From the NCBI GenBank assembly GCA_043810775.1, contig JBDRNU010000015.1, positions 1 to 64,000 of the forward strand: a stretch of DNA of 64,000 bases, read 5' to 3'. Shown here piece after piece: positions 1 through 64,000 of the stretch. A model generated the notes under the pieces. The model did no database searches. It had not been told where the DNA came from and was given only the letters and a program-made list of their open reading frames with translations. This DNA comes from an archaeon (GTDB lineage: Archaea; Nanobdellota; Nanobdellia; Pacearchaeales; GW2011-AR1). A program made the translations under genes and the position numbers. Every line of letters begins with the position of its first letter. Within the stretch, counting starts at the first letter, position 1.

Positions 1-60
1 GGCGCATTTAATTTTATTTCCAAATAGTTAAATTAGATTTGATTTTAAAAGAAGAAAAAA

Positions 61-237
61 TTATACAATCTGCTCAAGGAAACTTTCGCTGTCAAGCTCT
101 ATTGATGTTTCTCCGCTGTAAGCATTACTTCTAACATAGCTACTAAACTCCCTTAGTGGCTGGCTTGGTTTTAATACAGCTGCTCTTTCCTCTTTTTCTT
201 CTTGCCTATAAAGGCGTATGTGGATAGGAATCCCCAT
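61..237 (-). CDS. small hypothetical protein (~58 aa)
   Basis: ORF 61..243; ATG at 237 lies ~29 nt from a TTTATAAA box (266-273); no recognisable motif. Confidence 0.4.
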   Translation of the reverse strand: MGIPIHIRLYRQEEKEERAAVLKPSQPLREFSSYVRSNAYSGETSIELDSESFLEQIV

Positions 238-265
238 GTGCAATTATTATTCTACTAAACACGCA

Positions 266-296
266 TTTATAAATGTTATTAGCATAGTTTTTTAAA
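266..296. promoter_or_regulatory. divergent archaeal TATA boxes (TTTATAAA 266-273; TTTTTTAAA 288-296)
   Basis: each lies ~29 nt from a divergent start codon (237 on -, 325 on +), consistent with leaderless or short-leader transcripts. Confidence 0.5.
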
Positions 297-324
297 CTAA
301 GTTTAAATTCTATTTTTAATCAAA

Positions 325-1206
325 ATGACTGAAGAAACTAAAAAAAACTGGCATGATAAACACTATAAAAAGCTCTTGATTTTGCCAGCAGCAGTTTTAA
401 TTATAGCACTTATTTACTTATTTGTATTTTATCAGGCAAATGGAGATATTATGAAAAAAGATATCTCCCTGACAGGAGGAACTTCTATAACTGTCCAGTC
501 TGAAACTGATATTCTTCAGCTTAAGGCAGACCTATCCTCACAACTGCCAGGCCTGACTGTAAGGGAAATCTCAGACCTAAGAACAGGCAAACAGCTCGCT
601 TTCATTGTAGAAACTTCATTAGACTCAGCCCAGTCAAAATCAATTTTAGAAGAATATCTGGGCTTTGAGCTGACAGAAGAAAATTCAAGCACAGAATTTA
701 CTGGTTCAACCCTAAGCTCATCTTTTTATAAGCAGCTAAGACTAGCCATTATAGTATCTTTTATTCTAATGTCCTTTGTAGTTTTTATAATTTTCAGAAC
801 TTTTATTCCAAGTATAGCAGTAATTTTTGCAGCATTTTCAGATATAGTTATCTCCCTAGCCATAGTGAATCTTATGGGTGTGAATATATCTTCAGCAGGA
901 ATAGTTGCTTTTTTAATGCTTATTGGTTATAGTGTAGACTCTGATATCTTGCTTACAACAAGAGCAATTAGAAGTAGAGATTCTACACTAAACTCAAGGC
1001 TTCTTTCTGCATTTAAAACAGGCCTGACAATGACTCTAACCTCTTTAGCAGCAGTTCTTGTTTCCTTATTCATAGTTTCACAACTTTCTGAAACTCTTAC
1101 CCAGATTTTTATGATAATCTCAATAGGGTTAATAATAGATATATTCGTAACCTATCTTGGAAATTTAGGAATAATTAAATGGTATGCTGAGAAAAAAAGA
1201 CTCTAA
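325..1206 (+). CDS. secF: protein translocase subunit SecF
   Basis: DISLTGG N-terminal motif, 6-TM topology, LMLIGYSVDSDILL motif; directly upstream of secD. Confidence 0.93.
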   Translation: MTEETKKNWHDKHYKKLLILPAAVLIIALIYLFVFYQANGDIMKKDISLTGGTSITVQSETDILQLKADLSSQLPGLTVREISDLRTGKQLAFIVETSLDSAQSKSILEEYLGFELTEENSSTEFTGSTLSSSFYKQLRLAIIVSFILMSFVVFIIFRTFIPSIAVIFAAFSDIVISLAIVNLMGVNISSAGIVAFLMLIGYSVDSDILLTTRAIRSRDSTLNSRLLSAFKTGLTMTLTSLAAVLVSLFIVSQLSETLTQIFMIISIGLIIDIFVTYLGNLGIIKWYAEKKRL

Positions 1207-1207
1207 A

Positions 1208-2743
1208 ATGGTAAAACTCTCATTTAGGCTCTGGATATTAATAATAGCTTTAGCTCTTTCTCTTTTAGCAATTGCTCCCTGGCAGTATTTTAATACAGGA
1301 GTAATGATTAAAACTGTTGATAGAAACACTACATCTTATGAAGAGGGTCTTCGTCCTGGAATGGTTATTATTGGAGTCAATAACCAGCCAGTTGAAACAA
1401 TTATAGATTATACTGTTGCCCTAAATGAAATATTTCCTAATAATTCCTTATTGCTGAATAAAACTAAACTCACTATTCAAACAACTGATTCAACATTTGT
1501 ACTTTTTATAGACCAGCCGCCTAAAATTACAGTAGGCAATCAGCCGCGTTCAAAAATCAAAACTGGTTTAGACTTGCAGGGAGGAGCTCGTGCTTTAGTG
1601 GCTCCTGAAGAGGATTTGTCTGCTGCAGAAATGTCAGATTTAATTGCTGTTACAAGCAATAGGCTGAATGTATTTGGAATTTCAGATGTAGTAATACGTC
1701 CAGTTGCAGATTTGGGTGGCAATAATTATATGCTAATAGAAGTTGCAGGAGCAACTCCTTCTGATTTAGAAGAGCTTGTAGCCAAGCAGGGCAAATTTGA
1801 AGCAAAAATAGGAAATGAAACAGCTTTTATAGGTGGTAATAAAGATATTACTTCAGTATGTAGAAATGATGCTTCTTGTGCAGGAATTGAAAGCTGCTAT
1901 GCCATTGAGGGTGCAGAGCTTTGCAGGTTTAGATTTACTATTTATTTAAGCGAGCAGGCAGCCAAAAGACATGCAGACATAACATCCAAGCTTGGAGTAA
2001 ATACAACTGAATCAGGCAGATATCTTGACAAGAAACTAGAGTTATTTATTGATGACACTCTAGTTGATTCTCTTTATATATCTGAGGATTTACAAGGGCA
2101 AGTCACAACTCAAATATCTATTCAAGGTTCTGGTTCAGGCAGTACTCGGGAAGAAGCTTTTAATGCAGCTTTAAAAGATATGAATCACCTTCAGACAGTA
2201 TTAATTACAGGAAGCTTGCCATTCAAGCTAGAAATTGTCAAGCTAGACTCTATTTCACCTGTTCTTGGAAGAAGCTTTATCCAGTATTTACTTTTTGCAG
2301 GCATTGCCTCTATTTTAGTTGTTGCACTTATTGTTCTTGTCAGATATAGAAATATCAAATCCTCACTTGCCTTAATTTTGACAAGCTTTTCAGAAATATT
2401 TATTATCTTAGGATTTGCTGCTTTTGTTTCTTGGAATCTTGACTTGCCTTCAATTGCAGGAATTCTTATTGCAATTGGTACAGGAGTAGACCAGCAGATT
2501 ATAATTTTAGATGAGTCTCGTATAGGTAGAGAAAAATATAGTATAGTTGAAAGAATGAAAAGAGCCTTGTTTGTAATTGTAGGAGTTTATTTCACAGCAC
2601 TGGCCTCTTTGCTTCCAATATACTGGGCAGGTGCAGGGCTATTAAGGGGTTTTGCTTTTACTACTATAGTTGGAGTAACTATTGGAGTATTAATAACTAG
2701 ACCTGCTTTCGCTGATATAATCAAGAAAATTGAATCTAGCTGA
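1208..2743 (+). CDS. secD: protein translocase subunit SecD (PDZ-like segment and Cys-rich insertion)
   Basis: GLDLQGG motif, LDLPSIAGILIAIGTGVD and LLRGFAFTTIVGV motifs; ATG at 1208 follows the secF stop. Confidence 0.93.
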   Translation: MVKLSFRLWILIIALALSLLAIAPWQYFNTGVMIKTVDRNTTSYEEGLRPGMVIIGVNNQPVETIIDYTVALNEIFPNNSLLLNKTKLTIQTTDSTFVLFIDQPPKITVGNQPRSKIKTGLDLQGGARALVAPEEDLSAAEMSDLIAVTSNRLNVFGISDVVIRPVADLGGNNYMLIEVAGATPSDLEELVAKQGKFEAKIGNETAFIGGNKDITSVCRNDASCAGIESCYAIEGAELCRFRFTIYLSEQAAKRHADITSKLGVNTTESGRYLDKKLELFIDDTLVDSLYISEDLQGQVTTQISIQGSGSGSTREEAFNAALKDMNHLQTVLITGSLPFKLEIVKLDSISPVLGRSFIQYLLFAGIASILVVALIVLVRYRNIKSSLALILTSFSEIFIILGFAAFVSWNLDLPSIAGILIAIGTGVDQQIIILDESRIGREKYSIVERMKRALFVIVGVYFTALASLLPIYWAGAGLLRGFAFTTIVGVTIGVLITRPAFADIIKKIESS

Positions 2744-2777
2744 TTGGATTTTTAATAAATAATAGGTTGTCAGGCAT

Positions 2778-3053
2778 ATGATAGTAAAAATATTAGGCGC
2801 ACTTGATATACTAGCAGCAATATTTGTCTGGATTTTCGTATTTTTTAATTTAGGCTCTTCACTATTATTGCTAGTTGGCTTTTATCTTCTTATAAAAGGA
2901 TCTGTATTCCTAATAAGCCTGGACATACTAAGTCTTGGAGATATATTTGCAAGCCTAATAATCTTTGCAGCTCTAAACTGGCATCTTCCCAAGGTTCTTG
3001 GAATACTAGTCATTCTCTATCTATTAATTAAAGGGGCAATGAGCTTGTTATAA
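2778..3053 (+). CDS. small 4-TM membrane protein with internal two-fold repeat
   Basis: hydrophobic; D-I-x-A...YLLIKG unit occurs twice. Confidence 0.75.
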   Translation: MIVKILGALDILAAIFVWIFVFFNLGSSLLLLVGFYLLIKGSVFLISLDILSLGDIFASLIIFAALNWHLPKVLGILVILYLLIKGAMSLL

Positions 3054-3057
3054 GAAG

Positions 3058-3492
3058 ATGTATCCTAAATGGCATATTTTAATTGGAGCAGTATTTTTCT
3101 TATTTTTAATTCCTTTTATTGGAGCACTTTCAGCTCTGATTGTCTATTTAGCTTCAGTTTTAATTGATTTTGACCACTATACTGTATATGTTTATAGGAA
3201 AAAAGGATTAAGCTTGAAAAAAGCATATAATTTTTATATGAAATTTGAAAAATATAAAAAATCAGGTAAAAAAGGAATCAAACTTCCTCTAAATGTTCTT
3301 CATACTCTTGAATTCACAATAATCTTGGGAATACTCTCTTTTTTTAATTACTATATATTGCTTATATTTGTAGGATTTTTATTTCACTCTCTTGTTGATT
3401 TGATTTATATGACTGTTAAGGACTATACAGGGCTAAGGGAATATTTCTTTTTTAGATGGCTGAAAAATAGGAAAAACAAGAATTATGTTTAG
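3058..3492 (+). CDS. membrane-bound metal-dependent hydrolase (YdjM/DUF457-like)
   Basis: N-terminal His (KWH), LIDFDH, LHT and FHSLVD motifs in a hydrophobic protein. Confidence 0.65.
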   Translation: MYPKWHILIGAVFFLFLIPFIGALSALIVYLASVLIDFDHYTVYVYRKKGLSLKKAYNFYMKFEKYKKSGKKGIKLPLNVLHTLEFTIILGILSFFNYYILLIFVGFLFHSLVDLIYMTVKDYTGLREYFFFRWLKNRKNKNYV

Positions 3493-4163
3493 CTATTCCA
3501 TTTATCAAAAATATATTTTATCTCTTCAAGATTAGTAATTAGCTTGTCTGGCTTTGCTTCTTTTAATCTCTTTGTTGAATAATAACCATCTGTAATTGCA
3601 ACTGTTCTTACCTTCAAACTTTTTCCAATTTCAACCTCTTCAGGAGCATCGCCAACAATTATAACTTTTCCAGGATCATACCCTCTTTGTTCTAAATAAT
3701 CCTTCATTTTATCCCCCTTATTTCTGGCTTTAAATGAGGCGCCTTTTTCAGAATTAGCAATTAATAAATCTATATTTTCCTCTAATCCCAATCTCTCTAG
3801 CTGAAATTCAATTCCAGCCACAGTATGATTGCTTAATATTGAGGTTTCAGCCCCTCTTTTTTGTATATACTCTAAAACACATTTTGCATGCCTTCTGGTT
3901 CTGCACCCTTTAGCCCTTTTTTCATAAAACTCATGAAATGTTTTTGTCATCTCTTCATGCACTTCTTCTTGTTTTTTTATAGGTATTCCATGCTTCTTGT
4001 AAAATTCCCAGGAAGGAATAATAAAGGTATCTCTGAATGTTTTAAAGCTGATTGGCTTTCCTCCAAATTTCTTTAGAACCTCATTATCAGTTTCCCAGCA
4101 TGCATGAGCATCTGCAAGCAAAGTGCCGTTCCAGTCAAAAACAACTGCCTGTATATTCCCCAT
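3489..4163 (-). CDS. HAD-superfamily hydrolase (phosphoglycolate phosphatase-like)
   Basis: motif I VVFDWNGTL, motif II LSN, motif IV VGDAPEE; likely start ATG 4163. Confidence 0.85.
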   Translation of the reverse strand: MGNIQAVVFDWNGTLLADAHACWETDNEVLKKFGGKPISFKTFRDTFIIPSWEFYKKHGIPIKKQEEVHEEMTKTFHEFYEKRAKGCRTRRHAKCVLEYIQKRGAETSILSNHTVAGIEFQLERLGLEENIDLLIANSEKGASFKARNKGDKMKDYLEQRGYDPGKVIIVGDAPEEVEIGKSLKVRTVAITDGYYSTKRLKEAKPDKLITNLEEIKYIFDKWNS

Positions 4164-4300
4164 AATTTCTTTCTTTTTAAGTGGTTTAAATAGATTTCCC
4201 TTATTCACAATAATATTTAAATAACTTTAATAAAAGTGTGATAATTATTTGGAGTTTTCAAAACAAATAAGTTTTTATAATATATTTTAGACTGGATATT

Positions 4301-4480
4301 ATGAAACAACAAAAGAAAAAACATGATATGGGTAAATGGCCTATACCTGCTTGTTTATTTATGGGTATTGGTATTGGTTTACTTTTAGTAGATGAATTTC
4401 CCACAGCAATCATCGCATTTGCCTTAATCGGATTTGGATTGGGCCTTTTAATAACCTACTTAAAGGAGAGAGAAAAATGA
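4301..4480 (+). CDS. 59-aa two-TM membrane microprotein (not in ORF track)
   Basis: my translation: MKQQKKKHDMGKWPIPACLFMGIGIGLLLVDEFPTAIIAFALIGFGLGLLITYLKEREK; ATGA overlap with next ORF. Confidence 0.7.
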   Translation: MKQQKKKHDMGKWPIPACLFMGIGIGLLLVDEFPTAIIAFALIGFGLGLLITYLKEREK

Positions 4481-4656
4481 AATACAGAGTACACAAATTA
4501 GATATTAAAATTGTTAGAGAATCTGATAGATTAGAAAATTTCCTTAACAATTTAAAAGGAGAAGTTGTAGCAATAATTCCGGATGTAAAATCATTCTTTT
4601 TATTTTATGGAGCAAAAGTAAATTCTATTCTTATTGTTGAAAAAATTAAAAAATGA
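4477..4656 (+). CDS. 59-aa microprotein (not in ORF track)
   Basis: MKYRVHKLDIKIVRESDRLENFLNNLKGEVVAIIPDVKSFFLFYGAKVNSILIVEKIKK; ATGA-coupled at both ends; AAGGAG upstream. Confidence 0.72.
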   Translation: MKYRVHKLDIKIVRESDRLENFLNNLKGEVVAIIPDVKSFFLFYGAKVNSILIVEKIKK

Positions 4657-4826
4657 AAAAACAAATAAACTATCAGGCATTTTTTGCAGTGGGAATTATT
4701 TTTTTCGGTGTGGGAATTACATTTTTTTCTTCAGTCAATAAAGGATTAGGAGCTGCATTTATTACTTTAGGAATAGTATATATGGTAATTGGAGGAAAAA
4801 ATAAAAATAAATGGCCAAAAAAGTAA
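4653..4826 (+). CDS. 57-aa two-TM membrane microprotein (not in ORF track)
   Basis: MKKQINYQAFFAVGIIFFGVGITFFSSVNKGLGAAFITLGIVYMVIGGKNKNKWPKK; ATGA overlap with previous ORF. Confidence 0.7.
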   Translation: MKKQINYQAFFAVGIIFFGVGITFFSSVNKGLGAAFITLGIVYMVIGGKNKNKWPKK

Positions 4827-5011
4827 ATAAAAAACCAAAAAAAGAATCTTGGATTATAGGACCTTATCCTTGGTTATTATCTGCTGTTGCTTTTTTATTT
4901 CCCAGTATTAATTATTTTATTAAAGGAGATATAGTTGGGGGCACAATATTTTTAATCTCTGGTCTATTATTTTTTATAAATTTTCTAGGAAGATTTAAAT
5001 CTAATAAATGA
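4811..5011 (+). CDS. 66-aa two-TM membrane protein
   Basis: basic N-terminus plus two hydrophobic helices; GGAGG upstream; overlaps previous ORF. Confidence 0.65.
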   Translation: MAKKVNKKPKKESWIIGPYPWLLSAVAFLFPSINYFIKGDIVGGTIFLISGLLFFINFLGRFKSNK

Positions 5012-5091
5012 AAATTAAACATTACATTTTCCCTAAAATATTCTCATGCTTTAACCAGAATATTTAAATAATCACTAAAGTAAGCTAGGGT

Positions 5092-6042
5092 ATGACTAGG
5101 GGAATGTTAAGTATAGTTGTTCCAGTGTATAATGAGCAGGGAAATGTTAACCAGCTTTATTTTGAGATAAAAGAGGTTTTATCTGGTTTAGTTGCCAATA
5201 AGTCAATAAAAAACTTTGAAGTAATTTTTGTAAATGACGGCTCTCGAGATAGCACTCAGCAAGTTCTTGAATCTTTAAAGAAAACTGAAAAAGCAAACCT
5301 AAAAATTATTCAGTTCAGAAAAAACTTTGGTCAGACTCCAGCGCTAAAAGCCGGCTTTAAGCACTCAAAAGGGGAGTTAATTGTAACAATGGACGGCGAC
5401 TTGCAAAATAACCCTCGCGACATTCCTCGTTTAATTGAAAAACTTGAGCAAGGATATGATGTAGTGTCAGGCTGGCGTCATAACCGAAAAGATAAATTCT
5501 CGAAGCGTATATTTTCAAAAATAATTAATAATTTAAGAAGGAATATGATTGGAGACAATCTTCATGACTATGGCTGTTCCCTGAAAATATATAAAAAAGA
5601 GTGTTTAAAAGATTTGGAATTATTTGGAGAGCTGCACAGATATATTACGGCTTATCTATATATTAAGGGATATAAAATAGGCGAAGTAATAGTAAATCAT
5701 CGCCCCAGAAAATCAGGAACAACAAAATATAAATTTGGAAGAGGAATAAACGGATTGCTTGACTTATTTTATCTAAAATTCTGGGCATCTTATTCTCACA
5801 GGCCCTTGCATTTTTTCGGCAGAATAGGGTTTTATTTATGGTTAGCTTCTTTTTTAATTTTAGTTGAGCAAATAATAAAAGCATATATTATCCAAGCACT
5901 TGAGCTAGGTCCCTTGTTAGTTCTTGCTTCTACTCTTGGAATTTTAGGACTGTTGTTCATTATATTTGGATTTCTGTCTGAAATGATTTCAAGAAACTAC
6001 TTTCAACAGCAAGAAATATACTCTATTAAAAAAATACTATAA
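5092..6042 (+). CDS. GT2 polyprenol-phosphate glycosyltransferase (ArnC/GtrB/DPM-like)
   Basis: SIVVPVYNE, VNDGSRD, RKNFGQ, MDGDLQN motifs; two C-terminal TMs. Confidence 0.9.
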   Translation: MTRGMLSIVVPVYNEQGNVNQLYFEIKEVLSGLVANKSIKNFEVIFVNDGSRDSTQQVLESLKKTEKANLKIIQFRKNFGQTPALKAGFKHSKGELIVTMDGDLQNNPRDIPRLIEKLEQGYDVVSGWRHNRKDKFSKRIFSKIINNLRRNMIGDNLHDYGCSLKIYKKECLKDLELFGELHRYITAYLYIKGYKIGEVIVNHRPRKSGTTKYKFGRGINGLLDLFYLKFWASYSHRPLHFFGRIGFYLWLASFLILVEQIIKAYIIQALELGPLLVLASTLGILGLLFIIFGFLSEMISRNYFQQQEIYSIKKIL

Positions 6043-6048
6043 TTTGAC

Positions 6049-7935
6049 ATGTGTGGAATAATTGGTTTTAATTGGCAGGATAAGCCTCTTTTAAGAAAGG
6101 CTTTAAAGAAGATATATCATCGTGGTCCTGATGACTCTGGAACCTATGAGGATAAATATATCTCTCTTGGGCACAGAAGACTTTCAATAATGGACCTGTC
6201 AAAAGCAGGAAAACAGCCAATGAGCAATGAAGATGAAACCTTGTGGATTGTTTTTAATGGTGAGATTTATAATTTTCAGGAGTTAAAAGCTGAGTTAAAA
6301 AATAAGCACACATTTAAATCAAATTCAGATACTGAAATTCTTCTTCATTTGTATGAAGAGTATGGCTTTGAAATGCTTTCTAAGCTTCAAGGCATGTTTG
6401 CCTTTGCAATATATGATTCAAAAAAAAAGGAACTGTTTATTGCAAGAGATAGAGTTGGAATAAAACCCTTATATTATTATAAAGAAGGCAAGAAATTTAT
6501 TTTCGCTTCTGAAATTAAAGCTATCTTACAAGAAAAATCAATTAAAAGAGAGGTTAATTCAGATGCACTATCCTCTTTTTTGACATTTAGGGCAAATACT
6601 CTGGAAAATTCCATGTTTAAAGGCATAAAAAAACTTATGCCATCTCACTTTTTAATTTATAATCTAAAAGCAAATAAATTCAAGATAAGCAAATACTGGA
6701 TCCTTAATTTCAGCAATAAAAAAATTAATCCCGAAAAAGAGTTAATTATTTTGTTAAACGATGCAGTGAAATCAAGATTAATGTCAGATGTCCCTTATGG
6801 ATCCTATCTTTCAGGAGGAGTTGATTCTGGAACACTAGTTTCTTTAATGGGGCGGTTTTCTTCTCAGCCAATAAAGACATTCTCAGTAGGCTTTGAGCAA
6901 GAACAGCACTCTGAAGCAGAAGAAGCAAGATTTATTGCTGAGAATCTTGAAACAGACCACCACGAGCTTTTAATTAAAGAAGATTCTGTAAAAAATCTAC
7001 CTTCTATTATTTATCATGCCGACGAACCAGTGTCAGACCCCACCTCAATTCCGCTTTACCTTCTTTCTAAATACACTAAAAAATACTGCACAGTTATTCT
7101 AACTGGTGAGGGTTCTGATGAGCTTTTCGCAGGATATCCCCAGTATAAATTCATGAAAATCCACCATTCTTTAATTAGAAAAATCCCCAATCCACTAAGA
7201 GCAGCCTTGCCTGTTTTAGTTAAATCCTCCCCAAATTTCATTATTGATAAAGTATTTAAATTTTCATCAGCTCTAGGAGATAAAGGCATTCAAAGATTCT
7301 CTAATTTTGTAAATTCAGATAATTATTCCAGCCAATATTTAAATCAAATATCAATATTTAATGAAGAAGAACAGTCTGAGCTCCTCAACCAAAAAATAAA
7401 TCTTTACGAGAAATATAGGCAAATTTATTTTAAGAATATAACTTCTGATAAACTTCTTACAGCATGCCAGTATTTTGACTTTAGCGAGCCTCTTGTTGAT
7501 GACTTGCTAATGAAAGTTGATAAAAATACCATGGCTTTTGCAATTGAAGGAAGAGTTCCATTTTTAGATTACAGAATAGTTGAACTAGCAGCAAAAATTC
7601 CATCAAGTCTTAAGCTTAGAGGATTTACAAAAGACAAATTTATACTAAGAAAGTCAGTAAAAGGATTAATTCCCGAACAAACCAGAAATCGACCAAAAAA
7701 ACACTTTTTTGTGCCAATTGATAGCTGGTTTAAGCATGAGTTATCTACATTAAGGTCAGAACTTCTTTCAAAACAATATATTAATAAACAGAAAATATTT
7801 AACTACAATTATATAGAAAAAGTTAACAAAAATTTTAGCAAATCAAGACTGTTTTATTCAAGACAGCTTTGGAGCTTAATTGTTTTTCAAATCTGGTATA
7901 AGCAGTTTATAGAAAATGAAAAAATCCAAGTTTAA
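6049..7935 (+). CDS. asnB: asparagine synthase-like glutamine amidotransferase (glycan amidation type), copy 1
   Basis: MCGI N-terminal nucleophile, HRGPD, GHRRLSI, LSGGVDS, GEGSDELFAGY, EGRVPFLD. Confidence 0.93.
   Translation: MCGIIGFNWQDKPLLRKALKKIYHRGPDDSGTYEDKYISLGHRRLSIMDLSKAGKQPMSNEDETLWIVFNGEIYNFQELKAELKNKHTFKSNSDTEILLHLYEEYGFEMLSKLQGMFAFAIYDSKKKELFIARDRVGIKPLYYYKEGKKFIFASEIKAILQEKSIKREVNSDALSSFLTFRANTLENSMFKGIKKLMPSHFLIYNLKANKFKISKYWILNFSNKKINPEKELIILLNDAVKSRLMSDVPYGSYLSGGVDSGTLVSLMGRFSSQPIKTFSVGFEQEQHSEAEEARFIAENLETDHHELLIKEDSVKNLPSIIYHADEPVSDPTSIPLYLLSKYTKKYCTVILTGEGSDELFAGYPQYKFMKIHHSLIRKIPNPLRAALPVLVKSSPNFIIDKVFKFSSALGDKGIQRFSNFVNSDNYSSQYLNQISIFNEEEQSELLNQKINLYEKYRQIYFKNITSDKLLTACQYFDFSEPLVDDLLMKVDKNTMAFAIEGRVPFLDYRIVELAAKIPSSLKLRGFTKDKFILRKSVKGLIPEQTRNRPKKHFFVPIDSWFKHELSTLRSELLSKQYINKQKIFNYNYIEKVNKNFSKSRLFYSRQLWSLIVFQIWYKQFIENEKIQV
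6197..6449 (+). repeat. inverted-repeat arm A (asnB copy 1 glutaminase domain)
   Basis: 6197-6272 matches the reverse complement of 22456-22531 at 74/76 nt; 6403-6449 matches the reverse complement of 22276-22322 at 47/47 nt (manual comparison). Confidence 0.85.
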
Positions 7936-9385
7936 ACTAGAAAACCCCTACTTTTTCTTACTTATAGCTTTAGTTCTTATTTTAATGACTTTTTCAACAA
8001 AATATTATGGATCAGCGGATATTGGAGATTATGCAGACACTGCAAAATTTTTTGCAGAAAAATATCCTGCTGACATACGTTCATCACACTCATATCTTTA
8101 TGGTTTTATTCACTCTTCGTTTGTTTATCTCACCAATAGCTTTGTAGCTTTTAAGATTTCAAGTTTAATCTTTTTATTTCTTACTGTTTTTTCAGTTTAT
8201 CTAATTACTAATAAAAATAAGCGAGCCGCATGGCTAATGATTCTTGCTCCAATAGTATGGTATATGGCTCCATGGATTAATCCTCTTCAGCTTGCAGGAC
8301 TTTTATTGCTATGGTCTTTTTATTTCATTGATAAATACCAGGATTCTGGAAAAGTATCCTACTTGTTTTATTCAGGATTACTACTGGGGCTAGGGTGGGC
8401 TTTTTGGGATACTATATTATTTTTTGGATTTTTTTTAGCCATTGTTTATTTATATGATAAAAAGCTGATTAATTTTGCTTATTATTCAGCATTTGTGCTT
8501 CTAGGATTACTTCCACGATTAATTCTCGATCAGCTAATTTTTAATTTTGCTTTTTACTCAATTTTAAAGAGCTTTTTCGGAACACTAGCTAATCTTTCTG
8601 GAGGAATTTATCTAGGTCAGGGGCACTCTTCACTTAATATTTTCAGCCTGATTTCCTTATTTTTAGCTATTCCACTTATGTACTGGACACTTTATAAGCC
8701 ATCTAATTTTAAAAAATATAAAAGAGAAATAGTTTTCTTATCACTTTGCTTGATGCTTATCTTATTTAATCCCCAGATAAGGTATATTATCTCAATTGCA
8801 CCAATAATGATTCTGCTCCTATCAAAACAAATAACTAAAAAGCAGTTTAAAATCCAGGTGATTTTTTCAATTATAGTTTTAATTCTTTTTATCTCGCCTT
8901 ATATTATTCAAACTAAATACTCTGTTGATGAAACTTATTATGATGCTGATTTTCAATATATTCTAAGTAGTAAATTCCTAGTTAATATAAATAATGGCTC
9001 AGTTTCTGATAGAGTTTTAAGTGATATTAATTTAATTGCGAATGATTTTCCAAATGAAACTTTTATTGTTGGGAATAATCCTGATTCTTACCAGACTCTT
9101 GCCCATTTATATTGGGGTTATCAGATTACAGAGTTAGTAAGTATCCAAGACTATAATTCTTTTACTGAAAATAATTCTATTTTATTTGAAAAGACATTCA
9201 TGCCTATTCCAAACATACAGGATAGGAGAGTCATATGGATTACAGGAGGCATGAAAAGAAATGAAAATGATTCTACTAAGTTTCAAAATATTTCACTGGC
9301 TATCAGCTTTCAAGAGCCTCTTGAGATTGATAATTTCAGACTATTAAAAAAATACCAAGTCTTGTCACTATATGAAGAAAAATAA
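7916..9385 (+). CDS. multi-TM membrane protein, probable GT-C fold glycosyltransferase
   Basis: ~11 TMs, acidic loop after TM1 (ADIGDY), RY motif, extracytoplasmic C-terminal domain with several N-x-S/T sequons. Confidence 0.55.
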   Translation: MKKSKFKLENPYFFLLIALVLILMTFSTKYYGSADIGDYADTAKFFAEKYPADIRSSHSYLYGFIHSSFVYLTNSFVAFKISSLIFLFLTVFSVYLITNKNKRAAWLMILAPIVWYMAPWINPLQLAGLLLLWSFYFIDKYQDSGKVSYLFYSGLLLGLGWAFWDTILFFGFFLAIVYLYDKKLINFAYYSAFVLLGLLPRLILDQLIFNFAFYSILKSFFGTLANLSGGIYLGQGHSSLNIFSLISLFLAIPLMYWTLYKPSNFKKYKREIVFLSLCLMLILFNPQIRYIISIAPIMILLLSKQITKKQFKIQVIFSIIVLILFISPYIIQTKYSVDETYYDADFQYILSSKFLVNINNGSVSDRVLSDINLIANDFPNETFIVGNNPDSYQTLAHLYWGYQITELVSIQDYNSFTENNSILFEKTFMPIPNIQDRRVIWITGGMKRNENDSTKFQNISLAISFQEPLEIDNFRLLKKYQVLSLYEEK

Positions 9386-10937
9386 AACTGAAAATAAAGA
9401 GCTAAATAAGTCATTGAATCTCTTAGCAAAGTCCTCTGTAATTGTATTTATAGGAATTTTTTTATCCAAACTTCTAGCTTATATATATAGAATTATCATT
9501 GCAAGATATTTTGGCCCAGAAGTTTATGGAATTTTTTCCCTTGCACTGATGATTGTAGGATGGTTTACTATTTTTTCTGCCCTAGGTTTGTCTGAAGGAA
9601 TTGTAAGGTATATCTCCTTATATCGTGGCGAAGGCAATAAAAATAAAATTAGATACATCTTTAGATATACGCTGAAATTTCTTGTTGTTTCAGGTATTAT
9701 ATCTGGAGTTTTATTATTTATCTTAGCTGATTTTATTTCAGTAAATATTTTCAGGAATATTGAGTTGTCAGTTTTTTTGAAATTTTTCAGTATCTCGATA
9801 CCTTTCAGTATATTATCTTATATTTTCTTGTCTTATTTAAGAGCATATGAAGAAATTGGGTGGTACTCATTTATTTATAATATAGTTCAAAATGCAACAA
9901 AAGTGCTTTTTATAGCATTGTTGATATTTATTGGTTTGAAAAGCGACTCAATTATTTTCTCTTATGTTCTAGGAATGGTTTTCATGTTTTTATTTTCATA
10001 TTTTGTATGTAAGTACAAGCTACCAGAGATATTCTTTCCTGTAAAGCTAAGTATCCAAGATAAAAAAATAGTATCTAAGAAGCTCCTTGATTACTCAATT
10101 CCAATAATGTTTTTTGGAGTGGTTTATATAGTCTTTACTTGGATTGATTCATTTTCTATTGGATTCTTTAAGGGTGCTCTTGAAGTAGGATATTATAATG
10201 CTGCTGTTCCAATAGCACTTTTAATCTCATTAGCTCCGGAGCTGTTTTTCCAGCTTTTTTTCCCTTTAATAACTAAGGAGTACTCCAAGAAAAATCTCAA
10301 TATAATTAAAGAGCTAAGCAAGCAGGTAGCAAAGTGGGTGTTTATTCTTAATTTACCTTTATTTATTTTAATTTTCTTATTTCCTGGAGCTGCCATAAAT
10401 ATTTTATTTGGCCCAGAATATTTAGTTGCTATAGATGCCTTAAGAATACTCTCAATTAGCACTTTATTTGCAAGTGTTTTTCTTGTATCTCATCAGCTAG
10501 TTTCAATGACTGGAAGGTCAAAACTTATTTTATTAAATATAATTCTAGCTTCCTTGATAAATATAGTCTTAAATTACTTTTTAGTTCCAATGCAAAAAAT
10601 ACTTTTTTTAGAAAATAGCACAGGTATAACTGGTGCAGCATTATCAACTATGATTTCCATAATATTCCTCAATACCTTATTCTTTTTGCAAGCAAGGCAC
10701 TACTTGTCTATTGTGCCTTTAAGAAGGAAAATGATAAATATAATAGTCGCAGCAATTATTCCTACAATTCTTCTTATGTATTTTAGAAAGTTAGTTGAAA
10801 TTAAATTTTTATCCCTTATTATCCTTTCAGTTTTCTTTATTTTAACATATCTAGTTCTAATCTTTTTAACAAGAAGCCTAGATAAAAATGATTTCCTAGT
10901 ATTAAAATCACTAAATCCACTAGTTTTAAAAAAATGA
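9372..10937 (+). CDS. oligosaccharide flippase (Wzx/MOP family)
   Basis: IIARYFGPEVYGIFSLA, ~14 TMs, VGYYNAA, GITGAALST. Confidence 0.9.
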   Translation: MKKNKTENKELNKSLNLLAKSSVIVFIGIFLSKLLAYIYRIIIARYFGPEVYGIFSLALMIVGWFTIFSALGLSEGIVRYISLYRGEGNKNKIRYIFRYTLKFLVVSGIISGVLLFILADFISVNIFRNIELSVFLKFFSISIPFSILSYIFLSYLRAYEEIGWYSFIYNIVQNATKVLFIALLIFIGLKSDSIIFSYVLGMVFMFLFSYFVCKYKLPEIFFPVKLSIQDKKIVSKKLLDYSIPIMFFGVVYIVFTWIDSFSIGFFKGALEVGYYNAAVPIALLISLAPELFFQLFFPLITKEYSKKNLNIIKELSKQVAKWVFILNLPLFILIFLFPGAAINILFGPEYLVAIDALRILSISTLFASVFLVSHQLVSMTGRSKLILLNIILASLINIVLNYFLVPMQKILFLENSTGITGAALSTMISIIFLNTLFFLQARHYLSIVPLRRKMINIIVAAIIPTILLMYFRKLVEIKFLSLIILSVFFILTYLVLIFLTRSLDKNDFLVLKSLNPLVLKK

Positions 10938-11656
10938 AAAAAGCCAAGCTTACTGGAAGGAATATTATCATTCAGGACTTAATTAATCTTATTCCTAAGG
11001 AACTAAGGTTAAGATTTAATCCAGACAGGTATGCTGTTGAAAAGTTTGTTGTTCAAGCCTCTAAGAAAACAAAAAAAGACTCTAAAATCCTGGATGCAGG
11101 AGCTGGACTCTCTCCTTACAAATGTTTTTTTAATCATACAAAATATGAGGCAGCAGATTTTAATAATAATTTTGGAAACCTTGATTTTATATGCTCCCTT
11201 GATAAGATTCCAAAAAAAGAGGGCTATTATGATGCAGTTATTTGCACAGAAGTATTAGAGCATGTTCCTAATCCTCAGGAAGTGGTTAACGAATTTTACC
11301 GAGTATTAAAAGTAGGGGGCAAGTTGTTTTTGACAGTTCCTCAGGGAAGGGCAATTCACCAAGAGCCCCATAACTATTTTTACTTTACAAAGTATGGCTT
11401 GAACTTAATTCTTAAAAATACTAATTTCAAGAATATTAAAATCCAGCCCAAAGGAGGGTATTTCAAATTTCTTGGAGATGCAATTCGTTTTAATAATATA
11501 CTTAACCAATACAAAAAATACTGGTTTATTTACTATCCTTTATTCATTATTGAAAGAGTAATATCTATGATTATAATATTTATATTATTTCACCTGGATT
11601 TTTTGGACAAAGAAAAAAAATGGACATCTGGTTATCTAGCAGAGTCAATAAAATAA
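10934..11656 (+). CDS. class I SAM-dependent methyltransferase
   Basis: ILDAGAG motif I, YDAVICTEVLEHVPNP, RVLKVGG. Confidence 0.88.
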   Translation: MKKAKLTGRNIIIQDLINLIPKELRLRFNPDRYAVEKFVVQASKKTKKDSKILDAGAGLSPYKCFFNHTKYEAADFNNNFGNLDFICSLDKIPKKEGYYDAVICTEVLEHVPNPQEVVNEFYRVLKVGGKLFLTVPQGRAIHQEPHNYFYFTKYGLNLILKNTNFKNIKIQPKGGYFKFLGDAIRFNNILNQYKKYWFIYYPLFIIERVISMIIIFILFHLDFLDKEKKWTSGYLAESIK

Positions 11657-12523
11657 TTATCTAGTATTTTTCCCAAGATAGCTTTTTCTGATTATTCCTT
11701 CAATAGTGCCAAAATACCTAGCAATCATAAATAATATCATCATCCCTAATAATCTAAAGCTACTATTTTTATAGCACCTCTCAAGTGCCAGCAATGGAAT
11801 CACAGCAGGAGAAGCAATAATTAATACAATTGGCGATATATACTTGATTATTTGTGCTTTAAACCACCAGCTTTCTAGTGAAGCACCTATCCATCTGCTC
11901 TGCTTGTATACTTCCTTGAATGTTTCAGGATTTTTATGATAGCATGTGGTATTTTTTGCTACAACAGGCCCTTCCTTGTGCTTAAACCACAAAGTTAGGT
12001 CATCTGCATATCCATATCTGGAATCAAATCCTCCAAGCTCAAGAAACTTATCTTTTCTTATTGCCCTAAAAGCAGTTTTAAGTTTGCCCCCATTTAAGTC
12101 AACCTTTCTCCTATCTATTCTTACCTTTCCCCAGCATCTGCTCCAGATATTTTCTGGATTTTCTACAACTTCATAATCATGGGTGGTTCCAACTATTTTT
12201 TTATTATCTAATATTGGCTTAATTAAGTTTTTAATATAGTTTTTATCAAAAGTCATGTCAGAATCTGCAAAAGCAAGAATCTTCCCTTTTGCATTTTTTG
12301 CCCCAAGATTTCTTGCCTCACCAGGTCCTTTGTGATTTTGCCTCAATAACCTAATATTCTCAAATTTCTTTATTTTATTTATAGTATTATCACTAGAGCC
12401 ATCATCCACAATTATAATCTCAATATTTTTATAACTCTGTTTTCTCAGGCTTTCTATAGCTTTTGGAATATCTTTTTCCTCGTTATAAGTAGGAATTACA
12501 ACTGAAACTTTTGTGTTTTTCAT
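11657..12523 (-). CDS. GT2 glycosyltransferase
   Basis: SVVIPTYNE, VDDGSSD, ARNLGA, FADSD, GGFD. Confidence 0.9.
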   Translation of the reverse strand: MKNTKVSVVIPTYNEEKDIPKAIESLRKQSYKNIEIIIVDDGSSDNTINKIKKFENIRLLRQNHKGPGEARNLGAKNAKGKILAFADSDMTFDKNYIKNLIKPILDNKKIVGTTHDYEVVENPENIWSRCWGKVRIDRRKVDLNGGKLKTAFRAIRKDKFLELGGFDSRYGYADDLTLWFKHKEGPVVAKNTTCYHKNPETFKEVYKQSRWIGASLESWWFKAQIIKYISPIVLIIASPAVIPLLALERCYKNSSFRLLGMMILFMIARYFGTIEGIIRKSYLGKNTR

Positions 12524-12597
12524 TATTTAGAAAACTTTTTCTAACTTATAAAGCTAACTAACCAAAAATTTATAAACCTTATTTTTTCGGCTGTATT

Positions 12598-12969
12598 ATG
12601 GATCCAGCCAAAGTAGAAGTTCATAAAATTAGTACACAAGACATGGAAGAAGCTTTTGATAAAGGAAGAATTTTAGTTCGTTCTAATGGGTCTGTTCCTG
12701 ACTATACATCACTAAATCAGATAAGCTTAATTGCACTTGTTACAGGATATTCCTTAAGTGTTAATGGGTGCCTGTTAGTCATAGATATTATTTACAGTCA
12801 ACGCCCAGAACTAGTTACTTCTTGGAGAGATAATGATATAAGAACTGGTGCACACCATATAAAACAAGCTAAATTTGATTTCGACAGTCTAGAAACTATG
12901 GAGAGGTTTCCCTCTTTTCATTATCTTAGGTTAATGTACCAGATTATTGATCCTCCTTTAAGAAATTAA
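12598..12969 (+). CDS. hypothetical protein (ORFan-like)
   Basis: 123-aa ORF filling the gap, with its own TTTATAAA box (12569-12576) about 21 nt upstream; no motif recognised. Confidence 0.6.
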   Translation: MDPAKVEVHKISTQDMEEAFDKGRILVRSNGSVPDYTSLNQISLIALVTGYSLSVNGCLLVIDIIYSQRPELVTSWRDNDIRTGAHHIKQAKFDFDSLETMERFPSFHYLRLMYQIIDPPLRN

Positions 12970-14069
12970 CAAAAAAATTCTTTAATAGAGCTAATCACTT
13001 TATCTTGCTGTTCTTGAGTCATTTCAGGATACAAAGGAATAGAAACAATTTCTTCTGCAAGTTTTTCTGCAACAGGATAAGCCTCATTTTCATACTCTTT
13101 TAAGTATATAGGCTGCTTATTCAATGTAATAGGATAGTATATCTGGGAAGCAATCTCTTTTTGTGCAAGATTTTCTATTAATTCATTCCTCTTGCCATTT
13201 AAAACTCTAATTGTATACATATATGGTGCTTGGTTTATTGCTTCATTTGATTTAAAAAAACCCAATTCTTTTATTTCTTTTAGTTGGTTATTATATATTT
13301 CAGCTAGATTTTTTCTTTTTTCAATCCACTGATTCAAATATTTTAATTTTGCGCTTAAAATAGCAGCTTGCAATGCATGCATCCTGAAATTTCCCCCTTC
13401 ATAAGTATGTTCATATTTAGTTTCCCTACCGTGGTTTACAAACATCTTCATTTTTTTTGCAAGCTCTTCATTATCTGTAACAATGCATCCAGCATCGCCA
13501 TATGCTCCCAATGTCTTTCCTGGAAAAAAGCTAAAGCATCCAATATCACTTACAGGAACTTTCTTTCCAGTATATTCTGAGCCATGCGCCTGACAGCAGT
13601 CCTCAACTATTTTTAAATTATTCTTCTGCGCAATTTCAATTATTCTTTCCATATTGCAGACATTTCCATATAAGTGCACTGGAATTATTGCCTTGGTTTT
13701 AGCTGTAATTTTCCCCTCAATTTTATCTGCATTAATTAAACCAGTATTTTCATCAATATCCACAAATACTGATCTGGCATTGACTGCCTTAATTTGGCTT
13801 GCTGTTGCAATAAAACTATTAGGAACTGTAATAACCTCATCTCCTTCTTTTATATCTAAAATCTTTAGTGCCACAAATAATGCACTAGTTCCACTGCTTG
13901 TGCCTATGCAGTGATTCTTTCCCAAGTATTGTGCAAAACTCTTTTCAAATTCTTCAAGAAACTCGCCCTGAATAAAAGCTGAGCTTTCTATTACCTTTTT
14001 AACTGCAGAATCAATATCTTCTTTTATACTATAATACTGGGCATTTAAATCAACCATTGGAATTTTCAT
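12966..14069 (-). CDS. DegT/DnrJ/EryC1/StrS PLP aminotransferase (WbpE-like)
   Basis: SSGTSAL, IIPVHLYG, VEDCCQAHG, FSFFPGKTLGAYGDAG. Confidence 0.9.
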   Translation of the reverse strand: MKIPMVDLNAQYYSIKEDIDSAVKKVIESSAFIQGEFLEEFEKSFAQYLGKNHCIGTSSGTSALFVALKILDIKEGDEVITVPNSFIATASQIKAVNARSVFVDIDENTGLINADKIEGKITAKTKAIIPVHLYGNVCNMERIIEIAQKNNLKIVEDCCQAHGSEYTGKKVPVSDIGCFSFFPGKTLGAYGDAGCIVTDNEELAKKMKMFVNHGRETKYEHTYEGGNFRMHALQAAILSAKLKYLNQWIEKRKNLAEIYNNQLKEIKELGFFKSNEAINQAPYMYTIRVLNGKRNELIENLAQKEIASQIYYPITLNKQPIYLKEYENEAYPVAEKLAEEIVSIPLYPEMTQEQQDKVISSIKEFFC

Positions 14070-14650
14070 TTATAGCCCACCTCTTCAGATTTTTTAATAA
14101 ATCTGGCTGGATTTCCAGTCCAAATCTCTCCATCTGGAACATCTCTAGTTACAACGCTCCCAGCTCCAACTAATGCATTTTTCCCAACTCTTACTCCTGG
14201 AAGAATAATGGAATTTGCCCCTATTTTTGCTTCTTCTTCTATAATTGGTCCTTTTAAATTATCTTTTACTTCAGGATAACTAGGATATTTTGCATTAGTC
14301 AAGCAAACTTTAGGACCTAACCAGCATCCTTTTTTCAATATTGAAAATTCAGGTACAAAAACATCAGAATGAATTCTTACATTATCTTCAATCTTAACAT
14401 GATGTTCAACAATAGAGTGAGTTCCAATTGAAACATTATCTCCTATATCATTATTATCTCTTATATTAACTTTATGCCCTGTCTGAAAGTTAGTTCCAAT
14501 TTTATTTCCTCCATAAATAACAGTGTGGCTTCTTATTTTACAATTATCCCCTATAATTATCTCTTTTTCTCCACCTATAATGCAAAATTCTTCAATTATG
14601 CAATTTTCACCTAACTTTACATTATTAAAAATTTTAGTAGTAGTTATCAT
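14066..14650 (-). CDS. hexapeptide-repeat sugar N-acetyltransferase (WbpD-like)
   Basis: left-handed beta-helix repeats, IGANSIILPGVRVGKNALVGAGSVVTRDVP, GNPAR. Confidence 0.85.
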   Translation of the reverse strand: MITTTKIFNNVKLGENCIIEEFCIIGGEKEIIIGDNCKIRSHTVIYGGNKIGTNFQTGHKVNIRDNNDIGDNVSIGTHSIVEHHVKIEDNVRIHSDVFVPEFSILKKGCWLGPKVCLTNAKYPSYPEVKDNLKGPIIEEEAKIGANSIILPGVRVGKNALVGAGSVVTRDVPDGEIWTGNPARFIKKSEEVGYK

Positions 14651-15680
14651 CTTCATTGCTAATTTCATCAAGTCTAACCTCTTTATTTTCTTTTGCGCTT
14701 TTTAGCATTGCAACTATTAATCTCAAGGTTTCCTTAGCATCATCTCCTGAAATTTTTTCAGGAACGCCCTTATGTATGCACTCTACAACTTCCTGCAGCA
14801 ATGGAAGATGCCCATATCCATATACATTTGGAGGATTAGTAATAGTATGTACAATTTCAGCATCTTCTGGCAAAGTTTCACTAAACTGCCAAATATCCAT
14901 TTTATTCATTGCAAATCCTCCTATCTCAACACTTCCTCTTTCTCCCAAAACACTTATTGAGCCTTTCAAGTCTTTTGGAAAAGTACAGGTTGTTCCCTCA
15001 TAAGTTCCAATTGCTCCATTTTTAAATTTCAAGACAGCAACAGCAGAATCTTCTGTTTCAATCTTGTGAGCGAATGTATCTTTTTTGCAAAAAACACTCT
15101 CAACATCTCCAACCAGCCACCTAAGCATGTCAGTATGATGCGCTGTCTGATTCATTAAAACTCCCCCATCTTGTAAAATAGTGCCTCTCCACTCATCCTG
15201 GTCATAATACTGCTGGTTTCTGCTCCAGCGTATTGTTGTATTAGCAATATATATTTTGCCAAACCTCCCCACTTCAATTGCTTTTTTTAAATGCATAATC
15301 GGAGGATTATACCTGTTCTGCTTAACAATAAACAGCTTAACATTATTTTCCTTGCAAGCCTTTATCATCTCTGTAGCATCTTTCATAGTTAGTGCTATTG
15401 GTTTTTCACAAACAATATGTTTGTCAGCTTTAGCTGCTTTAACAGTCATTTCAGCATGCATCCCTGTAGGGGCGCATATATTTACAACCTCAATTTCAGG
15501 GTTTCTAAGCATTTCATCATAGTCAAAATAGCACTTGCACTGGCAGTCTTTGGCTACCTCAATAGCTCTGCTTTCCTTTGTGTCACAAACAGCCACAATT
15601 TTAGCTTTTGGAATCTGCTTTAGTGAGCTAATATGCTTTCCAGAAACTCTTCCACATCCAACTATTGCAAAGTTAACCAT
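14634..15680 (-). CDS. Gfo/Idh/MocA oxidoreductase (WbpB/WlbA-like UDP-GlcNAcA 3-dehydrogenase)
   Basis: AIVGCGRV, HIVCEKP, VKQNRYNP, WRGT..DGGVLMNQ, PPNVYGYGH; first gene of a WbpB-D-E-like trio; start ATG 15680. Confidence 0.85.
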   Translation of the reverse strand: MVNFAIVGCGRVSGKHISSLKQIPKAKIVAVCDTKESRAIEVAKDCQCKCYFDYDEMLRNPEIEVVNICAPTGMHAEMTVKAAKADKHIVCEKPIALTMKDATEMIKACKENNVKLFIVKQNRYNPPIMHLKKAIEVGRFGKIYIANTTIRWSRNQQYYDQDEWRGTILQDGGVLMNQTAHHTDMLRWLVGDVESVFCKKDTFAHKIETEDSAVAVLKFKNGAIGTYEGTTCTFPKDLKGSISVLGERGSVEIGGFAMNKMDIWQFSETLPEDAEIVHTITNPPNVYGYGHLPLLQEVVECIHKGVPEKISGDDAKETLRLIVAMLKSAKENKEVRLDEISNEDDNYY

Positions 15681-15761
15681 GGCTCTATCTTGCAACCTTA
15701 ATATAAAAACATTATTATAATATATAACAATACTTAAAAGAACAAAATTATACTTTTGGTA

Positions 15762-16769
15762 ATGATTCAAAAAATAAATAAAATCCCTCTTCTCAGAGAA
15801 TCAAAAAACATTGCAAAGGATATCCTAGAAATGTTTCTTAAGACTAGTTTTGGAAATAAGATATTTTTTAAGTATATTCATAAAAAGTACTCTTCTTATA
15901 GCAATAAACCTAATTTTATAAGAATAGAAACAACCAATTTTTGCAATTCAAAATGTACTTTTTGCCCACATAAGTCAATGAAGCGAAAAAAAGGAGTAAT
16001 AGCAGAAAATTTATTTAAAGCAGTAATTGACCAAGCTGCAGACTGGCGAGTAAAGGAGGTTCATTTGCAAAATTTTGGCGAGCCTCTTATGGATAAAAAT
16101 CTTGGAAAAAGAATAAAATACGCCAAATCAAAGAATATTCCTAAAGTAGTCCTGTTCACAAATGCAAGTTTGTTAAGTGATAAAAAATCTCAGGAAATAA
16201 TACAGTCAGGCCTTGATACTTTATTTATCTCATTTGAAGGATATAGTAAAGAAATATACAATAGCTCTAGAATAGGTTTAGATTATGATAAGGTCTCATC
16301 AAATATTAAAAATTTTTATTATCTAAAAAGAAAATTAAATACAAAAAATCCTCAACTAATCTTAAATGTAGTTTATGAAAAAAAATACAAAAAAATAGCT
16401 AAAAAATTCAAGAAAGAATGGATTAAGTATTATGATGGAATAGTCTTTCAACAGTTGCATAATTGGGGTAAAGGAAATCTAAAGGCGAAATTTAATATAA
16501 AGACTTTTTGCACTGAGCCCTGGAATTATATGACTATTAACTGGAATGGTGATGTTGTATTTTGTTGCTTGGATTATGAAGGATTTGTTCCAGTTGGTAA
16601 TGCAAAAAATGAGCCCTTAAAAAAAATCTGGAACAATGAAAAATATAGCCTACTTAGGAAAAGTATTTTACAAGGCAAGCTTTCTAATATAGGATTATGC
16701 AAAAATTGCTCAGTCCCATATATTTCTAAGCATCACTATTATAATTGTCTAATTAGCAAGATAAATTAG
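15762..16769 (+). CDS. radical SAM protein with SPASM/twitch domain (1)
   Basis: CNSKCTFC motif, FGEPL, C-terminal CTEPW...FCC...CKNC. Confidence 0.9.
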   Translation: MIQKINKIPLLRESKNIAKDILEMFLKTSFGNKIFFKYIHKKYSSYSNKPNFIRIETTNFCNSKCTFCPHKSMKRKKGVIAENLFKAVIDQAADWRVKEVHLQNFGEPLMDKNLGKRIKYAKSKNIPKVVLFTNASLLSDKKSQEIIQSGLDTLFISFEGYSKEIYNSSRIGLDYDKVSSNIKNFYYLKRKLNTKNPQLILNVVYEKKYKKIAKKFKKEWIKYYDGIVFQQLHNWGKGNLKAKFNIKTFCTEPWNYMTINWNGDVVFCCLDYEGFVPVGNAKNEPLKKIWNNEKYSLLRKSILQGKLSNIGLCKNCSVPYISKHHYYNCLISKIN

Positions 16770-16811
16770 CAAAGTATTTAAAAACTTATACTCATAAAGC
16801 TAAACTATAAA

Positions 16812-17837
16812 ATGTCAAGACTAGAGTCAGAAATAAAAAAAGCAGGTAACCGGTTTAAAGGGTACTATGCTTTCTATCACCAAAAAACCAAGCTCAAGAA
16901 CAAGCCCAGAATCATTAACATAGAGCTGACAAATTCCTGCAATTCAAACTGTATTTACTGTCCAAGAGACAAAATGAAAAGAAAAAAAGGCCTTATGAAA
17001 AAAGAAACTCTCTCACTAATTCTTGTTAAATATTCTCACCTAATGGAAAGTGTTTGCATATCTCATCATGGGGAATCACTTCTTCATCCTCAAATTGCGG
17101 AGTTTATTAAAATGTTTAAAGACAAAGGAGTTTATGTGACTTTAACAACAAATGCCACCATCCTAAACAGGAATCTTTCAGAAAAAATTATTCTTGCCGA
17201 ACTAGATTCAATTGTTTTTAGCATAGAAGGAATAGACAAGAAATTGTACGAGAAAATAAGAAGAGGCTCAGATTTTGAAAAAACAAAAAAAAATGTTATG
17301 GATTTTCTAAGTCTTAAAAATAAATTAAAGAGTAATATCAGTGTTGAGATTAGGGGAACAGATATGGACCTCACCAGGCCTGAACTTTCTAAATTTAAAA
17401 AATACTGGGGAAGCCTTCCTGGTGTAAATCGTGTGCATATTGACTCTTTTAATTCATGGGCTGGCCAGGTTGACAGAAAAGCTTTTGTTAAGTCAGATTA
17501 TAATCGCGGAATTGTTGGTGAAGGAGAAACGTGCATTCAGCCGTGGTTTTCACTGATTATATTATGGGATGGAAGCGTGGTTCCTTGCAATAATTATGAA
17601 GGAGCGCCTTTTGGAAATATCTTGAACCAGGATTTGTTAAAAATCTGGAACAACGAAAAATATCAAAATCTTAGATATAACCTGTCAAAAGGCAATAAAA
17701 AAACTCTTGATTATTGCGGAACATGTGACCACAAGCTTGAAGGCCTGCCTTTAAATGGAAAAAGAGATAAATATTTCCCCTTCAGCCTAAACACTCTGGA
17801 TATTATTGCAAAATACTTGTTTAAAAAAATAAAATGA
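16812..17837 (+). CDS. radical SAM protein with SPASM/twitch domain (2)
   Basis: CNSNCIYC, HGESL, CIQPW...VPC...CGTC. Confidence 0.9.
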   Translation: MSRLESEIKKAGNRFKGYYAFYHQKTKLKNKPRIINIELTNSCNSNCIYCPRDKMKRKKGLMKKETLSLILVKYSHLMESVCISHHGESLLHPQIAEFIKMFKDKGVYVTLTTNATILNRNLSEKIILAELDSIVFSIEGIDKKLYEKIRRGSDFEKTKKNVMDFLSLKNKLKSNISVEIRGTDMDLTRPELSKFKKYWGSLPGVNRVHIDSFNSWAGQVDRKAFVKSDYNRGIVGEGETCIQPWFSLIILWDGSVVPCNNYEGAPFGNILNQDLLKIWNNEKYQNLRYNLSKGNKKTLDYCGTCDHKLEGLPLNGKRDKYFPFSLNTLDIIAKYLFKKIK

Positions 17838-18895
17838 AAGATAAATTAAAAAAAATAAGGATTTGGAAAAACAAATACAAGGCAATTAAGAATTTCAATC
17901 AGTCAAAAGTTGTGCTGGATAATGTGCCTATTTTTTCCTATATTGAAACAACTAATATGTGTAATTTGCATTGTGCTTTCTGCCCTAGGGAAACTGTTAA
18001 GAGAAAACAAGGACTTATGAAAAAAGAGGATTTTGAAGCTATTGTTAAGAAAGTTCACCCATATATGTTAAGTGCTTCACTATTTTATCATGGTGAACCT
18101 CTGCTTAATAAAAATCTCCCTTATTTTGTGAGTCTGTTAAATAAATATGGGATTAAATCTGCAATTACTACAAATGCTCTAGCTTTAACTGAAGATATGT
18201 CTAGGAAATTGCTAAAATCCAAGCTTTATAATATTCATTTTAGTTTTGATGGTATTAATAAGGAAATATATGAGAAAATAAGAAGAGGCTCAAATTTTGA
18301 AATTGTCCAGAAGAACATACTTGATTTTTTAAGATTAAAAAGAGAACTGAAAAGCAAAGTAAGGGTGATAATAAGAATAACTGAAATGAATCTTACACGA
18401 GATAAAATTCCTGCATTTATTAAGAAATGGTCTTCTATGCCGGGAGTAGATTATGTTCAAATTGACCCCTTACATGACTGGGCAGGCCAGATAGACAGCA
18501 AGCAATTTGTTCAAAACCTCAACAAAAAAATTGTGAGAGAGTCCTCTTATTGCATTCTTCCGTGGTTAGGTATGGATATTTTGTATAATGGTGATGTTTT
18601 TCCTTGTTGCATGTATGAAGGAGAGCCCTACGGAAATATCCTTACAGATGACATCAAGAATATTTGGAATAATAAAAGATTTGTAAATCTAAGAAAAATG
18701 ATACTAAAAGGCAAAAACAACGTGCCCTTTTGTAAGGACTGCACACTTAATTCAGCTGGTGACTATTTTAGTGGAAAGCAGGATAAATATTTCCCATTTA
18801 GCCTAAATACCCTGAAAATTATTTCAGGAGTTGCCAAAAGAAAAGTAAAACTAAACAAGCCAGCACTATTTTCAAAGGAAATTAAGAATGTATAG
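17834..18895 (+). CDS. radical SAM protein with SPASM/twitch domain (3)
   Basis: CNLHCAFC, HGEPL, CILPW...PCC...CKDC. Confidence 0.9.
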   Translation: MKDKLKKIRIWKNKYKAIKNFNQSKVVLDNVPIFSYIETTNMCNLHCAFCPRETVKRKQGLMKKEDFEAIVKKVHPYMLSASLFYHGEPLLNKNLPYFVSLLNKYGIKSAITTNALALTEDMSRKLLKSKLYNIHFSFDGINKEIYEKIRRGSNFEIVQKNILDFLRLKRELKSKVRVIIRITEMNLTRDKIPAFIKKWSSMPGVDYVQIDPLHDWAGQIDSKQFVQNLNKKIVRESSYCILPWLGMDILYNGDVFPCCMYEGEPYGNILTDDIKNIWNNKRFVNLRKMILKGKNNVPFCKDCTLNSAGDYFSGKQDKYFPFSLNTLKIISGVAKRKVKLNKPALFSKEIKNV

Positions 18896-20060
18896 CTTCT
18901 AGGTAAACTTTTTCAACACTATTTGAAATCTCTTTCCAAGTACATCCTTTTACAGCTTTTATTATTTTCTCTTTATTCCATTTTTTATTAAGAGCTATTG
19001 ATATTTTTTCAGCTAATTGCTTAGGGTTTTTTGGTTCTACCAAATATCCTGTATCTTTACTTACAAATTCTGGTATTCCTCCAACCGCACTACATACACA
19101 AGGCAGTCCACAGCTTAAAGCTTCTATTAGAGAAACAGGGAGCCCTTCGCTTAAACTGGGCATTACATATAAGTCACTTGAATTTAGCCAAAAAGGAAGC
19201 TCTTCATGCTTAACTTTGCCAAGAAAACTGATTTTTTTATTTACATTTAAACTCTTCCCGAGTTTTTCAAGTTCTTGCAGTAGTGGGCCTGAGCCAGCCA
19301 TTAGTAAATGAAAATCTTCTTTCAAATAACTTAAAGATTTTATTAAATACTTATGCCCTTTTATTTCATCCAGTGAGCCAACACAAATAATTATCTTCTT
19401 TTTTAAATTAAGTTTTAGCTTTTTTCTTAAACTAGTTTTACTCATGATTCTGAATATAGATTCATCATACCCATTAGGAATAACTTGCACTTTCTTGTTA
19501 ACTTTCATTTCATTTTTAATTATTTCTCGGTTTTTCTTGCTCACAGCAATGATAAAATCAGCCTTCCTCATAGTCTTACTAGATTGAGCCATTTTTTTCT
19601 TAGTTGACTGCTCTTTGTATACATCAAAACCATGGGCAGTTATAATAAGAGGTCTTGGATAAATCTTTTTCACATTTAATGCCATAGTTCCGCAAGGATA
19701 CGCAAAATGAGCATGAATTAAACTAAAATTAAGTTTATTTTTTTTAATAACTTTTTTTATAGCCCTGGCAGCAAAATATATTTTTAGACTATTGAAAATT
19801 TTAGGTATAAATATAGGATATCTAGCATAAAAAATTCTTGCATTAGGCATTTCATAATTTTCACACGATGTTTGGTATTGATATTTTGAAAATATTTTAT
19901 ATTTTGTCAAGAATTTTGGGAAAAATGGTTTAGGAACAATAATATAAACATAAAACTTATCTGACAACCCTTTTAACTGTTCTTTTATAAATATTCCATT
20001 TATAAATTTGTTGTCTTTATCAGGAAAATTATTTGTAATTAACAAAACATTTTTTCTCAT
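18882..20060 (-). CDS. GT4 glycosyltransferase (TuaC-like)
   Basis: IHAHF, TAHGFDV, IPNG, KGH, PSLSEGLPVSLIEALSCG; likely start ATG 20060. Confidence 0.9.
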   Translation of the reverse strand: MRKNVLLITNNFPDKDNKFINGIFIKEQLKGLSDKFYVYIIVPKPFFPKFLTKYKIFSKYQYQTSCENYEMPNARIFYARYPIFIPKIFNSLKIYFAARAIKKVIKKNKLNFSLIHAHFAYPCGTMALNVKKIYPRPLIITAHGFDVYKEQSTKKKMAQSSKTMRKADFIIAVSKKNREIIKNEMKVNKKVQVIPNGYDESIFRIMSKTSLRKKLKLNLKKKIIICVGSLDEIKGHKYLIKSLSYLKEDFHLLMAGSGPLLQELEKLGKSLNVNKKISFLGKVKHEELPFWLNSSDLYVMPSLSEGLPVSLIEALSCGLPCVCSAVGGIPEFVSKDTGYLVEPKNPKQLAEKISIALNKKWNKEKIIKAVKGCTWKEISNSVEKVYLEAIHS

Positions 20061-20081
20061 AAGTCTAAAATCTACCAAAGA

Positions 20082-20091
20082 TATTTAAATA
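20082..20091. promoter_or_regulatory. palindromic TATA box (TATTTAAATA), probably bidirectional
   Basis: ~21 nt from the - strand ATG 20060 and ~19 nt from the + strand ATG 20111. Confidence 0.5.
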
Positions 20092-20110
20092 TTTATTTAC
20101 TCTAGTCTCA

Positions 20111-20833
20111 ATGGCTGAATCTAAGGGATACTATAAAAAGCTTTGGGGCAAATCCTCTCATAATTTAGTTGTAGATGAACTAGCTAGGTTAAGTTTGATA
20201 GAGGTTTTTATCAAAAAAATCAGCAAAAACAAAATAAAAATCCTTGATTTAGGTTGTGGAAGAGGTTGGCTAACCAAAGAGCTCTCAAAATATGGTGAAG
20301 CAGAAGGTGCAGACCAGTGCATAGAGCAAGCTAATAAATTATACCCTGAAATTAATTTTTTTGAATTTAACATATCTAAAAATAAGATTAAAAGCAAGTA
20401 TGATTTAATTGTAAGCAGTGAAGTAATTGAGCATCTTTCTCAAAAAGACCAGAAAAAATTTATTAAAATAATAAACAATTCACTAACTAGTACTGGCTGT
20501 CTCATATTGACAACTCCCAACAAGAAGAAAGCAGACAAATTACTCAAGGTTCTTAACGACTATGAAAAACAACCTCTTGAAAACTACTTATCCTTCCAGG
20601 ATTTGAAGAGTTTATTAAAAGAAAACTTTAGCATTATTGATTTTAGAACTGCTATGTTTTTTCCAATAATTTTTAGAAAATATAAATCACTAAGCTTAGT
20701 TTATGGTTTATTTTATATCAAACTTAGACTTTATAAAATAATTGATAGGATTTTTAACAAATCTCATTTAGGGCTTTATAACTTGATTTTAGCAAGAAAA
20801 ACAACTAAATCCTCACTTTCTCCCCTTCAATAA
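20111..20833 (+). CDS. class I SAM-dependent methyltransferase (UbiG-like fold)
   Basis: ILDLGCGRG, YDLIVSSEVIEH, LILTTPN. Confidence 0.87.
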   Translation: MAESKGYYKKLWGKSSHNLVVDELARLSLIEVFIKKISKNKIKILDLGCGRGWLTKELSKYGEAEGADQCIEQANKLYPEINFFEFNISKNKIKSKYDLIVSSEVIEHLSQKDQKKFIKIINNSLTSTGCLILTTPNKKKADKLLKVLNDYEKQPLENYLSFQDLKSLLKENFSIIDFRTAMFFPIIFRKYKSLSLVYGLFYIKLRLYKIIDRIFNKSHLGLYNLILARKTTKSSLSPLQ

Positions 20834-22682
20834 ATATCTTATGCCATATCTGGAAGCTCAAGATTCCAGTAATAATATTAATTTTTTCATTGCTCTCTTT
20901 ACTTCCCTTTAATAATCTTGCAGTATATCTTTCACTAAATAAATCCTGCTTTTTTATTTCCTTGCTGTCCAGCAACTGGCAGGCAACATCATATAAATAT
21001 TCATTATACCAGTATCTTAATGGCGCTGTAAAGCCGTATTTTTTTCTTTTAATAACCTCCTTAGGCAGGATATTTTTCATTGTTTTTCTCAATAAAAACT
21101 TTTTTTCAAAAAAGTTAATTTTATATTTTGAAGGCAAAATTGATGCAAAATCAAGCATCTCATTATCTAAAAAAGGCACCCTGGATTCTATTGAGTGAGC
21201 CATTGATATTTTATCGTCGCTTAGCAGGAAATTGTTGGCAAGAAGTAGCTTAAAATCCATTTTTGTTGCATTTTGAACAGCATCATATTCTCTCGAGGAA
21301 TAATCAAAATACTTTTTATAGTCAAATTTATCTTGCTTTAAATTCTCTGAAAATATTTTTTTGTTTTTTATATTGTTTAAATTCTGGTTAACTACCTGCA
21401 AATACTCTTCACAGAAATCATTTTCTGAATCTAGTATATTTTTCAAGTATCTTGCTCCTCTTTTTCCTTTTTCTGGAACTAAGCTGCTTTTTGAAAGCGA
21501 GTTTAATAAGCTTGAATTTAGCTTATTTTTGTAAATTCTTTTGATAAAATATTTTTCATTTAAAACCTTTAAAATAAGCTGCTGTCTGTATCCTCCTAAA
21601 AGCTCATCAGAGCCATTGCCATTTAGTATGACTTTTACGCTTTTACTTGCTTCTTTTGCCATATAGTGCAAAGGCACAACAGCCATAGCAGTTAGTGGGG
21701 CATCCTGATGCCACACTAACTCTGGGATAATCTTCACACCTTCCTGCCCAACGACAATTTCCTTATGCTCTGTGCTGAATTTTTGAGAAACTTGCCTAGC
21801 ATACTCTAATTCATTTATAACCTCACCTGAATCAAAGCCCACAGAAAAAGTCCTCACCTTGTCACTATATCTAGACATACCTGCAACAATACTGCTTGAA
21901 TCTATTCCTCCTGAAAGATAAGCCCCAATTGGCACGTCACTTATCATCTGTGCTTTTACAGAGCTATAAAACCTTTTTTCAAGCTCTTTTTCCCAGTTAA
22001 TCTCTCCACTTTTTGTAAAATTTAAATCCCAGTATTTCTCAAGTTTAAGCTTATTATCTTTATAAACACCAAAATAACCAGGCGGCAATTGTTTTACATT
22101 TTTAATCATAGTTAAAGGAGCAGGCGAATAACTCCCTGAAATAAAATAACTATAAAATCCCTCTAAGTCAATTTCCCTCTTTATTTCAGGATATTCAAGT
22201 ATAGCCTTAATTTCAGAAGCAAAAAGCAATTTCTTGCCTTCTTGATAATAATATAATGGTTTTACTCCCACCCTGTCTCTTGCAATAAACAGTTCCTTTT
22301 TTTTTGAATCATATATTGCAAAAGCAAAAATACCATTGAACTTTTCCAAGCAGCTTGAACCATACTCTTCATAACTATGGATTATAACCTCTGTGTCAGA
22401 GTCACTTTTAAATTTATGGCCTTTTTCCTCTAACTCTTGTCTTAAATTTGCGAAGTTATAAATCTCGCCATTAAAAACAATCCACAAGGTTTCATCTTCG
22501 TTGCTCATTGGCTGTTTTCCTGCTTTTGACAAGTCAATTATTGCCAGTCTTCTGTGCCCAAGTTCAATATTTTTATCAGAATAATATCCGCAGTCATCTG
22601 GTCCCCTATGCACAAGTATATTATTCATTTTTCTCACTAGTTTTTTATCACCAAATCCTAAAATTCCTACAATCCCGCACAT
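20805..22682 (-). CDS. asnB: asparagine synthase-like glutamine amidotransferase, copy 2
   Basis: MCGI, HRGPD, GHRRLAI, LSGGIDS, GSDELLGGY, ESRVPFLD. Confidence 0.93.
   Translation of the reverse strand: MCGIVGILGFGDKKLVRKMNNILVHRGPDDCGYYSDKNIELGHRRLAIIDLSKAGKQPMSNEDETLWIVFNGEIYNFANLRQELEEKGHKFKSDSDTEVIIHSYEEYGSSCLEKFNGIFAFAIYDSKKKELFIARDRVGVKPLYYYQEGKKLLFASEIKAILEYPEIKREIDLEGFYSYFISGSYSPAPLTMIKNVKQLPPGYFGVYKDNKLKLEKYWDLNFTKSGEINWEKELEKRFYSSVKAQMISDVPIGAYLSGGIDSSSIVAGMSRYSDKVRTFSVGFDSGEVINELEYARQVSQKFSTEHKEIVVGQEGVKIIPELVWHQDAPLTAMAVVPLHYMAKEASKSVKVILNGNGSDELLGGYRQQLILKVLNEKYFIKRIYKNKLNSSLLNSLSKSSLVPEKGKRGARYLKNILDSENDFCEEYLQVVNQNLNNIKNKKIFSENLKQDKFDYKKYFDYSSREYDAVQNATKMDFKLLLANNFLLSDDKISMAHSIESRVPFLDNEMLDFASILPSKYKINFFEKKFLLRKTMKNILPKEVIKRKKYGFTAPLRYWYNEYLYDVACQLLDSKEIKKQDLFSERYTARLLKGSKESNEKINIITGILSFQIWHKIFIEGEKVRI
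22276..22531 (-). repeat. inverted-repeat arm B (asnB copy 2 glutaminase domain)
   Basis: reverse-complement match to blocks within 6197-6449. Confidence 0.85.
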
Positions 22683-22684
22683 TT

Positions 22685-23644
22685 TTAAAAATAAAACTCA
22701 TTATTTATTAAAGAAATATATTTTTCTGCTATCTCTTCCCAGCTATAAACTTTGAGCTTTGAAACATTATTTTTAATATCTTCTCTTAATTTCCTATTAT
22801 TTATAAGTTCCTTAATCCCCTCTCTAAAATTATCAGTAAGATAGGCATTTTTTTTATGTTCAAATAAGTAAGATTTTCTTCCAGCCCTGCATAAAATAAT
22901 CTTTCTCTTATACACATATTCTGAAGCTTTTAGCGAGCTGTCTTGGTCTTGCGTATCAACACAAATATCTACAGCATTTAGATATTCAACAACTTTTGCC
23001 CGTGGCATTTTCCCAAGAAGATGAACATTTTCAGGAAGTTTGGCATTTTCTATATTCTTATCTGTCACTCCTCCAACCAGTATCAAATCACATTTAAGGC
23101 CTTTCACAGCTTCAATTAGTTCCCTAACTCGCTTGTACCTAGAAATCTCTCCAACATATAGAATCTTAATCTTATTTTTTCCAGGAAGGTTTGCTTTTTT
23201 AGAAATATCTATCTCTTTTGCAACTCCATGCGGAATAACAACGCATTTTTTCCCAACATTTTCGCAAATAGACTTAAGATAAGGGCTTGGAGTTGTAATT
23301 AAGTCAGCAAAGCTTACTCCTAGATATTCCAACGCACCAACTTTGCCAATTCCATATTTTTTACCCATAGATTCAGTATAATAGTCATTCCAGTCCAGTA
23401 TTACTGGTTTTTTGATTAATTTTATTTTTTTAAAAAATCCTACAACAGCAGCTATTAATCCTGTAGTAATCACTATATCTGGTTTAAAAGCCAGGTAATC
23501 ATAGTAAAATCTCCAGGAATTTTCTTTAAAATTATATTTCAGTTTATGGCCTTTTTTTATCAGATTATAAGGCAGGTGATATCCTCTTCCACTATCATTT
23601 TTATAGTTCTCTTTCCTGTTTAAAGTCACGAACTGCACTTTCAT
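22685..23644 (-). CDS. GT4 (GT-B) glycosyltransferase, divergent
   Basis: KPDIVI, IPHGV, ILYVGEISRYKRV, LKASEY, YSWEEIA. Confidence 0.8.
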   Translation of the reverse strand: MKVQFVTLNRKENYKNDSGRGYHLPYNLIKKGHKLKYNFKENSWRFYYDYLAFKPDIVITTGLIAAVVGFFKKIKLIKKPVILDWNDYYTESMGKKYGIGKVGALEYLGVSFADLITTPSPYLKSICENVGKKCVVIPHGVAKEIDISKKANLPGKNKIKILYVGEISRYKRVRELIEAVKGLKCDLILVGGVTDKNIENAKLPENVHLLGKMPRAKVVEYLNAVDICVDTQDQDSSLKASEYVYKRKIILCRAGRKSYLFEHKKNAYLTDNFREGIKELINNRKLREDIKNNVSKLKVYSWEEIAEKYISLINNEFYF

Positions 23645-23684
23645 GAATGCATTTAATTATAAGAATATAAAAGCTTATATTTAC

Positions 23685-24845
23685 TCAATTATAATCATCG
23701 AATGTATCCCTAATTATCTTATCCCATTTATATCTCTCTGAGTTTTTTCTGATGTCTTTCTTTTTCCAAATTAAAACCTCTTTTAATGCTTTCTCAATGT
23801 CCTTGCTGCTTTTTGGACTTATAATTAATCCCTCCCTCCCATTTTCCATCATCTTACTAACTCCTCCAACATTTGTAGCTATTACTTTCAAGTTCTTTGC
23901 AATTGCCTCCATTAGAGTTACAGGTGCTCCTTCTGTATAGCTAGGCAAGACAAAAACATCGCAAGCATCAAAATAAAGAAATTTTTCCTTACCATATACT
24001 GCCCCAACAAATCTGATATTTTTGATATTATTTTCTTCTGTAAATTTCTTATACCTCTCAATACTCCCTTCACCGATTAACAATAAATTAACACTCTCGC
24101 CAAGGCTTTTCATTGCTTCAACAAGTTCAAGCACTCCTTTGTTTTTGCTTATTCTGCCTATATAAAGCACATATTTTTTGTTTTTTTCAAATCCAAGTTT
24201 TTTTCTTGCCTTAATTTTATCACCTTTTTTAAAAAATTCATCATCAATACCCATTGTCTGGAATTTTATCTTAGAATTTGGGGCAGTTCTTTTCAAATAA
24301 CTAATTTCTTCATTGCTTAGAGCATAGAATACCTCAACTTTTCTCAAAAAATTATTTTCAATTGCCTGCATTATAAGTATGGCTGGCAAGAAGAAAAAAA
24401 GTTTCTTAAATTTTCCCAAGTTTTTAAAAGGACTTCTTCCACCATGATGCTGTGCAATAATTTTAAATCCATTTTTCTTTAAAAATAATATAAGGTATGC
24501 TTGCCAGGAATGATATTCATGTATATGGAGTATTAGTTTCTTCTTTTCTATTTTTGCTTTTATAATTTCCTTTTTCAAGGCTTTTATCATCTGTATTGAA
24601 ATATCCATTCCGTGCCTCAAGGAAAATGTTGAAGGAAAAATTCTAAACTTAATATTTTCATAATTTCTTGTTTTTTCTTTTTTGTATTTTCTTTCAGGAG
24701 TCCAGCACTCAACTTCTATTTTAGGGTAGAATTTTTTAAGCTGATAAGCAACTTGAGCATACCATCCTCTAAAAATATCCTGTTCATAGTTTTCCATTGC
24801 AAAAGAATGCGAACTTGAACTGATTTGAATTATTTTAAAGTTCAT
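23685..24845 (-). CDS. GT4 glycosyltransferase
   Basis: YIGRISKNKG, FVLPSYTEGAPVTLMEA, ATNVGG. Confidence 0.9.
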   Translation of the reverse strand: MNFKIIQISSSSHSFAMENYEQDIFRGWYAQVAYQLKKFYPKIEVECWTPERKYKKEKTRNYENIKFRIFPSTFSLRHGMDISIQMIKALKKEIIKAKIEKKKLILHIHEYHSWQAYLILFLKKNGFKIIAQHHGGRSPFKNLGKFKKLFFFLPAILIMQAIENNFLRKVEVFYALSNEEISYLKRTAPNSKIKFQTMGIDDEFFKKGDKIKARKKLGFEKNKKYVLYIGRISKNKGVLELVEAMKSLGESVNLLLIGEGSIERYKKFTEENNIKNIRFVGAVYGKEKFLYFDACDVFVLPSYTEGAPVTLMEAIAKNLKVIATNVGGVSKMMENGREGLIISPKSSKDIEKALKEVLIWKKKDIRKNSERYKWDKIIRDTFDDYN

Positions 24846-26359
24846 TTTCTGTATTTGAATTTATAACTAAACTCTCCAATTGGTTTCATAACTATTTTTT
24901 CCAGCTTTCTAGATATCTTAAATAAAATAAGAGATAAATTGCTTAAAATCAAAAAACCACTATAGACTATAAATATAGAAAAAGGATTTTTGAACCTTCT
25001 CTTAACTAAAACTTTCAAATTCCATTTTCCCATTATCCTGTAAAGCTTGTCAATCTCTCTATAAACTTCTTTACTTAGATTAAAAAAATTATTTTCAAGC
25101 TGTTCCCAGAAAACATGGTAATAAAGCATAAAAAAAGGATGATAATCTTCACTAAAAACTGGTTTTTTTGTAAGCCACCATTTTTCAAAATCATACTTCT
25201 TAGCATATTCTTCATATATCTCTGTATTTGGCATTGGCTGCAAAATCCCCCCACAAAATCCTTGTGTTACATACTTTCTAATTCTTCTGACATATTTCTG
25301 AAGGTTTTGAATATCCTTTACACTATCCCATGGAAAACCAGTCAAAATATTAACACCTACTCTAATATCTTCATCATAGCACCACTTGAGTATATTATCA
25401 ACATGCTTCACATACCATTCTGGGTTGCTTGTTTTTTTCATTTTTATCAAGGATTCAGGGATGCAGCTTTCAACACCAAGACTCATCATTACACATCCTG
25501 CATTTTTCATTTTTGAAATTATTTCTTTATCCAAGAAGTCTATTCTTGTAGCGCACACCCATTCAATTGGCAAGCTCTCTCTAATAAATAAATCACATAA
25601 TTCTAATAGTCTTGGCTTGTTTATTGTAAAAGCATCATCTATAAAATTAATATGATTAATTCCGTATTTTTTATGCAAGTGCTTTACTTCTTCAAAAACA
25701 TTTTTAGCAGATCTATATCTGAACTTTCTTCCAAATAAAGAGTGATAACAATAAGTGCATCTTCCAGGACAGCCTCTGCTTGATAATATTCCACCAAAAT
25801 TATTAATTTCACTCTTAATCTTAATATAGTCACTTTTTCTGAAAACATCTTTGTCTGGCATAGGAAGCTTATCCAAATTAAATATAGCCTCTTCTTCAGT
25901 TTTCTTTATTTTACCTTTTTCTTTGTAAACTAAATTTTTTATCTTATCAAACTTCTCACCTTTAGAAATAGCTTTTATTAGTTCAGCAAAAGAAACCTCT
26001 CCTTCTCCCACATAAGCTATATCTATGCTATTTTCAAGCGCTTCCTCTGGATAAATAGTTACATGAGGTCCTCCAGCAATAATTATTTTACAATAAGGTC
26101 TAATCTCTTTAATTAATTCATAAGAATACTTAACATAATTTGTGAATATGCTTATACCCACAATAATTGGCTTTTCTTTTTTTACAAGTTCAACAATGTC
26201 TTTTATAGTCTTAGTATTATACTGAGCATTCAAGTTTTCCACCATTACATCAAATCCGTTTTTTTTAGCAATAGCTCCCAGATATGCAAATGCCATTGGC
26301 GGTGAAGGGTCTTTCCATCCACTGCCTGCTCGTAAAAATAATATTTTTTCCTTAGTCAT
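24842..26359 (-). CDS. B12-binding domain radical SAM protein
   Basis: N-terminal cobalamin-binding domain (PPMAFAYL, IVGIS, AGGPHVT, GEGE), SRGCPGRCTYC, FIDDAF, GVES. Confidence 0.92.
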   Translation of the reverse strand: MTKEKILFLRAGSGWKDPSPPMAFAYLGAIAKKNGFDVMVENLNAQYNTKTIKDIVELVKKEKPIIVGISIFTNYVKYSYELIKEIRPYCKIIIAGGPHVTIYPEEALENSIDIAYVGEGEVSFAELIKAISKGEKFDKIKNLVYKEKGKIKKTEEEAIFNLDKLPMPDKDVFRKSDYIKIKSEINNFGGILSSRGCPGRCTYCYHSLFGRKFRYRSAKNVFEEVKHLHKKYGINHINFIDDAFTINKPRLLELCDLFIRESLPIEWVCATRIDFLDKEIISKMKNAGCVMMSLGVESCIPESLIKMKKTSNPEWYVKHVDNILKWCYDEDIRVGVNILTGFPWDSVKDIQNLQKYVRRIRKYVTQGFCGGILQPMPNTEIYEEYAKKYDFEKWWLTKKPVFSEDYHPFFMLYYHVFWEQLENNFFNLSKEVYREIDKLYRIMGKWNLKVLVKRRFKNPFSIFIVYSGFLILSNLSLILFKISRKLEKIVMKPIGEFSYKFKYRK

Positions 26360-26447
26360 TTTCCTTTATTAAAGTATCATAAAGCGCACAATAATATTTA
26401 TAAACATTCCTAACAGACTAAACTTATTAAATTTTTATTAATCAAAA

Positions 26448-27560
26448 ATGCCTTCAATACCCTTAACACATAAACTAAAGCTATTTTCCAACTATATAGT
26501 TACTGGCAAGCTCAAGGAAATTTATAATATATTCTGGGTATATACTTTTTGGTGGAATCATAGCCTCTCAGCATTTTTATTAAACAAGTTTCTTCCTAAA
26601 TTAGGAATAGATATGCCTCCTTTATTTTTAGAAATAGAGCATACCACCGTCTGTAGTTTCAGATGCAAGATTTGTGAGCATACTTACTGGAAAGAAGAGT
26701 CTAAAAATATGTCTTTTTCTCAGTTTAAGCACATTTTTGACCAGTTTAAACGCCCTAAATGGATAGGGCTTACAGGAATTGGTTCCTCATACCTAAATCC
26801 TGATTTTCATAAAATTGTTCGCTATTGTAAATCAAAAGGCACAATTGTCGAGCTAATGGACCATTTTGCACATTTTAAAAATGAAGCTCAAATTCGTGAA
26901 TTACTTGAAATCGGGCCTGACTTTCAATTTGTCTCAATGTACGGAGCAACTAAAAAAACCTCTGACAGCATATGTATTGGGAGTGACTTTGATAAAGTTA
27001 TAAAAAATATAAAGTCTTTTGTTAAGCTAAAAAAACAAATGAGCAAGAGATTTCCAATACTAAATTTTCATTTTATTGTAACCAGGCAGTCTAAGGATGA
27101 AATATTCCAGTTTTTAGACTTTGTCAAATCCCTAAATACAGAAATAGGGGAAGTTTTAGTAACCCCTATGCTTCATGATTTCAAGGAAGCTAAAGGGTAT
27201 GCTGTCAAACTTGATGAGCAGTATATAACTAAAGTAAGGCAAAAAGCCAAAAAATTAGGTATTGCTACAACTATTAATCTAACAGCAATGGCAGAAGCAG
27301 AAGGCCTTTCAAGAAAGCCTAAATTTAGCTATTGCAAGGAGTATATTATGCCATTTGTTTTTGTTACAGGGCATGTAAGCCCCTGCTGTGGCATTAATGA
27401 AGCCAATGAACGCGAGTTGCTTAAGAAAAACTCTCCTGGCAACTTATTTGAAAAAAATCTTTATGATATATGGTATTCTCCACAATATAAAAGAATAAGA
27501 ACAATGATAAGAAAAGACAAATGCCCTAAAGAATGTACTTTATGTCCTGCTTATGAATAA
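26448..27560 (+). CDS. radical SAM protein with SPASM/twitch domain (4)
   Basis: CSFRCKIC, C-terminal CKEY...PCC...CPKECTLC. Confidence 0.87.
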   Translation: MPSIPLTHKLKLFSNYIVTGKLKEIYNIFWVYTFWWNHSLSAFLLNKFLPKLGIDMPPLFLEIEHTTVCSFRCKICEHTYWKEESKNMSFSQFKHIFDQFKRPKWIGLTGIGSSYLNPDFHKIVRYCKSKGTIVELMDHFAHFKNEAQIRELLEIGPDFQFVSMYGATKKTSDSICIGSDFDKVIKNIKSFVKLKKQMSKRFPILNFHFIVTRQSKDEIFQFLDFVKSLNTEIGEVLVTPMLHDFKEAKGYAVKLDEQYITKVRQKAKKLGIATTINLTAMAEAEGLSRKPKFSYCKEYIMPFVFVTGHVSPCCGINEANERELLKKNSPGNLFEKNLYDIWYSPQYKRIRTMIRKDKCPKECTLCPAYE

Positions 27561-29456
27561 TTATTTGTATTTTTTCCAAGCTTTTTTATAAGATTCAATC
27601 ATTTTCTCTGCATAATTTTCCCAAGTCAAATTCTTTTTAATAAAAATCCTGTTTTTTTCAGCTTGTTTTTTATACTCTTTCTGATTTTCATAGATCTCAA
27701 GTATAGCTTTATCATACTCTTTAGTAACAATCCCTAAATTATTTTTCTTAATTATGGGTGAGCTTCCCATATCACTTGAAACAATAATAGGAATTCCTGC
27801 AGATAACATTTCAAAAGGAGCAATCCATCCTCCCTGCTTACCAATTGGAAATAAACCTATATCTGCTACTTTATAGAGATTTCTTAATTTATCCCTTTCC
27901 CCAAACATAATAATATATTTAACATATTTTTCAAGTTTTTTTTCTTTGATATATTCATCAAGTTGTTTCTTATATTCTGGATCTTCTTTTCCAGTAAGAA
28001 CTAATAAAATATTTGGGATCTTATCTTTAATTTTTTCAACAGCCTTTATACTTGCCATCTGGTTTTTTATTCCAGATATCTGCCCTGATTGCATTACTAT
28101 GAATTTTCCTTTAAGACCATAGTCTTTTATGGCTTTTTGACGATCTCCTTTTGAGAAAAAATCATAATTAACTCCACAATAAACTACTGTTGAGTCTCTT
28201 CCATACCTTTGAAAGGCTCTTTTTTTATTAAATTCATCTAATACACAAATTTCATCCATACTTTTTCTAATCATAAACCAATCTGCTAAGATTCTTAATT
28301 TATTTAGCCCTTTTAAAAACAATCCAGCATCAGGCTTACTCCATAAATTTGGGGGCTGGTTCATAAACCAAACAGTGGGTTTTCTTCTTGGCCATAAAGT
28401 CCACGTAACTGGAAAATCATGAAAATTAATAATATCATAATTATCTTTTATTTCTTTTAGTTTCTTCCTAAAGACTTTAATTGCCTTAAAAATATCTCGC
28501 ATATTTTTATATCCAGGAGGCCTTAAATCTATATCATGATATGGTGTGATGATTTCGGTATTAATTAAATCATTTTCAACTTTTCTAGATTTAGACAAAG
28601 CAAGAATATCATTTTTTATACCTCTTTTTGTAAGCCAATTTGCTAGTTCAACTATTAATAATTCTGCTCCCCCATAATACTTCATCTGATTATGCACAAT
28701 CAAAACTTTTGGATTGTTTTTCTTAATCATATCTTTAGCTAAGTCATAATCTTCTTTTATATTAACATTAACATAATCTTTTGTAATAGGATATACATAT
28801 ACTTTTTTGGCATCATCTATTGCTACTTGAATCATATCTACCATTTCTTTTTGTCCACGATAAGCATTAATGGGAGTTCTTTCTAGGTAATCTAAGATCT
28901 CATTTTTGAAAATACAATGACCTGTCCCTTTTATATTATTAATTTTAACTTTAGGTTTTTCTATCATTCTAAAAGCTCTTCCTTTTTCATTAACCATCGC
29001 AGAATAAGTTTTTCTTATACTTAGTCTATCTTCTTCAAATATAATTCCACAAATAGCAAAAAGATCTTCATCTCTAAATTTTTTAACCATTTCTTTTATT
29101 TTAGCATCTACAACAATCTCATCACCCAACATTAGAATAAAATCATCATTGCCAATAGCTTTTCTCGCAGTCTCAATAGCATCTACTAATCCTTTTTTTG
29201 CAAGAGCTTTAATTGAAAATCCTTCTTTAATATAAGTAATCTTTACTCCTTTATACTCCTTTCCTAAAGCTTTCATTATCTGCTCTTGTTTATAACAAAC
29301 AGTAATTAATATCTCACTTACTCCAGCTTCAATTGCTTGATCAAGATTATACTCAATTAATGGCTTTTCATATATTTTTACTAAACTCTTGCTTTGATCT
29401 TTAGTAAAATCATTCAACCTAGAGCCCCTTCCACCAGCCAAAATAAGTGCTTTCAT
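27561..29456 (-). CDS. fusion of sugar-1-phosphate nucleotidyltransferase (RmlA/GlmU-like) and GT4 glycosyltransferase
   Basis: N-terminal MKALILAGGRGSRL, KPLI, LGD, IEKP; from about aa 250 a GT-B domain with YGGAE, IKNQ, IAPFEMLSAGIP, LTWE. Confidence 0.85.
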   Translation of the reverse strand: MKALILAGGRGSRLNDFTKDQSKSLVKIYEKPLIEYNLDQAIEAGVSEILITVCYKQEQIMKALGKEYKGVKITYIKEGFSIKALAKKGLVDAIETARKAIGNDDFILMLGDEIVVDAKIKEMVKKFRDEDLFAICGIIFEEDRLSIRKTYSAMVNEKGRAFRMIEKPKVKINNIKGTGHCIFKNEILDYLERTPINAYRGQKEMVDMIQVAIDDAKKVYVYPITKDYVNVNIKEDYDLAKDMIKKNNPKVLIVHNQMKYYGGAELLIVELANWLTKRGIKNDILALSKSRKVENDLINTEIITPYHDIDLRPPGYKNMRDIFKAIKVFRKKLKEIKDNYDIINFHDFPVTWTLWPRRKPTVWFMNQPPNLWSKPDAGLFLKGLNKLRILADWFMIRKSMDEICVLDEFNKKRAFQRYGRDSTVVYCGVNYDFFSKGDRQKAIKDYGLKGKFIVMQSGQISGIKNQMASIKAVEKIKDKIPNILLVLTGKEDPEYKKQLDEYIKEKKLEKYVKYIIMFGERDKLRNLYKVADIGLFPIGKQGGWIAPFEMLSAGIPIIVSSDMGSSPIIKKNNLGIVTKEYDKAILEIYENQKEYKKQAEKNRIFIKKNLTWENYAEKMIESYKKAWKKYK

Positions 29457-29576
29457 TCATTTTCTCCCTCACCCCTTGTTTTGATAAGAATCTTCTGAGT
29501 ATTTAAATAGTTTACGTTAAAGCTTTATTTCTTTACATTATATAAATGTTTAAAAAAACTGTTTCTAGCTAGTAGT

Positions 29577-31115
29577 ATGAAAATTACCCTAATATCAACA
29601 TCAACTTATCCTTCTGACCAGGGTATAAGGACAATATCATCTGTCTTAAAAAAGCAAGGATATCATGTGAAAACTGTTTTTATGACCTTAAGTGAAGATT
29701 ATAACAGAAATTATTCGCTCTCTGAATTGCAACAACTAGCTAAATTATGCACTGGAAGCAGTTTTATAGGTATCAGCTCATTTGCCTCAACATCTAAAAG
29801 AGCGGCCAAAATCATCACTTTTCTCAGAAAAAAAACAAAAATACCTTTAATTTATGGTGGAGTTCATGCAACAATTTCTCCTGAAGATTGTATAAAACAT
29901 TCAGATATTGTATGTGTTGGTGAAGGTGAACAAGCAGTAGTAGAATTTGCAAAAGCAATAGAAAAAAGCAAGAAAATTTCCCGCATAAAAAATCTATGGA
30001 TAAAGCTTCCTAGTGGTGAGATTAAGAAAAATCCAGTAAGACCTTTAATTGATAACTTAGACAGCTTACCTCTTCCAGACTATAATACTCAAGACCATTT
30101 TATTTTAAAAAGAGGAAAAATCAAAAAACTCCAGGAATCTGATTTATCTGGGCAGATTTTTTTTCTAACAGGAAGAGGATGTCCTTATGGTTGTGACTAC
30201 TGTAGTAACAGTTTTTTTAATAAATTATATGAAGGAAAAAGAAAAAAAATACTAAGATGGCACTCTCCTGAATATATTATTAATGGAATACTATCTTATA
30301 AAAAGAAATTTTCTTCTTTAAGCTATTTTGATATTCGCGATGATACTTTTTCTTTGCGTCCAATTCAAGATATTAAAAAATTCTGTGATTTATACAAAGA
30401 AAAAATTAAAATGAGATTCAAATGCCTTGCAGACCCGAAAACCATATCTGAAGAAAAAATCAAGCTACTAGTTGATGCAGGTTGCACCGATATTATCATA
30501 GGAATTCAGGGCTGCGAGCGAACTAATCTTGAGCTTTATCATAGAAACCAAAAAGATGCTTATGCTATTAATACTGGAAAAATCCTTAGTAAATATAAAT
30601 CTAGGCTCTGTGTAATGTATGATGTCATAACAAACAACCCTTACGAAAAACCAGAAGATATTACTAATTTAATAAGTTTACTTCAAAAAATATCCAAGCC
30701 TTATTATCTTTCTGTAAATAATCTTGTTTTTTTCCCAGGTTCCCAATTATATAGACAAGCAGTAGAAGATGGAACTATAAAATCAGAAAAAGATGCAGCC
30801 TATCTTTTAAACTACTGGGACAGAAGTAAACATATTCTTCTTAGGAGGAAAAACATCTATCTTAACCTTATTCTTAATCTAATGCGTGGACCAGCAACTG
30901 ATTCTAGGTTTGGATTAATGCCTAATTTTATTTTAAATTATCTACTTGAAGAAAAAAGAATTAAAAGAAACTTAAAAAATCCCCTATTATCTTATCTAGT
31001 TTTATATTTAGTTTCCTTTTCTGATTTAATAAGGGAAAAAATACTCAAACCAACTTACAGAAGCCTGCCAGTATCTTTTAAAGTATGGTATGATAAAGTC
31101 AGATACAGAGCCTAG
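29577..31115 (+). CDS. B12-binding domain radical SAM protein
   Basis: IGISS, YGGVHAT, VGEGE, GRGCPYGCDYC, RDDTF, GIQG. Confidence 0.9.
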   Translation: MKITLISTSTYPSDQGIRTISSVLKKQGYHVKTVFMTLSEDYNRNYSLSELQQLAKLCTGSSFIGISSFASTSKRAAKIITFLRKKTKIPLIYGGVHATISPEDCIKHSDIVCVGEGEQAVVEFAKAIEKSKKISRIKNLWIKLPSGEIKKNPVRPLIDNLDSLPLPDYNTQDHFILKRGKIKKLQESDLSGQIFFLTGRGCPYGCDYCSNSFFNKLYEGKRKKILRWHSPEYIINGILSYKKKFSSLSYFDIRDDTFSLRPIQDIKKFCDLYKEKIKMRFKCLADPKTISEEKIKLLVDAGCTDIIIGIQGCERTNLELYHRNQKDAYAINTGKILSKYKSRLCVMYDVITNNPYEKPEDITNLISLLQKISKPYYLSVNNLVFFPGSQLYRQAVEDGTIKSEKDAAYLLNYWDRSKHILLRRKNIYLNLILNLMRGPATDSRFGLMPNFILNYLLEEKRIKRNLKNPLLSYLVLYLVSFSDLIREKILKPTYRSLPVSFKVWYDKVRYRA

Positions 31116-31801
31116 CTTTCATAAATACTTGGGTCTCTAACACTGGAAAACTTAAACCCTTTTTTCCTGGCAAGACAAGCCGAGCACTTACCACAATGAA
31201 TAGGAATTTTTTTATTATTAATTTTAGCAAATCCCTTTCCCAGATAACAGCTATAAGTATTTTCAAGGTGAAGTTTTAGTTTTTCTCCAAGTTCTATAAT
31301 CTCTTCTTTGTCCTTATTCAAAAAAGGAGCAATTATTTTATAATCTCCTTTTTGAATGGCTTTTTCTGCCAGTTTATTCATTCTTTTTAAAAATTCATTA
31401 GTTGTATCATTAAACTGGATATCCCCTTCATGTTTGATACCTAGGTAAATATCATATTTATCACTTTTTGATAAAAATTCAGACTCAACATGAGCCAGAG
31501 CTATGCTCAGAAATATAGTATTTCTACAAGGCACATACCACTTTATTATCTCTTCTTTCCCACTAACCTTATTTTTATTAATTAAACTTGTACTTATCTT
31601 CCCAAGCCACTTAATATCTATGACTTCCAATTCAGCTTTTATTTCCTTTGCAAGTTTCTTAACACAGAACAACTCCTCTTCAAGGCATTTTTGCCCATAA
31701 TTGAAAAATAAAATCTTGATTTTTCTAGCCTTATTTTTAATATAATGAGCAGTTACATAACTATCCAAACCACCTGAAGCTAGCAAAACAACACTATTCA
31801 T
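31112..31801 (-). CDS. queC: QueC-like (7-cyano-7-deazaguanine synthase family) PP-loop ATPase
   Basis: SGGLDS, NYGQ, YVPCRNTIFL, TYSCY...HCGKCSAC..R Zn site; the usual YPDC motif reads FNDT. Confidence 0.8.
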   Translation of the reverse strand: MNSVVLLASGGLDSYVTAHYIKNKARKIKILFFNYGQKCLEEELFCVKKLAKEIKAELEVIDIKWLGKISTSLINKNKVSGKEEIIKWYVPCRNTIFLSIALAHVESEFLSKSDKYDIYLGIKHEGDIQFNDTTNEFLKRMNKLAEKAIQKGDYKIIAPFLNKDKEEIIELGEKLKLHLENTYSCYLGKGFAKINNKKIPIHCGKCSACLARKKGFKFSSVRDPSIYES

Positions 31802-31851
31802 CTATTTTATAGTATAAAAAACTTTAAATACATTCCCAATTTCAACAAATT

Positions 31852-32055
31852 ATGGCAAGGAAACAGTTTAAAGATCTAAAACAAGGTGACAAAATAGTAT
31901 TATTTGGAGATATATTTTCAATTAAAAACATAGAGCTGTCTGAAAAAGGACTAAAACAAGGTAAAACTAAGTGTAGGGTTGTTACTGAAAATCTTGCTAG
32001 CAAAGAAGAAAAAATAATTATCAGGCTTGCAGAAGAATACGTAAATACTCCTTGA
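31852..32055 (+). CDS. 67-aa stand-alone aIF5A/EF-P N-terminal (KOW/SH3-like) domain protein
   Basis: DLKQGDKIVL...SEKGLKQGKTKCRV...YVNTP parallels aIF5A LKxGxYIII...SxPGKHGxAKARI...VxVP; ends at the domain boundary. Confidence 0.6.
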   Translation: MARKQFKDLKQGDKIVLFGDIFSIKNIELSEKGLKQGKTKCRVVTENLASKEEKIIIRLAEEYVNTP

Positions 32056-32064
32056 CACTATAAA

Positions 32065-32973
32065 ATGAATTATATAATTATTACTAGTTATGGCGAGCCA
32101 AAATCTACTGTTAAAGCAATCAAATCCATATTCAATCAAAAAATAAAGGAAAAATATAAAATCATTTTAGTTGATCCATTTCCAAAAACAGGAGATTATA
32201 TTAGAAAAGAGCTAAATTCTGAGAATATAGAATTTTTTCTTGACCCTGGAGAAGGAAAAAGCTATGCCTTAAATATTATATTTGAGCAGATTTATTCTAA
32301 GAATACAGAAGATATAATAATTCTTACAGATGGTGATATCTATATTTCAGATAATTCAGTAAATCTAATTACAGATGCATTTAAAGACAAAGAAATAGGA
32401 TGCGTAACTGGCAAACCGGTTTCTTTAAATAAAAAAAATAATAAATATGGTTATTGGAGCCACTTACTATTTGCAGGCATACACAGAGTCAGAAAAAAAC
32501 TATCTAAGCAAAAGTCTTTTTTTGAGTGCTCTGGTTATTTATTTGCAATTAGGAACGGAGTTTTGCAAGGCTTTCCTTTAGAATCTTCAGAAGATAGTAT
32601 AATTCCTTATTTATTCTGGGGGAAAAATTATAAAATTAAATATGTTCCAGAAGCAGAAGTTTATGTACTTAATCCAACTAACTGGAAAGATTGGAAAACT
32701 CAAAAAATTAGAAACATTAAAGGGCACGAAAATCTAAGCAAAATAGTTCCAGATATGCCTAGAACAAAATCTTTTTTCAAGGAAATTAAAGAAGGCACTT
32801 TTTTTGCAATATCTTATCCTAGGAAAGTAAAAGAATACTATTGGACTATCCTGCTTTTCCTATCTAGATTTTATATATATTTAGTGGCTTTTTATGATCT
32901 TAAACTAAGGAAAAAAAGCTATCAAGATGGTTGGCGCGTTGAAAAAACAAAGTCAACTAGTCCTTTAGACTAG
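32065..32973 (+). CDS. GT2 glycosyltransferase
   Basis: GKSYALN, ILTDGD (DxD), SGYLFAIR, SED catalytic motif. Confidence 0.85.
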   Translation: MNYIIITSYGEPKSTVKAIKSIFNQKIKEKYKIILVDPFPKTGDYIRKELNSENIEFFLDPGEGKSYALNIIFEQIYSKNTEDIIILTDGDIYISDNSVNLITDAFKDKEIGCVTGKPVSLNKKNNKYGYWSHLLFAGIHRVRKKLSKQKSFFECSGYLFAIRNGVLQGFPLESSEDSIIPYLFWGKNYKIKYVPEAEVYVLNPTNWKDWKTQKIRNIKGHENLSKIVPDMPRTKSFFKEIKEGTFFAISYPRKVKEYYWTILLFLSRFYIYLVAFYDLKLRKKSYQDGWRVEKTKSTSPLD

Positions 32974-33366
32974 TTTTTTAAGCTCTTTTTCTAGCTCCTT
33001 AAATGAATCAAATATTTTAACACTTCCTAGAAGCATTGCGCTTAGTTCAGGAATTGAATCTTCAGCTTTTTTGTCTGTCTTTATACCTATGATCTTCTTT
33101 CTTAGTGAATAAGCATATCCAATTTCCCAGGCTGTTCCTGCCCCAGGCCTACCATCTAGTAAAGCTAGAACAAAATTACACTCATCTAAGGCTATTACAT
33201 CTTCCTTAAAAGCCACTTCTAACTCTTCCTTAAAAGCCACAATTCCTACATCTCTATGTGGTAAGAAGGTCTCAAAACCTAATTTTTGGCATAATTTATC
33301 AATTTTTTCAAGTATAACTCTCTCTTCTTCTGAGCATATCTTTCCAGCAATATATATTTTTTTCAT
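32965..33366 (-). CDS. nucleoside 2-deoxyribosyltransferase / Rcl-MilB-like N-glycosidase family protein
   Basis: IYIAG, FLPHRD, FKEDVIALDEC, GTAWEIGYA. Confidence 0.82.
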   Translation of the reverse strand: MKKIYIAGKICSEEERVILEKIDKLCQKLGFETFLPHRDVGIVAFKEELEVAFKEDVIALDECNFVLALLDGRPGAGTAWEIGYAYSLRKKIIGIKTDKKAEDSIPELSAMLLGSVKIFDSFKELEKELKKLV

Positions 33367-33459
33367 TTAAAAGATAGAAATCCCTTATATTTTAAACTTT
33401 TCTAAACAACCAAATCTATTTTACCATAAATTTTTAAATCCCCTGTTTCTAGTAAACAC

Positions 33460-34569
33460 ATGACTAAGTGGAATCCTAAATGTAGGTTTTTTAATGAGAA
33501 ATATGCTTGTGATACTCTTAGTACTGAAGGTTACAAGTCGTGTACTGAGTGTAAATTTGTTTCACCTTATTCAAAAAAGATATTAATTATAAAATTAGGA
33601 GCTTTAGGTGATGTTCTAAGAACCACTCCTATTTTAGAGGCAATCAAGAAAAAGTATGGGGATGAAACTACTATTTACTGGCTTACTTTGGAAAACAGCA
33701 AAGAATTACTTAAAAACAACCCCTATATTAACAAAATATTAATTTATAATCCTGAAAATATCTTAAGAATACAGCAAGAAGAATTCGATATATTATATTC
33801 TTTAGAGATTACCACTCCAGCGACTATCTTGTCAAATATAGTAAATGCAAAGGAAAAGCATGGATATTATTTTAATAATGGAGCAACATCCTGCTATAAT
33901 AAAGGTGCAGAAGAGTACCTTGAAACAGCTTTTTTAACCCATATAAAGCTTTCTAATAGGAAATCCTATCAAGAACTAATATTTCAAGCTTGTGATTTAT
34001 CTTTTAATAAGGAGCAAATTATTTTTGAGCTATCTGAAAAAGAAAAAAAGTTCGCTGAGGAATTTAAGCAGAAAAATAATCTTTTAGATTCAGACAAACT
34101 TATAGGGATAAACTTTTCAGCAGGTGAAAGATGGCCTACAAAAGAGTGGTCTACTTCAAAATTAAAAGAACTAATAAAAACTCTTTCAAAAGATTATAAA
34201 ATTATTCTTTTAGGTGGCCCTGAAGAAAGAGAAAAAATACCTCAAATAATATCTGAGTTAAAAAAAGAAGGGATTTATGTACTATCAAATAATCCTGAGA
34301 ATTCTATATGGGAGTTTGCTTCAATTCTAGATTTATGTGAAAAAGTAATAGTCACTGATTCATTATCTTTACACCTTTCCCTAGCTTTGAAAAAGCCAAC
34401 GATTTCTTTATTTTTTTCAACACCTCCTTGGGAAATTGAAGATTATGGAAATTCAAAAAAAATAGTTTCTCCTTTATTAGAAAAGCATTTTTTTTCAATG
34501 AAATATTCAGATGAACTAGCAAATAGCATTTCAGTTGAAGAGGTACAGCAAAATGTCCGAAATTATTAA
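33460..34569 (+). CDS. GT9 heptosyltransferase family protein with Cys4 N-terminal extension
   Basis: ILIIKLGALGDVL, RWPTKEW, LGGPEE, VTDSLSLHLSLAL. Confidence 0.88.
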   Translation: MTKWNPKCRFFNEKYACDTLSTEGYKSCTECKFVSPYSKKILIIKLGALGDVLRTTPILEAIKKKYGDETTIYWLTLENSKELLKNNPYINKILIYNPENILRIQQEEFDILYSLEITTPATILSNIVNAKEKHGYYFNNGATSCYNKGAEEYLETAFLTHIKLSNRKSYQELIFQACDLSFNKEQIIFELSEKEKKFAEEFKQKNNLLDSDKLIGINFSAGERWPTKEWSTSKLKELIKTLSKDYKIILLGGPEEREKIPQIISELKKEGIYVLSNNPENSIWEFASILDLCEKVIVTDSLSLHLSLALKKPTISLFFSTPPWEIEDYGNSKKIVSPLLEKHFFSMKYSDELANSISVEEVQQNVRNY

Positions 34570-35125
34570 AAAGCTAATTGAAGATAGTCTCGAATCAAAA
34601 AAAGCTATTTTTAATATTATTCCTGAAATAGAAAAGTCAGCAGAATTGTTAAGACTCTCTCTAAAAGATGGAAACAAAATACTTATTTGTGGAAACGGAG
34701 GTTCAGCTTCTCAATCCCAGCATTTTGCAGCTGAACTAGTTGGTAGATTTGAAGCTGAACGAAAAGGGATAAGTTGCATTTCCCTTACTGTAGATACATC
34801 AAATATTACAGCAATAGCAAATGACTATGGTTTTGAGTTTATATTCTCAAAGCAAATAGAAGCTTTAGGCAGAGAAGGAGATGTTTTAATTGCTTTATCT
34901 ACTTCAGGAAATTCAAAAAATATAATAAAAGCAATTGAAGAGTCAAGAGCTAAAAATATGAAAATAATCAATTTAATAGGAAAGGATGGTGGAAAAATGA
35001 AAGGAATGGCTGATATTGATTTAATCGTGCCAGATAAAAATACTGCAAGAATTCAAGAAGGGCATATACTAGTGCTTCATATCTTGGCCAAGCTGGTTGA
35101 AGACGCCTTTCTTACTACTAATTGA
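34553..35125 (+). CDS. gmhA: D-sedoheptulose-7-phosphate isomerase
   Basis: CGNGGSASQSQHFAAELVGRF, TAIANDYG, STSGNS, TARIQEGH. Confidence 0.95.
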   Translation: MSEIIKKLIEDSLESKKAIFNIIPEIEKSAELLRLSLKDGNKILICGNGGSASQSQHFAAELVGRFEAERKGISCISLTVDTSNITAIANDYGFEFIFSKQIEALGREGDVLIALSTSGNSKNIIKAIEESRAKNMKIINLIGKDGGKMKGMADIDLIVPDKNTARIQEGHILVLHILAKLVEDAFLTTN

Positions 35126-35139
35126 ATATTTTAAGGAAA

Positions 35140-36033
35140 ATGATTGATTTCAAAAAAATAAAACTTATCCCTATTAGTCAAAGAAAGAACAAGTTTTCTA
35201 TAGAGGATTCTATTTCCTTGGAAAATAACATTTTTTTAGAAAATGAAGACCTAAAAGAACTTTCTGAAAAAATTATAGAAGCAAGAAGAAACAACAAACA
35301 AATTATCTTTATGTTAGGTGCTCACTCACTTAAAGTAGGGCTTTCCCTAATTTTAATCGATTTAATAAAAAAAGGGATTATTACTCATCTTGCAGTTAAT
35401 GGAGCATTTCCAATTCATGACTTTGAAATTGCTTTAATCGGGAAAACAAGTGAATCAGTGGAAAATACAATTGAAAACGGGACTTTTGGATTTGCAAAAG
35501 AAACTTTAGAATTTATTAATGAAGCAGCAAAACAAGGCGCAGAACATAATTTAGGTTATGGAGAATCAATAGCCCGAAAAATGGATAAATCAAATTTAAA
35601 ATACAAAAATTTAAGTGTTTTATACAATGCTTATAAGGACAACATTCCCCTAACAATTCATACTGCAATTGGAACAGAAATTATCTATCAATATCCTGAA
35701 TGCTCTGGGGAGGCAATTGGAAAATGCAGCTACAATGATTTTAAATTATTTACAGATTCCATTTCAAAACTTCAAGATGGCGTAATCCTAAATATAGGCT
35801 CAGCAGTAATACTTCCTGAAGTATTCTTAAAAGCGCTGTCTATTGCAAGAAATTTAGATTTTAGCGTAAAGAATTTTATAGCAGCAAATCTTGATATGAT
35901 TAACCATTACAGACCAAGAGTAAATGTAGTTGAAAGACCAACCTCTCTTGGAGGAAAGGGATTTAACATAATTGGCAAGCATCAGGAAACAATTCCAACT
36001 TTGCATAAATTAATACTAAATAAACTTAACTAA
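35140..36033 (+). CDS. uncharacterised protein, probable deoxyhypusine-synthase-like NAD-binding fold (GSU2086-like)
   Basis: MLGAHSLKVGLS, THLAVNGA..IHDFE, SVLYNAY...IPLTIH, NIGSAVILPEVFLKA; lies between gmhA and gmhB. Confidence 0.6.
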   Translation: MIDFKKIKLIPISQRKNKFSIEDSISLENNIFLENEDLKELSEKIIEARRNNKQIIFMLGAHSLKVGLSLILIDLIKKGIITHLAVNGAFPIHDFEIALIGKTSESVENTIENGTFGFAKETLEFINEAAKQGAEHNLGYGESIARKMDKSNLKYKNLSVLYNAYKDNIPLTIHTAIGTEIIYQYPECSGEAIGKCSYNDFKLFTDSISKLQDGVILNIGSAVILPEVFLKALSIARNLDFSVKNFIAANLDMINHYRPRVNVVERPTSLGGKGFNIIGKHQETIPTLHKLILNKLN

Positions 36034-36034
36034 A

Positions 36035-36565
36035 GTGAAATCTAAAGCTGTATTTTTAGATAGAGATGGGGTAATCAATGAAGATAAAGGCTATGTTCAT
36101 AAAATAGAAGATTTCAGAGTTTTTCCCGGAGTTTTTGAAGCACTAAAAAAACTTAAACAATCAGATTTTAAACTTGTCATTGTAACAAATCAGTCAGGCA
36201 TAGGTAGAGGATACTATTCAGAGCAGGATTATTTAGAACTAACAGAGCAAATAATTAAAATTTTTAAACAGCAAGATATAGAATTTGATGATATTCTTTA
36301 CTGTCCCCATAGTCCAGATGAAAACTGTGATTGCAGGAAACCCTCCCCAAAATTATTTCTTGATGCAATCAAAAAATTTAATCTAGTTCCTGATAATTGT
36401 TGGATTATAGGTGATAAATTTTCAGATGTAAAACCAGCAGAAAAAATTGGCTGTAAATCAATACTAATTAAATCTAGCTATACTGAAAAATTAACTGATA
36501 ATAATCTATTAACAGCAAAAGATTTATATGAAGCAGTAGAGATTATTTTAAGTAAAAATGATTGA
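36035..36565 (+). CDS. gmhB: D-glycero-D-manno-heptose-1,7-bisphosphate phosphatase
   Basis: FLDRDGVIN, VTNQSGIGRG, CPH....CDCRKP, IGDKFSD; GTG start. Confidence 0.93.
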   Translation: MKSKAVFLDRDGVINEDKGYVHKIEDFRVFPGVFEALKKLKQSDFKLVIVTNQSGIGRGYYSEQDYLELTEQIIKIFKQQDIEFDDILYCPHSPDENCDCRKPSPKLFLDAIKKFNLVPDNCWIIGDKFSDVKPAEKIGCKSILIKSSYTEKLTDNNLLTAKDLYEAVEIILSKND

Positions 36566-37949
36566 AAGAATAAATAAGTTTAAAGATGCAAATATTTTGG
36601 TAATTGGAGATATCATGCTTGATAAGTACTTTGAAGGAGATGTTTTAAGAATTTCTCCTGAAGCTCCAGTTCCAGTAGTCCACATTAAAGAAGAATTTCA
36701 TGAAATTGGTGGCGCAGGAAATGTAGCTTCAAATATTGCCTCTCTTGGAGGAAAAGCAACAATTTTTTCTTTTGTTGGAAATGATCCTGAAGCTGAAATT
36801 TTGAAAAGACTATTAGACCAAAAAAGCATAACTTACTTTTTTGACACAACTTCAAGCACAATTCAAAAAACAAGAGTAGTTGGAAAAGGTCAGCAGTTGG
36901 TTAGATTTGATAAAGAAGAGGCAAGTGAGAAGATGTTTAGCAATGAGATAAAAAATAAGATTATAGAAAAAGCAAATGAAGCTAATATCATTTTAATTTC
37001 AGATTATGCTAAAGGAGCAATAACTCTAGATTTAATGAATTTACTATCTAATTTTAAAAATAAGATAATTGTTGATGCAAAACCTAAAAATAAAGAACTT
37101 TTCAAAGGGGTTTTTTTAACAAAATCTAATGAAAAAGAGTCTCTTACAATGTCTTCAAAAATGAATGTGCATGAAGCCGGGCAGTTTCTTAATGATAATC
37201 TTAATTCAAATATCTTAATTACTAGGGGGGGTAAGGGTATGGTTTTATTCTCAGATAAAACAACAGAGATTCCAACTTATGCGAAGGAGGTGTATGATGT
37301 AACTGGTGCAGGAGATACTGTTATTGCAGCTCTTGCTTTAGCACTCTCTGTAGGTTCTTCTATTGAGGAGGCTGCAATTATATCAAATCATGCAGCAGGC
37401 ATTGCAGTAGGAAAAAAAGGAACATATCCTGTTAGTCTCAAAGAGCTTAAAAGTAAGTTTGAATATCAACAAATGAAAATAGTAAACTTGGATGAGTTAA
37501 AAAGGATAGTGGAAGATAATAAGAGAAAGGGCAAGAAAATAGTTTGGACAAATGGATGTTTTGACTTGATACATATTGGGCATGTGAGATATATGCAAGA
37601 TGCAAAGAAACTAGGTGACATTTTAATAGTTGGACTTAATTCAGATGCTTCTGTAAAATCTTTAAAAGGTCAATTCAGACCAATACAATCAGAACTTGAA
37701 AGAGCTGAAATTCTATCTTCACTAGAATTTGTTGATTATATAACCATCTTTCCAGAATCAAGTGTAGAAAAATACTTAATAGCTTTAAAACCTGATATAT
37801 ATGCCAAGGGCTCAGATTATAATCTTGAAATTATGAATCAAGACGAAAGAAAAGCTATTGAAAGTTATAAAGGAGAAACAAAATTTATTGCTCTAACTGA
37901 GGAGCAATCAACGTCAAAAATAATCAAAAAAATTAAAAATGGAATTTGA
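36558..37949 (+). CDS. hldE: bifunctional heptose-7-phosphate kinase / heptose-1-phosphate adenylyltransferase
   Basis: RISPEAPVPV, GGAGNVA, SDYAKG, DVTGAGDTV; C-terminal TNGCFDLIHIGH, GLNSDASV, STS. Confidence 0.95.
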   Translation: MIERINKFKDANILVIGDIMLDKYFEGDVLRISPEAPVPVVHIKEEFHEIGGAGNVASNIASLGGKATIFSFVGNDPEAEILKRLLDQKSITYFFDTTSSTIQKTRVVGKGQQLVRFDKEEASEKMFSNEIKNKIIEKANEANIILISDYAKGAITLDLMNLLSNFKNKIIVDAKPKNKELFKGVFLTKSNEKESLTMSSKMNVHEAGQFLNDNLNSNILITRGGKGMVLFSDKTTEIPTYAKEVYDVTGAGDTVIAALALALSVGSSIEEAAIISNHAAGIAVGKKGTYPVSLKELKSKFEYQQMKIVNLDELKRIVEDNKRKGKKIVWTNGCFDLIHIGHVRYMQDAKKLGDILIVGLNSDASVKSLKGQFRPIQSELERAEILSSLEFVDYITIFPESSVEKYLIALKPDIYAKGSDYNLEIMNQDERKAIESYKGETKFIALTEEQSTSKIIKKIKNGI

Positions 37950-39507
37950 TGAAAAAAAAGAGATTAAAGAAGAGGAGATAATCAATAAAAGAACCCAAAA
38001 GATTAAAGATAAATTTCCTTGGCTTAAAGATCCATACAATTTAGCTTTTGTTATATTATTAGTATTATTTTTTATTATTAGAATTTACTATTTTTCTATG
38101 ACTTATAATCAACCCTTATGGTGGGATGAAGCAGATTATATGGATATGGCAAGAACTTGGTTAGGTAAAGTCCCATGGGATTATAGCCCTGTAAGACCTA
38201 TTTTATTTCCAAGCCTAATCTCTTTGTTTATGCTAATTGGACTTGGAGAATTTTCTATTAAGTTTTTTATTCTTCTGTCTTCAATAGTCTCAATTTTATT
38301 ATTGTATAAATTAGGAGACCTTTTTTTCAACAAAAGAGTAGCTATTATTTCAGCATCAATTCTCGCATTTTTTTGGAGTTTTAATTTTTATTCTTATAGG
38401 GTTTTAGTTGATGTTCCAATCGCCATGTTATGGTTAGCCACAATTTATTTTTTCTTTGACGCTTATTTTAATAATCGTAACTGGAAGCAATTTGCAATAG
38501 CTGGAATTTTCCTAGGACTTGCATTTTTGCTTAAATACTCCTCATTTACACTTGTAGTTATGTTAGGATTTTACTTAATCACAACAGAAAAATTTAGAGT
38601 ACTTACAAATAAAAAAATAATAACTTTTTTTCTAGTCTCTCTTATAACTATATTACCTTTGTTTATCTTCCAATATGTAGTGTTTGGACATCCCTTGCAA
38701 TTTCTTGCAACTGTTCAGGAAACTGGCTCACAACTTAGGTCAACCTTTCAGTCACTGATAGATCAATCAAAGTTTATGTTTGAACTTATTTTTCCAGCTT
38801 TATTTGCATTTTTCATTTTTGGATTGATAACAACTTTATTTTATATCTTCTTATCTTGGGATATAACTCTCAAAAAGAAAACACTAACTAATAATTATTA
38901 TTTTATACTTATATGGCTTTTATTTTCAATTGGCTTTTTTGCAAAAATTAATTATGGGGCTTACATGGATGAAAGATATTATTTTGTATTTTATCCAGCG
39001 ATATTTCTGATTTGTGGGGTTGGTTTTGATAAAGCTTATCTAGTAATTAAAAAATACAATAAAATATTAGCAATAATAATTATATCAGTTGTATTATTAT
39101 TTGCATTTTATCAGCACTCTATTCAAGCTAATAATACTATTAAGCTGAAAAAAGATTCATTTTTGCAGCTTAAATTGGCTGGCGAGTACATAAAAGAAAA
39201 TACTAAACCTGGAGAAAAGGTTTTTGTTTTAGAAGAGCAAGCTGAAATAGTTTATTACTCTGAAAGACCTTATATTCATATTGGGCACTCTGATGGAGAA
39301 GCAATTATGAAACTTATAAAAGAGCACAATCCTCCTTATGTAGTTATGTCTTTGTATTATTCACTAGGTCAAAATCAGACCCCTGTAAGTTATATACTGT
39401 CAAATCAAGATATATTCCAACCAGTCCAAGCTTATGGACCTTATATAGATGAGAAACAAACTCTACCTATAGCAACAATATTCAGAGTAAATTCAAGCTA
39501 CTACTAA
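37939..39507 (+). CDS. GT-C glycosyltransferase (PMT_2/ArnT-like), lipid-phosphate-sugar dependent
   Basis: WWDEADY after TM1, RPILFP, ~12 TMs, GLAFLLKY, ERY. Confidence 0.82.
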   Translation: MEFDEKKEIKEEEIINKRTQKIKDKFPWLKDPYNLAFVILLVLFFIIRIYYFSMTYNQPLWWDEADYMDMARTWLGKVPWDYSPVRPILFPSLISLFMLIGLGEFSIKFFILLSSIVSILLLYKLGDLFFNKRVAIISASILAFFWSFNFYSYRVLVDVPIAMLWLATIYFFFDAYFNNRNWKQFAIAGIFLGLAFLLKYSSFTLVVMLGFYLITTEKFRVLTNKKIITFFLVSLITILPLFIFQYVVFGHPLQFLATVQETGSQLRSTFQSLIDQSKFMFELIFPALFAFFIFGLITTLFYIFLSWDITLKKKTLTNNYYFILIWLLFSIGFFAKINYGAYMDERYYFVFYPAIFLICGVGFDKAYLVIKKYNKILAIIIISVVLLFAFYQHSIQANNTIKLKKDSFLQLKLAGEYIKENTKPGEKVFVLEEQAEIVYYSERPYIHIGHSDGEAIMKLIKEHNPPYVVMSLYYSLGQNQTPVSYILSNQDIFQPVQAYGPYIDEKQTLPIATIFRVNSSYY

Positions 39508-40596
39508 CTCAGCATCCTTTTTAATTTTGAGAGCATAGTCATAATTTATCATAAATTTTTTCTGTAATTTTAGGTTTCTTTTTATATTTAATTTACTAGC
39601 AAATGCTTTTATATCACCTAATTTAACATACTCTGGAAAGTCTTTAAACAATTCATAGTAGTGTTCTAATTCATAACATATGACTTTACATCCAGCATAT
39701 AATGCATCTGCTATGACTATCCCAAATCCTTCTTCATAACTTGGAAATAAAAAAAATTCAGATTCTTTTAATTTTTTATAAATATCATTTTCATTTTCTA
39801 TATATCCTAATACAAAAACATTTTTTTGCATACCTTTCTTTTTTATTTCATAAATAAGTCTTTCTTTTTCAGGGCCCCCCCCTATTATATTTAATTTAAA
39901 TTTTTTATTTTTTCCATTTATTTCTTCCATTATTTTTAAAAGGTCAAATATACCTTTTTGTTTAACTATTCTTCCAACAAATACTGCAGTATTTTTCTTT
40001 CTTTTTACATTTAATTTATCTATTTTTTTTGCATTAATTCCAATTCCTGCAATTTCTACTCTAACTCCTTTAATTTTTTCCATTATTTTCTCTCTTTCTA
40101 TACTATTACAAGTTAAAATTAAGTTAGCTTTTTTTCTAATAATATTAAAACAGATTCTCTCTTGAATTTTTGCAAGCAAATTAAGAAATTTTTCATTAAA
40201 ATTACTTGACTTTCTAATTGGAAGAACATGTAAAACATAACTCACAATTTTTACATTTTGTTTTATAGATTTCAGAGGAAGTATATCACAAAAAAAAGGA
40301 TTAGCTGATATTACTATATCAAATCTTTCTTTTTTCAATATTTTTGAAGTTTTTTTAGCTCTATTAAAATAAGTTTTGACTAAATCACTTTTTTTATCTA
40401 TACTATACTTATCTTTAATTTTAATTAATTTTAAGTTTTTATTGCTAAAATTAATTAACTTTTCACCAACTTTAGGTAAAATAATACTCACTTCATTATT
40501 TTTAGACAGCTCTTTAACAAGATTAATAATATGAACATCCCCTCCACTTATCTGTTTCGAAGTCATGCCATTCCAAATAATAATAATTTTTTTCAT
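39493..40596 (-). CDS. GT4 glycosyltransferase
   Basis: SGGD, FVGRIVKQKG, FPSYEEGFGIVIADA. Confidence 0.88.
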   Translation of the reverse strand: MKKIIIIWNGMTSKQISGGDVHIINLVKELSKNNEVSIILPKVGEKLINFSNKNLKLIKIKDKYSIDKKSDLVKTYFNRAKKTSKILKKERFDIVISANPFFCDILPLKSIKQNVKIVSYVLHVLPIRKSSNFNEKFLNLLAKIQERICFNIIRKKANLILTCNSIEREKIMEKIKGVRVEIAGIGINAKKIDKLNVKRKKNTAVFVGRIVKQKGIFDLLKIMEEINGKNKKFKLNIIGGGPEKERLIYEIKKKGMQKNVFVLGYIENENDIYKKLKESEFFLFPSYEEGFGIVIADALYAGCKVICYELEHYYELFKDFPEYVKLGDIKAFASKLNIKRNLKLQKKFMINYDYALKIKKDAELVVA

Positions 40597-41387
40597 CTTT
40601 TGTATCTTCTATACATAAATGTTTTTTTTAGAATATTATAAATCCAAACAGGTGATTTAAAGATTAATATTATTAGTTTCATAAATTTATTTTTTGGAGG
40701 ATTTTTTTCAAGTCCTTGTCTATATAAAATACTTAATAAGTAATCTAAATTATAATTATGATTATGTATTACTTTTATAGGAATAAAAGCTAGTTTAAAT
40801 TTTTTAGCAACCCTTTTTTTAAATTCTGAATCTTCTCCCGCAGGCGCTTTAAATTTTTCATTAAAAAATCCTATTTTGCTAAAAACCTCTTTCCTATAAG
40901 ACATGTTGTTTGTAAAACCTACTGGTACTTCTTCCTTCCCAATAATCATTTTATTAGATTTTATTTTGAGGATTTTATCTTTTAATAATTCAATTTTAGA
41001 TATAACATTTTTTTCAGCAGGTTCCAATAATCCTCCTATCCCTCCAACATCTTTATTTTTACCAAAAAATTCCACATATTTTTTGATCCAATTATCTGGT
41101 ACAATACAATCATCATCTGTAAAGAATATATATTTACCCTTTGCAAGTTTTATACCAACATTTCTAGAGCTTGCCGGACCCAAGTTTTTTTCATTTTTTA
41201 TATAATTAATATTTTTATACTTTTTTTTCAAAGTTTTAACTATAATCTCAGTGTTATCTTCACTATTATCATTTATAATAATTATCTCAAAATCTTTTTT
41301 TGGAAAATTAGAATTTTGAATACTTTCTACAGCTTGTGCAAGTTTTACTCCCCTATTATAAGTTGGTAAAATAATAGATGCTTTCAT
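40593..41387 (-). CDS. GT2 glycosyltransferase
   Basis: SIILPTYNR, GPASSRNVG, FTDDDC, GED. Confidence 0.9.
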   Translation of the reverse strand: MKASIILPTYNRGVKLAQAVESIQNSNFPKKDFEIIIINDNSEDNTEIIVKTLKKKYKNINYIKNEKNLGPASSRNVGIKLAKGKYIFFTDDDCIVPDNWIKKYVEFFGKNKDVGGIGGLLEPAEKNVISKIELLKDKILKIKSNKMIIGKEEVPVGFTNNMSYRKEVFSKIGFFNEKFKAPAGEDSEFKKRVAKKFKLAFIPIKVIHNHNYNLDYLLSILYRQGLEKNPPKNKFMKLIILIFKSPVWIYNILKKTFMYRRYKR

Positions 41388-42415
41388 CTTAAAATTTTTT
41401 TAATTTCATCATAAACTTCATTTACACTAATACTCCTGACGCATTTAATTTTTTCATCTAATTTACACTTAATTGATTTACCATATCTATAACATGGTTG
41501 GCATTCGAGATGCTTGCTTATTATCACTGCTTTTTTATTTAAAGGCATCACATTTTTATTTAGTCCAGGTCCAGATATAACTATTTGTTTAATATTATTA
41601 ATTGCCGCTAAATGCATAAAGACTGTATCTGCGCTTAAGAATATTCTACATTTTTTTATTAAAGCTACACTGTCTTTCATATCATTTGATTCAACAATTA
41701 TCACTCTTTTACTTTTAAAATGCTCCTTAATTTGTTGATTTTCATCTTCCTTTCCAAAGAGAAGAATGATATCTCCTTTATTGATCAAAACTTTCTCTAA
41801 AATATCTTTATAATTATTTATAGGCCATCTTTTCAAGGCCATATTTTTTGTAGTTCCCGATCCAACATGTATTCCTATTAATCTCTTATTATTTAACTTA
41901 TTATTTTTTATAAATTCATTTGCAAATTTTATATTTCTTTTACTTAATTCAATTTCAGGCTTTATTTTTTTTAATTTATAATTACTTTCAAGCAATTCAA
42001 GAGCTTTCAAATTTTGGTTTACAATATGATCTTCATAGTTAAAATTTACCCTATCTTTAAAAAATAATTTATCATAATTATAATAAACAAATCCTATCTT
42101 CCTTTTAGCTTTGATAATAGAAGCAGCTAAGTCATAATGAATCTTAGCTTGGATACAAGTATTTATTGAAACATCATAATTTTCTTTTTTAAGTTTTAAG
42201 CAAAAAGCCAAGCTTTTCATAAAACCTTCTTTTAACATGTTAATTTGATGTATTTTATTAACTTCTTTTACCCCCTCTAGAATACTTTTTGCACCAGGCC
42301 ACATAACTAAAAAATCGATATTTGAATCAGGCTTTATTTTTTTTATTTCTTTTACAAGAGGAATGCTCATAAGGACATCTCCTATCCCGGATAAGTTTAT
42401 AATTAAAATTTTCAT
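41384..42415 (-). CDS. GT9 heptosyltransferase family protein
   Basis: ILIINLSGIGDVL, KRWP, SADTVFMHLAA, LECQPCY...C...C. Confidence 0.88.
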   Translation of the reverse strand: MKILIINLSGIGDVLMSIPLVKEIKKIKPDSNIDFLVMWPGAKSILEGVKEVNKIHQINMLKEGFMKSLAFCLKLKKENYDVSINTCIQAKIHYDLAASIIKAKRKIGFVYYNYDKLFFKDRVNFNYEDHIVNQNLKALELLESNYKLKKIKPEIELSKRNIKFANEFIKNNKLNNKRLIGIHVGSGTTKNMALKRWPINNYKDILEKVLINKGDIILLFGKEDENQQIKEHFKSKRVIIVESNDMKDSVALIKKCRIFLSADTVFMHLAAINNIKQIVISGPGLNKNVMPLNKKAVIISKHLECQPCYRYGKSIKCKLDEKIKCVRSISVNEVYDEIKKILR

Positions 42416-43179
42416 TTTGTAACCTTGTAAAATACAGATACCAATGGTCTAAGTATTTTTGTAAATTTAACAAAAGGACTGTATATAAATCTCAATCTAA
42501 TAATAGCAAGAAACATTCTTACACTAGTTTGTATACCATTTATTGAACCCCCACCTATATCATACCACTCTGTGGGATATTCTTTTATCTTAAAACCTTT
42601 TTTATAAGCAGCATATAGTAAGTTAACATCAAATGCCCATTGACTAATTTTTATTTCAGGCAAAATAGCTTTGATAACCTCTCTTTTAAATAATTTAGCT
42701 CCGCACTGTGTATCTTTAAAAGGCATTAAAAACAATGATCTTACAACAAAGATAAAACCCCAACTCATAATGTCTCTCTTTAATGTCCTATTATGTATTA
42801 TACTTTTTTTAATCCATCTGCTAGCAATAATTCCATCATTATCCTTTAAATTTTCAACCAAATCAAAATAGGCTTTTACAGGGGTAGCATTATCTGCGTC
42901 TACAAATCCTATTAAGTTATTATCTCTTTTTAAAGCATCTTTAAAACCTTCTATTACAGCAAATCCTTTCCCCCCCTTTTTAAGGTTCAAATACATAACT
43001 TCTTTACTCTTTTTAGAGAATTCCTTTACAATTTTTTCAGTATTATCAGTTGTATTATTTATTATCACTAAAATCTCAAAATTAATTTTTTGATTTTTCA
43101 AAAATTTAGTATAATCCTCCAGAGTTTTGCCAATTCTTTTTTCTTCATTGTATGCTGGAATGATAATACTTATTTTCAT
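42412..43179 (-). CDS. dolichyl-phosphate hexosyltransferase (ALG5/AglJ-like GT2)
   Basis: SIIIPAYNEEKRI, GKGFAV, FVDAD, IASR, DTQCGAKLF, WAFDV. Confidence 0.85.
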   Translation of the reverse strand: MKISIIIPAYNEEKRIGKTLEDYTKFLKNQKINFEILVIINNTTDNTEKIVKEFSKKSKEVMYLNLKKGGKGFAVIEGFKDALKRDNNLIGFVDADNATPVKAYFDLVENLKDNDGIIASRWIKKSIIHNRTLKRDIMSWGFIFVVRSLFLMPFKDTQCGAKLFKREVIKAILPEIKISQWAFDVNLLYAAYKKGFKIKEYPTEWYDIGGGSINGIQTSVRMFLAIIRLRFIYSPFVKFTKILRPLVSVFYKVTK

Positions 43180-44417
43180 CTTTTATTTGGACTTTTATTA
43201 ATTATTATTAAACTTCCTAAAAACATAAAAAAATTAGAAATTAAAAAAGCTATTGCGAACTGTAAGAGTGTTTTATTAAATATAAAAAAAAGAATTAATG
43301 TTAAGATAACAAATAAAAATAGGAAAATAGAATCTAACTTTATTTTATGTGTCGCTAGTCCGTATATTAAAATTAGATTAGTTAGTGATAAAAATGTAAA
43401 AGCTAAACCTATGTAAACCAAAATATTCTTAGCACTAATATATTCTTTTCCAAACATAAGAGTTATAATTAATTCAGGAAATGCCGCGAATAATACTAAA
43501 GCTATAGTACAAATAGGAATTATAATCAAAAGTGATCTTTTAAGTATAATTCCTGCATCTCCTCCCCTTTCAAATCTTTCGCTACTTAAAGGGAACATAG
43601 CTTTACTTATCGCAATTGTTCCAAACAATATCATTTTTCCAAGCAAAGATATAACTGCATAAACTCCTGCTTCCTCAGCTGAAAAAAAACTTTTTGCAAG
43701 CATTACATCAATACTATACATTAGAATTATTACTAAAACTACAATAAATACGGGTAAACTGTAAGAATAAATACCCTCAACCTTACCTTGTGTTTGTTTA
43801 CTTGAAAGCACATCTCTCATAAAGGGAAATGAAATTAAAAAAGCTATAAATACTGAAGTTACAACAGCTCCAACAGCTCCATAAACTCCAAACCCTATTA
43901 AAACAAATGTAATACCTAATATAAGTTTAGATAATGACTCAACAATCATATTAGTTCCCAGAAATTTAAATTTTTTTCTTCCCTGCAAAACCCCTCTTGA
44001 TACTGGCACTAAAAAATATCCAAAAATTAAGACCCCTGTCATTTCAACTATCCAATAATCAATTTTTAAAAAATCCGCAATAAAAAAAGAAAGAAATGAG
44101 TATAGGATGAAAAGTATTAAGGATGCAAAAAATCCTTTTTGAAGTGCCTTAAGCAAAAGATTTTTGATTCTTCCCAAATCTTTTTCAGCATTGAATTTTG
44201 AAGTATATTTAGTTATAACAGTTTGTATAGCTTCAGAAGGTATTGTAAAAATATAAGCTAAGGACATCATAGCTGCAAGAATCCCATATCCTTCAGGTCC
44301 TAACATCCTAGCCATTCCAAAATGGAAGAAGTAATTAATTAGATTAAAAGAGTTCATCATTATCAATAGAATAAAACTTCCTTTTGCAAGTTCATTTGAC
44401 ATAATTCTCTTAATCAT
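43176..44417 (-). CDS. oligosaccharide flippase (Wzx/MOP family)
   Basis: MARMLGPEGYG, RGVLQG, EEAGVYA, ~12 TMs. Confidence 0.87.
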   Translation of the reverse strand: MIKRIMSNELAKGSFILLIMMNSFNLINYFFHFGMARMLGPEGYGILAAMMSLAYIFTIPSEAIQTVITKYTSKFNAEKDLGRIKNLLLKALQKGFFASLILFILYSFLSFFIADFLKIDYWIVEMTGVLIFGYFLVPVSRGVLQGRKKFKFLGTNMIVESLSKLILGITFVLIGFGVYGAVGAVVTSVFIAFLISFPFMRDVLSSKQTQGKVEGIYSYSLPVFIVVLVIILMYSIDVMLAKSFFSAEEAGVYAVISLLGKMILFGTIAISKAMFPLSSERFERGGDAGIILKRSLLIIIPICTIALVLFAAFPELIITLMFGKEYISAKNILVYIGLAFTFLSLTNLILIYGLATHKIKLDSIFLFLFVILTLILFFIFNKTLLQFAIAFLISNFFMFLGSLIIINKSPNKR

Positions 44418-45433
44418 ATTATAAATATACTTTTTCTAAATATATAAAGTCCTAGAACTATGATTAATATCTGGAATACAAAAATTAATCTAACAACATC
44501 TTTTTCAAAAACCTTTTTATTTTTCTTTAATCTTTTAAGTAAAATTATGGCAAAGTGTTCTAGTCCGTAAATTTTATTATAAGGTTTTTCCAAACTTCCA
44601 TCTTCATTAACTTTACCAAAGGAATACTTTTTTAATTTTCCCCTAACTTTCAGGCCAGTCTCTAAAATATAAGGTATGAAGAAAAAAATACTCACTCTTT
44701 CTATATTTCCAAGTATGGCTATTATTGCAATTAATCCTCCAACAGAGTAAGTTAATGAATCCCCTGGGAATATTTTTGATGGATACTTATTAAAAAATAT
44801 GAAAGCAACTAAACAAGCTACCATCGTTAAGCAGATAACAGTCAACCATGAGTTATTAGTATAGTATGTTACAATAGATAATGCTAATAGTATTAGAATT
44901 CCTTGACCAGCCTCAAGACCATTATATCCTGCTAAAAAATTAAAAGTTGTAGCAGCACCAGTTATTCCAATTGGAATTATAACAAATGCATAAAGTATAC
45001 CTAATTGGATTTCTCCCAAAAAAGGGAAGAATACCATAGAATATCCAGCATTTATTACTACTAAAGGAATAGCTGCGAATAGACAAATAAATATTCTAAA
45101 ATTCCTACTTAAACCACCATGTTGCCACCCTAAAAAGTCGTCAATTATTCCAATCCCAGTCAATGTAAGCACAGAAGTAGTTAGTGCTAGTATTTCAATT
45201 ATATTTTCTGTGCTATTATTATAAAAGGTTTGTATAGCTATATAAAACAAAGTACCTAATAAGAATCCTGTAATAACCCCTATTCCTCCGCTCCCAGCAA
45301 GTTTTCTCTTATCAAGTTTATGCATATCTTCCCACAATAGGCCAATTTTAGCAGATTTTTTAATCCAGGGGGGAATAACCAAGAAAGTTATAAAAAAACC
45401 TATAATTATTGGGATTATTGATAAAGCATTCAT
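44414..45433 (-). CDS. UDP-GlcNAc:dolichyl-phosphate GlcNAc-1-phosphotransferase (AglH/Alg7, MraY family)
   Basis: DMHK, GIIDD, NFLAGYNGLEAG, FNKYPSKIFPGDS; next to aglB. Confidence 0.87.
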   Translation of the reverse strand: MNALSIIPIIIGFFITFLVIPPWIKKSAKIGLLWEDMHKLDKRKLAGSGGIGVITGFLLGTLFYIAIQTFYNNSTENIIEILALTTSVLTLTGIGIIDDFLGWQHGGLSRNFRIFICLFAAIPLVVINAGYSMVFFPFLGEIQLGILYAFVIIPIGITGAATTFNFLAGYNGLEAGQGILILLALSIVTYYTNNSWLTVICLTMVACLVAFIFFNKYPSKIFPGDSLTYSVGGLIAIIAILGNIERVSIFFFIPYILETGLKVRGKLKKYSFGKVNEDGSLEKPYNKIYGLEHFAIILLKRLKKNKKVFEKDVVRLIFVFQILIIVLGLYIFRKSIFII

Positions 45434-45462
45434 TTTCTTCCAATGGTTTATGTGTTTTTAAA

Positions 45463-48198
45463 TTATTGCTTATGCAATCTTACATCATCAGGATAAGCAG
45501 TATCGAGGTAATCTGGATTAATTTTAATCCCTTCTGGATACTCTATTTCCCAAATCTTAATTGGTCCCAATACACTTCCTTGATATAGAACAAACGATCC
45601 AAGATTCAAACCTTGAGATCTTAAACTCTCAATTATTAAATTATTTTCTTCATGAACTAACTTAAAACCTTTACTATTATCATTCATCAAATAAAGTCTA
45701 GCCATCAATCCATTAACAGTTCTTGGGCTTAAATAAATTGCACCACCTAGTTCATTAACTTTTAAACCTCCTCCACTTTCACTATCTAATCTTTGGAAAA
45801 TAACTATCCCTGCTTCAAATCCTTGTTCATAATCATATAAAATATTATTAATATAAAGATATCTTAAGGGAATTCTTTGTTGCTGTCCTTTATAAATTAA
45901 AATAGCCTCTGGTTGAAGGACTATATTATTCTCAGTTTTTAGTTCAATACCTCCAATACCAGCTATTCCCGCAGGTAATAATATTTGTCCATTATTAGTT
46001 TCCCATAATACATCTTCATCAAGCCCTATGTTACCACTGTACAAATATCTTGTTCCATTTCTAGTTTCTTCATAATCAATCAAGGTAACTACAGGAATAT
46101 AACTAGATCTATCATAATCAGGGTCTGAGCCAATCATAGAATATGCAGGGTATTTACCTATATCTGTCGAGTCAATTAAAAAGTGAGTCGTATTATGGCT
46201 GTATAAAAATTCCAAAGCATCTTCTTCTGAAGGACTAGTCAATACATGCCTCCCTATTAAATGATTCCAGTAAGATATTGAATTACCTCCATCCAACACC
46301 GTGGCCCTATCCCCTATACTTTGAATCCAATATCCGTAATCCCACCAGTGAGCAAATACAGCATCTTCAGGTGTATTTAATCTCACCCACTCCATTGCTT
46401 TTTGCCATTGTTGGGTGTAAATAGAAGGTACCATGCTCATGGCTTGATCTTCTGTAGATTTGTAATTAAAATAAAAACCATATACTACTGATAAGACAAC
46501 TAAAACAGCAATTACTATAAGTGTCATTCTCATTGTTTCATCTTTTTGACTTTTTATTTTTTCAATTATTGAAACAGTAAAAAAGCCCACAATCCCTGCC
46601 GCTGGAGGTGCCAAAACCATAATTAGCCTAACTGCACTCCTAGCTCCAATTAGACTTGTAAAAAAGAAAGCAAGTAAAAACAAGTAACTAAAATTTATTT
46701 TTTTAAACTCATCAAGAGCATCTTCTTTATAATATTTATAATATAAATAAGCACCAGCTGCCATCAATAAAATAAAACTACCATAGTATACTAGTTTACT
46801 AATATTATTCGCTCCATTCATTAAACTATTTTGATCATATCTGCTGAATATCAATCCAAATAAAAATATAATATACAAGATAACTAATAGATACTTCCCA
46901 TCTTTTCTTAGTTTTTTTACTGATTCATAAAAAAGTAAAATACTTCCAACAAAAAAAAGCCAAAAAAACAAGGGAAAACCTTTTACAATTGGTCCAAATG
47001 ATCCGGCCCACTCTCCAAAATAAGGCTGCCTATTTTCTGCAACAGTAAAAGAAAGTCTGTCTGAATAAGGATTTGATAAATGAGATATTACATCTCCAAA
47101 AAAGTTAGGGATAAATGATATACCTAAAAAGACTATAGAAAACATAAAAGCCAAAATAGCTGAAAAAATAATTGAAACAAGCTTCTTAGGATACTTCTTA
47201 CTTAACCCTTTTATAAATTTAATATCTTTTAGTTTAGTATTAAAAATCAAGAAATCTACAAGTAAAAATGCAAATACTATAAAGCTCAATCCTGAAGAAG
47301 TGGAGTAAATAAGCCCTTTAAGAGTATATCTTTCATAAAGTATCATTACTGTTGCTACTGATAATATTAACCAAATAGAATAAATATAAAACTCTTTTTT
47401 TCCAGTTTTTTCAAGAAAAAAAGCCACAAACATAAATAAAGATATAACTACAAAAATATAAATCCAACCACCCCATATTAGTCCCATTATCCCTGTGGAC
47501 AATCCTGCCAAACCTGCTAGTGTTAAACTACTTTTTAGCTTGTTAGATTTCCAAGCAGATATAAAAAAGTAAAAAGCCACAAACATAAATAAAAATCCAG
47601 CCGATTCTTTTTCAGGAATTCCAGCTACAGTTCTTGATAGTAGTGATGGTGACACAATTAAAAATGCAGTAGAAATTAAAGATATTAAATCACAGTACTT
47701 ATTATCTTCAAAAACTTTTCTTATAAAAAGAAAAAAAGCAATAACTGTCAACAGAAACATAAACACTGGAAAAATCACTGCAGAATAATTTACTGTAACG
47801 GGTGAGAAGAAATTCAATACTTTATGGAAGTAGGCAATCATATAAGGTAAAAGTTGAGTTTCTCCAGCCGTAGGATAGCCTAAAGGGACATATCTCATCA
47901 TATCTAATTCCATTAACCCTCCATTAGTAACAATATATTTCGCATATCTTAAGAACAAGAATGGGTCTAAATCTGGTCCCAAAGTATAATCCCCTGTAGT
48001 TATATCTTTAAGATTTTCAACATTTACAGTTCTAATATGCCATGCCAAAAAAAGAAGTATGATTAAACCAACTATAGCTAATATTGATTTTTTGTTCTTA
48101 ATAAATTGCATAAATTTTTTCTTTCTTTCCTCAATTATCTTATCTTCCTCACTTTTATGTTCCACAGTTTCCTCTTTATAATTTTTTTCTTCTTCCAT
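45463..48198 (-). CDS. aglB: oligosaccharyltransferase AglB (STT3)
   Basis: DLDPFLFLR, RTVAGIPEKE, TVAEN, HWWDYGYW, DGGN, DIGK motifs; ~13 TMs. Confidence 0.95.
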   Translation of the reverse strand: MEEEKNYKEETVEHKSEEDKIIEERKKKFMQFIKNKKSILAIVGLIILLFLAWHIRTVNVENLKDITTGDYTLGPDLDPFLFLRYAKYIVTNGGLMELDMMRYVPLGYPTAGETQLLPYMIAYFHKVLNFFSPVTVNYSAVIFPVFMFLLTVIAFFLFIRKVFEDNKYCDLISLISTAFLIVSPSLLSRTVAGIPEKESAGFLFMFVAFYFFISAWKSNKLKSSLTLAGLAGLSTGIMGLIWGGWIYIFVVISLFMFVAFFLEKTGKKEFYIYSIWLILSVATVMILYERYTLKGLIYSTSSGLSFIVFAFLLVDFLIFNTKLKDIKFIKGLSKKYPKKLVSIIFSAILAFMFSIVFLGISFIPNFFGDVISHLSNPYSDRLSFTVAENRQPYFGEWAGSFGPIVKGFPLFFWLFFVGSILLFYESVKKLRKDGKYLLVILYIIFLFGLIFSRYDQNSLMNGANNISKLVYYGSFILLMAAGAYLYYKYYKEDALDEFKKINFSYLFLLAFFFTSLIGARSAVRLIMVLAPPAAGIVGFFTVSIIEKIKSQKDETMRMTLIVIAVLVVLSVVYGFYFNYKSTEDQAMSMVPSIYTQQWQKAMEWVRLNTPEDAVFAHWWDYGYWIQSIGDRATVLDGGNSISYWNHLIGRHVLTSPSEEDALEFLYSHNTTHFLIDSTDIGKYPAYSMIGSDPDYDRSSYIPVVTLIDYEETRNGTRYLYSGNIGLDEDVLWETNNGQILLPAGIAGIGGIELKTENNIVLQPEAILIYKGQQQRIPLRYLYINNILYDYEQGFEAGIVIFQRLDSESGGGLKVNELGGAIYLSPRTVNGLMARLYLMNDNSKGFKLVHEENNLIIESLRSQGLNLGSFVLYQGSVLGPIKIWEIEYPEGIKINPDYLDTAYPDDVRLHKQ

Positions 48199-48210
48199 TT
48201 TAGAAAAATA

Positions 48211-48360
48211 CTACTTATCCTTCCCTATTTCATCCAATATTTCTTCAGCTGTCTGTTCTTTAACTACTGTACCTTTCATATCACAGTAAGGACACTTTTT
48301 GGGCGTACTTCCCTGAAAATCAAATCTGTAATTACAGCTTTTACAACTATATTTTGTCAT
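48211..48360 (-). CDS. 49-aa zinc-ribbon microprotein (not in ORF track)
   Basis: MTKYSCKSCNYRFDFQGSTPKKCPYCDMKGTVVKEQTAEEILDEIGKDK; CxxC...CPxC; TTTAAA box ~25 nt upstream; 12 nt before the aglB start. Confidence 0.75.
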   Translation of the reverse strand: MTKYSCKSCNYRFDFQGSTPKKCPYCDMKGTVVKEQTAEEILDEIGKDK

Positions 48361-48412
48361 GATTTTATCAGTTTTATTTAATATTTAAATTTATGGTTAA
48401 TAGAATAAAATA

Positions 48413-49879
48413 TCAGTTTATTTTAATTGGTTTTAATTTATTATATAACTTAACAGCATCTTCTAACTCTGCCTTTGATTCTGAATATATAGTGAGTATT
48501 TTTTCCCCTTTCTTTGTTTTGTTTCCAATATGCTTGTAAAGATAAATTCCTGCCATTTTATCAAGAGGGCATCCAGCAGTTATTGCAATATGATTTATTT
48601 TCTTATTACTCATTTCACTAATTTTCCCCCCCTTTTCACTTAAAATATCTTTCTTAAACTTTCCAGGTTTTAAGTTTATAATCCTTCCTTTCTGGGCCTT
48701 AATAATTTGCTGGAATTTCTTCCAAGCCATTCCTGAATCGAGTAAGTTATATGCTCTCTCAAAACCTTTTCCTTTTTTCACTTTTCCTGTAAGTTCAAGC
48801 AAAGTTCCTGATAAAAGCAAAGCTCTTTTTTCTAGCATAAAACAGGAATCTTCTCTTTTTAAGACCTTAATCACATCATTCATTTCAAGTACAGGTCCAA
48901 TCCCATTTCCCATAGGTTGCTCAGCTTTAGTTAATATACAACATATTTTTATTTTGAACTTCTTACCTAGTTTCAAGAACTTATTTTGTAAAGATAATGC
49001 TTCTTTTTTATCAACTTTAGCATCTTTTCCATAAGGAATATGAATGACTATATATTTTGCATTTACTGCCAGTTTTTTAGCCATAATACTAGCTATAAGT
49101 TGAGGTTCGGGATCTAACATTAGTAATTTTTCAACTTGTATAATTTTATCATCTGCAGGAGCTAAACCCAAGCTACCTCCCCAGATGATACAGGCGTCTG
49201 TCTTGTTAATTATTTTTTTTATTTCACTAATTGAAAACTCTACCTTGCACAGTGTTTCAAGAGCGTCCGCTGTTCCAGCAGCGGTTGTAATTGCTCTGCT
49301 TGAAGTTTTAGGCATAACTAAACCATCTGCAGCACATATAGCTACAACTATAGGGGTTGTTCTTCCAGCAACTCCTCCTATGCTATGTTTATCTGCTATA
49401 ATTCTTTTATCAATCTTTAACAATCTACCACTAGATACCATTGCTTCGATTAAGTGTTTTATTTCTTCTAAATTCATACCACATTTATATATTGAAGAAA
49501 CAAAATAAGCTATTTCCGCTTCAGTTAAAGCATTGCTTACTATATCTTTTATTACTACTTTAAGTTCATTCTTTTTTAACACACCACATCTAAGTTTTTT
49601 ATTTATATATTGGATACTTTCAGGTATGTTACTCAATGAAATCCTCACAAAATCTCCTTTTTTAAGCTTTAGTCTACTAATCACTTCTGTAGACACTGCA
49701 ATTTCACTCTCTTTTATCAAGTCTTCAGAAAAATCAACAATAGAAATAATTTTATGTGAATTTTTTCTTATTAGAATTCTATCGCTAAGGTGTAGGCTCA
49801 TTCTTTTAGCTAATTTATTATGCAATATTACTACAGGCCTACCAGCACTCCATTTTAGAAGTTTAATTTTTAGTTTCAC
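48413..49879 (-). CDS. deoA: AMP phosphorylase (thymidine phosphorylase family with archaeal N-terminal extension)
   Basis: DKHSIGGVAG, PKTSSRAITTAAGTAD, WGGSLGLAPADD, QPMGNGIGP..E; GTG start. Confidence 0.88.
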   Translation of the reverse strand: MKLKIKLLKWSAGRPVVILHNKLAKRMSLHLSDRILIRKNSHKIISIVDFSEDLIKESEIAVSTEVISRLKLKKGDFVRISLSNIPESIQYINKKLRCGVLKKNELKVVIKDIVSNALTEAEIAYFVSSIYKCGMNLEEIKHLIEAMVSSGRLLKIDKRIIADKHSIGGVAGRTTPIVVAICAADGLVMPKTSSRAITTAAGTADALETLCKVEFSISEIKKIINKTDACIIWGGSLGLAPADDKIIQVEKLLMLDPEPQLIASIMAKKLAVNAKYIVIHIPYGKDAKVDKKEALSLQNKFLKLGKKFKIKICCILTKAEQPMGNGIGPVLEMNDVIKVLKREDSCFMLEKRALLLSGTLLELTGKVKKGKGFERAYNLLDSGMAWKKFQQIIKAQKGRIINLKPGKFKKDILSEKGGKISEMSNKKINHIAITAGCPLDKMAGIYLYKHIGNKTKKGEKILTIYSESKAELEDAVKLYNKLKPIKIN

Positions 49880-49903
49880 TTTATTTTATAAAGATTATTT
49901 ATC

Positions 49904-50926
49904 TTAAAAAAATCTTCCAAATTTTTTATCTCTATAAGCATCTAATATAATAATTAAATAAGAAATTATTAGAGGACCTATTATTAATCCTAAAATACCA
50001 AATACTATTAATCCTCCAATCATCCCAACTAAGATTAGTGCTGAAGATAAATGGACTTTTTTAGCTACTATATATGGTCTGATAAAATTATCAATTGTTG
50101 AGACAAATAGAGCCCCATACAAAATAAGAATTATTCCAGCAACTGTCCTGCCAATAACAAGTAAATATATTGAGACAGGTAGCCACACTAACCAAGAACC
50201 TAAGACAGGAAATATTCCTGCAAAAATAGCTATTATTGTAAGAATAAGAGCATTAGGAACACCTAATATAAATAGGGCAATTCCTGTTAGTAACCCTTGA
50301 ATTACTCCAGCCACAATAAATCCATATATAACTGAATTAGTTATATCTTTGAATTTTTTTGAAATTTCAGTTTCAACCGATTTATTAAATGGAGACATAC
50401 TTTTAATATATTCTTTGAAATTAGTTGCATCTCTCATAGTAAAGAAATAAACAAATAAAACAACAAACATCTGGAGTAATAAGTTAGGTAGATTAAGTAG
50501 CATTTCTGAAAACTTAGATATAAATACATTTGCAAGTTTAGAGACAAAATTATTAAATTGAATCACCATCTCTCTTGTAAAAGCATCATCTCCTGAGTTT
50601 GGAAGAATAGTGTTAATAATAGAATAAAGATCTAACCCTTGGCTAAATTTATATATTTCAAAAATTTCTCTTGCAACTACGGGAAATAAAAACCAAAGCG
50701 GTAAAAATATAATTATTACTGTAAAAATAACTACAATAAACGAAGATATATTCTTTTCTTTTATATATTTAAATATAAAATTATATACTGGATAAAAAAT
50801 ATATGCTAACAATAGTCCCCATATGATAGCCGTAACTATTGGCCAAACTATAATTAAAGCTAAAACTCCTAAAAAAATAGATATACCCACAACGGCTATT
50901 TTTTTAAAATCCTGTTCACTAATCAT
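49904..50926 (-). CDS. AI-2E family transporter (PerM/YdiK-like)
   Basis: AYIFYPVY, IQGLL, IDNFIRP, GMIGG...FGILGLIIGP. Confidence 0.88.
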   Translation of the reverse strand: MISEQDFKKIAVVGISIFLGVLALIIVWPIVTAIIWGLLLAYIFYPVYNFIFKYIKEKNISSFIVVIFTVIIIFLPLWFLFPVVAREIFEIYKFSQGLDLYSIINTILPNSGDDAFTREMVIQFNNFVSKLANVFISKFSEMLLNLPNLLLQMFVVLFVYFFTMRDATNFKEYIKSMSPFNKSVETEISKKFKDITNSVIYGFIVAGVIQGLLTGIALFILGVPNALILTIIAIFAGIFPVLGSWLVWLPVSIYLLVIGRTVAGIILILYGALFVSTIDNFIRPYIVAKKVHLSSALILVGMIGGLIVFGILGLIIGPLIISYLIIILDAYRDKKFGRFF

Positions 50927-50985
50927 AAATTAAATAGACTGGTAAGATTTATAAAGCTTCTTGTAGACTTTATTAAAAAGGTAAA

Positions 50986-51633
50986 ATGGTAGAATGTTTT
51001 ATCAAAAAAATTTTTGAAAATAAGATTGATGAAAGAGTTCATTCTCAATTTATTAGATTTTCAAAAGGAACTTTTGAGGCAAGGGCTGTAATTAATTTAC
51101 ATATTACTTCAAAGATTAAAGTGAAAAGTACTTTTGAGTACGCAAATGACTTCGTTAAGCTCGCTGGAGAGTTAGGGGGAGGAAGGGTTATAGGAATTAT
51201 TATAAAAAAGGAAGGAAACAAAATAGTTAAAGAAAATATTGATAAACCTATTTCTGGAAATGAGCTTGTAGACTTAGTAAGTAATTCTTATTATATTTTA
51301 GCTGACATAGAAGGGCAAGGCTTCAGTGTTAAAATGAAAAAGAAACTGCCACGTCCTTCTGGAAAAGGAGAGGCTAAAGTAGATGATAAATATTGCCAGT
51401 TGGAAGCTGATTTAAAATATAAAGATCCAATAAAAAAAGCATTTTTTTGGGATTTAGCAGAATGTAAGAAAGCTAGGATTCTCCATAAGTACGAAATCAC
51501 AGATATAATTAAACCAAAAGGTGAAACTGATTTTGAGAAAATAAGAACTTTAAGCAAAAGAAAAGGAAGGATTATAAGAAAAATTGAATTTGATGGAAAA
51601 ATTGTTCAAAAGACCAAAGATATAGAATTATAA
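50986..51633 (+). CDS. hypothetical basic protein
   Basis: clean 215-aa ORF with a TATA box upstream; no family recognised. Confidence 0.7.
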   Translation: MVECFIKKIFENKIDERVHSQFIRFSKGTFEARAVINLHITSKIKVKSTFEYANDFVKLAGELGGGRVIGIIIKKEGNKIVKENIDKPISGNELVDLVSNSYYILADIEGQGFSVKMKKKLPRPSGKGEAKVDDKYCQLEADLKYKDPIKKAFFWDLAECKKARILHKYEITDIIKPKGETDFEKIRTLSKRKGRIIRKIEFDGKIVQKTKDIEL

Positions 51634-51884
51634 ATTTTTAAAGGCAAATTATCCAATATATTTTTATGACTAATGGGAAAAATATTTAAAATATAAAATA
51701 GATAATGAAAAATATGAATCCAACGCAGCTTGGAAATTTGTCAAATCTTTAAGACAACTCAAATCCACAATCTAACTCTTGAAATATTCTTTCACTTTTT
51801 AAGAAAAAGATTAAGTAGCAAATTATAATACTTTAAAATACTCCTTTAAAAGCTTAGAAAATTATAAATCCCTTTATAATAAGC

Positions 51885-51973
51885 TTTATAAAGCCTAAAT
51901 CCTGATTAATTTTGGGACTCTAAATGTATTAAATTAGCTAGGGGTTGCTAGCGAATAATATGAAATTTAAAAT
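51885..51973 (+). promoter_or_regulatory. promoter and 5' leader of the ribosomal protein operon
   Basis: TTTATAAA at 51885-51892; GCTAG-N6-CTAGC hairpin at 51937-51952. Confidence 0.4.
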
Positions 51974-52918
51974 ATGCCAAAGAAAAGTCGTCCAAGATTT
52001 GGTAGTCTTCAATATTGGCCCAGAAAAAGGGCAAGAAAAGCTTTACCTAGTGTAAACTGGAAAGTAATTAATGGTTCTGAAATTCTCGGTTTTATTGTAT
52101 ATAAAGTGGGTATGAAATCTGCTATAGTCAAAGATAATACTCCTAATTCTATGACAAAGGGTAAGAGAATAGAGCTTCCAGTAACAATTCTTGAAGCTCC
52201 ATTCATGAAAATATTTTCAGTAAGATTATATAAAAACAATAAAGTATTAAAAGAAATTATTCTCAATTCAGATACAGAGCTAAAAAAGATATTAAAGCTT
52301 CCTAAAAATCTTGGAAAAATTGAAGATTTAGAAAAAGATAGTTTTGATAACATTAAAGTAATAGCCTATTCTCAAGTCAAATCAACTAACATAAAGAAAA
52401 CCCCAGATTTAGTGGAAATAGGTATTGGGGGAAGTAAAGAAGAGAAAATAAATTTTATAAAAGAAAATGCGAAAAAGGAAATTTCTATATTAGAAGTCTT
52501 CAAAAATTCTGAGCTTGTAGATGTTAGAGGATTAACAAAAGGAAGAGGTCTTAGTGGTCCTGTAAAAAGATTTGGAATAGGCCTCAAATCTCATAAATCT
52601 GAAAAAGGTAGGAGAAGACCAGGAAGCTTAGGTCCTTGGCATCCTGCGAGAGTTACATTCAGAGTACCTATGTCAGGGCAGTTAGGCATGTTCACAAGAA
52701 TAAATTATAATAATAAAATAATTTCATTAGCTAAAATAACTGAAAAAAACATAAATCCTTCTTCTGGGTTTAAACATTTTGGCAATATAAAAACAGAATA
52801 TCTTATTCTCTCAGGATCTGTACAAGGACCCTCAAAGCGCCAATTACTTCTCACCAAGTCACTTAGGAAAACTAAAAAACAAGATAAAAAAAATTATGAG
52901 TTAATAGATTTAAATTAG
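51974..52918 (+). CDS. rpl3: 50S ribosomal protein L3
   Basis: RPRFGSLQYWPRKRA, YKVGM, GSLGPWHPARV. Confidence 0.97.
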   Translation: MPKKSRPRFGSLQYWPRKRARKALPSVNWKVINGSEILGFIVYKVGMKSAIVKDNTPNSMTKGKRIELPVTILEAPFMKIFSVRLYKNNKVLKEIILNSDTELKKILKLPKNLGKIEDLEKDSFDNIKVIAYSQVKSTNIKKTPDLVEIGIGGSKEEKINFIKENAKKEISILEVFKNSELVDVRGLTKGRGLSGPVKRFGIGLKSHKSEKGRRRPGSLGPWHPARVTFRVPMSGQLGMFTRINYNNKIISLAKITEKNINPSSGFKHFGNIKTEYLILSGSVQGPSKRQLLLTKSLRKTKKQDKKNYELIDLN

Positions 52919-52922
52919 TAAA

Positions 52923-53711
52923 ATGAAAGCAAAAATAATATCTGTCGAAGGATTGAGTAAGAAAGAAATATTTCTTCCTAAATGGTTTTCCAATAAAATA
53001 AGGGAGGATATTTGCCAAAAATATTTTGAAACATCAAAAAGAATACAACCTTATGGTCCCAATATACTTGCGGGAATGAAATATTCAGCAAGTGGTAAAT
53101 TGAGACATGGTAGAAGACTCTGGAAGACAACTTATGGTCATGGAATTTCACGTGTACCTAGAAAGATTTTATGGAGAAGAGGAGATCACTTCCATTGGGT
53201 AGGCGCAACTATTTCAGGTACAAGGGGAGGTAGAAAAGCTCATCCTCCTAAACCAGAGCATTTCACAACTCACAAAAAGATCAATAAAAAAGAAGTACAA
53301 ATAGCAATTCAATCAGCAATATCCTCAACAATATATCCTGAATATATTATAAAAAGATATTCTTCAATAGATGAGATTAAAATTAAATTACCAATAGTAT
53401 TTGAGAGTAATGTTCTTAATCTTAAAACAAAAGAATTTTATAACCTACTTAAAAATATACTTCAAGATTTATATAGTATATCAATAAAAAAGAAGAAGGT
53501 GAGGGCCGGTAAAGGAAAGAGGAGAGGAAGGAAATATAAGAGTAATGCAGGGTTACTGATGATTATAGGCTCAGAAGAAAATAAAAAATTAATTGGAATT
53601 GATATAAAGAGGATTTCAGAGCTTGAAGTATCTGATTTTTGGCCTCTTGGAAGAATGGCTATATATACAGAAAAAGCCATAGAAGAATTAAATAAGGTGG
53701 TGGAAAAATGA
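52923..53711 (+). CDS. rpl4: 50S ribosomal protein L4
   Basis: GISRVPR, TRGGRKAHPP, RAGKGKRRGR. Confidence 0.96.
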   Translation: MKAKIISVEGLSKKEIFLPKWFSNKIREDICQKYFETSKRIQPYGPNILAGMKYSASGKLRHGRRLWKTTYGHGISRVPRKILWRRGDHFHWVGATISGTRGGRKAHPPKPEHFTTHKKINKKEVQIAIQSAISSTIYPEYIIKRYSSIDEIKIKLPIVFESNVLNLKTKEFYNLLKNILQDLYSISIKKKKVRAGKGKRRGRKYKSNAGLLMIIGSEENKKLIGIDIKRISELEVSDFWPLGRMAIYTEKAIEELNKVVEK

Positions 53712-53950
53712 TCTTAAAACCAATTACTACTGAAAAAGCTGTGAAATTGATTGAACTTGAAAATACTTTAGTTTTCTCCGTAGAGCGAAAATTTAGAAAA
53801 AAAGATATAAGGAAAGAGATAGAAGACACATTTAATGTAAAAGTAGATAAAATTAACTTATTATTAAAAGAGAATAAGAAAAAAGTTTATGTTAAACTAA
53901 ACAAAAAAAATCCTGCAATTGATATTGCAACTAAATTAGGGATGATATAA
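53708..53950 (+). CDS. rpl23: 50S ribosomal protein L23
   Basis: PITTEKA, NTLVF, KKVYVKL, AIDIATKLG. Confidence 0.96.
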   Translation: MILKPITTEKAVKLIELENTLVFSVERKFRKKDIRKEIEDTFNVKVDKINLLLKENKKKVYVKLNKKNPAIDIATKLGMI

Positions 53951-53952
53951 AT

Positions 53953-54666
53953 ATGGGGAAGAGAATTATACAAAGAGCACGGGGAAAAGGAAGCCTAACT
54001 TATAGAGTTAGGGCTAAAGCCTTTAAACATAAGATAGGTTACCCAAATATTCAGGGTAAGGGGATAGTTTTAAAATTATTTAATTCTGCAGGTCACTCAG
54101 CTCCACTATCTAAAATAAAAATTGGAAGTAATATTTTTTATAATCCTGCAACAAAAGGGTTATTTGAAGGGCAAGAAATAGAAATTGGTGGTAGTATAAA
54201 AGAAGGAAATATTGTATATTTAAAAGATGTTCCAACAGGCACAAAATTACATAATATAGAGATACATCCTGGAGATGGAGGCAAGATAATGAGAGTCTCT
54301 GGATCTTATGGAATCTTAACCAAAAAACTACTAGGTAAGGTGGCTATATCATTATCTAATAGGAAAGAATTATTATTTTTAGAAAAATGTAGGGCCACAG
54401 TAGGAGAAACAGCAGGAGCTGGAAGGTTAGATAAACCTATATTTAAAGCTGGGAAAAAATATCATATGATGAAAGCTAAAAGTAAACTATGGCCAAGAAC
54501 CTCTGCAGTTGCAATGAATGTTATAGATCATCCATTTGGGTCTGGTAGGGGTAAGAGAATTACTCACGGAACAAAAGGCAAAATACCTAAAAGAAACGCT
54601 CCACCTGGAGCTAATGTGGGTACCATCAGACCTAGAAGAACAGGAAGGAGGAAAGGTAGGAAATAG
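53953..54666 (+). CDS. rpl2: 50S ribosomal protein L2
   Basis: [30 protein letters not shown]. Confidence 0.97.
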
Positions 54667-54671
54667 CAAAA

Positions 54672-55061
54672 ATGGTAGTTGGAGAATTTACTTATAGGGG
54701 GAAAACCTTAGAAGAATTGAAGCAATTAGATACTCGTGAGTTTGCAAAATATGTTGGAACTACTCAAAGAAGATATATTTTAAGAAATTTTGATACAATT
54801 GAGAAATTTATCTCAAAAAATAAAAAGAAAGCTGAAAAGGGAAAACCTATAAAAACTCATAGTAGGGATATTGTAATAGTTCCAAAAATGATCGGTTTAA
54901 CTATATTTGTGCATAATGGTAAAGAGTTCGTAAAAGTTATTATTAAAGAAGAAATGTTAGGTCATAAATTCGGAGAATTTGTTCCAACCAGGGGGAAAGT
55001 CCAACATGGATCACCAGGTATTGGGGCGACAAGGAGTTCAGCATCTTTGTCTGTAAAGTAA
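54672..55061 (+). CDS. rps19: 30S ribosomal protein S19
   Basis: [36 protein letters not shown]. Confidence 0.97.
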
Positions 55062-55062
55062 A

Positions 55063-55608
55063 ATGGCAGAAGAAAATAAAAATCAAGTAATTGAAAAAGG
55101 AGAATTAAAAGTAGTTGAGTCTTCAAATGTTAAAGAGTCAGTTGAAGAACCTGATAAAAAAGAAGTAAAAAAAGAGAAAAAAACTGACAAGAAAGATGCA
55201 ATTCAAAAAAAAGAAGAAGCAATAGTAAGGGGGAAGGATTTAAAAATATCTACAAAGCACTCTATAGCTATATGCAATTTCATAAAAAACCATTCTCCTG
55301 AAAAATCATCAGAAAATCTTAAAAAAGTAATTAATAAAAAAATAGCAATCCCGATGAAGGGTGAAATTCCTCATAGAAAAGGTATTGAAAGAGGAAGATA
55401 TCCTATTAACGCGTGTAAGCAGTTTACTAAACTTTTAAAACAACTTTCTGCTAATTCAAATATTAATGGACTTGAAAATCCTATTATTAAGGTCGCAAAG
55501 GCTGATCGTGCGAGCAGACCTTATAAAAGATTTGGATCCATGAGATTTAAAAGAACAAATGTTTTGTTAATTGCAAGAGAAAATAAAGTAAATAAATCAA
55601 AAAAATAA
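55063..55608 (+). CDS. rpl22: 50S ribosomal protein L22 (with charged N-terminal extension)
   Basis: ISTKHSIAIC, GRYP; operon position. Confidence 0.92.
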   Translation: MAEENKNQVIEKGELKVVESSNVKESVEEPDKKEVKKEKKTDKKDAIQKKEEAIVRGKDLKISTKHSIAICNFIKNHSPEKSSENLKKVINKKIAIPMKGEIPHRKGIERGRYPINACKQFTKLLKQLSANSNINGLENPIIKVAKADRASRPYKRFGSMRFKRTNVLLIARENKVNKSKK

Positions 55609-55609
55609 A

Positions 55610-56323
55610 ATGGAAGAAAAGAAATTTGTCCAATTTAAGAAAGATGAATTTAATGTAAAAGAATTTATCAAAAAATTTCTTGGAAAAGGGAAAATAAGTT
55701 CAGTCAAAATAGAATATACTCCTGTAGGAGAAAAAATTATAATTTCAACAAACAAGCCCGGATTTATCATAGGGAGAAAAGGAGAAAGAATAGCTGAATT
55801 AACATCTATAATCAAAAATAACTTTAAATTGGAAAATCCCCATATTGAAATTCAAGAAATTACTAAACCTGAGTTTGATGCTCAGTCAATTGCAGATGAA
55901 ATAGCGCTTTCATTAGAAAAGTTAGGCAACTTAAGATTTAAGATAATTGCTTATAAAGCGCTTGAAAGAATTATGAGAGCAGGAGCATTAGGTTCAGAAA
56001 TAAAAATGTCTGGCAAATTACCTAGTGAAAGAGCAAAATCCTGGAGATTTGCTGCAGGTTACTTAAAGAAGACTGGAGAACCAGCAAAAATTGTAGACAG
56101 AGCACAAGCAACTTCCTTAACTCTATCAGGAATAACTGGGATAAAAGTAAGTATTTTACCACCTGGCAGAAAAATTCATGATCAGATTGAAATAAATGAT
56201 GAGATTAAAAACCAAATTAAAGCGAACAATTTAAAAATGCAAGAAGAAGTAAAGCCTGATGTTAAAAAAATTAAGACAAGAAAAAAGAATAAATCAAAGG
56301 AAAATGGCACTGTTAAAAAATAA
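55610..56323 (+). CDS. rps3: 30S ribosomal protein S3
   Basis: KPGFIIGRKG KH domain, SGKL..ERA, GYLKKTG. Confidence 0.97.
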   Translation: MEEKKFVQFKKDEFNVKEFIKKFLGKGKISSVKIEYTPVGEKIIISTNKPGFIIGRKGERIAELTSIIKNNFKLENPHIEIQEITKPEFDAQSIADEIALSLEKLGNLRFKIIAYKALERIMRAGALGSEIKMSGKLPSERAKSWRFAAGYLKKTGEPAKIVDRAQATSLTLSGITGIKVSILPPGRKIHDQIEINDEIKNQIKANNLKMQEEVKPDVKKIKTRKKNKSKENGTVKK

Positions 56324-56477
56324 AGAAATTGAAAAAATGAATGAAAAGGAAAGGAAGGAAAGATTAAAAGATTTAAGAATCGAACTTATAAAAAAAAATG
56401 CAGCTGCCAATAAATCAAGTAAAATAAAGGCAAAGGAAATAAAAAAAGCAATTGCCAGGATACTCACCAAAACTTAA
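56304..56477 (+). CDS. rpl29: 50S ribosomal protein L29
   Basis: EIEKM...LKDLRIEL...EIKKAIARILT; start ATG 56304. Confidence 0.9.
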   Translation: MALLKNKEIEKMNEKERKERLKDLRIELIKKNAAANKSSKIKAKEIKKAIARILTKT

Positions 56478-56479
56478 AA

Positions 56480-56779
56480 ATGGATATATGTCCAAAATGT
56501 GGCCTACCAAAACAGGCTTGTGTTTGCGAAGATATCGCAAAGAGTGAACAGAAGATAACTATAGAACGAGTGAAAAGAAGATTCGGTAAGTTCATGACCC
56601 TTATAAGGGGCATTGGATCTGGAGTTAACATTAAAGAAATTGCAAAAGAACTTAAAGGAGAATTTGCATGTGGTGGAACAGTGAAGGGAGGGGTAATTGA
56701 ACTTCAAGGAGACCATACCAAGAAACTAAAACAAGCATTAGTAAGGTTAGGTTTTTCAGAAGACTCTATATCAGAGTAA
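56480..56779 (+). CDS. sui1: translation initiation factor aIF1 (SUI1)
   Basis: CPKCGLPKQACVC, RRFGK, ACGGTVK, IELQGDH. Confidence 0.95.
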   Translation: MDICPKCGLPKQACVCEDIAKSEQKITIERVKRRFGKFMTLIRGIGSGVNIKEIAKELKGEFACGGTVKGGVIELQGDHTKKLKQALVRLGFSEDSISE

Positions 56780-56785
56780 AGAAAA

Positions 56786-57139
56786 ATGGCAAAAAAACTA
56801 GATAAGAAGAAAAATGTAGATGAAAAAGCTAGCTGTGCAGATTCTCAATGTCCTTTTCATGGGGTTCTCTCAACTCGGGGAAGAACTTTTGAAGGATATG
56901 TAATTGAAAAATTCCCAAGAAGGGTAACTATTGAATTTGAAAGAACATTTTATATAGGGAAATATGAAAGGTATGCTAAGAAGAAAACAAGAATTCATGT
57001 CAGATTGCCATCTTGCATGGAAGATGAGATCCAACTTGGAGATTATATCAAGGTTAAAGAATGCCGTCCTTTGAGTAAGTTAATACATTTCGTAGTTATT
57101 GAAAAAATCCGTTCAGCAAAGGGAGAGACTAAAAAATGA
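56786..57139 (+). CDS. rps17: 30S ribosomal protein S17
   Basis: CPFHG.LSTRG, KYERY, ECRPLSK. Confidence 0.96.
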   Translation: MAKKLDKKKNVDEKASCADSQCPFHGVLSTRGRTFEGYVIEKFPRRVTIEFERTFYIGKYERYAKKKTRIHVRLPSCMEDEIQLGDYIKVKECRPLSKLIHFVVIEKIRSAKGETKK

Positions 57140-57537
57140 AGTCAATAAGTGCAAGAGCAACTCGTGGATTGAATATAGGAAGTTTAGTTATCGCAACTGA
57201 TAATTCAGGAGCTAGGATAGTTAAGATAGTATCAGTAAAGAAGGGTAAATCTAAAAAAGGCCGCCAGCAATTCGCAAAAATAGCTGATTGGGTTAAAGTA
57301 AGCGTGAGAAAAGGCCTTCCAGACATGAAGGGGCAAGTATTTGATGCCGTTATTGTAAGGCAGAGAAAACCTTATAGAAGGAAAACTGGTGAAAGAATAT
57401 GCTTTACAGATAATGCTGTAGCATTATTAAAGGATGAGAAAGGAAACCCAAAAGGGACACAAATTAAAGGTCCAATCGCAAGAGAAATCTCAGAAAGATG
57501 GAAAGAAGTATCTAAAATAGCTTCAATTGTTGTTTAA
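57136..57537 (+). CDS. rpl14: 50S ribosomal protein L14
   Basis: DNSGA, AVIVRQRKPYRR, DNAV, KGPIARE. Confidence 0.96.
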   Translation: MKSISARATRGLNIGSLVIATDNSGARIVKIVSVKKGKSKKGRQQFAKIADWVKVSVRKGLPDMKGQVFDAVIVRQRKPYRRKTGERICFTDNAVALLKDEKGNPKGTQIKGPIAREISERWKEVSKIASIVV

Positions 57538-57538
57538 A

Positions 57539-57958
57539 ATGAAACAAAAATTTAGCACAAGTTGGAAATCAAGTAAGCAAAGAAGAAAACAAAGGAAATA
57601 CCTAGCTAATGCACCATTACATTTAAGAAATAAATTAATTTCAGCAAACCTATCTAAAGAACTAAGAAAGAAGTATTTAAGGAGATCTTTTACATTGAGA
57701 AAGGGAGATACTGTAAAAGTTATGAGGGGTCAGTTTAAAAATAAGTCTGGAAAAGTAAATTATATAGACAAATCCAGATTAAGATTAAATATTGAAGGAA
57801 TACAAAGACAAAAGAAAGATGGAACAAAAGTTAATGTCTGGTTTAATCCTTCTACTTTGCAAATTCAAGAAGTTTTACTAGGAGATAAGAATAGAGAAAA
57901 ATCAATTAAATTAAAAATAGGTACAGGAAATGCATCTAAAAAGACAAAAATCGCCTAG
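57539..57958 (+). CDS. rpl24: 50S ribosomal protein L24
   Basis: RKQRK...APLH, LSKELR, RKGDTVKVMRG. Confidence 0.96.
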   Translation: MKQKFSTSWKSSKQRRKQRKYLANAPLHLRNKLISANLSKELRKKYLRRSFTLRKGDTVKVMRGQFKNKSGKVNYIDKSRLRLNIEGIQRQKKDGTKVNVWFNPSTLQIQEVLLGDKNREKSIKLKIGTGNASKKTKIA

Positions 57959-58571
57959 AAGATGGCCAATAACCAGGAAAGGGACCAAATACTTAGTAGT
58001 GCCTTCACACCAAAAAAGAAGTGGAGTTCCTTTGTTATTAGTATTAAGGGATATGTTGAAATTAGGAAGTACACGAAAAGAACTCAAAAAAATTATGAAT
58101 GAAGGGCAAGTGTTCTTAAATTGCAAAATTATAAAAAATGAAAAACATCCAGTACTGCTTTTTGATACAATCTCTTTTAAGAATGGAATGAGTTATCAGC
58201 TTAATTACTCGGACAAGAGAAAATTTTTATTAAAAGAAATTAAAAATGAAGAACAAAATAAAAAAATAGTTAAGCTTATCGGAAAAAGAATTCTAAAAGG
58301 AAATAAAATACAACTAAATTTTAATGATGGAAGATCTTTGCTGAGCAGGGAGGATCTTAAGGTTGGAAATTCAGTATTACTAGATTTAATAAGCAATAAA
58401 ATATTGAAAAAAATTGAATTAAAAGATAATTCTGATATTATAGTTATTGGTGGAAAACATATGGGGAAAACAGGAAAAATAGAAAAAATAATTGAAGAAA
58501 GGAGTATGGCTACTATAATATTAAAAGATAAAAAAATAAATGTAAATCTTAATAATTTAATTGCAGTCTAA
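57930..58571 (+). CDS. rps4e: 30S ribosomal protein S4e
   Basis: HLKR...WPI.RK, PLLLVLRD, GGKHMG. Confidence 0.95.
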   Translation: MHLKRQKSPRRWPITRKGTKYLVVPSHQKRSGVPLLLVLRDMLKLGSTRKELKKIMNEGQVFLNCKIIKNEKHPVLLFDTISFKNGMSYQLNYSDKRKFLLKEIKNEEQNKKIVKLIGKRILKGNKIQLNFNDGRSLLSREDLKVGNSVLLDLISNKILKKIELKDNSDIIVIGGKHMGKTGKIEKIIEERSMATIILKDKKINVNLNNLIAV

Positions 58572-58572
58572 A

Positions 58573-59085
58573 ATGAAAAATAAAATGCAAGAAATAAAAA
58601 TAGAAAAAATAGTATTAAGTGCTGGTGCAACTGGAGAAAAATTAGATAGGGCTGTAAAGTTGTTAAATATCATTTCTGGAATGAAAACAATAAAAACATC
58701 ATCTAATAAAAGAATACCTGGTTTTGGAATACGTCCAGGTTTAGAAATAGGATGCAAAGTCACTTTAAGAGGTAAAAAAGGAGTTCCTTTATTAAAAAGA
58801 TTGCTTCAAGGAGTAAAAAATGAAATCAAGGAGAGTCAAATTGAAGAAAATCATTTATCTTTTGGGATAGAGGAATATATTGAAGTTCCGGGGTTGGAGT
58901 ATCAAAGGGACATAGGTATTTTAGGATTTAATGTGACTGTAGTATTTGAAAGGAAAGGTAAGAGAGTGAAAATTAAAAAAATAAAGAGGGGAAAAATTCC
59001 CCCTAGACAAAATGTATCTAAGGAAGAAATTATTGATTTTATGAAAATCTTTTTTGAATTGGAGGTGAAAAATGACAGCAAGTGA
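58573..59085 (+). CDS. rpl5: 50S ribosomal protein L5
   Basis: [26 protein letters not shown]. Confidence 0.96.
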
Positions 59086-59302
59086 TTGGAAGAAGTTACT
59101 TAAACAATTAAGAAATAAACCTGCTGTTATGGAGAAGTTTTTAAAACACAATAAACCAAAAGACAGGAAGTTCGGTATAGCCTCTAAGAAGTGTGAGAGA
59201 TGTGGGAGATTTGGGGCTCATATAAAGTCTTTTGGTTTGAATTTATGTAGGCACTGCTTTAGAGAAACCGCTCAGGAGTTAGGATTTAAAAAATATAGTT
59301 AA
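59072..59302 (+). CDS. rps14: 30S ribosomal protein S14 (Zn-binding, N-terminally extended)
   Basis: CERCG...LCRHCFRE...GFKKY; GGAGGTGA SD at 59061-59068. Confidence 0.95.
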
Positions 59303-59303
59303 A

Positions 59304-59678
59304 ATGGGACAAGATATTGTGGCTGACGCCTTAAACCAAATTATGAATTCCAAAAAGGCAGGAAAGAATTTTGTAGTTGTAAATAGATATTCAAACTTAT
59401 TATTAAAATTACTAGACTTGGCTCAAAAAGAAGGATATATTGATAGATATGAAATAAAAGGAAATAATTTAAGAATTGAGTTTAGTAAGTTAAATTGTTG
59501 TAAGGCTATTAAACCTAGATTTTATGTAAAAATTGGAGGAATAGATAAGTATGTGAGGAGATATTTACCATCTCGAACTTTTGGAGTAATAATTATCTCA
59601 ACTAATAAAGGTCTAATAACAAATTCGCAAGCATATGAAAAAAATATTGGGGGAAGCTTAATTGCTTATTTTTACTAA
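59304..59678 (+). CDS. rps8: 30S ribosomal protein S8
   Basis: DIVADAL, IKPRF, YLPSR.FG.II.ST..G, GG.LIAY. Confidence 0.96.
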   Translation: MGQDIVADALNQIMNSKKAGKNFVVVNRYSNLLLKLLDLAQKEGYIDRYEIKGNNLRIEFSKLNCCKAIKPRFYVKIGGIDKYVRRYLPSRTFGVIIISTNKGLITNSQAYEKNIGGSLIAYFY

Positions 59679-60215
59679 ATGAAAATCAAAATACAAGAAG
59701 AAATAGGAATTCCTGAAGGAGTTACAGTTAGTATGGAAGAAAATATCATAGAATTAGCAAAAGGTCCCTTTAAACTTAGAAAAATCTTTGAGGGGTTCAA
59801 AATAAAGCAAGAAAACAATAAAATAATTCTTTATACTGAAAAAGCCACTAAGCGGGAGAAGAAGTTAATAATGACTTTTAAAGCTCATATAAATAATATG
59901 ATTAAAGGGTTGGCTGAAAAATTTGTATATAAATTACAGATAGCTTCAGTGCACTTTCCAGTTACAGTTAGCATTGAAGGTAATCAATTACTAATTAAGA
60001 ATTTTTTAGGTGAAGTAACTCCTAGGAAAGCAAAAATCTTACCAGAAGTTGAAGTAAAAGTTGAAAAGGATATAATCACTGTCGAATCAAATAATATAGA
60101 GGCAGCTGGGCAGACTGCGGCTAATATAGAAAAAGCCACCAAAGTTAAAGGAAGAGATAGACGTATTTTCCAAGATGGCATTTATATTACTGAAAAACCA
60201 GGGAGAGAAATATAG
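59679..60215 (+). CDS. rpl6: 50S ribosomal protein L6
   Basis: HINNMIKG, HFP, NFLGE, DRRIFQDGIYI. Confidence 0.96.
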   Translation: MKIKIQEEIGIPEGVTVSMEENIIELAKGPFKLRKIFEGFKIKQENNKIILYTEKATKREKKLIMTFKAHINNMIKGLAEKFVYKLQIASVHFPVTVSIEGNQLLIKNFLGEVTPRKAKILPEVEVKVEKDIITVESNNIEAAGQTAANIEKATKVKGRDRRIFQDGIYITEKPGREI

Positions 60216-60616
60216 TGAAAAAGAAATTTTTAAGGAGAAATTGGAGAGAATATAAAAGATTAGGTAGAGGAAGAAAGAAAAAACAAAAGTGGAGAAGACC
60301 TAAAGGAAGACATGCTAAGATGAGAGAAAAAGTAAGGGGGAGACCAGGCAGGCCCTCAATAGGACTTAAGAAAAGAGTTTCAATAAATCAAGCGATAAGA
60401 GTAAATAGTATAAAACAAGCCAAAACAGTATCAAAAAATAAAAATGTCATATTGTGTAAAATGGGTAAAAATAAAAAAATAGAAATATCAAAAATTGCTC
60501 AGGAAAAAGGGTATAATATACTTAATTTAAATATAAATAAACTGATTAAATATAACTCAAAGAATAAAGAGAAGATTTCACCTAAAATTAAAGATAAAAT
60601 GGAGAAAAAGAAATGA
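60215..60616 (+). CDS. rpl32e: 50S ribosomal protein L32e
   Basis: FLR, KWRRPKGRHAKMR, PSIG; GTG start. Confidence 0.92.
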   Translation: MKKKFLRRNWREYKRLGRGRKKKQKWRRPKGRHAKMREKVRGRPGRPSIGLKKRVSINQAIRVNSIKQAKTVSKNKNVILCKMGKNKKIEISKIAQEKGYNILNLNINKLIKYNSKNKEKISPKIKDKMEKKK

Positions 60617-61014
60617 ACCTCAAAAAGAAAAAAGAATTATCTGCAAGAGTCTTAAATGTTGGAAAAGATAGGATATTTTTAGATAGTAATAGGATCAATG
60701 AAATAAAAGAAGCAATTACAGCTCAAGATATAAGAGATCTTAATAAAAGTGGAGTCATTAAAATCAAAGAAAAAAAAGGTCGAAGAGTAAACAAACAAAC
60801 AAAACCTAAAAAGAGTCCTGGAAAAATCAGAAAAAAAGTTAAAAATAGAAAACAAAATTATATTAAATTAACTAGAAAACTAAGAAATTATATTTCTGAA
60901 CTAAAAAAACAAGGAAAATTAACTAAAAAAGAATATGTTGATTTAAGGAAGAAAATAAGGGCTAAACAATTTAAAAGTAAATCTCATTTAAAAGAAGTAA
61001 TTAAGGTAAAATGA
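60613..61014 (+). CDS. rpl19e: 50S ribosomal protein L19e
   Basis: LSARVLNVGKDRI, IKEAIT..DIR, RKLR, FKSKSHL. Confidence 0.93.
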   Translation: MNLKKKKELSARVLNVGKDRIFLDSNRINEIKEAITAQDIRDLNKSGVIKIKEKKGRRVNKQTKPKKSPGKIRKKVKNRKQNYIKLTRKLRNYISELKKQGKLTKKEYVDLRKKIRAKQFKSKSHLKEVIKVK

Positions 61015-61508
61015 AAGTGAATAAAAGAAGAAGAAAAGAAAGAGTAACAGATTACAAATCTAGGCTTAATTTATTAAAGTCAGGCCTTCCAAGAGTAGTA
61101 TTTAGAAAGTCAAATAAATTTATTATAGGCCAGTATATTAAAAGTGAGAAAGCACAAGATTCTATAATTGCTGGGGCAACTTCAAAGGACCTTTTAGATT
61201 ATGGTTGGCCAATAGAATTAAGAGGTAGTTTAAAATCACTTACAGCATCTTACCTTACTGGATTTTTATTAGGGAGAAAAATAATTGATAAAGAAGGAGA
61301 ATCAAGAGCAATTTTTGATATAGGTTTGCTTAGAAATATTGCTAAATCAAGAGCTTACGCTTTTCTTAAAGGTGTTATTGATTCTGGAGTGATAATTAAT
61401 CATAATGAAAAAATGTTCCCTATAGAAGATAAGATTCAAGGAAATCATCTCAAAAAAAATATTAAAGAAATATTTGGAAAAGTAAAGGAAAAAATTGAAC
61501 ATGGGTGA
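61011..61508 (+). CDS. rpl18: 50S ribosomal protein L18
   Basis: RRRKERVTDYKSRL, RVVFRKSN, ASYLTG, FDIGL. Confidence 0.96.
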   Translation: MKVNKRRRKERVTDYKSRLNLLKSGLPRVVFRKSNKFIIGQYIKSEKAQDSIIAGATSKDLLDYGWPIELRGSLKSLTASYLTGFLLGRKIIDKEGESRAIFDIGLLRNIAKSRAYAFLKGVIDSGVIINHNEKMFPIEDKIQGNHLKKNIKEIFGKVKEKIEHG

Positions 61509-62238
61509 AAAAAATATTGGACAATTTAATAAAGGAAAATTTAGAGAAGAAGATAGAAAAGCAGCTCTGGCTAAGAGGGAAGAAGAGCGTAGAAAAGATG
61601 AAGTTGCTTCATGGCAGCCTAAAACAAAAATTGGAAAATTAGTCAAATCCAAGCAAATTATTGATTTAGATGAAGTAATTGAAAAATATAAGATTCTTGA
61701 ATCTGAGATTGTAGAATTTTTAATAAAACCTAAATCTGATTTACTATTAATTGGTCAGTCTAAAGGTAAATTTGGTGGTGGAAAAAGGAGAATCTGGCGT
61801 CAAACTCAGAGGAAATCAGCAGAAGGAAATATTCCTACTTTCGCTTCAATGGCTGTTATTGGAGATGAAGAAGGGCATGTTGGAATAGGGTATGGGAGAG
61901 CAAAAGAAACTCTTCCTTCAAGAAATAAAGCTTTAAGAAATGCTAAGCTAAATATAATTAAAGTTCAAAGAGGATGTGGTAGTTTTGATTGCTCTTGTAA
62001 CGAGCCACATAGTATTCCTTTTATTGTAGAAGGTAAATGTGGAAGTTCAAGAATTAAACTATTACCCGCACCACAAGGTACTGGTTTAGTTGTTGGAGAT
62101 GAAATTAAAAAGATTTTGAAACTAGCAGGAATTAAAGATGTTTATAGCCAGACTTTTGGCCAAACTAAAACAACAATTAATCTAGCAAAAGCTACTATTG
62201 AAGCCCTTAAGAAAACTAATGAATTTATTAAAAAATGA
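61501..62238 (+). CDS. rps5: 30S ribosomal protein S5
   Basis: WQPKTKIGKLV, GHVGIG, RGCGSFDC, PAPQGTGLV. Confidence 0.97.
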   Translation: MGEKNIGQFNKGKFREEDRKAALAKREEERRKDEVASWQPKTKIGKLVKSKQIIDLDEVIEKYKILESEIVEFLIKPKSDLLLIGQSKGKFGGGKRRIWRQTQRKSAEGNIPTFASMAVIGDEEGHVGIGYGRAKETLPSRNKALRNAKLNIIKVQRGCGSFDCSCNEPHSIPFIVEGKCGSSRIKLLPAPQGTGLVVGDEIKKILKLAGIKDVYSQTFGQTKTTINLAKATIEALKKTNEFIKK

Positions 62239-62660
62239 TAGCGATAATTAGAATTTGTGGAAGAGTAAATATACGTGAAGATATAAAGAATACTTTATAC
62301 AGGTTAAGACTTAGGCATAAATATACTTGTGTAATTTTAAAAGAAACTCCTGAAACAAGAGGGATGATTCAAAAAATTAGAAATCATGTAGCTTATGGTA
62401 AAATAGATAATCAAACCCTGACTGATTTAATCAAACAGAGGGGAAAACTACTTGATAAAAAAAAGAAATTAGATCCTGAGAAAATTGCTGAAGAGATTCT
62501 TAATGCAAAGGTGGATAAAAAGCTTGAATTTTTAAACTTAAAACCTTTTTTTAGATTGCACCCTCCAAGAAGAGGCATAAAATCAAAATTACACTATCCT
62601 AAAGGGGTGCTTGGAGATAATAAGGAAAAAATAAATGACTTAATAAGGAGAATGTTATAA
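62235..62660 (+). CDS. rpl30: 50S ribosomal protein L30
   Basis: TLYRLRL, VAYG, FRLHPPRRG, INDLIRRM. Confidence 0.96.
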   Translation: MIAIIRICGRVNIREDIKNTLYRLRLRHKYTCVILKETPETRGMIQKIRNHVAYGKIDNQTLTDLIKQRGKLLDKKKKLDPEKIAEEILNAKVDKKLEFLNLKPFFRLHPPRRGIKSKLHYPKGVLGDNKEKINDLIRRML

Positions 62661-62661
62661 A

Positions 62662-63072
62662 ATGAAGCTAAAGAAAAAGAAAAAATCAGTAAGAATGCGC
62701 GGAACAAGATTGCACGGTTGGGCTGCTAAAAAGCATAAAGGAAGTGGAAATAGGGGGGGGAAGGGAATGGCTGGTACTGGTAAAAGAGCAGACCAAAGAA
62801 AAACATATGTTCTTAAATATGATTATCCTTATTTTGGTAAGAAAGCAGCAAAGCTAAAAAAGCATAAAAAAAAGAAGATTAATTCTATTAATCTTCAACA
62901 AATTCAAGGAAATCTAAAATCTGGAGAAAAAGAACTTAATTTTAAAAGATATAAAATACTAGGTCGCGGAGATATAAAAGATAAAGTTACTATAATTGCA
63001 AATTCAGCTTCAAAGTCTGCTATTAAGAAAGTAGAAAAAGCGGGTGGGAAAATAATAATTAATAAAAGATAA
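62662..63072 (+). CDS. rpl15: 50S ribosomal protein L15
   Basis: RGTRLHGW, GNRGGKGMAG, KILGRG, SASKSA..KVEKAGG. Confidence 0.96.
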   Translation: MKLKKKKKSVRMRGTRLHGWAAKKHKGSGNRGGKGMAGTGKRADQRKTYVLKYDYPYFGKKAAKLKKHKKKKINSINLQQIQGNLKSGEKELNFKRYKILGRGDIKDKVTIIANSASKSAIKKVEKAGGKIIINKR

Positions 63073-63073
63073 A

Positions 63074-64000
63074 ATGGCTTTACTTGACATTTTAAAAAAC
63101 TTACCAGAAGTAAAGGGCCCAATTGAGAAGAAACTTAGTTTTAATGTAAAACTCAAATGGACTCTTATAGTTCTTATTGCATTTTTTGTATTGGCAAATG
63201 TTGCACTTTATGGCCTTGAAGCAAATTCTTTAGAAAGGTTTGAGTATTTAGCTATTGTTTTAGGTACAGATTTTGGAAGTATAATCAGTCTGGGAATTGG
63301 ACCGATAGTTATGGCTTCTATTATTTTACAATTACTAGTAGGTAGTAAGATACTTGATATTGATCTTACTTCTGATGAAGGAAAAAAGTATTTTCAAAGT
63401 TTGCAAAAGATCTCTGTATTTTTCTTCATTTTATTTGAAGCAATAGTTTATGTTCTTATGAGGGGATTGCAAGCCAAACCTGGTTTTGAGTTTATTGTAA
63501 TATTTCAATTAATTTTAGGGGGTCTTGCAATAGTATTTATGGATGAACTAGTGACTAAGTGGGGTTTTGGTAGTGGAGTTAGTTTATTCATTCTTGCAGG
63601 TGTTGGTTGGAGATTATTTACAGGATTATTTCAATTTATAGGTATTCAAGGTGGAAATTGTTTAATCAGCTTTTCAGGAGAAGGAAGTATTGCGTGCGCA
63701 GGAAAAATACTTGTTATTATTCAAAGTGTAGTTAATAATGCACCGAATGAGGCTTTGAAGGCTTTTGCCATAATTCTAGTTACAGCGATAATTTTTGCAG
63801 CAGTAGTTTGGGCCCAAAGCTTAAAAGTAGAGGTACCTCTTAGTTTTGATAGATTAAGAGGATATGGATTAAAGTGGCCTCTTGCTTTTTTTTATGCTTC
63901 AGTAATACCTGTAATTTTAGTAGCAGCTTTATCTGCGAATTTACAATTATTTGCAGGTTTAATTGAAAATTGGATAGGCCATTCAACATTTTTAGGAACT
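63074..64000 (+). CDS. secY: preprotein translocase SecY (5' part; runs off the window)
   Basis: ATG 63074: MALLDILKNLPEVKGP...KLKWT, GSIISLGIGPIVMASIILQLLVGS, KWGFGSGVSLFI, FFYASVIPVIL; follows rpl15. Confidence 0.95.
   Translation, partial: MALLDILKNLPEVKGPIEKKLSFNVKLKWTLIVLIAFFVLANVALYGLEANSLERFEYLAIVLGTDFGSIISLGIGPIVMASIILQLLVGSKILDIDLTSDEGKKYFQSLQKISVFFFILFEAIVYVLMRGLQAKPGFEFIVIFQLILGGLAIVFMDELVTKWGFGSGVSLFILAGVGWRLFTGLFQFIGIQGGNCLISFSGEGSIACAGKILVIIQSVVNNAPNEALKAFAIILVTAIIFAAVVWAQSLKVEVPLSFDRLRGYGLKWPLAFFYASVIPVILVAALSANLQLFAGLIENWIGHSTFLGT

What the first reader, a model, noticed from the sequence alone, without database searches (positions are those of the whole stretch)
31852..32055. 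Stand-alone mini aIF5A-like N-domain with a remodelled hypusination loop
Seen: the 67-aa protein aligns by eye along its whole length to the N-terminal domain of archaeal IF5A (DLKQG..I.L..., SEKGLKQGKTKCRV versus SxPGKHGxAKARI, ending YVNTP versus VxVP). It stops exactly at the domain boundary and the next gene starts 9 nt later, so this is not a frameshift. The loop Lys (K35) is kept, but GKHG has become GLKQG. Known: aIF5A/eIF5A is (deoxy)hypusinated on this Lys and normally has a C-terminal OB domain. Inference: a truncated paralogue that could be a minimal factor, a decoy, or a Lys-bearing carrier or acceptor for another modification. It is transcribed divergently from a QueC-like ATP-dependent enzyme.
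Basis: partly seen in the sequence, partly recalled or inferred. Interest (0 to 1): 0.7.

Follow-up and report, generated by a model that had tools for sequence, protein, structure and literature searches.

The report
Stand-alone aIF5A domain with QueC-like partner
A tiny archaeal protein copies only the front half of translation factor aIF5A, keeps the lysine loop that normally carries hypusine, and always sits beside a QueC-like ligase and a sugar transferase, so it is probably the target of an undescribed protein modification.

Summary
Window 31852..32055 (+) encodes a 67-aa protein homologous along its whole length to the aIF5A N-domain. A family profile hits only IF5A chains in the PDB (best E 4e-12), and Foldseek gives TM 0.86 to 1bkb. 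The gene is under purifying selection (median dN/dS 0.23).

It is an extra paralogue, not a broken gene. The same contig holds a normal 129-aa aIF5A, and deoxyhypusine synthase (DHS) occurs in 196 of 201 genomes of the order.

The family is made of 51-82-aa proteins of DPANN archaea. Its loop is S-x-x-G-K-[Q/H]-G-x-x-K-x-R. The window's G-L-K-Q-G loop is a one-residue insertion found only in its own subclade.

The main finding is the gene context:
- In 201 genomes of the order, 35 have the mini gene, and all 35 have a QueC-like PP-loop enzyme next to it. None has the mini gene alone.
- In 66 public loci, the QueC-like gene is divergent upstream in 59 of 61, and a hyaluronan-synthase-like GT2 follows directly in 58 of 60.
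- The trio recurs in six other families of the class.

These genomes show no QueD. QueC relatives (Cap9, QatC) are known to ligate a deazaguanine carboxylate to protein amines.

My best reading (0.45) is that the loop lysine is the acceptor of a QueC-like amide ligation, followed by glycosylation. No binding or chemistry was tested.

The parts
31852..32055 (+). Mini aIF5A: a 67-aa stand-alone paralogue of the aIF5A N-terminal SH3-like domain. The loop is S30-E-K-G33-L-K35-Q-G37-K-T-K40-C-R42, with K35 at the position of the hypusinated Lys.
   Evidence: Purifying selection in 64 orthologues, median dN/dS 0.23. Separated from canonical aIF5A by one branch with 100/99 support.
31112..31801 (-). 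QueC-like PP-loop ATP pyrophosphatase (229 aa), divergent partner of the mini gene. It has SGGLDS, Y-G-Q-x5-E, VPCRN, F-N-D-T in place of YPDC, K165, and a Cys4 Zn motif with a long spacer.
   Evidence: PF06508 E 3.7e-47. TIGR00364 scores 131 bits, below the 150.3 cut-off. Family alignment A4. PDB profile hits: QueC 3bl5 at 2.6e-25 and Cap9 9nto_B at 2.1e-19. It is the only QueC-family gene in the genome.
31802..31851 (.). 50-nt AT-rich spacer between the two divergent start codons, presumably holding both promoters.
   Evidence: Sequence. The same spacing (mode 51 nt) is seen across related loci. Promoter function is inferred, not tested.
32065..32973 (+). GT2 glycosyltransferase (302 aa), 9 nt after the mini gene. 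It is a GT-A core of the hyaluronan/cellulose/chitin-synthase type with D37, D89-G-D91, E176-D177 and Q213-x-x-R216. No strongly hydrophobic segment.
   Evidence: Pfam. Alignment A5, mean identity 68%. AF2 pLDDT 88. Foldseek best 8smm_A at 2.1e-13. No Kyte-Doolittle window above 1.6. Directly downstream of the mini gene in 58 of 60 loci, and overlapping or within 20 nt in 49 of 58.
32965..33366 (-). Nucleoside 2-deoxyribosyltransferase-family protein (133 aa), convergent on the GT2.
   Evidence: PF05014 E 3.8e-16. Weak PDB hits to N-deoxyribosyltransferases. Within 2.6 kb downstream in 50 of 55 loci.
33460..34569 (+). GT9 heptosyltransferase-like protein (369 aa) with an N-terminal stretch holding four Cys.
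   Evidence: PF01075 E 5.1e-20. PDB 3tov at 1.6e-14. Within 3 kb downstream in 48 of 55 loci. Fused to NUDIX in L019 and L022.
29577..31115 (+). B12-binding radical SAM enzyme (512 aa), frequent upstream member of the module.
   Evidence: PF04055 and PF02310. Best NCBIfam matches, far below their cut-offs, are a lipid-biosynthesis B12-rSAM protein and HpnJ. Found in many but not all related loci.
27561..29456 (-). Fusion of a sugar-1-phosphate nucleotidyltransferase with a GT4 (631 aa). A separate GT4 holds this place in most related loci.
34535..37949 (+). Context: heptose-nucleotide supply. It contains GmhA (34535..35125), a GSU2086-family protein (35122..36033), a HAD phosphatase (36035..36565), and a PfkB kinase fused to a cytidylyltransferase-like domain, HldE-like (36558..37949).
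   Evidence: GmhA scores 225 bits against a 209 cut-off, and GSU2086 gives E 1.6e-115. HAD and PfkB+CTP_transf_like.

Best explanation
The 67-aa protein is a dedicated acceptor protein. It is a stand-alone copy of the aIF5A N-domain whose only conserved business end is the hairpin loop that carries hypusine in the parent factor.

Proposed steps:
1. The divergently encoded QueC-like enzyme adenylates a carboxylate with ATP and lets the epsilon-amine of the loop Lys (K35) attack it, forming an amide. This may happen directly or after deoxyhypusination by the lineage's DHS. It is the chemistry that the QueC relatives Cap9 and QatC use on protein N-termini.
2. The translationally coupled hyaluronan-synthase-like GT2 then adds sugars. 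The nucleoside-deoxyribosyltransferase-like and GT9 neighbours may add more.

Shown: homology and fold, the conserved Lys loop, a separate canonical aIF5A and DHS in the lineage, strict co-occurrence and adjacency with the QueC-like gene, tight coupling to the GT2, retention of the QueC/Cap9 catalytic and base-binding residues, and no sign of a preQ0 pathway.

Inferred: that the two proteins bind, that K35 is the acceptor, the identity of the carboxylate, the order of steps, and what the modified protein is for.
For: 1. Homology to the aIF5A N-domain over the full length.

2. The strongest constraint lies in the loop. S30 and R42 are invariant, K35 is K in 37 of 40, and G33, G37 and K40 are at least 90% conserved. 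Every one of 60 loci scored has S-x-x-[G/S/A]-K-[Q/H]-G-x-x-K-x-R or a lengthened form of it.

3. It is an additional gene:
- A canonical 129-aa aIF5A lies on the same contig.
- 31 of 35 mini-bearing genomes show two matches, the mini gene and the canonical one.
- DHS is found in 196 of 201 genomes of the order, including 34 of the 35 mini-bearing ones.

4. Co-occurrence in the 201-genome sample of the order:
- 35 genomes have the mini gene, and all 35 have a QueC-family gene on the same contig beside it.
- 2 genomes have QueC only, 0 have the mini gene only, and 164 have neither.
- The two QueC-only genes belong to other subfamilies (98 bits against 260-380 on my HMM) and have no mini gene nearby.

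5. Synteny in 66 public loci: QueC-like divergent within 900 nt in 59 of 61, GT2 directly downstream in 58 of 60, NDT-like in 50 of 55, GT9 in 48 of 55.

6. The trio is kept outside the order. In a class sample, 13 of 301 genomes have this QueC-like type, 8 of them in six other families. All 13 have the mini gene beside it, and 12 of 13 have the GT2.

7. The QueC-like enzyme is not doing preQ0 synthesis:
- It is the only QueC-family gene in the genome.
- QueD/PTPS is found in 0 of 6 genomes tested, the own genome plus five that are at least 90% complete.
- TGT is found in 2 of 6.
- It scores below the QueC equivalog cut-off.

8. It keeps the catalytic core. SGGxDS, Y35, Q37, E43, VPxRN, D132, K165 and four Cys are invariant in 17 sequences. 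Its Y-x-Q-x5-E spacing is the variant described for Cap9 (PMC13082051, sections 11 and 15 read). Its Y-P-D aligns to Cap9 Y115 and D117, which hold the deazaguanine in the Cap9 structure (10.1101/2025.04.06.647259, section 7 read).

9. All five core proteins lack strongly hydrophobic segments, which fits a soluble acceptor.

10. From general knowledge, not a call: the IF5A/EF-P loop tip is a classic site of enzyme-installed modifications. Examples are hypusine, beta-lysyl-Lys by EpmA, Arg-rhamnose by EarP and 5-aminopentanol. The enzymes are often encoded next to the factor.
Against: - No binding, mass or activity data exist. The complex prediction could not be run.
- Cap9 and QatC modify an N-terminal glycine, not an internal Lys. 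The mini proteins have no conserved N-terminal Gly, so the proposed acceptor site is an extrapolation.
- If the carboxylate is 7-carboxy-7-deazaguanine, its source is unclear, because QueD was found in none of 6 genomes.
- The module always lies inside a large glycan and N-glycosylation island: AglB, flippases, many GTs and an ADP-heptose pathway. PP-loop amidotransferases are also known to amidate sugar acids (WbpG type, PMC13082051 section 15). The enzymes could therefore act on a glycan, with the mini protein only an accessory.
- One locus (L045) has the mini gene and GT2 without a QueC-like gene, next to an assembly gap.
- The genomes are related, with hits in 23 of 101 genera, so the counts are not independent events.
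- The loop is so close to the canonical one in many members (G-K-H-G) that its conservation could reflect DHS or ribosome binding rather than the neighbours.
Confidence: 0.45

Rival explanations
1. The mini protein is a non-catalytic adaptor or regulatory subunit and is not itself modified. The QueC-like enzyme, GT2, NDT-like protein and GT9 tailor a sugar, a nucleotide or the lipid-linked N-glycan of the surrounding island. The small SH3-like barrel docks on the GT2 or the QueC-like enzyme to give specificity, stability or regulation.
For: - The module is embedded in a roughly 43-kb glycan island with AglB/STT3, an AglH-like GT, two flippases, AsnB-type amidotransferases and a complete heptose-nucleotide route.
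- PP-loop relatives of QueC include N-acetyl-sugar amidotransferases such as WbpG (PMC13082051, section 15 read).
- The mini gene overlaps or abuts the GT2 start in 49 of 58 loci, as is common for subunits of one complex.
- The GT2 is the most conserved member, at 68% mean identity against 45% for the mini protein.
Against: - The part of the mini protein under the strongest constraint is the exposed Lys/Gly loop, not a broad surface.
- The QueC-like enzyme keeps the residues that hold a 7-deazaguanine in Cap9 rather than diverging like the sugar amidotransferases.
- This QueC-like subfamily was never seen without the mini gene (35 of 35 and 13 of 13), which would be unusual for an optional accessory.
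Confidence: 0.25
2. The mini protein is a translation-linked minimal factor or decoy. It is still recognised by DHS or by the ribosomal E/P-site region through its aIF5A-like loop, and it tunes hypusination or aIF5A access. The neighbouring enzymes are unrelated to it.
For: - Many members keep a loop almost identical to the lineage's canonical aIF5A: S-K-I-G-K-H-G-R-S-K-C-R-I-E-A against S-K-T-G-K-H-G-H-A-K-C-R-I-E-A.
- DHS is present in 34 of 35 mini-bearing genomes.
- Foldseek places the model on IF5A chains bound to DHS (8put_E) and to ribosomes.
Against: - Incidental synteny does not explain perfect co-occurrence with one QueC-like subfamily across at least seven families of the class.
- Nor does it explain the start/stop overlap with the GT2.
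- The mini proteins evolve much faster than the canonical factor, with terminal branches of 0.3-1.3 against 0.05-0.46.
- The window's own loop has an insertion and Q for H, which would be expected to disturb DHS recognition (this last point is inference).
- Domain II, which helps hold aIF5A on the ribosome, is missing (general knowledge).
Confidence: 0.13
3. The module is an archaeal immune system of the Cap9/QatC kind. On infection, the QueC-like enzyme conjugates a deazaguanine to the mini protein, which then switches on an effector. The NDT-like protein could be a nucleotide-degrading effector.
For: - Both characterised protein-modifying QueC relatives work in anti-phage defence (abstracts and sections read).
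- The QueC-like protein hits the PADLOC QueC model (7.3e-31) and, weakly, QatC (9.2e-7).
- The module is patchy, in 23 of 101 genera, as accessory systems are.
- NDT-family domains occur in conflict systems (recalled, not from a call).
Against: - No other defence signature was found. There is no PADLOC hit for the mini protein, GT2, NDT-like or GT9.
- No CD-NTase, QatA/B/D or TGT partner was seen.
- The constant neighbours are glycosyltransferases and sugar-nucleotide enzymes, and the island holds AglB rather than defence genes.
Confidence: 0.07

Closest known systems
Archaeal/eukaryotic translation factor aIF5A/eIF5A, N-terminal domain (PF21485; structures 1bkb, 1iz6, 2eif)
   Same: Same SH3-like beta-barrel (TMq 0.80-0.87). 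Same loop architecture, with a Lys at the tip flanked by Gly and followed by K-x-R. It shares the lineage-specific K-C-R-I-E-A stretch with the order's own aIF5A.
   Different: No C-terminal OB domain. Half the length. A separate clade with long branches. Scores far below the family cut-off. In the window's subclade the loop has one extra residue and Q for H. Always encoded with a QueC-like enzyme and a GT2, which canonical aIF5A is not.
Protein deazaguanylation by QueC-family ligases: Cap9 with its CD-NTase (type IV CBASS) and QatC with QatB
   Same: A QueC-family PP-loop/Zn enzyme encoded with a dedicated partner protein. Retention of SGGxDS, the Y-x-Q-x5-E variant, the R-N motif and the aromatic/Asp pair that holds the base (PMC13082051; 10.1101/2025.04.06.647259). 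No role in preQ0 synthesis.
   Different: Archaeal (DPANN) rather than bacterial. The partner is an IF5A-like barrel with a conserved internal Lys and no conserved N-terminal Gly. No Cap10/TGT, CD-NTase, QatA or QatD. Glycosyltransferases and an NDT-like protein are the constant companions. Conjugation here is a prediction only.
EF-P loop-modification systems (EpmA/EpmB/EpmC beta-lysylation; EarP arginine rhamnosylation)
   Same: A member of the IF5A/EF-P domain-I fold, modified at the loop tip by an ATP-dependent amide-forming enzyme or a glycosyltransferase encoded nearby (general knowledge). The model matches EF-P domain I in complex with EarP (5wxk_B, TMt 0.85).
   Different: The enzymes are unrelated. 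The ligase is QueC-like rather than a lysyl-tRNA-synthetase paralogue, and the transferase is a GT-A of family 2 rather than the GT-B EarP. The acceptor is not the translation factor itself but a truncated paralogue.
Bacterial QueC-family 'Cluster 4', encoded with PfkB-PF05014 fusion proteins (PMC13082051, section 15)
   Same: A non-canonical QueC-like enzyme with a Y-G-Q...E motif, genetically linked to a nucleoside 2-deoxyribosyltransferase-family domain (here in 50 of 55 loci).
   Different: Mainly proteobacterial, with a different Cys motif. The paper's main text has no occurrence of IF5A, EF-P or glycosyltransferase. Function unknown there too. Whether the two groups are orthologous was not tested.

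Membership tests
Translation initiation factor IF-5A (NF003076 / TIGR00037) | N-terminal SH3-like (KOW-like) barrel homologous to PF21485 | tested here: met
   Family profile against the PDB: 28 of 28 hits are IF5A, best 4e-12. Foldseek TMq 0.86. 22 of 40 members hit PF21485. The window protein alone gives no Pfam hit.
Translation initiation factor IF-5A (NF003076 / TIGR00037) | Loop Lys in an S-x-x-G-K-H-G-x-x-K-x-R context (hypusination site) | tested here: met
   K35 is present and is K in 37 of 40 family members. H is replaced by Q in 20 of 40. The window has an extra residue before the Lys.
Translation initiation factor IF-5A (NF003076 / TIGR00037) | C-terminal OB-fold domain (PF01287) | tested here: not met
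   The protein ends at residue 67 and a GT2 gene starts 9 nt later. No PF01287 match at E <= 0.001 anywhere in the own genome. That search also missed the genome's own canonical aIF5A, so it is insensitive in this lineage.
Translation initiation factor IF-5A (NF003076 / TIGR00037) | Score above the curated family cut-off | tested here: not met
   23.6 bits against a cut-off of 138. The genome's canonical aIF5A scores 140.8.
Translation initiation factor IF-5A (NF003076 / TIGR00037) | Deoxyhypusination by DHS and action on the ribosome | not testable with these tools
   DHS is present in 196 of 201 genomes of the order but not found in the own 80%-complete genome.
Canonical QueC (preQ0 synthase, TIGR00364), for the partner enzyme | Score above the equivalog cut-off and the full Y-x-Q-x-H-x-x-E / VPxRN / YPDC / C-x8-C-x2-C-x2-C signature | tested here: not met
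   131 bits against a 150.3 cut-off. The His is lost and the spacing is Y-x-Q-x5-E. YPDC reads YPDT in most members and FNDT in the window. VPxRN and the Cys4 motif are kept (signature from PMC13082051, section 11).
Canonical QueC (preQ0 synthase, TIGR00364), for the partner enzyme | Works with QueD/QueE and a TGT in a 7-deazaguanine pathway | tested here: not met
   PTPS/QueD in 0 of 6 genomes and TGT in 2 of 6. QueE was not searched. The own genome is only 80% complete.
QueC-family protein-conjugating systems (Cap9 / QatC type) | QueC-fold enzyme that keeps the ATP loop, the Zn site and the base-holding Tyr/Asp/Arg | tested here: met
   Invariant S9-G-G-x-D13-S14, R93, D132 and four Cys in 17 sequences. 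Y-P-D aligns to Cap9 Y115/D117.
QueC-family protein-conjugating systems (Cap9 / QatC type) | A dedicated partner protein always encoded beside the enzyme | tested here: met
   35 of 35 and 13 of 13 genomes. 59 of 61 loci.
QueC-family protein-conjugating systems (Cap9 / QatC type) | Acceptor is the partner's N-terminal glycine amine | tested here: not met
   After the initiator Met, the mini proteins have A, K, T, G, V, P, E, I, M or Q, with no conserved Gly. The conserved amine is the loop Lys.
QueC-family protein-conjugating systems (Cap9 / QatC type) | Defence-system companions (CD-NTase and Cap10, or QatA/QatB/QatD) | tested here: not met
   PADLOC hits exist only for the QueC-like protein itself. 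The neighbours are glycosyltransferases and sugar-nucleotide enzymes.
QueC-family protein-conjugating systems (Cap9 / QatC type) | Physical complex and covalent nucleobase-protein amide | not tested
   The complex-prediction job was never accepted.

The most novel reading that the evidence does not exclude
The loop Lys of this stand-alone aIF5A domain carries a nucleobase instead of hypusine.

Proposed steps:
1. The QueC-like enzyme ligates 7-carboxy-7-deazaguanine, salvaged from the host or the environment, to the Lys epsilon-amine.
2. The nucleoside-deoxyribosyltransferase-like neighbour adds a (deoxy)ribosyl group to the still-free N9.
3. The hyaluronan-synthase-like GT2 and the GT9 heptosyltransferase extend it.

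The product would be a protein-linked deazapurine nucleoside glycoside in DPANN archaea. This would be the first internal-Lys deazaguanylation, the first archaeal example, and a new branch of IF5A/EF-P loop chemistry.
Probability: 0.12. Interest if true: 0.9.

Novelty: new variant of a known kind. Interest (0 to 1): 0.72.

Why it matters
The tip of the IF5A/EF-P loop is one of the most inventively modified protein sites known. QueC-family enzymes were shown only in 2025-26 to attach a nucleobase to proteins. Here the two themes meet. A conserved, strictly co-inherited gene trio in DPANN archaea pairs an IF5A loop-bearing mini-domain with a QueC-like ligase and a polymer-synthase-like glycosyltransferase, in genomes where the QueD and TGT searches found no evidence of a tRNA deazaguanine pathway.

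If the prediction holds, it gives:
- a new protein modification;
- a first function for an archaeal QueC paralogue group (the archaeal clusters are left unanalysed in PMC13082051);
- a minimal 67-aa substrate that should be easy to express and measure.

It also shows that an aIF5A N-domain can persist alone under purifying selection. That bears on what the N-domain can do without the OB domain. The family is labelled 'hypothetical protein' in the clusters I saw. In my searches it was not in print.

Tried and rejected
- **Complex prediction.** The calls were 60, 64, 67, 70, 73, 76, 80, 86, 92, 94, 99, 102, 104, 106, 108, 110, 113, 116, 119, 120 and 122. No verdict exists.
- **First related-loci scans.** Using the three-sequence alignment A1, the scans of genome contigs and metagenome contigs found nothing. 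The word-index search found only 3 clusters, and no longer relatives. Wider profiles and the genome search were what opened the family.
- **40-sequence alignment for related loci.** It had no stretch conserved enough for the search for related loci. A closer 11-sequence alignment worked.
- **Spurious hit.** P0013 (1998 aa) from the representative search is a bacterial TPS/MBG-repeat protein and was dropped.
- **'DHS-like neighbour'.** Rejected. The 303-aa ORF is GSU2086 family and has no PDB sequence relative at E <= 1.
- **Broken or frameshifted aIF5A.** Rejected. There is a full-length copy elsewhere, the 61-72-aa length is conserved in 40 aligned relatives, and dN/dS is 0.23.
- **Co-variation of the mini loop with the QueC-like active-site motif.** Only one event was found: the window subclade has the loop insertion together with F-[N/K]-D-T and a longer Zn loop. 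This is too little to count as evidence.
- **Earlier findings of this scan.** Nothing on this place or sequence. The word search returned only phage deazaguanine DNA loci, which do not bear on this.
- **Septacidin SepE/SepF** as a model for GT9 plus an N-glycosidase. I saw only a reference title, so it stays a recalled lead.
- **Expression.** Not examined; no sequencing-run search was made.
Full report
**1. The observation**

Window 31852..32055 (+) is an ATG-to-TGA ORF of 67 aa. A 50-nt AT-rich spacer separates it from a divergent 229-aa gene at 31112..31801 (-). Nine nucleotides after its stop, a 302-aa gene begins at 32065. The window has 30% G+C and lies at C15:1-64000 of a 995-kb assembly of 26 contigs, 80% complete.

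**2. Is it an aIF5A N-domain?**

Taken alone, the protein is at the edge of detection:
- no Pfam family at E <= 1;
- E 0.7 to the PDB chain 1bkb;
- NCBIfam IF-5A (NF003076) at E 3.1e-5, aligning residues 3-67 to profile positions 5-68 of 129, with 23.6 bits against a cut-off of 138.

Against the genome's own aIF5A, BLASTP gives E 4e-6 with 12 of 34 identities across the loop.

The wider family settles the question:
- The word-index search found only 3 clusters and no longer relatives.
- An exhaustive profile search of 1.84 billion representatives found 30 proteins at E <= 1e-3. Of these, 29 are 51-82 aa long, and one is a spurious bacterial repeat protein.
- A 40-sequence alignment (A2) used as a profile hits 28 PDB sequences at E <= 0.01. 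All are IF5A, with the best being 1bkb at 4e-12 and 1iz6 at 8.5e-12.
- 22 of 40 members hit PF21485 and 26 of 40 hit PF08207.
- The AF2 model (pLDDT 85, six strands, with the loop at residues 30-39 the least confident part) matches aIF5A, eIF5A and EF-P domain I in all listed top Foldseek hits. There are 32 hits at E <= 0.001. The best is 1bkb (TMq 0.86, 66 columns), and the hits include IF5A bound to DHS (8put_E) and EF-P domain I bound to EarP (5wxk_B).
- The ESM Atlas agrees. Its nearest clusters are 58-65-aa 'hypothetical proteins' of Nanobdellota with 66-143 members each.

**3. Not a fragment**

- The same contig carries a canonical 129-aa aIF5A with S-K-T-G-K-H-G (C15, about 48 kb beyond the window). 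It passes the IF-5A equivalog cut-off at 140.8 bits.
- DHS (PF01916) was not found in the own genome but is present in 196 of 201 sampled genomes of the order. Its absence here is best put down to the 80% completeness.
- In 64 orthologous mini genes, 464 pairs with 0.3 < dS < 2.5 give a median dN/dS of 0.23. The closest pairs give 0.07-0.12.
- In a tree of 40 mini proteins and 21 canonical N-domains from the same order, the two groups are separated by a single branch with 100/99 support. The mini proteins have much longer terminal branches. The tree has few columns and is unrooted.
- The canonical proteins of this lineage share the K-C-R-I-E-A stretch with the mini proteins. This fits an origin by duplication within this archaeal group (inference).

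**4. The loop**

- Across A2, S30 and R42 are invariant. K35 is K in 37 of 40, G33 and G37 are each G in 37 of 40, and K40 is K in 39 of 40. Position 36 is Q in 20 and H in 17.
- The three sequences without K in that column have lengthened loops that still contain G-K-x-G.
- The extra residue before the Lys (G-L-K-Q-G) occurs only in the window's subclade: the window, P0002-P0004, P0006, L016 and L017.
- Among 60 further loci with both genes, all have the standard-length loop except one with a longer insertion.
- In other orders the loop is mostly the canonical G-K-H-G.

So 'remodelled hypusination loop' describes a local variant. The family as a whole conserves the hypusination-type loop.

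**5. Gene context: the main new result**

*Who carries it.* The lineage is DPANN. The 67 related loci from public genomes carry the labels Pacearchaeota, Woesearchaeota or Nanoarchaeota, apart from single loci labelled Nanoarchaeia, Aenigmarchaeum and 'bacterium' and two labelled only 'archaeon'.

*First survey.* In 18 of 20 loci fetched around mini genes of related genomes, the mini gene was picked up by a loop pattern. In all 18 a QueC-family gene lies divergently upstream and a GT2 lies downstream on the same strand. These are usually followed by a convergent PF05014 (nucleoside 2-deoxyribosyltransferase family) gene and a GT9, with a GT4 and a B12-radical-SAM gene upstream.

*Larger survey.* I built HMMs from those neighbours and scored the 67 public loci. 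One locus lacks a complete mini ORF at a contig end, leaving 66.

| Neighbour | Position relative to the mini gene | Found in |
|---|---|---|
| QueC-like | divergent, within 900 nt upstream | 59 of 61 loci with enough upstream sequence |
| GT2 | directly downstream | 58 of 60 (the other two have it 754 and 1550 nt away) |
| NDT-like | within 2.6 kb downstream | 50 of 55 |
| GT9 | within 3 kb downstream | 48 of 55 |

The GT2 start overlaps or lies within 20 nt of the mini stop in 49 of 58 loci. The QueC-like to mini spacer is most often 51 nt. One exception, L045, has the mini gene and GT2 but no QueC-like gene, beside an assembly gap. Some of these loci are the same places as the G-handle loci, so the two surveys are not additive.

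*Co-occurrence.* In a 201-genome sample of the order, the family profile separates two classes cleanly. Mini genes have open frames of 64-103 aa and E <= 4e-17. Canonical aIF5A has frames of at least 125 aa.
- 35 genomes have a mini gene. A further 62 weaker matches were not listed, so a few very divergent mini genes could be missed.
- QueC-family matches at E <= 1e-15 occur in 37 genomes.
- All 35 mini-bearing genomes are among these 37, with the QueC-like gene on the same contig next to the mini gene.
- The two QueC-only genomes carry other QueC subfamilies and have no mini gene nearby.
- No genome has the mini gene alone, and 164 have neither.
- The hits fall in 23 of 101 genera. The module is therefore patchy and accessory, and the genomes are kin, not independent trials.

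*Beyond the order.* A class-wide sample of 301 genomes searched with the QueC-like profile gave 13 genomes. Eight of them are in six other families. All 13 have the mini gene beside the QueC-like gene, and 12 have the GT2 right after it. The 13th locus ended too early to tell.

**6. The partners**

*QueC-like enzyme.*
- PF06508 E 3.7e-47, but 131 bits against the 150.3 cut-off of the QueC equivalog.
- In 17 aligned sequences the invariant residues are SGGxDS, Y35, Q37, E43, Y-V-P-x-R-N, D132, K165 and four Cys.
- The published canonical signature is Y-x-Q-x-H-x-x-E, VPxRN, YPDC and C-x8-C-x2-C-x2-C. Cap9 has the variant Y/F-x-Q-x5-E and keeps Y-x-D-C and R-N (PMC13082051, sections 11 and 15 read).
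- The present enzymes have the Cap9-type spacing and Y-P-D-T. The window has F-N-D-T.
- The profile hits QueC structures (3bl5 at 2.6e-25, 2pg3 at 1.3e-22) and Cap9 (9nto_B at 2.1e-19). It aligns Y-P-D to Cap9 Y115 and D117.
- In the Cap9-CdnD structure, those residues together with R86 hold the conjugated 7-amido-7-deazaguanine. Cap9 activates the carboxylate of 7-carboxy-7-deazaguanine with ATP and lets a protein amine attack (10.1101/2025.04.06.647259, abstract and section 7 read).
- The own genome has no other QueC-family gene.
- QueD/PTPS was found in none of 6 genomes, the own genome plus five module-bearing ones at least 90% complete. TGT was found in 2 of 6.

The enzyme therefore does not appear to be part of a preQ0/archaeosine pathway. 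For the same reason, a local source of the deazaguanine carboxylate is not evident.

*GT2.*
- It is the most conserved member, at 68% mean identity, with invariant D37, D89-x-D91, E176-D177 and Q213-x-x-R216.
- Its model (pLDDT 88) is closest to the catalytic domains of hyaluronan synthases (8smm_A at 2.1e-13), a Pyrobaculum mannosyltransferase, cellulose synthase BcsA and chitin synthases.
- It lacks their membrane channel. None of the five core proteins has a 19-residue window with mean Kyte-Doolittle hydropathy above 1.6.

*Other members.* The NDT-like protein gives only weak matches to solved N-deoxyribosyltransferases. The GT9 matches 3tov at 1.6e-14. PADLOC models hit only the QueC-like protein.

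**7. Wider setting**

From about 5 kb to 48 kb the window is one glycan island. It holds GT2s, GT4s and GT9s, two AsnB-type amidotransferases, two flippases, a DegT aminotransferase, an acetyltransferase, four radical SAM/SPASM genes, two B12-radical SAM genes and methyltransferases. It also holds GmhA, a HAD phosphatase, an HldE-like kinase/nucleotidyltransferase, a PMT_2 protein, an AglH-like transferase and a 911-aa AglB/STT3. This is the main argument for the rival that the enzymes act on a glycan and not on the mini protein.

**8. Reading**

Four observations point to the mini protein as a dedicated partner of the QueC-like enzyme:
- a stand-alone IF5A barrel whose tightest constraint is the Lys loop;
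- strict co-inheritance with one QueC-like subfamily that keeps the ligase and base-binding residues but has no pathway to serve;
- start/stop coupling to a soluble polymer-synthase-type GT2;
- the precedents of Cap9/QatC (protein amine plus activated carboxylate) and of EF-P/IF5A loop modification by neighbouring genes (the latter is general knowledge).

The most likely form of that partnership is an acceptor modified on K35 and then glycosylated. I put this at 0.45.

Rivals:
- a non-substrate adaptor of enzymes that tailor a glycan or nucleotide (0.25);
- a translation-linked decoy or minimal factor with incidental neighbours (0.13);
- a defence switch of the Cap9/QatC kind (0.07).

Open points are whether the proteins bind, which amine is used (Cap9 and QatC use an N-terminal Gly, which the mini proteins lack), what the carboxylate is, and what the product does.

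**9. Novelty**

Full-text searches found no description of a stand-alone aIF5A N-domain or of this QueC-like context. The searches were 'deazaguanylation'; aIF5A with DPANN; aIF5A with N-terminal domain and paralog; and QueC with Pacearchaeota.

The survey of the QueC family (PMC13082051) has no occurrence of IF5A, EF-P, glycosyltransferase or DPANN in its main text. It leaves the archaeal clusters 7, 8 and 10 unanalysed. Its supplementary tables were not read and may list the neighbourhood.

I file the finding as a new variant of known kinds. The protein is an IF5A N-domain paralogue, and the system resembles QueC-family protein conjugation, but with a new acceptor, new companions and a new domain of life.

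Noticed in passing
window 5092..48198: One continuous glycan and N-glycosylation island of roughly 43 kb. It includes AglB/STT3 (45463..48198, -), an AglH-like GT (44414..45433, -), two Polysacc_synt flippases, DegT, a hexapeptide acetyltransferase, a GFO oxidoreductase, methyltransferases and many GT2, GT4 and GT9 genes.
   Followed up: partly
window 6049..7935 (+) and 20805..22682 (-): Two paralogous AsnB-type glutamine amidotransferases of about 625 aa (Asn_synthase with a GATase domain) inside the glycan island. They are probably sugar-acid or glycan amidation enzymes rather than asparagine synthetases.
   Followed up: no
window 15756..18895 (+) and 26448..27560 (+): Three radical SAM/SPASM genes in tandem plus a fourth nearby, and a second B12-binding radical SAM gene at 24842..26359 (-). 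This is an unusual density of radical enzymes for a sugar cluster.
   Followed up: no
window 35122..36033 (+): A 303-aa GSU2086-family protein (E 1.6e-115), distantly like nickel-pincer-dependent ornithine cyclodeaminases. It sits between GmhA and a HAD phosphatase in the heptose-nucleotide operon. Function unknown, and it is not a DHS.
   Followed up: partly
window 33460..33600 (+); L019:8373-9878; L022:4186-5574: The module's GT9 has four Cys in its first 31 residues in the window. In two related loci it is fused to a C-terminal NUDIX domain.
   Followed up: no
G000 C15, about 80130..80519 (-) (L001:1291-1680), outside the window: The genome's canonical 129-aa aIF5A, next to an FKBP-like ORF. 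PF01287 did not detect its C-terminal domain at E <= 0.001, although NCBIfam IF-5A models cover the full length.
   Followed up: partly
L026:5743-6057: A fragment of an IS1595-family transposase sits where the NDT-like gene lies in other loci. This is a sign of local rearrangement of the module.
   Followed up: no
L045:3910-4742: The one long locus with the mini gene and GT2 but no QueC-like gene. The upstream GT4 is interrupted by a run of N, so loss and misassembly cannot be told apart.
   Followed up: partly
window 51974..63072 (+): A ribosomal-protein gene cluster begins with L3 at 51974. Only the first gene was checked.
   Followed up: no
Atlas rows: Other short IF5A-N-only clusters appear in the Atlas: 86 aa in Thermoproteota and 70 aa in Chlorophyta. 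Whether these are fragments or further stand-alone domains was not examined.
   Followed up: no
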